From Aplysia californica (lineage: Eukaryota): a stretch of 64,000 nucleotides of DNA. This document shows, one piece after another, positions 1 to 64,000 of this stretch. A model generated the notes under the pieces. It ran no database searches, was not told where the DNA came from, and saw nothing but the letters and a program-made list of their open reading frames with translations. Within the stretch, counting starts at the first letter, position 1. Each line of letters opens with the position of its first letter. The stretch spans positions 1,418,259 through 1,482,258 of the forward strand of contig NW_004797275.1 in the NCBI RefSeq assembly GCF_000002075.1, given 5' to 3'. The position numbers and the translations under genes are program-made.

Positions 1-777
1 CCCCCCGTTCCTGCCTGGAGAGTATGCCTCACTTAAAACTTTTCGTATCATTTTCCCTTCTACGTATTTTTACAGCAGAACCCATCCCTACTTTTTAGGT
101 ACTGGTTTTTCGGATAAATTTCTAAAATCTGGATTTCTGATATTGTCCAGATAGTTCCAATGGCACGCCCTCTTGTACGTTAATAAACTAAATATGAATC
201 TAGTTTTACATGTCATATTGCTCTTTTAAAAAAAGAAATCAGTCTTGATTCAAAATGCAATCAGCCGTAAAATTTTGATTTCTACGCGCAAATGTTTCAA
301 TGAGGTCCAAAAAGTTCTGGATCTTTTTTTTTTATTTTTAAAAAAATGTTTTTTCTTCTTTGTGTGTGTGTGTGGAAGGGGGGAGGGGGGGGGTTACCCT
401 GTTATGGCACCTTTTTAAAGGGTTTGGCAGGTCTGTGTGCAGTACCTCCTTTACTCTTCTGCTTACTAGACCAACACTTACTCATATTGATGGCATTGTT
501 GTTTTTGTTTTTTTAAGTATCTTTTTTTTTATTTATATATTATTGTTCATGTATTTTTTCTTCTGCCTTAGCTTTTAATGCTATCAGTGGTTATATTTTG
601 TAAACGCTTTCATCGCATTTCTACTATCTGTGGTGGTCATATCTGTCTCTATGATTTATAGGGGGAGGGCCTATTTTCATATCTTTGTATATTTATTTGT
701 TTGTATTCAAATACAATGTATGTTGATTTCTTCCATGTCTGTATTTACACGTATTGTACATGTGCGATTAAATGAAG

Positions 778-807
778 GTCGTAGCACACACGTGGCTGAC
801 GAGTCAG
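778..807 (+). CDS. Candidate 30-nt microexon (RSTHVADES)
   Basis: Consensus donor CAG|gtgagt; weak acceptor with TGC just upstream; phase 1-1. Confidence 0.4.
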
Positions 808-837
808 GTGAGTGTGGGTTTTGTTTTTAGGATGTTC

Positions 838-945
838 CGATTGGCCGATCTTCCTAGCTTCTGTTGTTTGATTGGCCGATCTTCCTTACGTCTGTTGTTT
901 GATTGGTCGATCTTCCTAGCTTCTGTTGTTTGATTGGTCGACGTT
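838..945. repeat. 31-bp tandem repeat, ~3.5 copies
   Basis: GATTGGCCGATCTTCCTAGCTTCTGTTGTTT units. Confidence 0.85.
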
Positions 946-1107
946 GTTGGCTTGCCAATGTCTTCTTTGGTGTCTACTGTTGCTGTGTATATGTGTGGGA
1001 TGAGAATGTTGTTTGGGGATGTGCGCTAGATTCGATTTCCTCCTATCGAGAATCGCGTTATGATGCCTTTCGACAGGGGAAGTCCCATTGAGATGGAGTA
1101 GAGATTT

Positions 1108-1493
1108 GGGGACCCCCCGGGGCAGTGCCACCGACTGAAGTGTCTTTAGGACATTCCCAAAAGGGGGACGTATCTCGTTCAAGCATAGTAGAATTGTAAA
1201 TGGGCTGACTCCTGTCACGCTCATAACTGTGCCTGATCTACAACGGGGAACTGCTGCTTTTCCTTTCCTGGTCCTTAGTATTGTCATTTTCCTCTACTTC
1301 TTTTGTATATTTGTCACTCCCTTGTGACCTGCTATTTTGGGGTGCCTTGATAGCCGAAGCAGACCTTGTGCTGTTGAAGCTAGAGAGGTGAGCAGTCTAA
1401 GTCTGATTTCCTGTAAAGACTTCTCTGTTAACACCCACCCCTTGGCGCTAATATGACCTCATGCAGTTACGAGCGCCGTAAAACCCTCTACTA
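1108..1493 (+). mobile_element. ~380-bp retroposon family B. Other copies 29800-30176-, 43826-44203-, 49988-50380-
   Basis: Four highly similar dispersed copies with the same type of 3' hairpin tail as family A; 13-bp TSD on the 29.8-kb copy. Confidence 0.85.
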
Positions 1494-2964
1494 TTAAATT
1501 ATTTAAAGAGATTTGGGGATGTCGTTTGTAGTCGAGTTCATCTTTGGACTGTTTGGCTTTATTGTCTTTCTACATCACAATACCAGCGTCTGTGGTGAAG
1601 CTTGTCTTTCTCTTTGGATGTAGTTTTGCCATACTGCCCAAATTGGCTCTGACACTCTGAGTCAAAGCAGGCTGTCTTTTTGTCTGTCCGTAATGTGTCG
1701 AATGGGGCGTAAAATATTCTGTATGGTTGCAGCCGCCATATATATATTATCTTTTAAAAATAAATGGGCATTGAGGAGCCTCCCAGGACGTTGAATCCGC
1801 ACTTTATAGGATTCTGATGCCATTACGCGACGACTAAGCAGGAGCAAAGTTGCTCTTAAACTTGGCCGGAAAATTCGATTATGTGCACGCTCTTTAACTC
1901 CGCTTGTCGGGTTCTTCACCTTCCTCGATGGTCCGACAGTTGACTCCGCCCCTCGTGTCTCCAAATTTGGTAAAAGTCAATGCAGAGATGCCCGTCGCTC
2001 ATGATAGAATATTCTGTGGTTGTTATTTATTTTTTTATTTTTTTTTATTTTTTTTGGGGGGTGGTGTCTTTTTTTTTTCTCCTTGTCTTGTTGGGGGGGG
2101 GGGGGGGTCGGTTTATGCGTGATGTGTGTCCAATAAGAATGATTGTGTCCTAATTTTCTTTTGTGTTAGAATGTGTCGTGTTGTATTCTGAAAGTATTGA
2201 TGTCTAAGTGCGTAGATCTAGAACTAACAATTTCTTATTTTGTATTGATTATTTATAATGTGATTTGGGGAAGAAAGGGTATGTGTGTGTGTGGGGGGGG
2301 GGGGTGATGGAGTCTTTATGGTCCTTGCCATATAAGAAAAAGATGAGAGTTCTGGCTTTGAGAGCGTTCCATTCGCTTTTTTTAAATACCATGCAAGGGT
2401 GTGATGTAGATGATCCTGCTTCGAGTCCCAAACGAGTTTTAAAAATAAACTACTGGATCATGTAGGGAGTCTTACGGCTCCATAGCAACTTGGTCGGTTC
2501 TTTCGGTCATGGGCATTATTAAGTTCATAGGTCTCGCGTTGTTAGAAACCTTTAAATTACAGTTTGTTTAATTAATAACTTCTCAGCGTTCAAGTGAGAT
2601 TACAACCAATCCATTACCACACTCTGCTAGTTCAGACGTCCGGTGGCAATATATTTTGTTTTGTGATAGAAATAACGGAAAGCGGAGACATTGTGGCGAA
2701 TGGCAGCTCGTTGGCTAAATTGGGCGCTCTGGTGTGCTCTGTTCCGTACATGGCTTGTGTCGTCCTCACATACGCCACTTCCTGACATTTCTCCGAAGGG
2801 TGAACGTGGTAGTTATTGTGTTGGGTATTTTTGGGGTCATTCACAGCAACATTAAATGACTGTTTGCAGACAGTATGGCTACAGTCCTAGAACTGGTGTG
2901 CGTGGCAAAATGAGGCTGTTAACTTCCAGCCCTGTTTCTGACTACTCTGACACCCCACACCCCT

Positions 2965-3165
2965 CTGTCTGCCCTCCGTTCGTCTGTCTGCCCTCCGTCC
3001 GTCCGTAGTTTGGTCGGTCTGTCCGTCGGTCTGTCCGTCGGTCTGTCAGTCGGTCTTTCTGTGTATCTGTCTGTCAGTCGGTCTTTCTGTCTGTCTCTTT
3101 GTCCGTCCGTCCGTCCGTCGTTTGGTCGGTCTGTCCATCGGTCTTTCTGTCTGTCTGTCTGTCTC
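2965..3165. repeat. (GTCY)n/(TCTG)n microsatellite
   Basis: Direct reading. Confidence 0.85.
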
Positions 3166-4270
3166 GTTTTCAGAATAAATTGTTAAAAAGGCCAGCCAAG
3201 AGAATTCTTGGGACAGTTGTGACCTATGTACAAAAACCTATGTTAGGAGATTAGGGCGAAGGACTGTTCATAGATCTTACCGGTAGCTTTCTTTTAAACT
3301 TTTAATTTATTTTTTATATATNNNNNNNNNNNNNNNNNNNNNNNNNNNNNNNNNNNNNNNNNNNNNNNNNNNNNNNNNNNNNNNNNNNNNNNNNNNNNNN
3401 NNNNNNNNNNNNNNNNNNNNNNNNNNNNNNNNNNNNNNNNNNNNNNNNNNNNNNNNNNNNNNNNNNNNNNNNNNNNNNNNNNNNNNNNNNNNNNNNNNNN
3501 NNNNNNNNNNNNNNNNNNNNNNNNNNNNNNNNNNNNNNNNNNNNNNNNNNNNNNNNNNNNNNNNNNNNNNNNNNNNNNNNNNNNNNNNNNNNNNNNNNNN
3601 NNNNNNNNNNNNNNNNNNNNNNNNNNNNNNNNNNNNNNNNNNNNNNNNNNNNNNNNNNNNNNNNNNNNNNNNNNNNNNNNNNNNNNNNNNNNNNNNNNNN
3701 NNNNNNNNNNNNNNNNNNNNNNNNNNNNNNNNNNNNNNNNNNNNNNNNNNNNNNNNNNNNNNNNNNNNNNNNNNNNNNNNNNNNNNNNNNNNNNNNNNNN
3801 NNNNNNNNNNNNNNNNNNNNNNNNNNNNNNNNNNNNNNNNNNNNNNNNNNNNNNNNNNNNNNNNNNNNNNNNNNNNNNNNNNNNNNNNNNNNNNNNNNNN
3901 NNNNNNNNNNNNNNNNNNNNNNNNNNNNNNNNNNNNNNNNNNNNNNNNNNNNNNNNNNNNNNNNNNNNNNNNNNNNNNNNNNNNNNNNNNNNNNNNNNNN
4001 NNNNNNNNNNNNNNNNNNNNNNNNNNNNNNNNNNNNNNNNNNNNNNNNNNNNNNNNNNNNNNNNNNNNNNNNNNNNNNNNNNNNNNNNNNNNNNNNNNNN
4101 NNNNNNNNNNNNNNNNNNNNNNNNNNNNNNNNNNNNNNNNNNNNNNNGGTTGGTTTGTTGTTACCACCTGTACTCAGATCAACGTGGCTGATTGGCGAGT
4201 GCTCTGTTATGGGTTGCTCCTTCCTTCCTATCAAACATCTGTCGTCGGTCGTTAAAGCTCTCCTTCTTTT

Positions 4271-4449
4271 GTGGGTGGTTGGCGGGTGCTCTGGTGTGAT
4301 TTGCTTCTTCTTTCCTATCAAACGTCTGTCGTCCTAATCTCCCCTCCTTCTTTTTTGTGTATGTTGCTCTCTTGTAACACGTAATCTATTCTTGGGCACT
4401 TATATGACCTTATTGTATTGCAAGTGCCGTAAAACTCTTACTAAAACTT
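4271..4449 (+). mobile_element. ~180-bp retroposon family A. Other copies ~4945-5118+, 22323-22410+, 22885-23045+, 29763-30302-, 33770-33862-, 42262-42432+, 44204-44368-, 44766-44935-, 45649-45822+, 50988-51255-, 51638-51815-, 59222-59402-
   Basis: Recurrent GTGGGTGGTTGGCGGGTGCTCTGG head, pyrimidine-rich body, and 3' hairpin plus GTAAAACTCTTACTAAAA tail. Confidence 0.85.
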
Positions 4450-5548
4450 AAAAAATTTCCTTCTTTTCACGTGTATGTTACTGTGTAGTAACTTAACACC
4501 TTCGTTATCTTTGACGCCTATATGACCTGTGCGTGTTGCGGTGCCGTAAAATTTTTTTTACTAAAACTAAGCACACATGAAGTGACTTTGATTCACGTAT
4601 GGAGAAGTGTATTGCATAAATATAATAATGATGATAATAAATCGCATTTATGCTGCGCAGTTTTATTTTCTAAAGAATGATCAATGCACATTACATTCAT
4701 AAAGATATCAGATATCTTGCTTTGAAATTACTGGACATTCCGGTGTGTACGTAAAACGTAATAATTCGTGTGTGTACGTGTGTCTGTGTCTGTGTCTGTG
4801 TCTGTGTATGCGTGTGAGTGTGTTTATATATAAACATTCCATGAGAAAATTAGTCACGCTGTGAGCCTGGCAATGCGGCGCTCTAAATGGTATCTGAGCA
4901 TCCCCTTCTGTCTTCTGGGCTGCTGTACCCCACTCACTCGTTAGTGTGTGGTTGGCGGGTGCTCTGAAGTGGTTTGCTCCTTCTTTCCTATTAAACAAAT
5001 ATCGTCTTTATCTCTCCTCTTTCTTTTTTATGTTTGTTACTCTCTTGTAACATCTCTAATCTTCGGCACTTATGTGACCTTATTGTGTTGCAAGTGCGAT
5101 AAAACTCTTACAAAAACTTTTTTAAAACTCACTCATGATCGTGTGTTGGCCCTGGCAAAGCGAAGTCTTTACATGTTCTAAATGTGTGTCGGTGAGTGCC
5201 TGTAAACCATGTACAATCAATGAACCAATCCGATCCTCTCAGAGTTTTGCCCAAGACCTGTGGGTAAGACAATGTTCTGTGGGATCTGGTTATGAACAAG
5301 TTGTGGAGGTCGTGGTTCGATTCTCATTTTTGTTCTGAGTTCCTCCGCCATTTAAAAAAAAAAAAATTTCTTGGTCGGAATTTCGTCCTGTTGGTGTTTT
5401 TGTCAACCCTTTCATTGCCTCCCTTGAGACTGTCGGGTCTGATGAAACAGTGTTAAAAATGTAACCTTATACATCTGTACAATGTACTTATACGTACTCA
5501 GCTCAGGGATGATCCAACAAGAGAAATACTATCGTTACCATATATATA

Positions 5549-6078
5549 TGTCACGTGGTGGTGGAATCAAGCGCCTTTCAAAATGACGTCATCGGAGAAA
5601 CTGGTGTCTTTCAGCCCTTTACGCAGTTTTGATCAAAAGATTTTATTTTTAGGAGGATGGAGGTTGTCGTTGTTGGTTGTTGTTTTTTTTTGTTTTTTTT
5701 TTTTTTGGGGGGGGGTTATCAACACCTTTTATTATGTCTATTTAAAAACATTTTTGTGTAAATTTTTACTGAAAATGTTCGTCAAAGGCTCAAAAATTGT
5801 AAATTTAAAGTTTCCATGGTCACTCAAGGTTTAGAACTCACCAGACTTGAGTTCCATTTCCTCGCTCATTCTACCTCAGACTCAAGGTGACCCATACCTG
5901 CTTCTATTGCGAACGTCGCGACCTCTATTCAAGATAGATGGGGTGATTTTTTTTTAAAAAGCATTTATCAAAAGCAAGACAAATGAATAAACTTTAAGAT
6001 CATACCAATAACTCCATATATTATATTTTATTATGCCCAAAAATTGACGAGGACTCCTGATTTCACCGCGTTGTGACA
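5549..6078. mobile_element. MITE family F, ~430-530 bp with TGT...ACA termini. Other copies ~18357-19538, 23528-23955, 23968-24334, 37337-37670, 46767-47141, 54633-54870, 56756-57243
   Basis: Terminal inverted repeats TGT(C/G)A.G...GTGGTG(G/A)AATCAGG, shared internal sequence, AT-rich flanks. Confidence 0.8.
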
Positions 6079-6993
6079 CACATTACTTTCACGAGGTACT
6101 CACAAGGTACTCACAGGATTGTCTTTTTTCATATCCCAGTGTGAAGTTTCGTGGATGGACTATTAATGACATTTTGATAAGCTCATACTCCCGCCCCACT
6201 CCTTTGCGGCAAAGCTGTGTTCAGAGTAGCAGTGAAGGGGTTGACGTCATAGTTCAAGGTTGTTTGACCTTTCTGTGTGGTCTTTGGTCTTATTTTTATG
6301 TTGAGGCTATTTTTTTTTCCTCTCAAGTTGTGTGTTCTTTGAATCTTTGAAGAATATTTAGCTGCGTCATTATAACATGATGAATGTTGGCATTGGGGTA
6401 TCTACTGATTGCGCATGTGAGGAGCCAAAAACAGAAGCATTGTTAAGGAGTTGCAGAATTTTTTTATTTATTTTGTTTGTATGCCGTGGGGGGATTTTGT
6501 ATTTATATTGGAGAGGGAGGGTTAGATTTTATTAAAGATATTTTTGTGGTTCTTGTTGCTTTTTGGAATATGTCAGGTGAGAAAGCTGAGTACTGACTGA
6601 CCTGTCATAATATTCTTTGATTAATGTAATCAAAGGGAGGATCTTAAAAAGCATCAGGTAACGTTCAGCGCACCACGGTAGGTTATTCCTATGCAGGGCT
6701 TGAAGTGTGACCAAGGAAGTTTACCTCCAAATGAAAAAAAAAAGTCCTTTAGTTCTAGCAATAGGACACAGAAGAAGGGGAAGAAGAAGACAGCGAGGCA
6801 GTAAGAGGAAGACGACGGGGGCAAGAAGGAAAAAAAGAAAGAAGGAAAATGAGGAAGGGGTTGGGAAGAAGAAAAAGTAGTTTTCGATCACACTACTTAC
6901 GTCTATGAATTCTGTGGAGAAGTCGTTGTAAAGTTTATCATAAATTTGTTCCCTCTTATTATCGTCTCCTAATCGTTTTTTCCCCTCGTCAAG

Positions 6994-7044
6994 TCATAGA
7001 AGAGAGTGGAGAGGAAGAAGGAGACGAGGACGACCTATGTTCCA
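6994..7044 (+). CDS. Candidate 51-nt acidic cassette exon of the + gene (IEESGEEEGDEDDLCS)
   Basis: Branch-like cctaat, pyrimidine tract, aag| acceptor, |gtaaga donor; phase 1-1, open frame. Confidence 0.5.
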
Positions 7045-9704
7045 GTAAGACCATTAGAAAAGAGACCCGCACATGCTTTTTGGTTTTAGTCCCTTTGCTG
7101 AGAGAGTAGTTGATTTTTTAAATTTTTTTTTTTTGTATCCCGAAAACCAGGGTAGCTCTGCCACGGTCAGACAGCTTTGGGGTAGCATAGTTGAATGGAT
7201 TTTGCACAAGTTGTGTCTTATTCTTCGGTTTCGTTTTTAGTGTGAAGACTTCTCTGTGTTGTCTTTCTGAACTCCTTCTCTCAATTGCCAGTTGCACCAT
7301 ATTATTGCGGCGTTTAGACTTCGTGTTTTTTAATAGTTTAGTTCTCGTTGTTTGTTGTATTGCTTTTTTCTATTTTCTATTTCTAAAGTACATCTTTTTT
7401 TTTCTTTGTGAAAAGATTTTTAACAACAGGTCAGAAAAATAAACCAACAATGTTTGTCTCTTTCTTGATTGAAGTGCATTAGCAAAAAATCTAGAGTTGA
7501 TTTTGCTTCTCTCTTTTTTCTACTATAAGGTTTTACATTCGAATATTCTTCTTCCTTTGAACCCCCCCCCCCTTTTTTCCCCCCCTGGAACAAGTGTGTG
7601 TCGTATTTGAAATATTATGTTATATTTTGAACCATTGTCTTGCGGAAGTTGTTTCCTTCTTCTTTTGATTATACATGTAGTTTGATGGTGGAAGTTGTTT
7701 TTTTCCTTCCTCTTTTAATTATAATTTGACATGTAGGTATCTAGTTTTATGTCTCCGGCAACCCTGTATTTGTGGAGACATTTTTTGTACCTGGGGGTTT
7801 TCTGCAATCTCTGATTTTCCCCTCTATTTGCTTAGCTTTTTAAAATGTATTAAATTGTTTTATAGTTTTTCCGATCATATTCCTAGAATGCCTTGTTGTA
7901 TATTATTTCAGGGGAATTTTAAAAAAAAACGTCCTAATCAACCTAAGCGCAAAGATTTAGATGTCGTCTTCCACAGTGAAACAAACGTTTTCTTTCTTTC
8001 TTTCAATTCATAAAATTTGAATAGGGGAAGGAGGAGGAGGGCAAACAGTCTTTGTTCCTTTTCTGTCCATACACATGTTTATTTCTTCCTGAAAATGTTA
8101 CCAAACTAATTTGCGCTTTTGGGGACCCCTTTTCATATCTCAATTGTGAGAATGAACCACTTTGAAGCTTATACAATTTTTGCTAGTATGTTGTAGTGGA
8201 AGAAGATTATTTCCCTTCAAAAGCTGTTAAATGATTCAGCCATCAATGTCTGATTTTCAGGCTCCTGGCTCTTATATCTTATTGTAGTGCGTACCTTTAG
8301 CTGTAGATAATTATTGTGAAAACCCAATCGTGTAGAAAGTATCCCTCGTTTAGTTTCTGACTTGTTTTACCCAGCTCTGTTTGACTGTTGTTGTGTCGGT
8401 ACCTACGCTTCTCTGAAACTCCAGAGCACGAGTAGTCCCCCTTTGTGGCGCGCGGAAGGCTCTGGGAAGTCTCGGTTGGCCCTGGTCTGCTGGATCGGGG
8501 TACCGTACGTCGTAAATGATTTTTTTAATGTGACGATGGAGACGTGAAACGTTTATAACCGTTTAGATCGTTCCAGGTTTTTATTTTATTCTTTTACTCA
8601 CGTCTAGGAACATTCGTATATTTTCAAAAGTGTAAAAATATGAAAATTGGAATTAAAATAAAAATTAACATATGAAACTGAGGAGCCCACAAGAATGATA
8701 CATACAATGCCAGGTACCACACTCAAAGTTCACAAAGTACATCTATCATATATTTTTTTTAATAATTTTTTTTAAAATTCACTTCCTTTTTTGTTCTTTT
8801 ACTCACACCAAGGAACACCCACGTATATTTTCAAAAGTGGAAAAATATGAAAATTAAAATTAAAATGTGATATTGAAGGGATCACGATCACAAGAATGAT
8901 ACAATTATACGATCTTTAAAACGAGCAGCGCAATCTTAACCGATCGGTAAATTGCACAGAACATGATTTCTGCCGCGGAAGAATGGCCTATTATTGTTAT
9001 GCAGTAGATACAGTCACGCCGGTTATTTTGTTTTTTTATCTGTCTGTCTTAANNNNNNNNNNNNNNNNNNNNNNNNNNNNNNNNNNNNNNNNNNNNNNNN
9101 NNNNNNNNNNNNNNNNNNNNNNNNNNNNNNNNNNNNNNNNNNNNNNNNNNNNNNNNNNNNNNNNNNNNNNNNNNNNNNNNNNNNNNNNNNNNNNNNNNAA
9201 GGGATTACAAACTTCATTATTTTCGTGAAAATCTTGCGGTCTTGGGAATTTCCGTGAAGATTTATGACATAAATATCACAACTATAATTATCATGCTTTT
9301 AAAATTTTACTAATATTGTTGTAAATTTCTTCCAAATGTTGCCGTTTTCGTAAACTGCTACCCAGCTTAAATATTGTCTTGATCAGTTTCGATTTGGGTC
9401 AGTTTTTACGGTGCTGGCAACTGCATAAAGGCGTACATGTATTACATTGGCGCGGGGGACTTGATGATACTAGTCTGATCTGTCATAGTGACGTGGGGTA
9501 AGGACTTTGGTCTTTCTCGTTTAATTACCAAGCCGCACGTATAATAATTTAATATGATTCCCTTTACCTATCATTTAGATTTCTGTTTTTGCTTTAGTAT
9601 TCCGTATTTTTGGTTATTGTACATGTATATATTACAATAACGTATTGTTGTTGTTATTGTTGTGGATGTTGTTGTCGGTTGTTGTTGTTGTTGTTGTTGG
9701 TTGG

Positions 9705-9738
<34 letters not shown>

Positions 9739-10398
9739 NNNNNNNNNNNNNNNNNNNNNNNNNNNNNNNNNNNNNNNNNNNNNNNNNNNNNNNNNNNNNN
9801 NNNNNNNNNNNNNNNNNNNNNNNNNNNNNNNNNNNNNNTCTTTTCTGTGTATGTGTGTGTCAAAGCATGGGAGCCATTTAGCTGCATGCCTTGCTGAAGT
9901 ACCTCAATAAAAGTATATCGTTGTTTTCTGTGATTAAAACAGTCTCTGCCATGCTTACGTGAGGGATTGGTCTAATATTCGTCTTGTTACATTGTTTATA
10001 ATACGGTATAGTTGTTTTGGTAGGTTCGGTGGCTTTTTGTGGGGAGGGGGATGGGGTTAGTTTTGTTTTTCCCGGAATGTCTGGTTTTGTTTAAACTTTT
10101 ACGTTGTCTTCCGTCAATTGTTTGCATTTTCATTAGTTACCTTTGATGCCTGATTGTGATGTGTTTTGTTAAGTATATCTGTTGTTTTTTTTGTGTTTTG
10201 TTTTGTTTTTTGTTTTTGTTAACTATTGTTTTTTTATGGTGAGTGAAGGAAGTGTGTGTGTGTATGTTTATATTTGGGTTTGTTGTTTGTTGATTTGCGT
10301 ATGTTGTATTTTGAGGGATGGGGTGTCGGTTTGTTTGTTCGTTATTTTCTTTCTGTTTTGTTTTTATTCTTTTTACTTTTTTTTATTATGACTGCTAG

Positions 10399-10419
10399 GT
10401 GTTCTGGCTGTGCGCCCTG
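10399..10419 (+). CDS. Candidate 21-nt microexon (VLAVRP)
   Basis: Long T tract, atgactgctag|GT...CCT G|gtgaga; phase 1-1; TGC next to the 3' splice site. Confidence 0.45.
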
Positions 10420-11096
10420 GTGAGAACACAAATTGTTTCCTTTTCCTTATTTTTGTGTGAATTGTTTCCCTTGTGTTGTTTGTCACCTTCTTCGCCCCTC
10501 CTCCCGTTTCCCCACCCCCTCCCTTCTCCTTCTCTCTTGGGAACTTCACAGACACCCTTCCAACCTGCCCCGCCCACTCGCTTTGTCCTACCATACGATT
10601 GGCCAGGATATGTTTCTTGGTGGTCTTCATAAATCTTATCTCCCCAAATCTCCGCCCCGTTAGTTCATGTTGTTTCTGGCTGGCCAGAACGACGACCTGT
10701 AGGTCCCATTTACCCAGAATCTAATCTCCCACACCCACTCGACCCACACAGTCTGATAGTCAATGTTGGCGAAAACATTATATCGGAATCCTGCCCAATC
10801 CACCACTTGCTTCAATCTGTCATCATACGATTGGCTGATTTGTGTTTCTCTTTCTCCGCCCTTTTGCTTTACTCTCTCGTATGAATGGCCTAAACTGTTA
10901 ATAATGTCACTTGTAAGCACTCACCGCCCCCCCCCCTCCTNNNNNNNNNNNNNNNNNNNNNNNNNNNNNNNNNNNNNNNNNNNNNNNNNNNNNNNNNNNN
11001 NNNNNNNNNNNNNNNNNNNNNNNNNNNNNNNNNNNNNNNNCCCTCCCCCCAAAAAAAGAAAGAAAAAACGTTTAATATGTCCAAAAAATTAAAGAT

Positions 11097-12393
11097 TACC
11101 AAAACTTTTTTTTTACCAGACCACGAAGGAATAAAGTTAGAAAGCTGAAATTTGTTACTGATCTTTATCTTTCTCTATGTTGTCGCCTCCGACAGTTTTT
11201 CATTTTTGTCATCCGTGTATGACCTTGAAACGACCTTGAAGAAAACTAGCCCTCTACCGCTTTTCTGACCTCGTCATCACTTTCAAAATGCCTTCCTTTT
11301 TAAATTCTTTTTCACTTTGAGGAATTAAACAAAAGTCGGACGGGGCTAAATCTGGAGAACAGGGGGGATGTGGCGAAATTTTATAGCCACTTTCTCACAC
11401 AATTTCCTCAGCTTTTCTTGAAGTGTGTTCTGGGGCGTTGTCGTAAAGTAGCGAAACGCCGTTTCGGATCTTTTCTCTGCGTTATTTTTCATAGCCTCTC
11501 GTAATTTTTTTTAGCTAGTTAGAATAATTTTCTCCGGTGATCGTATGTCCATTTTCAAGATAGTCTGTCATAATCACTCTTTCTTGGTCCCAAATAAACT
11601 GATAGCATCACTTTTCCACTTGATGGCTGCACCTTTGTCTTCTTTGATGTTGGAGACAAGGGCGATTTCCACTGCATTGATGAAGATTTTGACTCAGGAT
11701 CGTAATGGTGGACCCATGTGTCATCCGTGGTTACAAGTCTTTCAAAAAAATTTAGTTTCTTCCTTTTCATATAGACCAAGCAATTTTTGACAACAATCCA
11801 CACGTCGCTCTTTTGAGGAGGAGTCAACAAACGTGGGACCCATCTCGCAGAAACCTTGGTCATATTCAAATGTTCTTTTAAGATTCGTTCAACGGATCCA
11901 ATGTTAAACCTAGTTTCTATGCTCAAACATTTGACTGTCGCCTGTGTATCAGACAACACAAGTTTCTTGAATTTTCAACACAATTTCTTCTGTTGTTGCT
12001 GTCACTGGGCGACCATCACAGTTGTCATCTTCAACGTCCATGAATCCACATTTGAATTTTTTACTCTAAAATTTATCACAGCATAGGATGGGCGATCGGT
12101 TCCGTATACGGCATGCATCTCCATAAAAGTATCCTCTTGTAGTTGCTTGCTTTGCAAGAACAAAAACCTCATAACTGCCCTGTGCTCAATTTTCTCTATT
12201 TTTATGTTGAAACTGGAGAACAACATACCCCCATTCACTTACAGTGCCCAGGTGTTAAAAGCAGTAATTGGAAATTCCCCCAAATGCATGCATTCTAGGA
12301 AGATGGTTGTTGGCTTTCACCCCAGATTTCAGCTTTCTACCTTTATTCCTTCATGGTCAGGTAAAAAAAAAAAAACTTTTGGTATACCCCTCG
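11097..12393 (-). mobile_element. Decayed mariner (Tc1/mariner superfamily) DNA transposon
   Basis: Frameshifted transposase: EKIEHRAVMRFL, KVSARWVPRLLT, LVTTDDTWVHHYDPE, SSGKVM, YDNA, PDLAPSDF. ~65-bp imperfect TIRs (11097-11155 and 12323-12393); the right end reads TA-CGAGGGG on the - strand. Confidence 0.92.
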
Positions 12394-25600: not shown

Positions 25601-27823
25601 GGAGTTTCTTTCATTAGATGAAGATCTATGAAAGTAGGTTCATTAGTTTTGATTCAATTACCAATGTAGTGACCTGTATGTCACTCTCAGGTTCGTGCCA
25701 GCGTAGTGGGAAAACCCTTTCCACAGATTAAGAGTTTGTCTATGGCATCGGTTGCATGTGTTCGAAAAATATTTTCTCCAAATTTGAATTCCAAATGTTG
25801 AAATAAGCAAGAAGAGATGCATAATAGCCTACATGTTCAATTTTTAAAAGAAAAAGTTGTTGTTTTTTTCCTCCTCTGAGAAATTTAGCTGTCTGGGCTT
25901 TGACCTGTTGAACAGCTTGCTGACTGCATGTTGATTGGGTCAGAGGCTTCTTTGTTTCGTTAAAGCCTTCGCTTTTTATAAGTCTACTTCTGTTAAACAG
26001 TTATTCCTCTGAGAACACTTTCTGACGCAGGAAAATAGGAAACTGCAGTTTGCAACCATCCATTTTTTGAGGATCCAACAGTGTTTTGTAAGGGTTTTTT
26101 TCTAGACCACAATTCAATTTTGGTGACTTAAGTTCCACCCTTCGAGTGCTGCAAGAATTGAATGCTAACAGAATAAATGTCTGTCCAGTCAATGCAGAAT
26201 CCGTCTGCTTTTTATTTCATGGAGTTCCTGTGGTTATTGTTGAAAGGTCTTGTTGGTGTATAAGTGCTTGAGCACCTGCAGCTCTGCCGATTAAAATGAT
26301 GCTTCACGGGAAGATGAACATATTCCAGAATTTTCTATAGAGTCCATTGAGTAATAATCACTGAGCACAGAAAGCTAACTGTCGAGTCAGGATATGTGTT
26401 ACGTGTATACCAATGAGGAGTCATTGGGGAAAACGGGCAAGGTTACAAAATGTAAAGTTGTGACCAAATCAATTTTTTTAATTTGTAAGAATCATTTTCG
26501 TTTTATTGTTGGTTAGTTATTATTCATCAGTTTCCCGTTCTACTGCTATGAAAAATAATAAACCAACAGTCCTACAGAAATAAAGTTCTGAGTCTACTAG
26601 CTTTTACAATTGATTTGCTTTTCCCAGTTTCTTTTTTGTGACCTTGCTTGTTATTCCCGTAGACACCTCAAATCGTGTCTATTTATTCATGTTATTTTTT
26701 TGTCTTGTACTGTTCCAAGCTTCTGTGGTGAACAAAATGTTTATCAGAAATGCTGCCAGCTTTTTTTGCAATAAATACAGTCTAGCATGCACATATCAAA
26801 ATGTTCACATATCGAAACATACTCATAGCGAACTCACACGTATCGAAACATAGCCATAGCGAAACATACACAGAACGTACAGATTTTCAGACCCCAAATT
26901 CTTTCTAACATATCCATTGTTTGTACTGAAAGTACGCACATAGTGAAATTTGTACATATTAGACAAAGATTTCTGCGTCCTGTAATAATGTTATGTGGGT
27001 GCCAGACTGTAAATGAACTGTCTTAAGCATTACTGTTATAAATGCTATTGTTCCCTTAGCCAGAGCTGTATTCTCCACAGTATTTTTTAGCCACAAATTT
27101 ATCTCGTTATTATTCATTTTTATACTGCCGGAAAAGAAATGATTGATATTGTTAAATCGTGAGTATTTTTTCTATAAGCTGGAGTGTCTCAGAACTGTCT
27201 TTCTCTCGTATTGTGAAAACTTTTCCAAATAAGTGAAATCCATAATCAAACTAGTTTTGGTCCAGCCATGCTCCAAAACTGTTCAGCCATAGCTCCTTTA
27301 TTTTATTATGGCTCTGTAATTGATGCTTTTCCCGAAAATAGGGGTTGCTTTGCCCCCAGTTTCCATGTTGTAACCTTGCCTGTTATTCCCGTAGACACCT
27401 CTAATCCGGTCTATTTATTCATGTTATTTTTTTGGCTAAGAAGACAAAACATTGGCTAAAACAGCACCTGGACATGGATGGCTGGTGCCTCTATAAATAA
27501 ATCATTGATGGTCCGGGGGTTGCTTGGCTCTTAACTTTTCTCTTGAGTAAGCAACATCATTGATGTGCGTTTGGTATGACTTTTGATCTGTCTCGAACCT
27601 TAGAAGAGCCCGAGTTATTTTTGGACTTCTCTCTGCCCGGTGTCCTGAAGGAAGGGGGGACCTTCGAAATGACCCATTTTATTTATGTCTAGTAGGGTTT
27701 TGAACTCAACAATAACAATGTACACTCGAACCTGCTCTAAGGATCACCTGTTCAAGACAACCACTTGTCCATAGGGCCATTTCTCCCTTTACTCTTTTTT
27801 TTTTTAATGGTCACTTTTAAGCA

Positions 27824-28050
27824 CAAGGAGGTTATCCTAAAAAATGCTGTTTTTTGAAAATCGAAGGTAAAGTTTTCACCGTTCAGGTTTTTTTAATAGA
27901 CAAGGAGAGTTTTCTCTATAACCAAACAAATATAAATACCAATGAAACCAAACTTCTACAGGTAGGGCAATGCCCACTTTTGCCGTGTTGGTCAAGATTT
28001 CTGGAAACCCCAGGAATCTGGGTGAGCCCGCTTGTCCTTAAAAGCGACCA
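27824..28050. repeat. Dispersed repeat, inverted copy at ~58217-58450
   Basis: ~230-bp reverse-complement match; TTAAGGGG-like terminus. Confidence 0.65.
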
Positions 28051-29799
28051 AATATGATGACACTGTCCACAAGGACAACCGAAGTCTAAGGTAACCACTT
28101 TTCTCCATCTCCCCTTTTTTTCTTCTTAGACTGGTGTAACTGTATATATCCCATAGGTAATGAGACTGGTAGAATTTGTCCAACATGTGTTCTGAAACTT
28201 CTGAGATTTTTCTGTAGGTCGAATTCATGTGTCGAGAGAATGGATAGAATTTGTCAGTTATGTGTTGTGCACCTTTGCTGATTTTTCTGAAGGTCCGATT
28301 TATGTGTCAAAGCAAACATTCAACTTTTCTCACAATAGAGCCATTCAGAGATAAGGTAACAAATTGAGGTGCTTTCAGATCTTTGATAAGTCAAGGTTTT
28401 TTTTGGGGGGGGAAGGGGGGGGGGGGATTTTGTCTACAAATAAAGATCTGCACAAGTCTGCCATGACGGGAGATCATCTGATTAAAAAACATTTTTCATA
28501 TAATATCTGGAATAATAACGTGGTGTTTTCAATTTGTATTGTACTGGATATAAATGAATGACGGATGATACGGATCTACACCATTTTGTTTTCCAGTCTG
28601 TGAACCAGTACTTACATCTTGTCTTGTGGTTTGATTTTTCTGTGTTCATCTCGTCTCGTGGGATTTTGTTTTATAATATTCTTGATAGCATTATTTGTAC
28701 ATCATGGTTGTTGCGACGAGAGAGCCCCACTTGCCTTGGTACACTGTTGTTTGTGCAATTCATGACAAAATAAACAGGAAAAAAAACATGTTATGAGGAA
28801 AGCTGTATCAGTGTGTCTTTGATTGCCACGTGCATGTTAGTGACTGTTGTGATTGTGGTGTCTTTGATTGTATTGTTACAATGTGAGTCTTCCGAGAAGC
28901 AGAGTGTTTCCTGAGTTCTCTAATGTCCAAATTTCATTTTCGGTGACTGTGACCTATATGACGAGCACTGTTCGTTGTTTTACCTCATGTGATGTGGTGG
29001 AGGAGGAGAGAAACTGCAGACGAACGATGCACCTCAAACCTAAGGAAGCCTGAATATCACACAGATGAAAACTGTTCGTGGTATTTTGTATTCGCCATCC
29101 AACTGTTTCTGTTCTTCACTAGCTTTGTAAAATAACTGCAGATTCAAGTTCAGCTATACTTTATCTGTGCAAAAAAATCTTTATCTTTCAGAAACACTTG
29201 GTTCTATTTATTGAATTAATTATAGGCAATTGACAGCTCAGTTGAACTCCTCCCTTTAGTCCGGGGGATCCAAAATTGTACTCAGTGAAACACAAGATGA
29301 CCCTTCATCACGAAGGGTTAATGCAAACATGTTGCTACATGAATATTTCTAGAGTTTTCGATATCTTCAAAGTAGTTAATTTTTAGGAGTGAAAACTATC
29401 ACACGGTTATAAGTAGCTCCCACAAGTTTTGTCATAATTAGCCTACCAAAAATATAATTAAATTTTAAGTGAACTATACACATACAGTCGGGCACAGATA
29501 AATCAAAAACATGTCAAATATGTTCGACACATCCATACTTCGCGTATACCATATTGCAAAAAATTAAAGAGATATCAGTCCGGGAACGATAAATTATACC
29601 GGCTATCCGTGATTTCGAGCTTTCTGTGTTGGTGAACACAAGAGTGTTCTAAGCTGACTGCTTTAACTATAGTATATAATCCCCCATTTGGTTCTTTGGC
29701 TTTGTCAAAAAGCTGAACACACACAAAGACAGTCTCAAACAGACAGTTTTAATTTTAGTTATAGTTTTTCAGCACTTGCAACACAACAAGGTCATATGA

Positions 29800-30176
29800 T
29801 ATATTTTTTTTATAGTAGAGGGTTTTACGACGCTCGCAACTGCATAAGGTCATATGAGCGCCAAGGGGTGGGTGTTAACAGAGAAGTCTTTACAGGGAAT
29901 CAGACTTATTTTGCTCACCTCTCTAGCTTCAACAGCACAAAATCTGCTTCGACTATCAAGGCACTCCAAAAATAGCAGGTCACAAGAGAGTGACAAACAT
30001 ACAAAAGAAGTAGAGGAAAATGACAATAGTAAGGATTAGGAAAGAAAAAGCAGCAGTTACCTGTAGATCAGGCACAGTTATGAGCGTGACATGAATCGGC
30101 CCATTTACAATTCTACTGTGCTTGAACGAGAAATCTCTCCCCTTTGGGAATGGCCAAAAGACACTACAGTCAGTGG
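29800..30176 (-). mobile_element. Family B copy nested in a family A copy
   Basis: TSD caaggtcatatga at 29787-29799 and 30177-30189. Confidence 0.85.
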
Positions 30177-32964
30177 CAAGGTCATATGAGTGTCGAAGAT
30201 TAGAGGTGTTGCAAGAGAATAACAAGCACAAAAAAGGAGGAGAGATAAGGACAATAGATGATTAATAGGAAAGAAGGCGCAGAGCACCTGCTAACCACCC
30301 ACACAAACATTAAGGAGGCAAAGTAAACATAACAGACGTATGTTTGATATGTATATTTATTATAATTCTCTCTATAATTTATGGGGGCAAATGGAGAAGT
30401 GAATAAATTTGTATAGTCTCAAATACAAAATACAAAAGAGTCAGCATACGTTGTTAATTAGAAGTGCACAAGGCTCACAAACATATTTTTACAAATGGAA
30501 TGTAGACAATACCCACACAATTTACTCTGTATGTATGTACACATGCAAAATGCAATGTTCATCCTTCGTGGAAAACGCCCCACTGAGCTGTAGGCCATTA
30601 TATGAAAACACAAGACTCTCTTTAGTGTAAGGTAGCTCTTGACCAAGAATGCAGGAGATGTGACCTATACCACAGTCATCACAGCATACAGCAGGACTAA
30701 GCAGGAGAGTTTTCATTGACCCATATCACACAAGCAATGGATGCTGATGATTGCAGTTTTTAAAGAAAAATAAAAAACACGTATTCACTTTGTAGCTTAT
30801 AAATAAACTAAAAGAAAGTTTTGGAAGCTTTCATGATGAAATGAAACGGGCAAGAAGAAAGGTGTGTGTCATCTCATTTTAACACAATCGGTTGTAGTTC
30901 TTTCTCAAATAGGCAGCTCATACATCACCTATTCTCCTTTGTCAAAGATGCTCTTAATTTCAAGGCCCAGTTTTTATCAGTCGTTGTTCTTTCTCGACCT
31001 ATAAAATGAAGAGAACATATGAAGTCTTCTTTTTTTTTTTAAAGAAACGTTCTTGATTTAGACCCATTATCAACAACACAGCTTTCTTGACAACAAGAAC
31101 AGAGCGAGCCTATTTATTCGTATTTTTTATTCTTCTTTTTTTTTTTAGATTTGTTCCACATTTCTGAACTTGAATCTGTCAGTATTTCATCAATTCAAAA
31201 AACCCCACTTGTCTTTAACATGAATTAATCATCATGCCCATCCATTAAAAAATCTCACTACCACGTTGATTTAACTGTTCACATTTGACCTGATACTTTT
31301 GCAGAACAGACCTGCAAAAATATAATTTTGATTTGTCTTTCGGGGCTTTTTTAACAATGAAAAAATGAACCATGTAAGGACAATGAAACGAAGCATGTAT
31401 AATCATTCATAAATACACAAAACAAACATCAAATTTCATTATTTGAGCACTTTACATTTCAGCTATCCCTTCTAGATGATGTCAGCGCAGAAACAACACA
31501 TTGTTTACATCCTGCTACTCCCTCCCACCCCTAAAAAAATTAATTTATCTCATACATAAATTCATTTCTTTCTTTCATATTAATCATTCTCTCATTCAAA
31601 ATGACAAGTAAAACTTGTTCCTTATACAGTAGAGTTGGATTTGCCTACAGAAGTAGCACCACACATTTCTTTCCAGGTTGGTTTCTAGATATCTGAAACG
31701 GTGAACCTCCAGTAATCACATTTTTCTTATTTCCAGTGTACAAAGAAATCTAATCTAAAATGTACTAGTAGTACAGTACAACGCTGACATGAAAAACCAT
31801 GATTTTATTTGAACTCTCATCGAAAAGATTCTAGTTATAGTTTTCTCGTATTCCATCCTGTCTTTCCCCAGCCTCAGATCTGAGTGCAGTTAAGTAAATT
31901 TGTCAGATAAAGAAGAATTAAGTAAGGTGTATGTAATAGATACAGAAAAGACTATAGGTCTGTAAGGTGATCCCCTTACAATGTTTGCAAAAAAACACGG
32001 ACAAAACATTGAAAAAAAAAAAAACAACAACAACACTACATTCCCCATCCAACCATCTGGTTTACTTTTTTTTGCTGAAAGTGCAAACCCCCTTAATTTT
32101 CACAGCGTCTCAGACACCATGTTAGAGCCCAATAGATTTTTTAAAATCTTACCTTCTTCAAAATCAAATACCATAAAGTGGGCTGGAAGTGGAAGGTATA
32201 AACCACCATCCACCCCCCAAAAATATGCAGCTTTTTGTCTGGGGTGCCTCACTTTTCACAGAAAAAGTATATCGTCTGCATCATTCCACAAGCCCCCAAG
32301 TAATTTCTTTTTCAAAGTTTTGAAAAAATTCAATCAAAAAGAGAGTACCCAAATTAAAACTATTTCATAGGCACTCAGGGATTAAAGTTAAAAACTAAGA
32401 CGGAAATGACTTTAAAAGAGTATAACTATATTACAAGATGCCCCTAGATGTCTTTATTCTAAATCTAATAACAGCTCTACCTGGAAAACCCCAAGAAATT
32501 GACTAGGTGATTGTGAAATGATGCTGGTGATATTGATATTAAATACAACCGTAATAAAAAAAACTCATCAGTTCAGTTTACAAGAAGAGTTAAATCATGG
32601 TATAAAAAGACCAAATGAAAGCAGAAAGCATATTCACGACACAATTCAAAAAGAATACAGACCATACAAACAGATATATTTTGCCTTTCATAATTATTCC
32701 TTTCAAGAAAATTCAAAATCAAAATGTGCAGCAAACAAATTTCATATCACTATATGTGAGCATAAATCAGAAAAAGTTGCTGAAAAAATTCTCAAAAGAA
32801 AAAATAATCTAGCACTCAAGTCTTCTTTCCACTTAGTACAAACTGAAGCCCGAAAATTTTGCTGAATATTTTCAAGTCGTAAGAAGGCAGTTGGAAGAAG
32901 GTTCCATTGGGCAGGGCACTTGACTCGGTCCGATACAGCTCTCTCATCTACTGCGTACCACTGT

Positions 32965-32999
32965 TCAAAGGGCACCAAGACTTGTCTGAGACCGCGAGC
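32965..32999 (-). CDS. Class C GPCR terminal coding exon (RSRSQTSLGAL*)
   Basis: tctccctgcag|GC TCG...CTT TGA; phase matches exon 15. Confidence 0.7.
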
Positions 33000-35900
33000 C
33001 TGCAGGGAGAGAGGAGGGGCACATACAACATGAGATGGACAAAGTACCTTACTTAATAATAATAATAATAATAAATAAATAGCATTTGTATAGCCCATAT
33101 CCCCGCTCAACAGCAGGCTCTATGTGCTTTACACTATATTATTACCCCAGCAGACCATAGAACACTACGAAACATTCTCAGCTTCCCGGGAAGCACACAA
33201 AGCAAGCAGCAGATTAAGCGCTCAAACACTAACAAACTGACAAGATCTTTCACTGTCCATAGCCGGGTACCCATTCCCACCTGGGTGAAGTGAGGAAAAT
33301 TCGTGTAAAGTGCCTTTCCCAAGGACACAACGTTGGGTCCCTGACGGGATTTGAACCCATGACCTTACGGTTGCGAGTCCGAGAGCCCAACCACTAGGCC
33401 ACAGACGCCACTGAATTTCATCATTTTTTCAACAAGATTTGTCTTTTTCACACACATCGTGCGAGACAGAGCCAAGGCGTAGAATGGGAGTACTTGTTCA
33501 GTCTTAGTACTTTAAAGTTGTTAACATCGTTATGGCTTGTTCTGTGCAGGTCTTGTCAATGAATGAATCATCTCATAATTTATCTATTGGTACAAGTTTT
33601 ACTGATCTGTCTCTTATAATAAGCAAAAGAAACGTCGATCAAAGATTGTGACCTGTGACGCCTTGCACAGGGCAGAATTTCCCTCAGCATGTGAGGTGCA
33701 TATATGGTTAGCATTCAAGGGGTTAATCATCGCAATATTCCATGAATTCCATGATATTTTGTTCCACTGATCTTTTTACGGCATTTGCAACACAATTAGG
33801 TCATATAAGTTCCGACGATAAGAAGTGTTGCAAAAAGAGTAACAAACAAAAAAGAAGGAGAAGATTTGGGGGTGTGTGCAAGCAAGATATATGGGACAGA
33901 AGAAGAAAAGGAAGAGTCACTCAAGGGAGAGTGTGGATGGGCACATCTCAAAAATCAAGAGAGCTTTTGCTAGGACAATCCTCTCCTGCAGTTCACAGTA
34001 TAAAGTGGGAGAAAGAGGGGCAGGTCAAGAAAGAGATCAGAGGTCAACATGAGGATAGACAGTTCGCTACCCTAGAATTATAAAATCCTATCAGATCAAC
34101 ATCTAGTTTTGAGAAATTTGAAGTAAAAAATTTTTAGTTTCACATGTTCAGCTCTTTCAAATGCAATTCTTTGCACATCTTGATAACGACTTCGAATAAT
34201 CTTACAACTTTGATAGAGCAGATAGAACATTATATTTCTGACCTCATGATCTTAGCAACTCCAAAACGGCCAATAAAAAACACTGTAGTTCTGTCCCCGT
34301 CATTATATGCACGAAAAATTATGAAATTATGCCAAAATGAGCCCAAAAATGATAAATTATGCGATTCTGTTAATTTTAACAAAGAATGATAAAGGAAAAT
34401 AATCAGAAATTATGCAAAAAATTATCAAATTTTGCTAAATTATGCGGGGTGCATAAAACCACGCGGACAGGTAGTTCAAATGTAGTGAGGTATTACAATG
34501 AGCGATGCTAAAAGAACTTAAGAGAAAAGGATGGGACAGGAGCAGCTGGCTGGAAAGTCATCTGTGGTGCCTCCACAATCAATGACCACACTGTCGAAAG
34601 CTGACAAAACGCCTTTTTTTATATTTTGTCGCTAGATAATTTTATTTGCTAAATCGAAAGCCTGATCAGTTACCCTACTTGTGTGCAAAAAGTAAAATTG
34701 AAACTGTCGCTAGTTTTTTAATCAATTAGAATTCAGATTTCGGAATGACTCCATTTTTAAATGATTAAGCTAACGAAAAACCTCTTTCCTTCGAAACTGC
34801 TCTGAAGAAAAAAAAAGCGTTTTTCAGCTTACGGCAGTACAGTATAACGGTGAAGGTGAAGGACTTACGGCGAAGAGTTCCCTTGGCAGATCTCGGACGT
34901 CCAGAGGATCCAAAAGCAACTTCAGACTGAGGCCGCTTCTGTGGGTGACGACCTTTGAGGTCGTCAGTCACGCGCAGTACACGAGTGCTTCCATAAGCCG
35001 ACTCTGCTTTTTTCAGGTATGTAGGAGGGGCACTGTAGGTGCTCATAGGGTGTTTCAAATGTGTCGCCACTGGGGGGAAAGAATGATATCAGGCCTCAAA
35101 ACATCTCGTTCATTACACTTACCGCCCAAATGTCTGAAGAGATAACACAGCAGGGGTTTCCATCCTGAAGAAAATTGAGGGAAAACGGCACAGAAAAGAA
35201 TGAAGCAAACAGTACAAAGAATTTTGGAAACTGTACGTTTAAAAGTCATAGATCTCAAGGGCTGCAAGAAAAGTATCTCACAATCTACAGAGATAGAAAT
35301 GAGTCAACGATAGCTTTCCGGGGCCTAACAGGCTACAATACTGTAATGCTCCTAAGCACTGGGTTGAAAAATAAACAAGAAAATGGGGTTTATATTGTGA
35401 AGTCATGAGGGTCTTCCACTGAAGTCATGTTAATCAACAATTACAAAATATGATTTAAAAGACATACGTTGAAGTTCAGTTTGGATTTCAAAAGAGTTGT
35501 TAACATTCCAGTGAGATATGTATGTTAGCTCTGAGCTTGCGGGTATTCTTACAGAAAAATAATTCTGAAGAAAAATTGTTAATATTTCTACAGGAAAGTC
35601 CTAAGCAGACTTATTGAAAATTGTCACATTAACTTTTTAACCTTTAAAATAGCAAGGCTATTGCGCACTTATGCTTCTTTGACTGCTTGATTATTGTAAA
35701 CAAAAAGCTAATCATACTAATGAGATACTCAAATTACTCAGGAAAATATAATGAGGGGGGGGGGGGTAATTGACAGTCAGACAAATTGACTTTCAGGAAG
35801 GATGAGCATGGAGTGGAAACCCCTAAAAGAGAAATGTTGACCACTTGCTGGCGAAAGCGTAAGATCTAGCCAGAAAAAGCAAAGATAATCATAAAAGCTT

Positions 35901-37975
35901 GAACTTGTTTTGGTATACAATAAACTGTAAAATACATGTAGTTTCTAGCTGATATTATTCCTTCAAAGCAAACTTCAAGCGACTGATTAGTCTAATAATT
36001 ATGTAACAGTTGGGTATGCTGTCCAACACATTGGTATTTTTAATGTGTGATACATCAGACATTTGATAAAATATGTCCCAAGAAGCTTTCATGACAAATT
36101 GTAAATTGTCAACTTAAGCAAAATTAAAGGTATTCATAACCTTTTTACTTGCAAATGATGCTACATGATTTATAACAATTTGAAAGCATTACGTACATAA
36201 TCCAATTACAATATTTATCTTTACAAAACAAAATCCAGTGGTTACTTCTATCATTCGAGTCAGTGTTAAGAATACTGAGGATTACAAATTGATGTAATAA
36301 CTGTTGTAGGTTACATCCTTAAAATAAGCTGATTTTAAAAGTACCATGTATTTTTTCATCCTGTCTAATTAAGGATAATCTCTTTAAAATTACATTTTAG
36401 TCAGAGCACAAGCACAGCACACAAACAGTCACAAACCACAACACACAAACAGTCACAATCCACAAAACATAATACAAAACAGAATAAGTATACACAGCAA
36501 ATCCACTCTTATAATACTTGGTGGCGTATCATCCTTTATCTTTTTTAAACAAAATTTAGAAACTGAAATAATATACGTCCTTTTTTCGATGTCAATTTAC
36601 TTCTTCACAGTTCTTTAAATGAACAAAGGAGCTTGAACAGCATTATCTTTGGAGAACAGTCTAAACATGTTACTGTTTTTTATCAGTTTCTGCTACGACT
36701 ATGACAGACCGACAGAAAACAGGGAAAAATTTATGCTTAAAGAGAAAAAGCCAGGACGGTAGAACATAAATTTTTTTTCCTTTAACATTGCAGTCATAAA
36801 ATCTAAACCAGGTGCTTTACAAAAATGTTTTTTTGGGTTTTTTTGTTTTTTTAATGAGTAATCTGCTACGTCGTGGAAAAAAGAAAGGGAAGGCCTCCGC
36901 CTAAATGCCTGAGGTACTTTTTTGCATTGAAATCAAAGCTCAAGTAGTTGAGGCTCACCATGTCTAGCACTAAGAGAGCTCATTCGAACAAGGTTTGACA
37001 AAGCAAGGTAGCAGAGGAAGAGAAGGAGTGTGTTGTGGGGGAGGGGGGGGCGTGAAGAGGTGGAGGGGGAGGAAGGATGGGGTTGTGAAGGGGTGGGGGA
37101 AGAGGGAGTTGTTTTGAAGGGGAGGAGGAAGAAGTGTGAGGGAGTGGGGAAGAACATGAAAGTAGGAAGGGGGTGGAGGTATGAAGGGAATAAAGAGGNN
37201 NNNNNNNNNNNNNNNNNNNNNNNNNNNNNNNNNNNNNNNNNNNNNNNNNNNNNNNNNNNNNNNNNNNNNNNNNNNNNNNNNNNNNNNNNNNNNNNNNNNN
37301 NNNNNNNNNNNNNNNNNNNNNNNNNNNNNNNNNNNNATCCCTTATTCTTCCATCTTGAATAGGTCAAGATATTTGTGATTGAAGGAGGTGGGGCTCACTG
37401 GGTTCAGAGGTAAAATTTTCTAGAAAATAGCTGCCAAAGTTTGGCGACTTCCATAGCTTGAGAGTCCTTGAAAACTGAAAATTTAGTTCATGTCTCTTTA
37501 ATCAACGTTTTTCGTTAAAATCCACACAGAAATGTTTTTTTTTTAATGAACATAAAATACGTTGAGCCTATAATAAAAAATTCGATAAAATATCCAAACC
37601 AGCAGAGAAATGTCAGTTTCTTCGATTGCAGTATTTTGACGAGCGCCTGATATCACCACGACGCCTCACATTTGTTTAGTCTCAGTACTTTCAAGCTGTT
37701 TATATTCCTATGGCTTGTTCTGCGAAGACCTTGTCAATGGATCAAGCCATCTCTTCATTTCTTTCTCCATTATTGATATATATATTGACAATGACAATGA
37801 CAATGACAATCTTTATTCATCTCGCAGGGAGAAATTTGTCTTGGTCGTTAACAATGGCAGTAGACGTTACAAAGGTTAGACTTAAAGGTGCACTCACGCA
37901 AACGCACAACAAGACAGGACATTTTGCCAAGTAAATACATGTCTCACGGGCTGGGACAACCCGCTCCGTAACACA

Positions 37976-38035
<60 letters not shown>

Positions 38036-41000
38036 CATTTGTAGCACTGTGTGTTCAGTAACCTCACTGCAGTTGTTACGAATGAATTTCTATATCTGTC
38101 TGTTCTTGCTTTTTTGGAAATGTATCGTTTACTGCGGGTCGATAGTTGAAATTCCGATGTCAGTGGGTGGCTATGGTCACTAAGCATTATTTCCGCCTTT
38201 TTTAGAACGTTTGTCTTGTGCAGATATTCAAAGTTACTTAGGTCTCTATCAATTGTTCTTGATGCCTTTTTTATCAACTTATTTAGTTTTATAATGTGCT
38301 GCCTTCCCAGATTGCTACCATAGCAAGTGATTCCAAAATTGATCAAAGTTTCTATTGTGGTGGTGTAGAAAATCTGAAGGATGGATGGATTCAGATTGAA
38401 AGACTTTAGTTTCCTCAGAAAGTACAGCCTCTGATTTACTTTTTTAACGATATTGTTTACGTGGTTTTGCCATGTAAATTTGTTGTCTATTGTAAGGCCA
38501 AGATATTTGTATGAATCCGTGATTTCAATAGTTTCTTGTTCAATTACGAGTGGTGGGATTGTTGGTTTTTCTCTTCTAAAATCAAAAATCATTTCCTTTG
38601 TTTTTGAGAGGTTCACTTTTAGAAAATTTGAGTTGCACCATTTAAAAAACCTACATATTTCTTCGAAATACTCTTGTTCATCATGGTTTATTAATCCAAT
38701 AATAGCGGAGTCATCTGCAAACTTAATTAAGCGTGTTGTTTTATAAATACTTCTATGATCGTTGGTATATATAGTATACAAAACTGGTGACAAAACACAC
38801 CCCTGAGGACCGCCGGTGTTACAAAGAATTGTGTCAGATTTTGTGTTGTTTAGCTTCACATATTGTGGTCTACCTGTCAAAAATTCCAGGACCCATGCTG
38901 CGATATGATGACTAACTCTCAGACTCATAAGTTTTTCAATGACAATATGCGGTTGAATTGTATTAAATGCTGAGGAAAAATCTACAAAAAGTACCCTCGT
39001 ATACGTTTTAGATGTTTCAAGGTGTTTCAGTATAGAGTCACAAAAAACAAGTACAGCATCTTCTACGTTCCTCTCTTGTTTGTATGCAAACTGGAATGGA
39101 TCTAGATTTCCATGAACACGGCCTAGAATATTAGAGAGGATCAATTTTTCAAGGCACTTGAAAGCAATGGATGTAAGAGCGACTGGTCTTAAGTCATTTA
39201 ATTCATATATTTTAGGCTTTTTTGGTATTGGTATTACCTCCGATGTTTTCCATATTGTAGGAATGTAGTTTTTGTGTAGGGTCAGGTTAAAAATGAAGGT
39301 AAATATCGGGGCCAGTTGCTCACAACAAGTTCTTAACACTCTCCCTTTTACTCCGTCTGGACCACAGGCTTTGTTTATGTTTACACTTTGAAATTTCTTT
39401 TTAACACTCCGCTCACTGAGCTCAACACACTCCTCCCCGCTCAACTCGTCTCTCAGGCTCTGTTTAAGATCACGCTGCTCATTCTCAAAATCAAAACAGT
39501 CGAAACGACAATAAAAGTTGTTTAGCTCATTTACATAGTCTCTTTCATTTTTTACTTGCACACTCTCTCTCGCTGCAGTATAACCCGTTATTTTTTTCAA
39601 AGATGACCACATATTTCTCATATTATTTGTCTGAAATTCGCTCTCAATTCTAGTTTTGTACGCTTGTTTACAATGAGCAATCTTTCTTTTAATTTTTTTA
39701 GATATCAAGTACATTTCATTCATGTTATTACTTCTAAAGGCTTTCCATTTTTCTTTTATAAGATCTTTCAGTTCTTTCGTTACCCATGGCTTATTATTTG
39801 GCTAGTACGTAAGGGTTTTATAAATAGTAACAGTTTCTTCACAAAACTTAATGTAAGCACAAATGGTTTCGGTAAGTTCGTCAAGGTCCTTGCAGGTGTC
39901 TTTGAACATGTCCCAGTCTGTAGAGTCGAAGCATCCCCGTAGCTGCTCGGTCGTGTCGTCTGTCCATGATGGTATCGTCCTGGTCGTTGGTTTCTTTGTC
40001 TTGAGCAGGGGGCGGTACTTTGGGATCAGAAGGATGTTGTTGTGATCTGAGTCTCCCAGCGGTGGAAGGGGGAGAGACTTGTAGCCGTCCTTGACGTTGC
40101 CATAACACAGGTCGATGGTCTTTTGTAACCTTGTGGCGCACTATATATATATAGTTTAACCTGCCTCTTATAATAAGTGAGCAATTGTCGATTATAGATT
40201 GTGAGCTGTAATGTCTTGTGCACTGTGGGATTTTTCTTCCCACGTGGGGTGCATATATGGTTAGCAGTCAAGGGGTTAAAGAGAGAATGAATCAGGCTCA
40301 TATTAGGTCCACTCATATGTACTGTACCTATACCAGTGAAGTGTGTGTTTAGTGTGCAGAAAGGGTAAGGAGACATACTGTAAGACATGCACTTTGACCC
40401 ACAGGGCTAAAGAGAAGAGAACATAAGAAAAGGGAAGGGAAGGGAAGAGAAGAATAGAATAGGGGAGGGGAGGGGAGGGGAAGGAAGAGAAGAGAACGGA
40501 AGGGAAGGAAAGAGAAGAGAAGAATAGAATAGAGAAAAGAGGAGGGGAGGGGAGAGGAGGAGGGGGGAGGGAAGGGAAGGGAAGAGAAAAGAACGGAAGG
40601 GAAGGGAAGAGAAGAGAAGAATAGAATAGAGAAACGGAGGGAAGGGAAGGGAAGAATAGGATAGAGAAGAGGAGAGGAGGGGAGGGGAGGGGAGGGACAG
40701 GAAGGGAAGGGAAGAGAAGAGAAGAGAAGAATAAAATAGAGAAGAGGAGAGGTGAGGAGAAGAATAGAATAGAGAAGAGGGGAAGTGAGGGGAGAGAAGG
40801 GAAGGGAAAGGCAGAGAAGAGGAGAGGAGAGGAGAGAAAAGTAGAGAAGAGATGTGAAAAGAAGAGACAGTGAAATGGATTTTCTTTTTGTAATTTGTAG
40901 ATCTATTGAGCTGGAGAGAGAAAAAACAGGCAGGAACAAGAGCTCCGAACTGCTAGGTGAGCATACACAGGAGATATCTAATGGAAAAATTAGTTTATCA

Positions 41001-42618
41001 CGAGCGGATGAGGGACTAGCTGTGATGAAAAAAAAAAAGAATGGAAAAAAAGCAGAATATCAAACAAATAATAAACCAACACAAACCCTCCTTACTGGGG
41101 TCACCATTGCCCACAACCACCGGCTCTGAGTAGATCCCCTGGTTGTTCACGTAGATGACCGATGACGCCCCTTTGCTCTTGTAGCTAGGGGGCGCCATGA
41201 TCACCGAGCCAGCGTAGTAGGTGTCGCGGTCATCCTCAAGGTAGATCCCCTCCACGCCCATGTTCACCAACTGCCTCACCTTTGGCGGGGAAAACAAAAG
41301 TGCGTCTCGAAATCAACTCAATAACAGTATTTTGTTTGAAGTCAAGTATGCATACAGAAAAATCGGTGGGACACGGAAAAATCTTTCAACTTGTCTTAAA
41401 TACAAAAAATGTAGTAATAGTATGAGAAAACATTTCGGGACCAGAAAATCTGTTCTCTATGTGTGTTTTTCGTTATGTCCATATTTGCTATGCTCATGCT
41501 AGACTGTCCATCTCATTTCCGACTTTAAACCCTTAAAGCTTTGGTCGCCTAAGCCTACAGAACTCATCTCATCTTATTTTGTCCTATCCCATCTTATCTT
41601 CAATATCTTACATTAACTCATCTTATTTTAAATATCTGTCATCATGTCATCTTATTTTGTCCCATCCCATCTTATCATAAATATCTTACATCATCTCTAC
41701 TTATATCACAGTCTACCTTTGGCAGGAACATTGCAAAGAGAATGAGCGTGGCTGTCAAAAAGAGTCCAAAAGCGATGCAAGCGTCACCATACTCCTGAGC
41801 GTAATCCTGGTCCTTGTTCAAACCTCCAACCAAGCCCCAAGCCAGCCAGATGGGGATACTGTAGAGAAACGATAATAGTGTGATGTAATTCTCATGGCTG
41901 TTAACTTTTAAAAAGATGGGGATACTGTAGAGAAACGATAATAGTGTGATGTAATTCTCATGGCTGTTAACTTTTAAAAAGATGGGGATACTGTAGAGAA
42001 ACGATAATAGTGTGATGAAATTCTCATAGCTGCTAACTTTTTAAAACCTTTGTGGTGGGCACAGGCCAAGAGCCTGAGCCCCCCTATTCAAAGCAGACAA
42101 TATTGTAAGAAATGTTAAAATGGGTAAGACTCCCATGGACATATATATGGCTTCGCTTTTATTATTTTTCATGAATTCAGTCTTCAAAGTTCATATTTTT
42201 TCTTCACCGTTGGCAAGTCTATGATGAGTTACAATAGAAAACAGAGAATACAAATTTTTCATGGGTGGTTGGCGGGTGCTCTGGTGTGGTTTGCTCCTTC
42301 TTTACTATCAAACAACCATCATCTTTATCTCTCCTTCTTCTTTTTTATGTTTGTTACTCTCTTGTAACACCTCTAATCTTCGGCACTTATGTGACCTTAT
42401 TGTGTTGCAAGTGCCGTAAAAACTCTTTTTAAAAAATAATTTAAAAAATAAAAATTTACAAATACGGACTCAACCATGTAAGTTGCTCAACATGAGATGG
42501 ATTTTAATTTTTTTAAGGATACTTCAACGGAAAGTATCAATCCTCACGATTTCTTCTTTGATGTGAATCCGATACATAAAAGGAAAGAGGTGACTTTTAT
42601 GTACACTTTCTTTTTCCC

Positions 42619-42665
<47 letters not shown>

Positions 42666-45600
42666 CTTGTCATGAGCGTCTAAATATGCAAGAAAGTCAC
42701 AGCCAAGGGATGATGACCTTTCTGATCACGTAGGCCTATTTGAATGTTCATGAACGCGAAAATAATATACAGTCCAAACCAACGTGCAATTATAGAGTTG
42801 AAATGAAATGGGAAGAAATAGATTGATACCATTGTCACAAATTGGTTTGGTGATGGATGATTTTAGATTCTAGAATATAACAGAAACAATGTCTTGCTAT
42901 CATAAAAAAAGATTTTGTCACAATGAATAACAGCAAAAAGGGAAAGTAATTTAAGAATCCCTCCTCTCCCTCCACTCACCCACACAATCCGTTCCCCTTC
43001 CCCCTCCTTTTCCAGTACAGTTGAAAGAATCTCCTCTCAGCACTTAATGAACTAAAGCACTTTGGCAAAAAGCTGACCTGAATCCTGCGGCAATCCCAAT
43101 AAAGACGCTCTCCCGGTGGTTGGTGATGATGCCGTGAGCATTCAGGGACAGGATGGTGGTGATGAGGATCATGAGCATGATGTAAATCAGTGACATGAGG
43201 TGATTCTCGAAGTTGGTGCGGACAAAATCAGCCATAGAGTCCATGCCCTTGTCGGCTTCCCATGTGTAGTGGTTGCAGACCCAGACACGAGAGCCGTCGT
43301 TGGCGGTCACTTGCACAGCCTCGGGGGGTACGGTGATCAGCCATTGGACGTCTATCACGATCTGAGGACGACACAGGGAGGAAGTGAGGACAGGTCAGAG
43401 ATCATTTCAAGACAAGTTGGAGCTGTGACCTCTATACTTTGGAAGCAGATACAAACAACAGAAATGCTGAAAAAGATATAGACAAACGGAACAGATTTCA
43501 CCAGTGTGAGTGTTTGCAAAGTGAAAAGGACATAGACTCAATGAGAGAAATTTAAAGCAGAGAAGAAGGAAGATAAACAGATAGAACACAATAAAGGGAG
43601 AGAAAGGAAGCAGGAACCACAAGTGGTGCCCTCCAACCACCCGCAAATCTCACCAAAGCACCTTCCAAACACTCCAGTCACAAAGAGGAGCTTTGGTTGT
43701 CAATCTGTAAGAACACATTGGAGCACAGTGCTGTAAAGTAGTTCAGTAGAAACAAGAGTACAATTCCTATTAAAAGAACATTTTTCACTGAGTTAAGCTT
43801 TAGTCTTAATGTGAGTTTTTGCTTGTTTTAGCGCTCACAACTGCATAAGGTCATATGAGCACCAAGGGGTGGATGTCAACAGAGAAGTCCTTACAGGGAA
43901 TCAGGCTTACTCTGCTCACCTCTCTAGCTTCAACAGCATAAAGTCTGCTTCAACTATTAAGGCACCCCGGAAATAGTGGGTTACAAGAGAGTGACAAACA
44001 TACAAAATAAGTAGAGGAAAATTGACGATATTACGGATAAGGAAAGAAAAAGCAACAGTTCCCTGTTGCAATTCCGGCACAGTTATGAGCATGACATCGA
44101 TGAATCAGCCCATTTACTATTTTACTGTGCAACAGAACATGGTAATGTCCCCCCTTTGAGAAAAGCATAAAGACATTTCAGTCAGTAGCACCACCCTGGG
44201 GGGTTAGTAAGAGTTTTATAACATTTGCAACACAATTAGATCATGTAAGTGCTGAAGATTAGAGGTGTAAAGAAGAGAGTAACAAACACAAAAAAGCAGG
44301 AAGAGAGATAGAGAATATAGATACAATTTGACAGGAAATAAAGAGCAAACCACACCAGAACACCCGCTGATTGAGTTTCTCTGTCTTTCTAAACAAACAT
44401 GTTTCAAGTCCGGATACGGCCCTCGCAGGACATAACAAACCAGCCCACCTCTTAAAATAACCTGCACTGAGCCAACAGAACAGCGATGGAGTAAAACATT
44501 TGAAAACTACAACAGAAAAACAATTATATTCACAAACTCAAAGAACTGAATTAATTGCCTTTAACATGTGCAATTTTTCCATAGTTGACTCTCATAACTG
44601 TCATATATAGAACGATAAGCTCAGTACTGGGTAAGGGACCTTCAACAGAAGGGAACAAACAATGATATTCACTTCCGAACACAGCTAATATCTCTAAACT
44701 ATCACCAAAACAGGATCAACCCAGACAAACCACCAATATGCTTACTTCGTGACCATGTCTTGCTTGTTTTAGTAAGCGTTTTACAGCACTTGCAACACAA
44801 TTAAGTAAAAAAAGTGTCAAAGATTAGAGGCATTACAAGTGAGTAACAAACACAAAAAGGAGGACAGATAAGGACGACAGATATTTAATAGGAAAGAAGG
44901 AGCAAACCACACCAGAGCACCTGCCAACCACCCACTTACCATCTACGAAACAGTCCCAACACCTGCTCGTCAAATCTCCCAAGCTACAGAATCTCTTTTA
45001 TTTTTTCGGTAAGTGTTTTACGGTGTTCAAAACTGCATAAGGTCAGATGGCCGTGCAGGACACATTAAACATTTCCAGTGGGTTGGAAATTTTTAATTTT
45101 GCCCAGGAGGCGGCCAAAGTCTATTGTTATCGATTTTGGACCACCAAGGGATCTTTAACGTGCGCAACTTGCACACAAGATCTCAGAGATTTTTTGCCTT
45201 TATCTGAGAAGGCTAGGTGTAGATCTTACCTACTATAAGATCAGGGGTGCGGCTGAAAGACAGCAATAAAAATGAGAAAAGGAGTAGCAATAGAAAAGCT
45301 GCAGAAAGAGTCAGGAGCCCAGAAGAGCGGGTAAAGGAGGTGAGGGGGTGGGGGCAGAAAGTGGAGACAAAAGCAGACGACAGAACATTGTTAGAGAGCA
45401 GGAAAGGAGGAGAAAGGAGACAATTTTAGAGAAGAAAATTTTAGGTCGCTATCCGGATTTGAACCTGGGACTTATTGAATGAGAGGCAAACAGCATTAAC
45501 CTCTCGACCACACAGGACCTCGGACAGCAACTTCTTCCTCCTAGTCCTGCCATAGACAATGCCCTACACTGCAGCACAGCAAAAAAAAAGTTTCTGAAGA

Positions 45601-48600
45601 CCTCCAACTTTTTTAACATGGCATTGGGCCAAAGTACAAAATTTCAAAGTGGGTGGTTGGCAGGTGTTCTGGTGTGGTTTGCTCCTCCTTTCCTATGAAA
45701 CATCTATCATTCACATCTCTCTTCTCCTTTTTTTGTTTTTATTACTGTCTTGCAACACTTTTAAACTTCAGTATTTATACGACCTAATCGTGTTGCAAGT
45801 GCTGTAAAACATTTATTTAAAAATTAATCTCAAAGTCTACTGGATTAACAACAACAAATCAGAAAAGGGATTTTTTTAAAAAGACAATGGAAAACATTTG
45901 ATTTCAGTTGTGCTTACCTGCACACCGACAGCAAAGACGAACATAAGGAATTGGTAAATTCCCTTCAGGTAGTTGGGTGATTCATCTCCAGGAAGCAGGA
46001 CGTCGGACGACTTAGAAGTCAAGATGACCATTAACTTTACCAGCAAAACAGCGAAGCAGATAGCATAGGACACTCCAACACCAAATCGGGTGATACCGCA
46101 TGTTGCCTGAAATTTTTAAAAATAATAACAAACACTTATTCTTTTTGTTCTTGTAATCGCAAAATGCCCCACAAGATATACATAAAGCATGCTGAAAAAG
46201 CTAGCCAACTTTCATCCTCTGGAGAAATGCAAATCAATAGATGNNNNNNNNNNNNNNNNNNNNNNNNNNNNNNNNNNNNNNNNNNNNNNNNNNNNNNNNN
46301 NNNNNNNNNNNNNNNNNNNNNNNNNNNNNNNNNNNNNNNNNNNNNNNNNNNNNNNNNNNNNNNNNNNNNNNNNNNNNNNNNNNNNNNNNNNNNNNNNNNN
46401 NNNNNNNNNNNNNNNNNNNNNNNNNNNNNNNNNNNNNNNNNNNNNNNNNNNNNNNNNNNNNATGCTACAATAAATACTGCGTACATCTTTGCAATGAAGT
46501 CAGTAATGAGTATTTTAGCTGAATCTGAATAAAGAGAGGCACATCGACTTAATAACAGTAAATAAGTGCTGGGAAAGGGCATGACAGATAAACAGAAAGA
46601 AAAGGGGAAAAGTATTAAAGCAGGACCTACCAGAAGCCCCCTCCAACTACCTGGACATGAATGTGGATTGAGGAAACGACTGCCAAAAAGCATCACAGAG
46701 CAATATCAGATCAGTAACCAAATAACACACATCCCAAACCAGACTAACTTATGTCAACAATGTATGTGTCACGACGCGATGGAATCAGGCGCTTGTCAAT
46801 TTTTGAGCATGTAGAGTTATTGGTATCGTCTTAAAACTTGTTCATTTGTCTTGTTTTAGATGATAAAAATCCTCTTCTATCTTGAATTAAAGTCAAGATA
46901 TAAATTTGGTAACTTCCAAACATTGAGAGTCTTTAGTAACAGCAAATTTACATTTTTTTGGGTGCCTTTAACCAAAGTTTTTTCAATAACGTTCTCACAG
47001 AAATGTGTCTATAAATGGACGTACAAGGACATGAGCCTAAAAACAGAAAAATCCATTAAAATTTCCAAACTAACAGAAAAATGCCTGTTTCTATGATTTC
47101 ATTATTGCGACAAACGCCTGATTTCACCACGGTGCCTCACATATACAGTATTTACCTTTGTGGGGACGAAAATGTACGCAAAGAGGACCAAATAAGCCAA
47201 GAAGATTCCAAAGAGGAGCAGCTGCCCCAGCCACATGGTGCGCCACTTGTGCCCCATGCGAGTCCCAAGCAGCTTGTACAAGATGTAGATCTCGAAGATG
47301 ATCACAGCGAGGATACCCACGCCAGCCAAGACGCCAAGAGCGATGACCCAACGGTGGCCTTGGTCGAAGCGGGTGCCGTATTCTTCCCGGTAGCTTTCGT
47401 GGTCGGCGGCCGGGTAGGCGCCGGTGATGGCTTGACCCAGGCGGTACTGCACAGTGCTGAAAGGCAATGGAGGGATAGCTTGATGGGGATTTGCAGACCC
47501 TCAAGACAGACACCCATGAATCTTCATCTCCTCCTCCATTTACATCTTTTCTTTTTCTTTCCCTCCTCCCTGACCTGCTCCTCCCCCTCTTCAATTTCCT
47601 TCTTCTTATCAGTTATTATTTGCACTTTTAATAATAATCTTATTTTAATATTATTATGATCACAATAATTATTATTTTCACAACTATCATTATAGATGCC
47701 TAAACAGTCCCCTATGATAAATAATAATAACAATAATGATGATGATGTTGTTTAAAATAATAATTGAATTTGTACAGCACGTATATGCTCTAGAGCATGC
47801 TCTGCTCTCTGCACTTTATAATTACAATACATATAACTTGATAAAATACATGACTGCAATATGACTATGAGCGATTCATAAACGATGAGCAGAGCAAGGC
47901 CATCTTTATCCAAAATCTGTCGCAAAGAACATGAAAAAGAGAATTTATATTAAATGATGCTTTGCAAATAAAGAAATGACCCAAATAGATACTTCAAAAT
48001 AGGAAATCAGCTGGAGTCCAATATTTTTTAAAATAATGCCAATGGTTTTCAAACATGCATTGTCTTTTGTCTTTATTTTTTTGCGCATAATTAAGTGGGT
48101 GTCTTCATCAAAGCTTGGTTGTGAAAGCCAAACCAATAAGACACTTGAATCAACAACAAAAAAAAGGTGTCAGTACCTAACACTAAAGGGGCTAGCTTAT
48201 TAAATAGACATGAGGGGTGCTGACAAAACTATTTGTTTCTAGCAAATCAGCCGAAAAAGGACACTGCGGTCAAATTTATAGATTTTTTTAATTTATGCCA
48301 TTTTCTTCAAGTTTAACATGTCTTATATTATTACATACTGAAAAATTGTACAAACTTCACCCATAAATTTGTTGTATATCTATAAATTCCATAGGGCTGG
48401 AATCCAAGAAGTAACTCATTTTGTCAGCATGTCTCATATTTCTCCTTTTCTCATTATAATTTTAGAGGGCTACTATACTGCAGAGGCCTTCACATCATTA
48501 CCTGTACTTAGGAGGCTCCTCACTGGTGGGTTCTGAGGTGGCACCAACGGTGGGTGGAGACGTCGGGGGTGCCATGGTGGTTGGAGGCTCACAACATTCC

Positions 48601-51446
48601 CCAGCATTGGGGCACTCAGAGGGGTTAAAACCTGATCCAAAATCGTTTTCCAGGTCAACTGTGATGACTGTATTGCCATTAGAAAAAGATCCAATCTGTT
48701 GAGAGAAATAAGGCTCTTATCAAAACAGAGAAACAAGTTCTTACCAGAAATAAAAGAAATGTTCCGGTTCAGAGAAAAAAAGGTCTCTACTGATATGAAA
48801 GGAAGAAAGACTTACGAGTAGTGCAAACAAGTAAAAAAAAAAAATTCTGAACGAAAAGCATTCATACAAAAAGAACACAATACTGTAAAGAAAAAAAACT
48901 GTACAGAAAAAAAAGTACTGATACAAAGGAGAACAAAAAAGACGCAAAATATTACGGCTCAATAAGAAAACAACAACTTGGCTTACTTTTTCAAATGCAG
49001 GAGACCTGCCCTGACGATTCGCGAAGATGTAGTATTCATACTGTGCTTGGTTCGGCCGCAGTTCCCCGGAGGCACTTTCAAATATTGGGAGAGCAGACTT
49101 GATGGATCTGTAGAGGTCGTTCTGCTTATACTTCTCATTGCGTAACTTGTCGCAGAATTGGTAGTTGCTAAAGTTCTGCTGATTGCAGTCCTGCATAGCC
49201 TTATCCATACCCTGGAAGGAAAAAAATCACTGAAGAATCAGAAGAAGGTCGGGAAGGGAGGGAATAATGACTTACTATTTTCAGAGGTTCTAAACATGTT
49301 CCTCTGTGGTGATAAACTAGATCTCTTATCCATTATCTTATTACATTTTTGTCATAGTGGAAATCCTGCAGCAATAATTATAATAAGGTGAAAGGAACGA
49401 CACAGTATGATATGATATGAAACAGGTTTAACATCCCTTTTAACACAGCAAGTTATCAAAGAGATAGAAGTCTAACCATTACAACACAGACCAAGGCGCA
49501 GTAGAGTAGAGAACCAGCTGTTAGCAGCAATTTTCCACGTGCAATTTGTCGCTATTAGAGTTGCTTCTATTGCCCCAAGCTTCAGTGAGTCTCTAAATCC
49601 TTCCACAAGATGGGGGAATATTCATAAAGCCATGGTGGAATATTAGTGAGAACATGGAGGAATGTTTATGAGAACATGAAGGAATGTTTATGAGAACGAG
49701 GTGGAATATTTATGAGAACATGGTGGAATATTTATAATATGAGAACATAGTGAAATATTTATATGAAAACACTGTGGAATGTTCATGAGAACATGAAGGA
49801 ATGTTTATGAGAGCAACACCGAATATGAGAACAGGAAGGAATGTTTATGAGAACATGAAGGAATGTTTACGAGAACATGAAGGAATGTTTACGAGAACAT
49901 GAAGGAATGTTTACGAGAACATGAAGGAATGTTTATGAGAACACGAAGGAATGTTTATGAGAACATGAAGGAAAGTTTATTCTCTTTTTAGCAGAGGTTT
50001 TACGGCGCTCGCAACTGTATACGGTCACATTAGCCCCAAGGGGTGGATGTCAACAGAGAAGTCCTTATAGGGAATCAGACTTACTCTGCTCACATCTCTA
50101 GCTTCAACAGCACAAAGTCTGCTTCGACTATCAAGGCATCCCGGAAAAAGTGGGTCACAAAAGTGTGACAAACATACAAAAGAAGTAGAGGAAAAATGAC
50201 GATAGTAAGGATTAAGAAAGAAAAAGCAGCAGTGATCCCTGTTGCAGTTCAAGCACAGTTATGAGCATGACATCGATGAATCAGCCCATTTACAATTTAC
50301 GATTCTACTGTGTATAAGAACAGGTTAATGTCCCCCCTTTGGGAATGGCATAAAGAGACTTTAGTCAGTAGCACCGCCCGGGGGGGGGGGGGGGGGGGGG
50401 GATTGGAATGTTTATAATACATGGAGGAATATTCAAGAGAACAAAGTGGAATATTCATGACAATATAGTGGAATGTTTATGAGAACATAGTGGAATATTT
50501 ATGAGAACATAGTGGAATATTTATGACAATGTAGTGGACTGTTTATGAGAACATAGTGGAATGTTTATGACAATGTAGTGGAATGTTTATGAGAACATGG
50601 AGGAATGTTTATGAGTACAGTGGAATACTTATGGGAAGAAAAAGACAGGAGTCGTTATGCTGCTCTGGCCTTTGCTCTAAAGCCTGTGATAATGGACATA
50701 AAATAGAAATAAACAAAATTTTTTGCACAGAATTTAAATCGAATATGGTAATGTGCCCTGTTTCCTTTGAAAATAAATATTGTAATCTCTGTCCACTGTT
50801 TAAAGTAAAAAACAAAACAACAAAATGATTTCAAGGGTCACTGGTTTCATGACACCACATGTAGGGATCAGACTACTAACCTTCATCACCAACTCCACAG
50901 ACATGATAGTTCGAAGTGCAGACATCACTATAGGAGACGGCGTATTGTCATCAATTTTAGGTATTCTGTTGACAAAATCAGAAATTTAAGTACGAGTTTT
51001 ACAGCACTTGCAACACACAATAACGTCATGAAACTGCCGAAGATTGGAGGTGTAACAAGAGAGTAAAAAGTTGTTCCCGCATCCGATCCGGACACTGGGG
51101 ATTGCCTTGTTAGTGAGACAAATTCCTGGGCCTTCGAGTTTACTTCCCTAACAAGAGAGTAACAAACACAAAAAAAGGAGGAGGAGAGATAAGGACGATA
51201 GATGTTTGACAGGAAAGAAGAAGGAAACCACACCAAAGCACCCGAAAACCACCCAAATCAGAGAGCATAGGTGACTTATTTAGAGCGGGTCTACGCAACA
51301 GCAGCTCCATTTTGAAAGGAAGCAGATGAGAAAAATGAAAACATACCAATAAAAAAAAAAGTAGAAAAAACAGATCACACAAGAACATCCACCACCACCT
51401 TGCACAAAATTACTGTGTACGTTAAATCCAATAACCTCAATAGAGG

Positions 51447-51512
<66 letters not shown>

Positions 51513-54500
51513 TGTGTGTGTATGTGTATGTGAGCCTGTAAAAACGCCCAAATATCGAGGATGCAAACTGAGATGCCAGTGTTTCTGGCAGAACAAGCAA
51601 TTCTGATGCTGTTTCAAAAGTTTTTGAGTCATGAGATTGTTTTAGTAAAGGTTTTTCGGCGCTCGCAACTGCATATGGCGATATGAGCGCCAGAAGATTA
51701 GAAGTGTTACAAGGGAGTAACAAACATAAAAAAGAAGGAGGGGAGATAAAGACAATAGATGATGTTTGATAGGAAAGAAGGATCAAACCACACCAGAGCA
51801 CCCGCCAACCACCCACATGAGATATTTTGTGACACAAGATAAAGGGGTGTACAAAGTGGAGAAAACAAACAGTCATGACTCCAATTTTGAGACTTCAAAT
51901 TGTTGTATATTGTACACTTCACATCCTAACTAATTACAGTCAAACCTGCTCTAACAACCTTCTAGGACGATCGTTTCTACAATAAACGACGATTCCTTCC
52001 AGCGCCCCCCCCCCCCTACCCCTCCCAACAAAAAAACACTTTGCATTTTTTTCTCTATAACAATGACACTGTCCAGGAAGGACCACTTTTCTAAGATGAC
52101 CACTTTTCTTCTCGCCGAGGGATAATCTTTCTAAGACAAGTTCAACTGTATATTTAACATGTTAATGAGTCAAAATGTGTTTTACCCTTCCCACGTACGA
52201 TGTGCAAATGGATAAACATTCAATCTTAGCACAAATTCTATTTTGTAAGCATCAGAATAGAAAATGATGCAGGCACCCANNNNNNNNNNNNNNNNNNNNN
52301 NNNNNNNNNNNNNNNNNNNNNNNNNNNNNNNNNNNNNNNNNNNNNNNNNNNNNNNNNNNNNNNNNNNNNNNNNNNNNNNNNNNNNNNNNNNNNNNNNNNN
52401 NNNNNNNNNNNNNNNNNNNNNNNNNNNNNNNNNNNNNNNNNNNNNNNNNNNNNNNNNNNNNNNNNNNNNNNNNNNNNNNNNNNNNNNNNNNNNNNNNNNN
52501 NNNNNNNNNNNNNNNNNNNNNNNNNNNNNNNNNNNNNNNNNNNNNNNNNNNNNNNNNNNNNNNNNNNNNNNNNNNNNNNNNNNNNNNNNNNNAAGGAGCA
52601 AAAAATAACAGGGAGAAAAAAATTGTGATATTGAAACAACAACAAAAAAGGCATGAAACAGAAACATACTCTCCCACAGTCTCTTCGTAATGAGTTATCC
52701 ATTGGTTGTCTACATCACTGAGGGAGTCTACAGCTCCGTTGTTGATGTAAGTTTTAAATTCTGACATGACTGGGTCATACGTTGCGGGCTGGACAGAGTC
52801 GATCACGATGGCATTAGCGGCTGCTGAGCTCTTTGAGGTGAGGAATATTCTGAAAAACAAAAGTATTCACAAAATCAGTGCAAAAAGTTCACCATACGAG
52901 ACTCAACAGTTTTATTTGTTTTTGTAAGTTTTACCATCATCATTATTATATAATACTTATTAGTGGTATTACTATTATCATCATTATTACTATTATCATA
53001 ATCATTATTTTTCCTGTTACTATTATTATTATCATTATTATTATTACTATTTTTTATTACCACTATTATCATAATCACCATTATCACTTTTCTTATTATT
53101 ATCGTTTGTGTTATTACTATGGAACATGATAAGTCTTATTTCATTATAGGCTGAAAAAAATACATGGTGTTTCTCATAGTCTAATAAAAGCATAGAAAGA
53201 CTTAAACTAGGGGATCAAATTTAATTTTATAGTTGTGATTGGCATGTCCACAAAGATATTCTATTTGTGTATCACATCATTTTCGAATGTCACCGACATC
53301 CGACATCAGTATTGAAATAGCTACGCTCTTTGCCACTGCAACCACAAGTAAGATAAATTCCCACAAGGGAAAGCCTATTTCATACAGTATCTTTCTTTTT
53401 TTTTTCTGCTAAGATATTATATCCTACTCAGTCTGAGTAAGCCTTGACAGGCAGAGTCAAGGTAGCCCGCCTCCTATAACAACAAAATTCAGGCCACATG
53501 CAGGCAGCGTAAAAACATTTACAATCAACTATCGCGAGCTGCCCCGCCAAGAACAAGTGACCATCTACTATCAACACAATATATTAGACTCAAAATCAAC
53601 ACCTACATATTATGCTGTAAAGCGCACAGAGTATGCTGTAGAGCATGGATATGCGCTATAAAAATGACTGATACAATCGCCAAACCAGTGTGGAGAAGCA
53701 GACCAAACTGTGGAACACATCCTCCTGCGGACACAAATAAAATATGTCCAACCCCATACACACTACATGAGAAACTGTACACGCCAGCAAAGGGCCTAAG
53801 CAGGATGACCCTGTATATGACAGAGATACAGACTTTCAAGCGTGGTCCAATCAAAAAAAAGAAGAAGAACCACTCATATCTCTGTTGCTTCCAATATCTG
53901 AGGTAAAGATGAACCCAAGTTCCCCATTTCACACAGCCAGCACTAAGTCAGCTAAAGTTGTGCCTCAGGGGGACGTAGAACATCTACAACCAACTACTCA
54001 CATGTTTCTTCCAATTTCTGAGGTCAAGATGAACCGGAGTTCGCCATTCACTGCGTCATTGTTTCCATTGGCGATGGTACCCAGCAATATGTCCAGCTTA
54101 GCTCTGGACATCAGAGGAACAACGTACTTTGCCTTTAAGCGAGGCTTCAACTGCGTGTCCACAAAGGTATCCATCTGAAGACATTGATCAGAAATTACTT
54201 TCAAAATATTATTATTTAGTCGGACGTCTATATTCAGATGTACTAAGACCAACATTTTGACCAGTTTTTGCAGTTTCTTCAGTATCAGTTGCATGTGTCA
54301 AGCAATATTTTGTCAAAATTCAAATTCTCAATGTTGAGAATGGCAAGAAAAATACATAAACTACATACAATTGTAGAAAGAATGAAATAGTAATTTTTCC
54401 TCTCTCTTGAAAAATGTTGCTATCTGGGCCTAAGACATTTGGACAGCTTGCTGACAATTTGAAATACATGCGTAAGTTCAAAGGTCCTATCTAAAACAAC

Positions 54501-57500
54501 AGTAGCTGCTGTCAGTCTATCGGGGATACATCTAGAAAGAATCTAAAAATCAACAACTTATGGTATTTAAGATTTAAACAACTTCAAAGCTCTGCCAGTG
54601 AGTTACTTGGAAGCATTTTATTCAAAAACATTTGTGAGGTATCAGAGAAACAGGCACTTTTCAGCCAGTTTGGCAATTTTCATCAAATTTTTTTTTCCGG
54701 CTCAGCACCTTGTATGTCCCTATAAAATCCTTTTTCGATGTGAACTTTACTGAAAAGCATTGATTAAAGGCAGAAAATAAGTCATTTTTCAGTTTTTAAA
54801 GGACTCTCAAACCACAGAAGCTACCAAACTTTGGCAGCAACTTTCTCCTTAATTTTACCTCTGAAATCATCAGTACAACAATGGGCGCGTTTCATAAGGA
54901 TACAGCTTTTCATGACAACTGCAACACGGAAAAAAAGAGGAAAAAAACAGACCACACCTTACACGGTGGTGTCGATAGCCTAGTGGTCAGGCTCTCGGAC
55001 TTGTAACTGAATGGTTTTTGCATCTCATTGACAGGATCAATAACAACTGGATCAATATATGCACATCATAGCAAAAGGAACTTACATCAGTGACATCATC
55101 TATGCTCTGGCTAAACTGCACACATATGTTGGATCCTTCCAGCTTCTCTTTCAACTTCATGTATGCCGAGGCCCAGAACGGATCATCAGCCAAGTATAAA
55201 ATCATCGCAAACTTCGAATTCATGTGGCGCAAGAATCCAACGACAGCCTCGATGTCATACATGAATGAGGGTCTCAGCCGAAGAAGCGTTTTCTCATCAT
55301 CAAAGGAGAGATCTGGAAAGCAAAACACAAGGTTAACAGATCTTGAGTTCAAGTTTCAATTTTTTTTTAAAGATAAATAACAGCAACATGACAAAGATCA
55401 TTCAGCGGTGGAAATGAGAAAGACAAAAGCAAACTATTGTTTATAACAGTATAGAAGTAGGGCCGACCAGCACCACTCTCCAAGCAAAAGCAAACAATAA
55501 TTCTGCACAGGAAATCGCCATCTTAAAGTTGAGGACTCAGAAGAACGGATTCATTTTTTTCAGGAAAAAACGAACTCCTTGTCTCTGGCAAGCCATGTAC
55601 AGTGGTTTGCGGTATGAACTGCTGTGCCAGTGAGCCGCTAGCAGCTGCTTGGTCACATTCCTTTAAAAAGATGACAACGTTACTATTATTTCCAGTAATA
55701 TGCGAAAACAGGTCTCTCTTAACCAATTTTTTTTTTCATTTGATGAAGAACTATCAAAATTCGTTTGATTTAATGACCAGTTTAGTGATGTGTATGTTAC
55801 TTTCAGGTTTTGTACCAAAAAAGAAAGCTCTGGCATAGTGGGAAAATCCTCGAGAAACAAAGAGTTAAGACATCTGTAACACTCAAAATACCTGTGGACA
55901 TGCACTATATAAGCGCATTTATTATTATTATATATATGTAAGAGCACAGATATGCGCTATATAAATGCAATTATTATTATTTTATATGCAATTTTTATTA
56001 TTATTATTATTATCATTATTAGATCCCACTCGGCCAAGGTTAGCCAGGTAGACAGGATTGAAGCAGCCTACCCCAAAAATTATCAAAATGTTGCCAGTAG
56101 AGGTGTAAAACATTTATATTGATATAGAAAAAGAATATCAAAGCAGCAACAAACCACCTACTTATATCAGCAGAGAAGAAACTTTACCAAAGAGTGGTCA
56201 CAAATGTTATATATTCGTACCCAGCGAGTTTGCCGTTGGGCTGAGAAGAGTAATTCCGAGATCAGAAGCAAGCATCCCTGTCCTGATAGTGTCATCGTTG
56301 TCGTAAGGCCCGACATATGCAACAAGGTTCTCCTGTTGCATTTCCTGAACTCGAATATTACACTGTGCGAAGCTGAGAACATTCCCAATGGTCTGTGAAA
56401 GAAGAACAGGATAAAGTCACCTCATGGTCAAAGGTAAGAATCATAGACATAGATCTAGGCACTCGGTCTTCATCGTCTCACCTACATAATAATTTGTGTA
56501 TTTTACACTTACAAAGAATCAGCAACAAACAGCAGTCCTAAGCCTGAGCATTTGATCCAAGTACACACTAAGAACAGCTTGCTAGACTGTGAACTGTATT
56601 CCCTAATTACTACTGCAGAGCAAAAACAACTCAACACTTTCCCATACCAGGAAAAATACAAGTGAAAAAGAACCAAAAAACCGCCAGCTGTTCAGACATA
56701 GGCCCCTTGAAAAGGAGTTTTAAGGAAAGAAGGGGCAGCACTGTATATTATAGTTGTATCATCACGCAGTGGAATCAGACGCTCGTCGCCGTAAAACCCT
56801 CTACTATAAAAAAAAAAGACGCTCGTCTTGTGTATATGAACTTATTAGTATTATCTTACAGTCTTTTAATTTGCTGTCATTTTGATGGAAAAAAAAACAT
56901 CCACAAAGGGTCATTATCTTGAGTAGACATTGAGATATTTGTGTTTGAAGGAGGTGGGGGTCTTCTTGTGTCAGAGGTAAAATCAGCAAGCAATGGCCAC
57001 CAAAATTTCATGAATTCCAAAGCTTTAGTGTCCCTGAAAACTACAAAGTTACAATTTTTGTGCCCTTGCTTTAAGGTTTTCAGTAAAATTCACACAGACA
57101 TGTCTTTTCAAAGGGACATAAAAGGCACTATTTTCAAGCCTAAAAAAAAAACTTAATAAAAATTGACCGAAGAATAGAAAATTGTGGATTTCTTCGATTT
57201 CACTATTTTGACAAGCACCCGATTTCACCAAAATGCATCACAATATTTTAAGAAAGAAGAGCACCTGTCTCAAAGAGATGTTCAGGAGAATGACAAAAAC
57301 ATATTACCTTCAAAGTCTTGTAAAATAAATACAGTCGGGTCTGCCATGATGGCAATCAGTATAATATGGCCACTTTCCATTTCCCCCCTTGCTTCTTTTT
57401 ATATAATTTAACTGTGTAAAACGGTCACCTGGGCAAGGCGGCCGCAGCTACCTTATTTTAATAACTTCAGCCAACTTTACCTGCCTAAGGCAGCCAGGCG

Positions 57501-60500
57501 TGGTCTCCACTCGCCTGACGCTTTGTCATTAATTCTTAATCGGTCCCTGACACTGTGGACGGGCTGTCATAATCCATTCACCTGTCGTTATTGTTTGTCC
57601 TTCCAATGAATGTTTACCCAAGTTGACCAATGGGTAATAAAAAAATTTCAAGTGCTGTTGAGGGATCAAAGCGTGTGATCCGGCCTATAGGCCCCGCCCA
57701 GAACTCATGCACAAATCATATGATATGATATATGTGAGGTGACTGGTCACTGTTTTGTTTACCTAATCTATAGCAAAGTAACAATGGATATTAACGTAGA
57801 CTTGCGAGAGAAGCCTCATTCATTCTCCGAGTGGTGGCAACCTGTGTGTTTGTTTTACCATGGAATTCGGTCTTCAGCGTCTTACTGACATAATATTTCA
57901 TATATTTTTCACTTACGCAGAATCACCAACAAGCAAAAGCAAACCAAATAATAAATCAACAAAACAACAGCAACAAGAACTCTTCTTACATCCCTCCACC
58001 CTCCTTTTTCAAACGAAAACAAAAGTTAACCCTTTCAAAAATTAAAATTCGCCTCACAACAGTCCTAAGCCTGAGATCAGCCCAGGTTTGGACCTTAAAA
58101 GAGAATGGTTTGCTTTTTTCATTTTGATCAGTCCTGCCTAAGACGGCCACCTGTCTTATACAACCACTTTTCTCTTTGACCAATGGGTGGTCATTTTACA
58201 CAGGTTCAACTGTATATGGTCGCTTTTAAGGACAATCAGGCTAACCCAGATTTGGGGGTTTCCAGAAATGTTGACCTACACCAAAAGTGGGTATTGCCCT
58301 ACCTATAAGAGAAGTTCGGTTTCATTGGTGTGTATAATTCTTTGGTTATAAAGAAAACTCTCCTAGTCTTTAAAAAAAATTGAACAAGGGTCCAAAAACT
58401 TTACCTTCGATTTTCTCAAAACAGCATTTTTAGGGATAGCCCCCCTTAAGGTGCTTAAAAGCCACTAAATATTTGATAACTTGAAAGAGGCAGTGTTTTT
58501 TCAAATGAAAAACAAGCCGACAACTATACCAAACACACAGTATGCATTTCTGCAACACTGGTGCAAAATCTCCTAGAAGAGCACATTTTCATGAGAAGGT
58601 AATGGTAAGTGTTTTACCGCGCTCGCAACTGTATAAGGTCATATGAACGCGCAGGCCACATTAAACATTTTCAGTTGGTAGGACATTTTGAATTTTGTGT
58701 GGGTGGTGGCCAAAGCCTACACTTATCGACTTTAGACCAGAAAAGGATCTTTAACGTGCGCAACTTGCACTCGTGACCTCCGAGATTTTTCGCCCTTGTC
58801 CAAAAAGGTTAAGTTTGGATCTTTCCTACCAGAAGATCAGGGGTGTGGCTGAAAGACAGCAGTAAGAAGGAGCCAAGGAGTAGCAGTAGAAAGGCTGCAG
58901 AAAGAGTCAGAAGTCCAGAGGAGGGGGCAAAGGAGGTGAGGGGGTGGGCGCAGAAAGTGGAGACGAAACAAAACGACAGAACATTGCTGGAGAGCAGGAA
59001 AGGAGGTGAAAGGAGACAATTTTAGAGAAGAAATATTTTTCTAGTCGCGACCCGGAGTCGAATCCGGGACCTTTGATTGAGAGGCGAACACCTTAACCTC
59101 TAGGCCAAGAGAGCCCCCTTCCATGGGAAGTGACAGCAGAGTCTGGAAAGTCTTAAACATTGTTCGTGTTGGATCCCTGGCTCTCAGCAGAGCCGACAGA
59201 ACCAGTGCTTGTTTGAGTTAGTTTTGTTTTAACAAGAGTTTTACAGCACTTGCAACACAATTAGGTCATGATATAAGTGCCCGAGATTAGAGATGTTACA
59301 AGAGAGTAACATACACAAAAAAGAAGGAGGAGAGATTTAGACAATAGACGTTTGATGGGAAATAAGGAGCAAACCATACTAGAGCAGTCGCCAACCACCC
59401 ACTTGTTTGAGTTGGCATGAGCAAATTGAAGCACACCTACACAGTACGAAACGGTAATCTAGCACAAGGGACAAATTAGAAACGAAAAGACAAAAACCAT
59501 CGAGGGAAAGGAAAGAAGTAAGACTTGCCAGTGCATGGTGCCCTCCAACCACCTGCCATGAATAGTAAATCTGAGCTTCCAAGGGAAACCGTTAGATTTA
59601 AACCAGCACACACTTAGGAGTGTGCTCTTTGTGTGGAAGGGTAAATATGTGAGGTATGCTGACAAAATGACTACTTCTCGCAATCCACAAATGGAGATAT
59701 GGCCAAAAATCGACAATGGAGTCGAATTTGTAAATTTTCTATAGATGCCATATTCTTTAAGTCTTGTATAACACGCCTTTTATTTATTTCATAGTTATAA
59801 ATTGTAAAAACTTCACTTTTTTTTCCATAGGGCTCAAATCCGATAAGTAACTCATTTTGTCAGCACTCTTCACATATAACAAATGCAGAAGTGTATGCTC
59901 AGGTCAGTAAGTTTAATGTCTCATCCTAAGATACCTACCTGCTCTGACCTTGAACAAGAGTCAAAAGCGACTGCTCCGACTGACACTGGGCTGTTGATAA
60001 CCGCCTTGTACTTATCTATAGCCCAGAAGAAAGCCTGAAAAAAGAAACAATTTATTAAAACTTTGATAAACTTGTATCCCCTTACGATTATTATTAACCC
60101 GTTAACTTAACAATTGTCCTTACATCCACATCCCCACCCCATACATTATTCATCATTCTAGTTGTCAGTACCCCAGAAGGTACTCTCCCAATACGCAACT
60201 TAGTAGGAGTGGGTTTGATTCCTAAAATTGGTTTAGATTTAGTATCTAACTTAACGAATGACGAGTGTATCAGTTGGGGACTTAACACACTCGGGGGGGG
60301 GGGGGGGGGGGGGGGGTGTAAACCTTATAATAACAATAATAGATAGCATTTGTATAGTGCAAATTCCAGCTCAACAGCAAGCTGTATGCCCTTTACAATC
60401 TGACCAATAAAATTATTACCCCAGCAGACCTGATAGCATTCTGAAACAATCTCAACTACCTGGGAAGCTTAAAGTGCAAACTGCCCTTTTATAAGTGCTA

Positions 60501-61061
60501 AAACCCTAGAGGACAAAAAGGTCTTGTAAACGTATACTAATTAGTTCAAAGATATTGATCTTCGGAAGCTACCTTCCCTCCTATCCCTCTTTCCCACACC
60601 CATTCTTTCTTAGATTAGAAACGAAAGACTTCTATCTGACTCAACAATAATAGCAAACCGTTATAAATTGATATCAGACAGAGACTAAAATAAGGAAGTG
60701 GGATTTAAGGTAAGCAGTTACACAGAGCGGTTCTGATTACCAACCCAGAGACAATCACAGGCAAATTGCCGTAAATGCAAAAGAAAAGGATAAAAATGAA
60801 AAATACCAATAAGTCAATAATTCCATTCGTAGTCATAGTGGAGTCACATGTGTAGGCGTTGGTGCCTCTCTGGTGTAGATCGAAAAGACCCCCAATGACA
60901 AAGTACTGGTTCGAGACTGCATTCTTGGGATCTCGAATAGCAATATTGTCAACATAACAGGCAGAGCACGTTGTATCAGGAAGTGATGCGCATGTCTGGC
61001 AGTCCACGCCGATGACTAGCACTATGAAGGCGAAGCATATCGCAGTCAGAGAATGCCCCAT
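32965..61061 (-). CDS. Orphan class C (mGluR-like) GPCR, complete CDS, 16 coding exons, 980 aa: join 61061-60807, 60034-59939, 56392-56221, 55312-55086, 54174-54002, 52849-52670, 50965-50881, 49211-48987, 48695-48502, 47456-47156, 46106-45918, 43361-43078, 41858-41717, 41279-41096, 35069-34869, 32999-32965
   Basis: Manual splicing gives all GT-AG introns, consistent phases and 2943 nt without internal stops. Signal peptide MGHSLTAICFAFIVLVIGVDC. VFT motifs VIGGLFDLH, AFFWAID, AFDSCS, VAYVGP, LLSPTA, NQWITHY. Class C 7TM motifs CGITRF..AVLLVK (TM3), NHRES (ICL3/TM6), IWLAW (TM6), FLPK (TM7). Confidence 0.93.
33056..33410 (-). mobile_element. tRNA-derived SINE family E with Meta/CORE-like core and L2-type (ATT)n tail (partial copy ~60327-60500)
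   Basis: A box TGGCCTAGTGG, B box GGTTCAAATCC, core GTGTCCTTGGGAAAGGCACTT...CACCCAGGTG..AATGGGTACC, tail GCTATACAAATGC(TATT)n. Confidence 0.82.
34869..35069 (-). CDS. Class C GPCR exon 15 (C-tail)
   Basis: tttccccccag|TG GCG...CGC C|gtaagt, phase 1-1, open frame. Confidence 0.8.
37787..40140 (-). mobile_element. 5'-truncated non-LTR retrotransposon, CR1 group (Rex1/Babar-like), in GPCR intron 14
   Basis: Endonuclease C-terminus TIDLCY..PPLGDSDH, TDW..F, PNNKPWVT; RT with RPVALT, FVDFSSAFNTI, GGPQGCVLSP, FADD; C-terminal DHSHPL..RYRNSF; AATAAA plus (ATTGTC)n tail; (TA)n on both flanks. Confidence 0.92.
38035..39723 (-). CDS. Reverse transcriptase ORF (562 aa, uninterrupted part of LINE ORF2)
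   Basis: ORF track; all RT motifs present. The upstream part has one premature TAG (~39802) and a frameshift (~39750). Confidence 0.85.
40408..40852. repeat. Polypurine low-complexity tract (GAAGA/GGAGG/GAATA pentamers)
   Basis: ~440 bp almost entirely purine on +. Confidence 0.9.
41096..41279 (-). CDS. Class C GPCR exon 14 (proximal C-tail)
   Basis: gccaaag|GTG AGG...CCC A|gtaagg, phase 0-1; GC3-rich codons. Confidence 0.88.
41717..41858 (-). CDS. Class C GPCR exon 13 (TM6-TM7, FLPK)
   Basis: ctctacag|T ATC CCC...CCA AAG|gtagac; IPIWLAW...ACIAFGLFLTATLILFAMFLPK. The acceptor is triplicated (see findings). Confidence 0.9.
41849..42046. repeat. 3 x 66-bp tandem repeat spanning the exon 13 acceptor
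   Basis: Units start at 41849, 41915 and 41981; the first two are identical. Confidence 0.95.
43078..43361 (-). CDS. Class C GPCR exon 12 (end of TM4, ECL2, TM5, start of TM6)
   Basis: tcctcag|ATC...TTC AG|gtcagc; QWL...PP, ECL2 Cys, SLIYIMLMILI, NHRESVFIG. Confidence 0.92.
45008..45512 (-). mobile_element. tRNA-derived SINE family C
   Basis: On -, A box TGGTCGAGAGG and B box GGTTCAAATCC; same 3' tail as families A and B; second copy at 58605-59108. Confidence 0.82.
45918..46106 (-). CDS. Class C GPCR exon 11 (TM3-TM4)
   Basis: atttcag|GCA ACA TGC...CAG|gtaagc; CGITRFGVGVSYAICFAVLLVK. Confidence 0.92.
47156..47456 (-). CDS. Class C GPCR exon 10 (TM1-TM2)
   Basis: ctttcag|C ACT...AAG|gtaaat; WVIALGVLAGVGILAVIIFEIYIL and LGQLLLFGIFLAYLVLFAYIFVP. 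Confidence 0.92.
48502..48695 (-). CDS. Class C GPCR exon 9 (end of VFT, SECPNAGECC, Pro/Thr stalk)
   Basis: ctcaacag|ATT GGA...TAC AG|gtaatg, phase 0-2. Confidence 0.85.
48987..49211 (-). CDS. Class C GPCR exon 8 (GMDKAMQDC...YEYYIF...AFEK)
   Basis: ccttccag|GGT...AAA|gtaagc, phase 0-0. Confidence 0.88.
49640..50630. repeat. 22-bp minisatellite (GAGAACATGAAGGAATGTTTAT), split by a family B insertion
   Basis: Visible periodicity at 49640-49980 and 50405-50630. Confidence 0.9.
50881..50965 (-). CDS. Class C GPCR exon 7 (IPKIDD...RTIMSVELVMK)
   Basis: gtcaacag|A ATA...AAG|gttagt, phase 2-0; needed to restore frame between exons 6 and 8. Confidence 0.8.
51937..52148. mobile_element. Short Tc1/pogo-type MITE (related pieces ~27722-28142 and ~58130-58212)
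   Basis: TA|CAGTCAAACCTG...CAAGTTCAACTG|TA with internal GACCAC repeats. Confidence 0.65.
52670..52849 (-). CDS. Class C GPCR exon 6 (IFLTSK...DNQWITHYEE)
   Basis: tttttcag|A ATA...GA|gtatgt, phase 2-2; N-x-W motif of the VFT. Confidence 0.85.
53874..53985 (-). pseudogene. Decayed partial tandem duplicate of GPCR exon 5
   Basis: NGELGFIFTSDIGSN vs NGELRFILTSEIGRN; has indels, an internal deletion and no intact GT donor. Confidence 0.7.
54002..54174 (-). CDS. Class C GPCR exon 5 (MDTFVD...LRFILTSEIGRN)
   Basis: tcttcag|ATG...AT|gtgagt, phase 0-2. Confidence 0.85.
55086..55312 (-). CDS. Class C GPCR exon 4 (DLSFDDEKTLLRLRPS...NICVQF)
   Basis: ctttccag|AT...GAT|gtaagt, phase 1-0. Confidence 0.9.
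56221..56392 (-). CDS. Class C GPCR exon 3 (TIGNV...VAYVGPYDN...LLSPTANSL)
   Basis: ttcacag|ACC...CTG G|gtacga, phase 0-1. Confidence 0.88.
58605..59108 (-). mobile_element. tRNA-derived SINE family C, second copy
   Basis: Aligns over its full length with 45008-45512. Confidence 0.82.
59648..59876. mobile_element. ~230-bp MITE family H (copy at ~48210-48438)
   Basis: TGTGAGG..TGCTGACAAAATGA / TCATTTTGTCAGCA..TCACA inverted ends. Confidence 0.65.
59939..60034 (-). CDS. Class C GPCR exon 2 (AFFWAIDKY...AFDSCSRSEQ)
   Basis: tttttcag|GCT...CAG|gtaggt, phase 0-0; matches the VFT 'AM.FAI..IN......LG....DTC' pattern. Confidence 0.9.
60807..61061 (-). CDS. Class C GPCR coding exon 1 (signal peptide, start of VFT)
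   Basis: ttatttcag|ATG GGG CAT...GAC TTA TTG|gtattt; encodes YFVIGGLFDLHQRG..YTC. The acceptor directly before the ATG implies upstream exon(s). Confidence 0.9.
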
Positions 61062-61560
61062 CTGAAATAAAACAGTAGCACATTCATTCAAAATGATCCC
61101 AGGAAAAAAATTAGTGGGAAGTGTGACATTATCATTGCTACAAAAACAAGGCAGCAGTGAAATCTATAATATTCTACAGACCTAAAAGTACTTTACATTG
61201 CACATAATTATATTTCATATAATATCCATACTATAACACGGGACAGCACTGAAAGATAAAAGCACATTATAAAACAACTGAACGCACAAATTAATAAGCA
61301 TTCTAAGACAAGTGAACTGTCGAATGGAGAAAATAAAAACAACAAGCAGAAACGCCGCTGACTATTTACTATCCTGAAAACTTAAAGAATTCCAAAGTAA
61401 ATTGGAAAAACATGTTTTACATGACATGTAAAAATTTCTGAACTACCCTGACAGAACGGGCTTAACCAAAAAGCCGTCAGGCTATTTATAACTTTTTTTA
61501 AATATTCAAAACTGTGCAGTTAAATAACTAATCATGTGGTCTTTTTAACAAAATACACTA

Positions 61561-62375
61561 CAGTAGAGTCCACTTATAACGAGTCCTGAAATAACGAGAA
61601 GTCTGTTATAAAGACACTATTCTAAATACCCGTTTTTTTTCCTTCTTTGTCTCTGTAAATAAAATACTGCTATAGCGCAATCAGACAAACACACGGGTCG
61701 GTTATAGCAGAATACTGCTGCTGCAGTGAAGAGCGCACAGGCCAATAATACATATTATATAATATAACTTTGCCAGTTGAATAGCTTTTGGTGATCTAGC
61801 GAAACAAAGGAAGGGAGAGCCCACGTGTGCAAACAATGAAGGCCGGAGCTAATGAGTGGGGAGCGGTGTGGCATGCGCAGACAAGCAGAACACATCGCGT
61901 GGTAGGCCAGCCTAGTCTAGATAATCTAGGCCTACCATGCCTCACACTTCTCTGATGCGGGGATGGACAGGTCATAATGCTGTGATGGATGGAGTGAATG
62001 TGTGACTTGTGACGTGCGCAAGCAGACGAAATGCACCACAGGGTGTGGTGGGGCGGGGGACAACACAGAGGGCTAGTTAGCCTAGCCCTTTCTTTCTGAT
62101 CGCCAACGCCAAGCTGTCAACATCTCTAGCACTAAACAAAGAAACCTGATTTGATTTTTGATCAAGTAAGACCTAGAGATCATGTAAAACAGAATCATCA
62201 TCAGGGGAGATAACAAAAAGAAACAAACAGAACACCAAACTCATAGATTAGGCCTACTTTGACTTTATTATTTCCATTGAATTTATTTTATTATGGCATC
62301 CCTTATAACGAGAATCCTGCTATAACGGACATTTCGCACCGGTCCCCTCCGTCTCGTTATAACAGGATTCCACTG
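61561..62375. mobile_element. Pogo/Tigger-like non-autonomous element
   Basis: TA|CAGTAGAGTCCACTTATAACGAG ... CTCGTTATAACAGGATTCCACTG|TA. Confidence 0.78.
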
Positions 62376-63717
62376 TACCCTTCTTTCCTCACAGGTTTTC
62401 GTCTCTGAAGAACAAGCCAAACAGAAAAAGAGCTTGGATCTTGTCAAAGAATATATTCAAACCATTCCCTCCTTTAAAAAACTGTGAGCTTACATGATTT
62501 CTATTTGAAGAACACAAGAACTTAATCCTCCCTTTGGCAGAGATATCGTCTTGTATAAGTATACTTACGACCTTAGAGCAAGCATCAAAATAACATTGAG
62601 AGTGTATCTATAGCTTACGATTATTGCTGTTTATATTGCTGCTAATTTATATTAATGCATGTGATTGTNNNNNNNNNNNNNNNNNNNNNNNNNNNNNNNN
62701 NNNNNNNNNNNNNNNNNNNNNNNNNNNNNNNNNNNNNNNNNNNNNNNNNNNNNNNNNNNNNNNNNNNNNNNNNNNNNNNNNNNNNNNNNNNNNNNNNNNN
62801 NNNNNNNNNNNNNNNNNNNNNCAATGTGCCAGGATCTGAACAATAAAGATGTATCTTATCTTATCTGATATCTCTTATCTTATGTCATAAATTGCTGCTC
62901 TTGCCCAAACAAAAGAGTAAACAATTTTAAATACCCACAAAAACAAGGCAGTTAAACGATAAGTACCGTAGGCAGAATACTTTCCCCCGTACTGCCCACA
63001 GCATACAGTTGTTGTGAAAGGTAGCATATACATTTACTATTATTTAGAGAATCTGGAGGTCACCGAATTTAATAGCCTATGGATCTTTAAGGATCTAGAT
63101 TCAATAGACTCCAGAAACCTAATTGAGACCTTAAATCTGTAGAATATAGATTCTAGAACTATTTTGTTTCTTGTTAATGTTTAGAATATCTATCAACTGA
63201 TATTACATCCAGGGAAACTTCCCTCTCCCAAAAATAATGGTTTTACCAGAGATTTAATCACATCCCTTTCGAATTCAGTCCGTCTTTCAATTCCACATAT
63301 ATATTCTTAATTTCTCATTCTGATTTACACTTTGGCTCTAGAATATACTCTAATTCCTTTGTTTAACTTACATACAACAGTACAGCACTCCCTAGCTAGA
63401 CAAAAAAAAAAAAAAAAGAAACAAGCCTTTCATTTCACGCGCTAGCTATGAAGAAGGACTTGGCAGGGAAAGTAATGAGCTTGTACACGCACCTTTGTAG
63501 ACGTATTGCCACCCCCTTGCCTTGCATTGTTCTATTTTGACTTTCATCTTGTTAACGCAGCACCAACGGGTGACAGAGATGTCTGTTGATTTGCTGGTTT
63601 CCTTGAGTTAAAGCTTTAGACATTCCACCAAGAATGCTGAACGTATTACAATATCTACAACAAATACCAGTACACACCCCTTCCAATCAGTCTCGTCTGA
63701 AACGGAGTGAAAAGTGG

Positions 63718-63930
63718 CTATAGAGTCGTGTAGCCTCTATCGACCGGGTTCTTCTGTGTGCTCAATTCTGAAAGGGAAAATCGTGGTAAGAGCGAACAAA
63801 ATGAGCGATTAACTTCAATTCACTAAAGTCTGCTCCATGGTAAATGAAAATACAAGGAATAAGATCTACCTTTGACAATGTGGCTTCTTGTTGACGAACA
63901 AACTCCTGGTAATTCCAGAACTTGTCCTCC
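63718..63930 (-). other. Candidate spliced exon pair (63930-63870, and 63767 onward): 5'UTR of the GPCR or 3' end of an upstream gene
   Basis: Strong acceptors ttcttctcag| and ttccctttcag|, donor AAG|gtagat. All three frames of the first exon are open, so the product is ambiguous. Confidence 0.35.
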
Positions 63931-64000
63931 CTGAGAAGAAACGAAAGCAAGGGAAGGGAACGAACACCACCGTGGGCCAAACAGCCCTGCCCAAAACACA

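Follow-up and report, generated by a model that had tools for sequence, protein, structure and literature searches.

In the current view, class C receptors that carry a Venus flytrap domain relay ligand binding to the seven-transmembrane domain (7TM) only across a rigid connection, either a cysteine-rich domain (CRD) or the GABA-B stalk. The window analyzed here, a stretch of 64,000 nucleotides from Aplysia californica, contains a class C GPCR gene in which, according to a preliminary description, the CRD is replaced by a three-cysteine remnant and a mucin-like stalk. This locus raises the question of how, and whether, its flytrap is coupled to the membrane. A mollusc-wide family in which a mucin-like stalk carries the flytrap and the 7TM is very conserved offers a natural way to ask whether such a connection is required.

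Gene structure and absence of the cysteine-rich domain

The gene (32965..61061, minus strand, as are all features below) has 16 coding exons, each matched exactly to a protein of 980 aa (RefSeq XP_005089382.2, Aplysia "mGluR2"); in isoform X1, a later donor near 41088 adds three residues. One copy of the family was found in Aplysia. Exon 1 (60807..61061, aa 1-85) encodes the start of the flytrap and, to judge by the hydrophobic N-terminus, a putative signal peptide. The flytrap (ANF_receptor) continues through exons 2-8 (48987..60034, aa 86-471), located to within 2 nt near 60034-59939, 56392-56222, 55313-55086, 54174-54004, 52848-52669, 50964-50881, and 49211-48987. Exon 9 (48502..48695, aa 472-536) holds the flytrap end, a knot of three cysteines, C499-C505-C506 (48591..48614), and a Ser/Thr/Pro-rich stalk (aa 508-536, 48502..48587), and exon 10 (47156..47456) holds a conserved segment preceding TM1 (aa 540-572, 47348..47446) together with TM1 and TM2.

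Exon 48695-48502 joins exon 47456-47156 in phase 2 across a GT-AG intron of 1045 nt that is free of N (47457..48501), and W572, the start of TM1, lies 35-36 residues past the junction. The preliminary description had left room for an additional CRD exon; the assembled sequences contain none, as 5.8-kb contigs built in two separate studies (one run each, RNA origin presumed) omit exactly 47457-48501 and 48696-48986 and thus splice the stalk exon straight to the TM1 exon. Two raw RNA runs gave no reads over the exons and are uninformative on expression level. In the three sense frames of intron 47457-48501 we found no open stretch of at least 25 aa with more than four cysteines. A Pfam scan of the full 980-aa protein, which had been proposed as a further check, detected ANF_receptor (PF01094, E 2.1e-12) and 7tm_3 (PF00003, E 9.6e-32) and no NCD3G match at E<=10. 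Both domains are present in all 37 full-length mollusc relatives considered here (gastropods, bivalves, cephalopods, and a chiton; hereafter, the members). NCD3G is not among the 25 listed of the 33 Pfam families found in them, so at most one member could match it. As a control, the same domain gave nine matches elsewhere in the Aplysia genome, five of them above the cut-off and none on contig NW_004797275.1.

The automatic RefSeq name "metabotropic glutamate receptor 2" could suggest that a CRD exon was missed by the gene model or that the gene is a decayed mGluR copy. We regard this explanation as having practically no probability, given the direct splicing in two studies, the gapless intron lacking a CRD-like frame, the same architecture in all 37 members, and the true NCD3G genes elsewhere in the genome. 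For the main isoform, contig splicing and intron content rule out a missed CRD exon.

The three-cysteine knot and the stalk

The core of the preliminary description is upheld by the whole family: instead of the nine cysteines of the mGluR CRD, all 37 members have exactly three, followed by an S/T/P-rich stalk, and the same arrangement is seen in relatives from Lingula and Macrostomum. Most non-heterobranch members space the knot as C-x4-C-x2-C. Over the first 22 residues of the stalk, Ser, Thr, and Pro together make up a fraction of 0.41-0.77 (median 0.59) in the 37 members, compared with 0.19 in the flytrap; this enrichment and the invariant number of cysteines indicate that knot and stalk are more than a chance resemblance. 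The stalk sequence itself is not conserved among relatives.

In the AlphaFold model of the full-length protein, residues 508-537 have pLDDT <50, and in a second AlphaFold model the stalk falls into blocks at pLDDT 46-60. Low pLDDT is no proof of flexibility, and dense O-glycans are able to stiffen such stalks. Composition and models together nevertheless make it likely that the stalk is flexible and O-glycosylated. The distance from the last knot cysteine to TM1 is 60-82 residues in molluscs and shorter in Macrostomum, Intoshia, and the tandem-flytrap relatives described below; from the same cysteine to the TG motif of the pre-TM1 segment it is 38-47 residues in 36 of the 37 molluscs. This narrow range suggests a geometric constraint.

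Whether the knot is a "remnant" is less clear than its three cysteines. The term presumes a loss, tree rooting gives no direction, and in five receptors with tandem flytraps the same knot closes 14 of the 18 repeats. Receptors of this kind include Branchiostoma XP_035696128.1 and XP_035691717.1 and Physella XP_059178375.1, which likewise have the knot and no NCD3G, but differ from the mollusc family in possessing two to five flytraps, a shorter linker to TM1, no counterparts of the cap elements considered below, and a separate 7TM branch. Because the knot recurs at these repeats, its sequence may mark it as a flytrap end-cap, perhaps an old one, and not clearly as what is left of a CRD.

The Venus flytrap domain and its ligand contacts

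The fold of the flytrap matches mGlu chains, and the best match to the protein among solved structures is mGlu3 (PDB 7wi6/9ii2, E 1.6e-67). Cys238 in lobe II (55122..55124) aligns with the mGluR and CaSR cysteine by which flytrap and CRD are stapled together, and is kept in 36 of the 37 members (the remaining one has a gap) and in all three non-mollusc relatives. In CaSR, according to PMC4977154, this staple is disulfide C236-C561.

We scored six positions that bind glutamate in mGluRs, four of them being S165, T188, Y236, and D318. The other two, R78 and K409, are named as contacts in PMC6307864, which also states that class IV mGluRs retain the backbone contacts. Aplysia, unlike class IV mGluRs, has lost the contacts to the amino-acid backbone: its residues at the six positions are D/N/N/F/S/S, with none of the six kept, and D83, encoded in exon 1, takes the place of the Arg that binds the distal carboxylate. 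None of the six is kept in 18 of the 37 members, no member keeps more than three, and position D318 is never Asp; in the control, 11 of 12 canonical mGluRs showed 6/6. The Ser/Thr/Tyr contacts to the amino-acid backbone are retained in 11 of the 37 (bivalves, abalones, and Gigantopelta). Judged by these residues and by the tree below, the Aplysia protein is not an mGluR2 ortholog and, in our reading, not a glutamate receptor. The missing glutamate contacts and the non-mGluR orthology had been overlooked at first reading.

The membrane domain and the cytoplasmic tail

Exon 11 (45918..46106) encodes TM3 and TM4, exon 12 (43078..43361) ECL2, TM5, ICL3, and the start of TM6, and exon 13 (41714..41860, ends approximate) the end of TM6 and TM7. 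The class C motifs are invariant in 37/37: C639 (exon 11) and C728, the TM3-ECL2 pair; K660 (exon 11) and E783 (exon 12), corresponding to Lys3.50 and Glu6.35; and F-x-P-K (exon 13) in TM7. In a fold search, mGlu was the best solved relative of the 7TM, aligned over 260 residues (Z 26.4, rmsd 2.9), with rows spanning approximately 96-389 of the membrane model, so that the cap is barely included. Mean column identity is 0.85 in the TM helices, 0.69 in ECL2, 0.77 in the proximal tail, and 0.33-0.53 in the flytrap, the highest value pointing to the membrane part as the place of strongest selection.

The conserved proximal tail is encoded by exon 14 (41097..41276), with G-x-Y-x-E-D-D, PPxY (Y874), and Y884, and the distal tail, ending in L-G-x-L, by exons 15 (~35070-34867) and 16 (~32997-32965; together 32965..35070). 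Y854, the tyrosine of G-x-Y-x-E-D-D, is invariant (37/37). PPxY occurs in 28 of 37 tails, compared with 3.7% of shuffled tails and one of 106 canonical tails. Thirty of the 37 end in L-G-x-L. The motifs YxN and YxxP were rejected as evidence, being present in 33% and 47% of shuffled tails, respectively.

Such a tail, almost as conserved as the helices, would be expected of a scaffold or cell-contact ligand of the BOSS/GPRC5 kind that works independently of G proteins, its ectodomain binding a receptor on another cell and its tail signaling, or being trafficked, through phosphotyrosine- and WW-domain partners. GPRC5 receptors have a tyrosine-rich tail, and GPRC5B signals through tyrosine. GPRC5A-D and Drosophila BOSS also share with the Aplysia receptor an mGluR-like 7TM and the lack of a CRD; GPRC5D is second among the structural representatives (Z 24.9, rmsd 2.6, 242 aligned), and BOSS clusters rank third and fifth by ESM features, which serves as a lead only. 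In sequence comparison, however, mGlu3 (E 2e-13) matches the 7TM better than GPRC5D does (E 5e-5), the K660/E783 lock and FxPK are invariant, and part of the tyrosine motifs, YxN and YxxP, are those frequent by chance. The Aplysia ectodomain comprises 571 residues with ANF_receptor, in contrast to the short N-terminus ascribed to GPRC5 in PMC1192796. On balance, we consider a role of this kind improbable.

The predicted cap

Two extracellular elements distinguish the mollusc 7TM from that of mGluRs. The pre-TM1 segment has T547, G548, R565, and W572 invariant among the 37 members. The ECL2 stretch comprises 55 residues in Aplysia and 37-44 in the ten canonical mGluRs listed, which bears out the extended ECL2 noted earlier; past C728 (aa 729-753, 43200..43274) it contains an insert of about 20 residues, with N729, H730, T732, R747, F750, N752, and H753 invariant in 37/37. 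Both elements have pLDDT 89-98 in the second AlphaFold model, the equivalent of the pre-TM1 segment 89-96; short strands are predicted in each. They co-occur in molluscs, and neither is found in Lingula or Macrostomum. They likely form a cap over the 7TM. The "~35 aa to TM1" of the preliminary description is therefore right as a length and inexact as a mere linker, since this part is ordered in the model and carries invariant residues.

A disordered stalk directly followed by an ordered segment that is conserved and bears an invariant Thr-Gly is what one might expect if a protease cut the stalk and released the flytrap, so that the newly exposed pre-TM1 segment could act like the tethered agonist of adhesion GPCRs. 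Over the 80 residues ahead of TM1, no dibasic or furin-type site is conserved, and 27 of the 37 members, Aplysia among them, have no such site there at all. O-glycan-rich stalks are usually protease-resistant, which also counts against cleavage. Moreover, the family has 7tm_3 and not the 7tm_2 domain of adhesion GPCRs, and the GAIN/GPS domain has no convincing match, the single weak one being to a GAIN subdomain in one of 37 members (E 0.03). Shedding, put forward in the preliminary description, thus finds no support in the sequence and is very unlikely.

GABA-B (GB1/GB2) resembles the mollusc family in joining flytrap to 7TM without a CRD and in its extended ECL2. As described in bioRxiv 10.1101/2020.04.21.053488, its coupling relies on a sheet formed by linker and ECL2 and on ECL2 touching the flytrap directly. 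The Aplysia stalk could similarly loop out and let flytrap or knot dock on the cap, so that a small ligand other than glutamate closes the dimer and moves the 7TMs. Consistent with this are the conserved, ordered ECL2 and pre-TM1 segment, the backbone contacts of the 11 members, and the narrow stalk length. On the other hand, flytrap, knot, and stalk exist in Lingula and Macrostomum without either cap element, and conservation among the folded parts is lowest in the flytrap, which in Aplysia lacks every contact scored. The pTM is 0.54 for the full-length model and 0.77 when the membrane part is modeled by itself, so the domains are not predicted to adopt a fixed pose. The GABA-B linker is short, rigid, and paired with ECL2, whereas about 65 residues separate knot and TM1 in Aplysia, a far longer linker with a low-confidence S/T/P part. 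A search of PDB with the 7TM profile matched 60 sequences at E<=1, none of them GABA-B, and its structural match is lower than that of mGlu (Z 21.1 versus 26.3). We would give coupling of this type about one chance in a few, and hold it rather doubtful.

A possible activation mechanism

The absence of a CRD and of a missed exon and the mucin-like, low-confidence stalk make it likely that the activation route differs from those described for class C receptors; this much of the earlier proposal stands, shedding aside, whereas mechanical or adhesive sensing, which it also raised, is conjecture. The CaSR lever, according to PMC4977154, requires lobe II and CRD to be rigidly fixed and CRD to contact CRD. 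Since the CRD is absent, the surface for such a lever is missing in the mollusc family, and the knot-TM1 distance, 60-82 residues in molluscs and shorter in other relatives, also disfavors a rigid lever. With a likely flexible stalk and a 7TM predicted to have its own cap, flytrap closure likely cannot lever the 7TM as in mGluRs.

We give about even odds to a reading in which the flytrap serves as a binding module on a tether and no rigid lever is needed to switch the capped 7TM. The stronger conservation of the membrane part, the poorly conserved flytrap pocket, the joint occurrence of the two cap elements, the invariant class C motifs, the enriched PPxY, and the arthropod relatives that keep the 7TM with no flytrap match speak for it. 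One knot cysteine would bond lobe-II Cys238 and the other two would bond each other, closing off the flytrap, while the pre-TM1 segment would pack with the ECL2 insert as a lid on the 7TM. The tethered flytrap may bind a large extracellular partner (a protein, matrix, or cell surface) and so position or cluster the receptor. The on/off switch would lie in cap and 7TM, responding to a ligand of its own or having a basal activity that clustering tunes, and G proteins and the conserved tyrosine/PPxY tail would carry the output. Several observations run against a tethered module: the narrow stalk length in molluscs, the whole flytrap with its cysteines in every full-length lophotrochozoan member seen, the backbone contacts in 11 of 37, which would fit a small ligand closing the trap, and the fact that GABA-B couples without a CRD and that ECL2 is extended in the mollusc family as well.

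Phylogenetic position and related receptors

The 7TM tree was a quick search with midpoint root on 75 of 109 aligned rows (fragments, long-insert, and redundant rows being dropped); it contains no GABA-B, GPRC5, or BOSS rows and none identified as class I or IV mGluRs. A branch with support 100 sets nine canonical mGluRs apart, and the mollusc family (support 98) is outside. Compared with mGlu1-8, it shares flytrap, class C 7TM, lobe-II staple cysteine, TM3-ECL2 cysteine pair, K3.50/E6.35, and FxPK, and differs by lacking the nine-cysteine CRD and, in Aplysia, the glutamate contacts, and by having the stalk, the pre-TM1 segment, and the ECL2 insert. We read the protein as a presumably expressed class C GPCR, an orphan whose family is lophotrochozoan and separate from the glutamate receptors. 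No description of the mollusc family was found in the literature searched; subscription journals and bioRxiv supplements, outside that search, may hold one.

The mollusc 7TM groups (support 99) with Aedes AAEL000818, a putative equivalent of Drosophila CG32447, and an arthropod clade of 22 rows; such arthropod receptors give the nearest non-lophotrochozoan matches. These orphans resemble the molluscs in being S/T/P-rich ahead of TM1 and in the tail motif R-Q-L-x-x-M-G-x-(E/D)-G-x-Y/F-x-E-D, but none of those scanned has a flytrap match, most lack the knot, and their ECL2 insertions are variable and mostly ahead of the cysteine. Since 7TM and tail motif occur there with no flytrap, the 7TM lineage evidently persists without it. 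Among living class C receptors, the mollusc family stands between the mGluR type and those with no flytrap. More tentatively, and with the odds against it, these receptors might form an unnamed protostome class C lineage that uncoupled its flytrap into a mucin-stalk adhesion or capture module, with the mollusc lid as the switch, the flytrap discarded in arthropods, and the knot an ancestral end-cap from which the nine-cysteine CRD arose; if true, this would be an additional class C activation mode besides the CRD lever and the GABA-B stalk.

AAEL000818 appears as "GPRmgl4, putative" in PMC3680159. In mollusc genomes the family is named "mGluR2/3-like" even though the site for glutamate is lacking, and studies of expression in Aplysia, Lymnaea, Biomphalaria, and bivalves may be misled by this name.

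Gene structure and domain architecture

The receptor gene lies on the minus strand, from 61061 to about 32965, and its 16 coding exons match, exon by exon, the 980-residue Aplysia californica protein XP_005089382.2, named in the source 'metabotropic glutamate receptor 2 isoform X2'. The Pfam scan of this protein matched ANF_receptor (the Venus flytrap) and 7tm_3 (the membrane domain, 7TM) and gave no match to NCD3G, the nine-cysteine domain (CRD) of mGluR and CaSR. Exon 48695-48502 (minus) encodes the flytrap end, the knot cysteines C499, C505 and C506 and a Ser/Thr/Pro-rich stretch, and exon 47456-47156 (minus) encodes TM1 and TM2, preceded by about 35 further extracellular residues. The intervening intron (1045 nt, GT-AG, 0 N) contains no CRD-like frame. 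In 5.8 kb contigs from two sequencing runs of two studies, runs only presumed to be RNA, the stalk exon is spliced straight to the TM1-2 exon; exon coverage from two raw RNA runs was none at all and is hence uninformative. The presence of three cysteines and a Ser/Thr/Pro stalk in place of the CRD, as proposed in the preliminary description, is confirmed by the Pfam result and the intron, and the contigs join the two exons directly, with no missed CRD exon between them. The chance that the arrangement is an artefact appears negligible.

Elsewhere in the Aplysia genome NCD3G has nine matches, five of them above the cut-off, and the TM1-2 exon matches at least this locus and at least one weak sequence with 30% identity. 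Divergent CRD-bearing class C genes occur at three loci, L002, L003 and L005 (genome contigs C299, C1154 and C29); a single long exon carries the CRD and TM1-4 together with much of the flytrap in L003 and L005, and all three may be part of an expanded chemosensory-type receptor set.

Distribution of the family

Sixty-four relatives were found with the TM1-2 exon, the named ones being molluscs (gastropods, bivalves, cephalopods and a chiton), and precomputed annotation places NCD3G on none of the 64. Alignment of the 37 near-full-length members revealed exactly three knot cysteines in each, 60-82 residues (median 66) between the last of these and TM1, and a Ser/Thr/Pro fraction of 0.41-0.77 in the first 22 stalk residues versus 0.19 in the flytrap. 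The three-cysteine knot and stalk with no CRD is thus a family trait. A profile search over 1.84 billion representatives extended the set to single-flytrap proteins of Lingula, Macrostomum and Intoshia that carry a three-cysteine knot (the Intoshia protein is missing the stalk), Owenia 7TM proteins with no flytrap match, a large flytrap-less 7TM set including Aedes AAEL000818, and receptors of Branchiostoma and Physella with 2-5 flytraps; NCD3G was detected in 0 of the 35 wider relatives scanned.

Family proteins already stand in databases under automatic names, and AAEL000818 is tabulated as 'GPRmgl4, putative' (PMC3680159). The ESM Atlas holds clusters of flytrap-plus-7TM proteins without NCD3G in cnidarians and diatoms, and absence of the CRD is a feature of known class C receptors too, namely GABA-B. 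The openly accessible literature searched yielded no account of the family, stalk, knot or cap. The architecture is therefore a real, conserved class C variant, apparently undescribed in that literature; its mechanism, discussed below, is a proposal.

Two variations precede the membrane domain. A bivalve group (Mercenaria, Mactra and others; proteins P0033, P0037, P0038, P0042, P0046 and P0051) has the distal stalk half swapped for a longer, charged, helix-like segment ahead of the conserved pre-TM1 motif. In flytrap-less insect-type relatives (P0106, P0109-P0117, P0122, P0129 and others) a short conserved motif, R-L-E-M-S/L-T-E/D-F-F, lies some 40-70 residues ahead of TM1 and precedes an S/T/P stretch; this motif may be functionally analogous to the pre-TM1 segment of molluscs.

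Relation to metabotropic glutamate receptors

The membrane domain is an intact class C 7TM, with C639, C728, K660, E783 and F-x-P-K invariant in the 37 members and a fold matching mGlu 7TMs at Z 26. The glutamate pocket was compared at six ligand-contact positions, all six of which are filled in Aplysia by other residues (D, N, N, F, S and S). R78 and K409 are two of these mGluR contacts (PMC6307864). None of the six is kept in 18 of 37 members and at most three in any member; all six are present in 11 of 12 canonical mGluRs. A maximum-likelihood tree of 75 7TM domains, from a quick search and built without GABA-B, GPRC5, BOSS and CaSR rows, gathers the canonical mGluRs into one group (support 100) and the mollusc family into a second (98); at a branch with support 99, the mollusc family falls on the side that also holds the Lingula, Macrostomum, Owenia and arthropod-type flytrap-less rows. 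Being midpoint-rooted and sampled in this way, the tree shows that the family is separate from mGluRs, not the order of events. Judged by sequence, the receptor is not an mGluR, and glutamate is predicted to be inactive on it.

The membrane part (0.85) and the proximal tail (0.77) are the most conserved regions, and the flytrap (0.33-0.53) is the least. An invariant Tyr sits in the tail within G-x-Y-x-E-D-D, and PPxY occurs in 28 of 37 tails, compared with 3.7% of shuffled tails and 1 canonical tail of 106.

The three-cysteine knot

Lobe-II cysteine C238 aligns with a cysteine present in 12/12 canonical mGluRs and is kept in 36/37 members and 3/3 non-mollusc relatives. Its CaSR counterpart takes part in the C236-C561 linkage that fixes lobe II to the CRD (PMC4977154). 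Because the number of knot cysteines is odd and C238 is at hand, we infer two disulfides among these four residues, predicted to join C238 to one knot cysteine and the remaining two to each other. The knot starts where the CRD starts in mGluRs, and thus a common origin of the two is likely. Among the 18 flytrap repeats of five tandem-flytrap receptors, 14 close with a matching motif, some of these being internal repeats that lie far from the membrane, and so the knot behaves as a flytrap end-cap. NCD3G is undetected outside animals and ANF-bearing receptors are older, according to PMC12716839; given also the knot-ended repeats, both a remnant of a CRD and a seed of the CRD are possible. The earlier wording of a three-cysteine remnant presumes a loss. 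The tandem receptors themselves (P0213, P0225, P0194, P0210 and P0223, including Physella and Branchiostoma) have 2-5 flytraps, most of them knot-ended, and are without NCD3G.

Stalk, cap and possible mechanism

A full-length AlphaFold model (mean pLDDT 68.9, pTM 0.54) is confident in the flytrap and falls under 50 at stalk residues 508-537. For a fragment of a relative running from knot to tail, modelled on an alignment of 98 rows (pLDDT 80.5, pTM 0.77), values are 46-61 for knot and stalk, 89-96 for the pre-TM1 segment and 94-97 for the whole ECL2. Invariant among the 37 members are T547, G548, R565 and W572 of the pre-TM1 segment (Q544, T564 and F566 nearly so) and N729, H730, T732, R747, F750, N752 and H753 of ECL2; the segment and the ECL2 insert are both missing from the Lingula and Macrostomum relatives. 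The two would pack together as a putative lid on the 7TM.

When the flytraps of mGluR and CaSR close, the CRDs fixed rigidly to them come together and the 7TMs are reoriented (PMC4977154), whereas this receptor has a three-cysteine knot and S/T/P stalk and no CRD. The GABA-B linker is short and pairs with ECL2, which contacts the flytrap (bioRxiv 10.1101/2020.04.21.053488); here, in contrast, about 30 low-complexity residues separate knot and ordered cap. This gap, the unconserved pocket and the flytrap-less arthropod relatives favour a reading, to which we give an even chance, in which the flytrap would serve as a tethered binding module and the on/off switch would reside at the capped 7TM. 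A distinctly less probable alternative, in which the flytrap has a non-glutamate ligand and docks directly on the cap, agrees with the narrow stalk length within molluscs and with backbone contacts retained in 11/37 members. Scaffold signalling of the BOSS/GPRC5 type seems rather unlikely. Shedding with a tethered agonist, of which shedding was suggested earlier, is disfavoured by the absence of a dibasic site in 27/37 members and is quite improbable.

Variation and repeats in the gene

Contigs from run X9, not those from X4, differ at 48542 and 48550 in the stalk exon, likely as alleles. Alternative donors where exon 14 ends (41088-41097, minus) account for the three-residue difference between RefSeq isoforms X1 and X2, and a similar short insert occurs at the same tail position in some relatives. 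At about 41840-42040 (minus) a roughly 63-nt unit, three times in tandem, spans the exon 13 splice acceptor and first codons and could be a source of alternative acceptors. The intron separating exons 7 and 8 contains arrays, at 49640-49980 and 50400-50630, in which a unit of roughly 21 nt is repeated in tandem. Within the next-to-last intron, which separates exons 14 and 15, lies on the gene's own strand a non-LTR retrotransposon copy (38035-40140, minus) with an open 588-aa frame (RVT_1, E 1e-31), preceded by a further open stretch; a mariner-type transposase fragment lies at 11555-11974 (minus; Transposase_1, E 2e-4, below cut-off). Many copies of a short interspersed repeat, some 150-200 nt long, lie in both orientations in the introns, including 42270-42420, 44200-44370, 44780-44930, 45640-45810, 51000-51260, 51630-51820 and others.

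Follow-up and report, generated by a model that had tools for sequence, protein, structure and literature searches.

The gene examined here lies on the minus strand of a 64,000-nucleotide stretch of Aplysia californica DNA (the window), and it encodes a class C receptor that, to judge from its sequence, is not a metabotropic glutamate receptor (mGluR) and belongs to a separate, old class C family. The receptor is likely an orphan whose pocket is rewired, aromatic and lineage-specific and whose ligand is not a primary amino acid. As read from the aligned orthologues, the real change in the pocket is the loss of the amine-binding acids together with a gain of aromatics.

Gene structure and splicing

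The region studied corresponds to exons 1 to 4 of a 16-exon gene of A. californica, and all exon coordinates below are those of the minus strand. Exons 1 to 14, bounded by GT-AG, were found between 61061 and 41096 and give 902 codons with no stop. Exons 15 and 16 complete the gene, with the stop at 32965 and a product of 980 residues, and the gene extends far past the region studied. The model corresponds to A. californica XP_005089382.2, named "metabotropic glutamate receptor 2 isoform X2", with identity at 902/902 residues compared. With exon 12 as the query, 69 proteins were retrieved out of 97 candidates; the top match, 100% identical, was the same accession. Exons 1 to 5 were joined at the predicted GT-AG joints, with 0 other letters, in RNA-type contigs from 4/4 runs of four studies, the RNA nature of these runs being guessed or unlabelled. 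The junction from exon 5 to exon 6 was seen as a loose contig end, and exons 8 to 14 were taken from identity with the RefSeq protein, not from reads. A sequencing or mis-splicing artefact was ruled out by the identity to XP_005089382.2 and by the exon 1-5 contigs. Exon 12 gave one match among the 3 candidates scored, which is a lower bound, and the family-level genome scan overlooked the Aplysia gene itself; the copy number is hence at least one.

Exon 1 (60807..61061) carries the ATG, a hydrophobic leader (approximately residues 1-21), a cysteine loop (C24/C32/C35) and the start of the flytrap including D83, and exon 2 (59939..60034) encodes residues 86-117 in flytrap lobe 1. The flytrap continues through exons 3 (56221..56392), 4 (55086..55312; W221, C238), 5 (54002..54174), 6 (52670..52849) and 7 (50881..50965), the last of which holds the region of mGluR K409 and lacks the mGluR cysteine loop, and its core ends in exon 8 (48987..49211). 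Exon 9 (48502..48695) encodes a three-cysteine linker (C499/C505/C506) and a Thr/Pro/Ser stalk, which replace the nine-cysteine domain. The juxtamembrane segment and TM1-TM2 are found in exon 10 (47156..47456), TM3 (C639, K660) to TM4 in exon 11 (45918..46106), an extended ECL2 (C728), TM5, the NHRE motif and TM6 in exon 12 (43078..43361), and TM6-TM7 with the LPK motif in exon 13 (41717..41858). Exon 14 (41096..41279) encodes the conserved proximal cytoplasmic tail, and an alternative donor there leads to isoform X1. The tail continues in exon 15 (34869..35069), and exon 16 (32965..32999) holds the last codons, with a conserved C-terminal (L/I)G(A/S)L, and the stop.

Amino-acid-binding signature

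A sequence-only reading of exons 1 to 4 had aligned the flytrap by hand to mGluR1 and proposed that S165, T188, D208 and Y236 were replaced. The motifs that it quoted were present on the minus strand: CQTC..TTCSAC in exon 1, VGPYDNDDT in exon 3, and RLRPSF and DDPFWASA in exon 4, while the LLSPTANSLDLS motif spans the exon 3/4 junction on the same strand. Profile alignments did not restore the S/T/D/Y residues. The substitutions S165>N149 (56299-56297) and T188>N172 (56230-56228) in exon 3, and D208>F191 (55265-55263) and Y236>F220 (55178-55176) in exon 4, held in two independent profile alignments. When a 40-sequence family profile was compared with mGluR3 chains (E 9e-69), S151, T174, D194 and Y222 fell in the columns of N149, N172, F191 and F220, and a 12-sequence heterobranch profile aligned in the same register to a 9-sequence mGluR profile (hhalign probability 100). 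Because both alignments give one register, the mapping made by hand is right. The pairwise phmmer register at approximately residues 131-166 was off, and was corrected by the profile alignments, which confirm the substitutions.

Three further contacts are replaced in Aplysia: R78>D83 in exon 1, D318>S302 in exon 5 (54021-54019) and K409>S383, the last position being approximate. A control Aplysia locus (L010, an mGluR exon elsewhere in the genome) has the canonical residue (R, S, T, D, Y, D and K) at each of the seven positions. Residue-level geometry was not obtained from the fold search, and the placing of the new residues towards the cleft depends on the sequence register. We take D194 of mGluR3 and T188, D208, Y236 and D318 of mGluR1 to be ligand-binding positions, and the 16 pocket positions mapped here were drawn from what we assume to be the ligand contacts of mGluR1. 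S151, T174 and Y222 of mGluR3 are named as binding residues in excerpts of PMC3206071, and S165, R78 and K409 as binding positions in passages from PMC3703292 and PMC6307864.

Residue history across molluscs

The set used to follow these residues comprised 40 molluscan-type sequences: 21 from bivalves, chitons and basal gastropods, 12 of the heterobranch clade (3 of them assigned by likeness), 4 of caenogastropod type and 3 of cephalopod type. In the first group S165 was kept in 18 sequences, T188 in 16, D208 in 14 and Y236 in 16; all four were kept in 11/21 and three in 4/21, giving at least three in 15/21. The same group has N at R78 in 20/21 and S at D318 in 18/21, and its ancestral-type members have Y at K409. 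None of the four residues was kept in 10/12 heterobranch-clade sequences, and the tyrosine alone was kept in the other two (2/12). All four caenogastropod-type sequences have N at S165 and either Thr or a hydrophobic residue at D208, and the signature of the three cephalopod-type sequences was changed by another route. Loss of the signature therefore fails as a marker of the lineage, since S/T/D/Y is retained by most orthologues from bivalves, abalones and limpets. In the flytrap tree, heterobranchs and caenogastropods are sisters (SH-aLRT 100) and nest inside the signature-keeping gastropods, which indicates that the Aplysia pocket state is derived. As this tree traces it, higher gastropods and cephalopods lost the signature separately, as a derived state, and the loss is not a family trait.

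Among the 12 heterobranch-clade sequences a conserved set was observed, consisting of Y147 (56305-56303, exon 3) in 12/12, N149 in 11/12, N172 in 10/12, F191 in 9/12 and W221 in 12/12, and the mean modal frequency over their flytraps was 0.54. Twenty-five of 427 columns switched between clades and included 5/16 pocket positions (Fisher p 0.0013); this enrichment is suggestive and not a formal test, because the mGluR1 pocket list was assumed, the thresholds were chosen by the authors and the sequences are related. There were 2 pocket aromatics in five ancestral-type examples and 2-4 in the heterobranch clade, with 4 in 7/12.

Family placement

Members were collected by a profile search of 1.84 billion representatives, by name look-ups and by a third search, which added Lingula, Macrostomum, Lamellibrachia, Lineus and a flytrap-less Owenia protein. 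The searches also gave class C receptors with 2-5 tandem flytraps, and one match pointed to a conserved insect family in which 7tm_3 is the sole domain; the flytrap profile matched 0/119 of its proteins among the matches listed. A profile of the insect family scored ten spiralian members at 113-230 bits, as against 14-56 bits for twelve mGluRs and multi-flytrap receptors. The insect receptor is probably Drosophila CG32447, by our own assumption. CG32447 is listed as a class C GPCR in parts of PMC1192796 and PMC6829134, and there was no row from Drosophila melanogaster among the 120 insect matches listed.

The 7TM trees were built with 65 rows, then with 42 after 23 were dropped (junk, long or redundant), and then with 26. 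In the 26-row tree the spiralian family and the insect receptors formed one clade (100/99), with the mGluRs apart (100/100); the trees were drawn at midpoint and held no GABA-B, CaSR, GPRC6A, T1R, V2R or GPRC5 sequences. The clade includes mollusc, annelid, brachiopod and flatworm orthologues as well as the insect receptors. Forcing the Aplysia receptor together with two group-II-like mGluRs was rejected (p-AU 5.5e-10), as was forcing the spiralian family with the mGluRs without the insects (p-AU 0.00067). The family was also separate in the flytrap tree (SH-aLRT 99). The sequence-only reading had advised against annotation as a glutamate receptor and had suggested an uncharacterised invertebrate class C lineage. 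The separate 7TM clade, the rejection of the mGluR placement and the canonical mGluR exon in the same genome uphold the advice, and the family's own 7TM clade bears out the suggestion.

Domain architecture and predicted structure

Pfam 7tm_3 matched the Aplysia receptor at 111 bits (cut-off 33.5), with seven helices in the AlphaFold model, and ANF_receptor (the Venus flytrap) at 47.2 bits (cut-off 25.4). The nine-cysteine domain NCD3G was not matched by Pfam at E 0.1 in any of the 7/7 molluscan full-length members, nor in 4/4 other spiralian members (Lingula, Lamellibrachia, Lineus and Macrostomum), while a fish mGluR2 control did match; the Aplysia genome has 9 NCD3G matches, all on other contigs. 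The linker between flytrap and TM1 holds three cysteines in 36/40 family sequences and four in 4/40, and the stalk is 30-63% Ser/Thr/Pro in 40/40.

The missing nine-cysteine domain is a larger architectural oddity than the extra cysteine cluster which had been pointed out ahead of the fold. That cluster is present in exon 1, but it reduces to a two-cysteine family loop, C24/C35, and its reading as an extra element is weak. C24 is kept in 33/40 sequences and C35 in 31/40, and neither C32 nor C21 is conserved; C21, which opens "CQTC", sits where the hydrophobic leader ends. Two cysteines were found in the N-terminal segment of 29/40 family sequences.

The AlphaFold model has a mean pLDDT of 70.3, with block means mostly 80-96 over residues 41-400 (flytrap) and low values at residues 20-34, in the stalk at 508-538 (pLDDT <50) and in the tail. 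Foldseek with this model ranked mGlu2 first, and VIA-align to the mGluR ligand-binding domain gave Z 35.8 and an rmsd of 3.1 A over 406 aligned residues. A flytrap homodimer prediction, run without an alignment, scored 0.28 against a mark of 0.32. An ESM Atlas feature search gave generic class C clusters only, in which GABA-B-named clusters (0.96) tied with others.

Flytrap C238 is kept in 39/40 family sequences. Since its mGluR equivalent forms a disulphide bond to the cysteine-rich domain, a bond from C238 to the short three-cysteine linker is plausible by analogy. The class C signalling residues C639, C728, K660, E783, P840 and K841 are kept in 40/40 sequences, and the C-terminus reads LGAL, IGAL or LGSL in 36/40. 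The F of the mGluR NFNE motif, which has a role in G-protein coupling, is replaced by H in 39/40, and given this replacement the G-protein coupling of the family may differ from that of mGluRs.

Proposed ligand and alternatives

We see about an even chance that the Aplysia receptor binds a small molecule other than a primary alpha-amino acid and signals through its conserved 7TM. The ancestral spiralian receptor would have bound an alpha-amino acid without a distal carboxylate, with S/T/D/Y kept and R78>N, K409>Y and D318>S. In the ancestor of caenogastropods and heterobranchs, S165 would have become N, T188 N or D, and D208 hydrophobic, and heterobranchs would next have fixed Y147, N149, N172, F191 and W221. 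N149 and N172 could go on binding a carboxylate or another polar group; the acids that held the primary amine would be gone, with aromatics lining that side. At a guess, such a site would fit a neutral aromatic metabolite or a zwitterion with N-methyl groups, for instance a betaine. Within a dimer, the short cysteine linker together with a juxtamembrane/ECL2 module, and not a rigid cysteine-rich domain, would presumably pass lobe closure on to the 7TM. A betaine-type ligand is itself a guess; betaine elicits feeding in the heterobranch Pleurobranchaea, according to part of PMC6306152. Freshwater and land snails have the same pocket, which counts against betaine. The fullest version of this history has a protostome-old or older family with the three-cysteine linker and a mucin-like stalk. 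In higher snails its ligand would have changed class, a neutral or basic amino acid giving way to a betaine-type or aromatic metabolite held in an aromatic box, and its insect members would have dropped the flytrap; as a whole we consider this version rather unlikely.

The main alternative, which we regard as possible though somewhat doubtful, is that the heterobranch flytrap is ligand-free and acts as a module for structure, adhesion or partner binding, carried on a flexible glycosylated stalk, with a 7TM that is constitutively active, uses its own pocket or forms the silent half of a heterodimer. Across 39 orthologues, identity to Aplysia was 65-88% in the 7TM as against 17-50% in the flytrap, the insect members (0/119) and the Owenia protein have no flytrap, and the stalk composition noted above (40/40) would suit such a module. 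Bulky aromatics could merely fill the cleft, and GPR156 is described in the available text of PMC11621567 as constitutively active without a large ectodomain. Plain filling, however, would not need polar N149 and N172 fixed at exact contact positions. Orthologues with the same stalk also keep the full alpha-amino-acid site (all four residues in 11/21), and thus the stalk is compatible with ligand sensing. Because the stalk is of low confidence and the insect relatives are flytrap-less, the flytrap may nevertheless not drive signalling.

Sensing of glutamate or another common amino acid through non-canonical contacts is a less probable alternative to the rewired pocket, and one we consider quite unlikely. 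It is possible because six of seven binding residues differ in the schistosome receptors SjGRM7/Smp_128940 and a glutamate response is reported (excerpts of PMC9750798), a precedent (also portions of PMC3206071 and PMC3261222) that counts against the reading we prefer. Asn is able to form hydrogen bonds with a carboxylate, the Y236 position still has an aromatic ring (F220), and R274 lies at the E292 position; R274, however, is found in only 5/12, R78, S165, T188, D208, Y236, D318 and K409 are all changed, and a canonical-signature mGluR (L010) exists in the same genome.

Decay of the pocket under relaxed selection, which would make the substitutions meaningless, is very unlikely: the flytrap does evolve fast and cephalopods also lost the signature, but the replacements cluster at the pocket and are much more conserved than the flytrap background. 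Position 150 is E/D in 9/12 heterobranch-clade sequences. The acidic YDNDD loop had been taken to suggest a cationic or non-amino-acid ligand, and a sensor of metal ions or polyamines would agree with D148, D150, D151 and D83 in Aplysia and with the acid at position 150, but this is the least probable of the readings, as D148 and D83 each occur in 1/12 heterobranch-clade sequences, 4/12 of the pockets hold no acid at the 16 mapped positions, position 151 is also E/D in 15/21 of the signature-keeping group, and fish mGluR2 has D at the S166 position, all of which leaves the argument from the loop weak.

Annotation and earlier literature

Class C orphans with altered pockets are already known, among them class IV/mXR and the flatworm atypical receptors (part of PMC6114109). 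No description of the present family, its stalk or the gastropod switch was found in the literature outside subscription journals and bioRxiv supplements. Look-up by accession gave no match for 5/6 accessions, and 2 expression lists contained the FlyBase id. In the portions available, surveys of Lymnaea and Anomia count class C genes and go no further, and the family is not mentioned in the accessible part of PMC11650548. A motif search of the alignment supplement of PMC6307864, in which sequence runs are cut, gave 0 matches, as did a control motif.

Orthologues in molluscs, a brachiopod, an annelid and a nemertean have been named automatically as mGluR2, 3, 6 or mgl-1, and this misnaming misleads studies of glutamate signalling in Aplysia, Lymnaea, Biomphalaria and oysters. 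Three natural states occur in the family, namely an intact amino-acid site (abalone, scallop), a rewired site (heterobranchs) and no flytrap (insects), and comparison of these states makes testable both how a class C pocket changes its ligand and whether a flytrap is able to drive the 7TM without a cysteine-rich domain. If the ligand switch is true, the family would give a natural series for the study of ligand switching and of a new class C activation route, and the receptor could be a gastropod betaine receptor.

Comparison with known class C receptors

The Aplysia receptor shares with mGluR groups I-III the flytrap fold, the class C 7TM, C72/C112/C238, the TM3-ECL2 cysteines, K660/E783 and the PK motif. 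It differs from them in having no nine-cysteine domain, in the change of all seven ligand residues and in its separate clade. The structural identity of mGluRs to the Aplysia flytrap is 17-21%, with mGluR2/3 as the best PDB matches.

With the mGluR class IV receptors, or insect mXR (DmXR), the ancestral-type members have in common the loss of R78 and K409; according to passages of PMC6307864, class IV/mXR receptors lose these two residues and do not answer glutamate. Class IV/mXR keeps the backbone-binding residues and the cysteine-rich domain, which is 97-108 aa in every row of the domain table (PMC6307864, supplement file 8), whereas the Aplysia protein has neither. The insect 7TM-only orphan shares the 7TM clade, the N-x-R-E motif and the proximal tail motifs, but it has no flytrap and a different C-terminus. 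The schistosome SmGluR/SjGRM7 and planarian atypical receptors are, like the present family, class C receptors from spiralians in which the signature has degenerated (parts of PMC3261222 and PMC9750798); SjGRM7, compared here by description and not by sequence, differs in that it is described with a cysteine-rich linker (an excerpt of PMC9750798). The spiralian receptors with 2-5 tandem flytraps also have no NCD3G and usually three cysteines before TM1, but in addition to their tandem flytraps they fall outside the family in both the 7TM and flytrap trees.

GABA-B receptors have a flytrap joined to the 7TM without a cysteine-rich domain, a link which they share with the Aplysia receptor. The best 60 PDB sequence matches included no GABA-B chain, and Pfam gave no coiled-coil match in the Aplysia receptor. 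CaSR, GPRC6A, T1R and V2R have the nine-cysteine domain and an S/T/Y amino-acid site, both of which are missing from the Aplysia receptor, and CaSR chains score well below mGluRs in the family profile search.

Related class C receptors and flytrap proteins

The signature of residues that bind the alpha-amino-acid moiety in mGluR has been lost separately in the cephalopod orthologues of the receptor (protein rows P0066, P0067, P0055 and P0400). Octopus carries N, Y, F and W, as against N, F, F and W at the same positions in the heterobranchs, and this likeness is possibly the result of convergence. In the Owenia protein P0152 a signal peptide is followed almost directly by the 7TM domain, and in P0401, a paralogue from the chiton Liolophura, the Venus-flytrap ectodomain is partial; these two proteins may represent further losses of the flytrap.

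In Aplysia, several other class C genes also occur, and their exons are long (loci L013-L017, on contigs C396, C1032, C299, C1154 and C29 of genome G000). Their signatures are partly changed, nine-cysteine domains are present on some of the contigs, and the genes are possibly a chemosensory-type expansion. Two to five flytraps in tandem were observed in class C receptors of molluscan and nemertean origin (P0086, P0088, P0097, P0102 and P0121), which are approximately 1300-2900 aa in length, do not have the nine-cysteine domain, and are given no name in the databases. Solemya P0150 and similar proteins combine a pair of flytraps with what appears to be a single transmembrane helix and a tail of low complexity, and they gave neither 7TM nor kinase matches.

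Splicing and other open reading frames

The splice acceptor of receptor exon 13 lies inside a short tandem repeat of approximately three copies (window 41858-42040, minus strand), so similar acceptor sequences are located upstream of the one used. RefSeq isoform X1 uses an alternative donor 9 bases downstream of exon 14 (window 41087-41096), making it 3 residues longer.

The intron that separates receptor exons 14 and 15 contains a LINE-like reverse-transcriptase ORF of 588 codons (window 38035-40140, minus strand; RVT_1, 110 bits). This ORF shares the orientation of the receptor gene and has further fragments upstream of it. The ORF fragments at window 11555-12238 (minus strand) presumably resemble a mariner-type transposase. 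Short exon-like ORF stretches at window 22416-22682 (plus strand) and 20194-20570 (minus strand) may belong to other genes.
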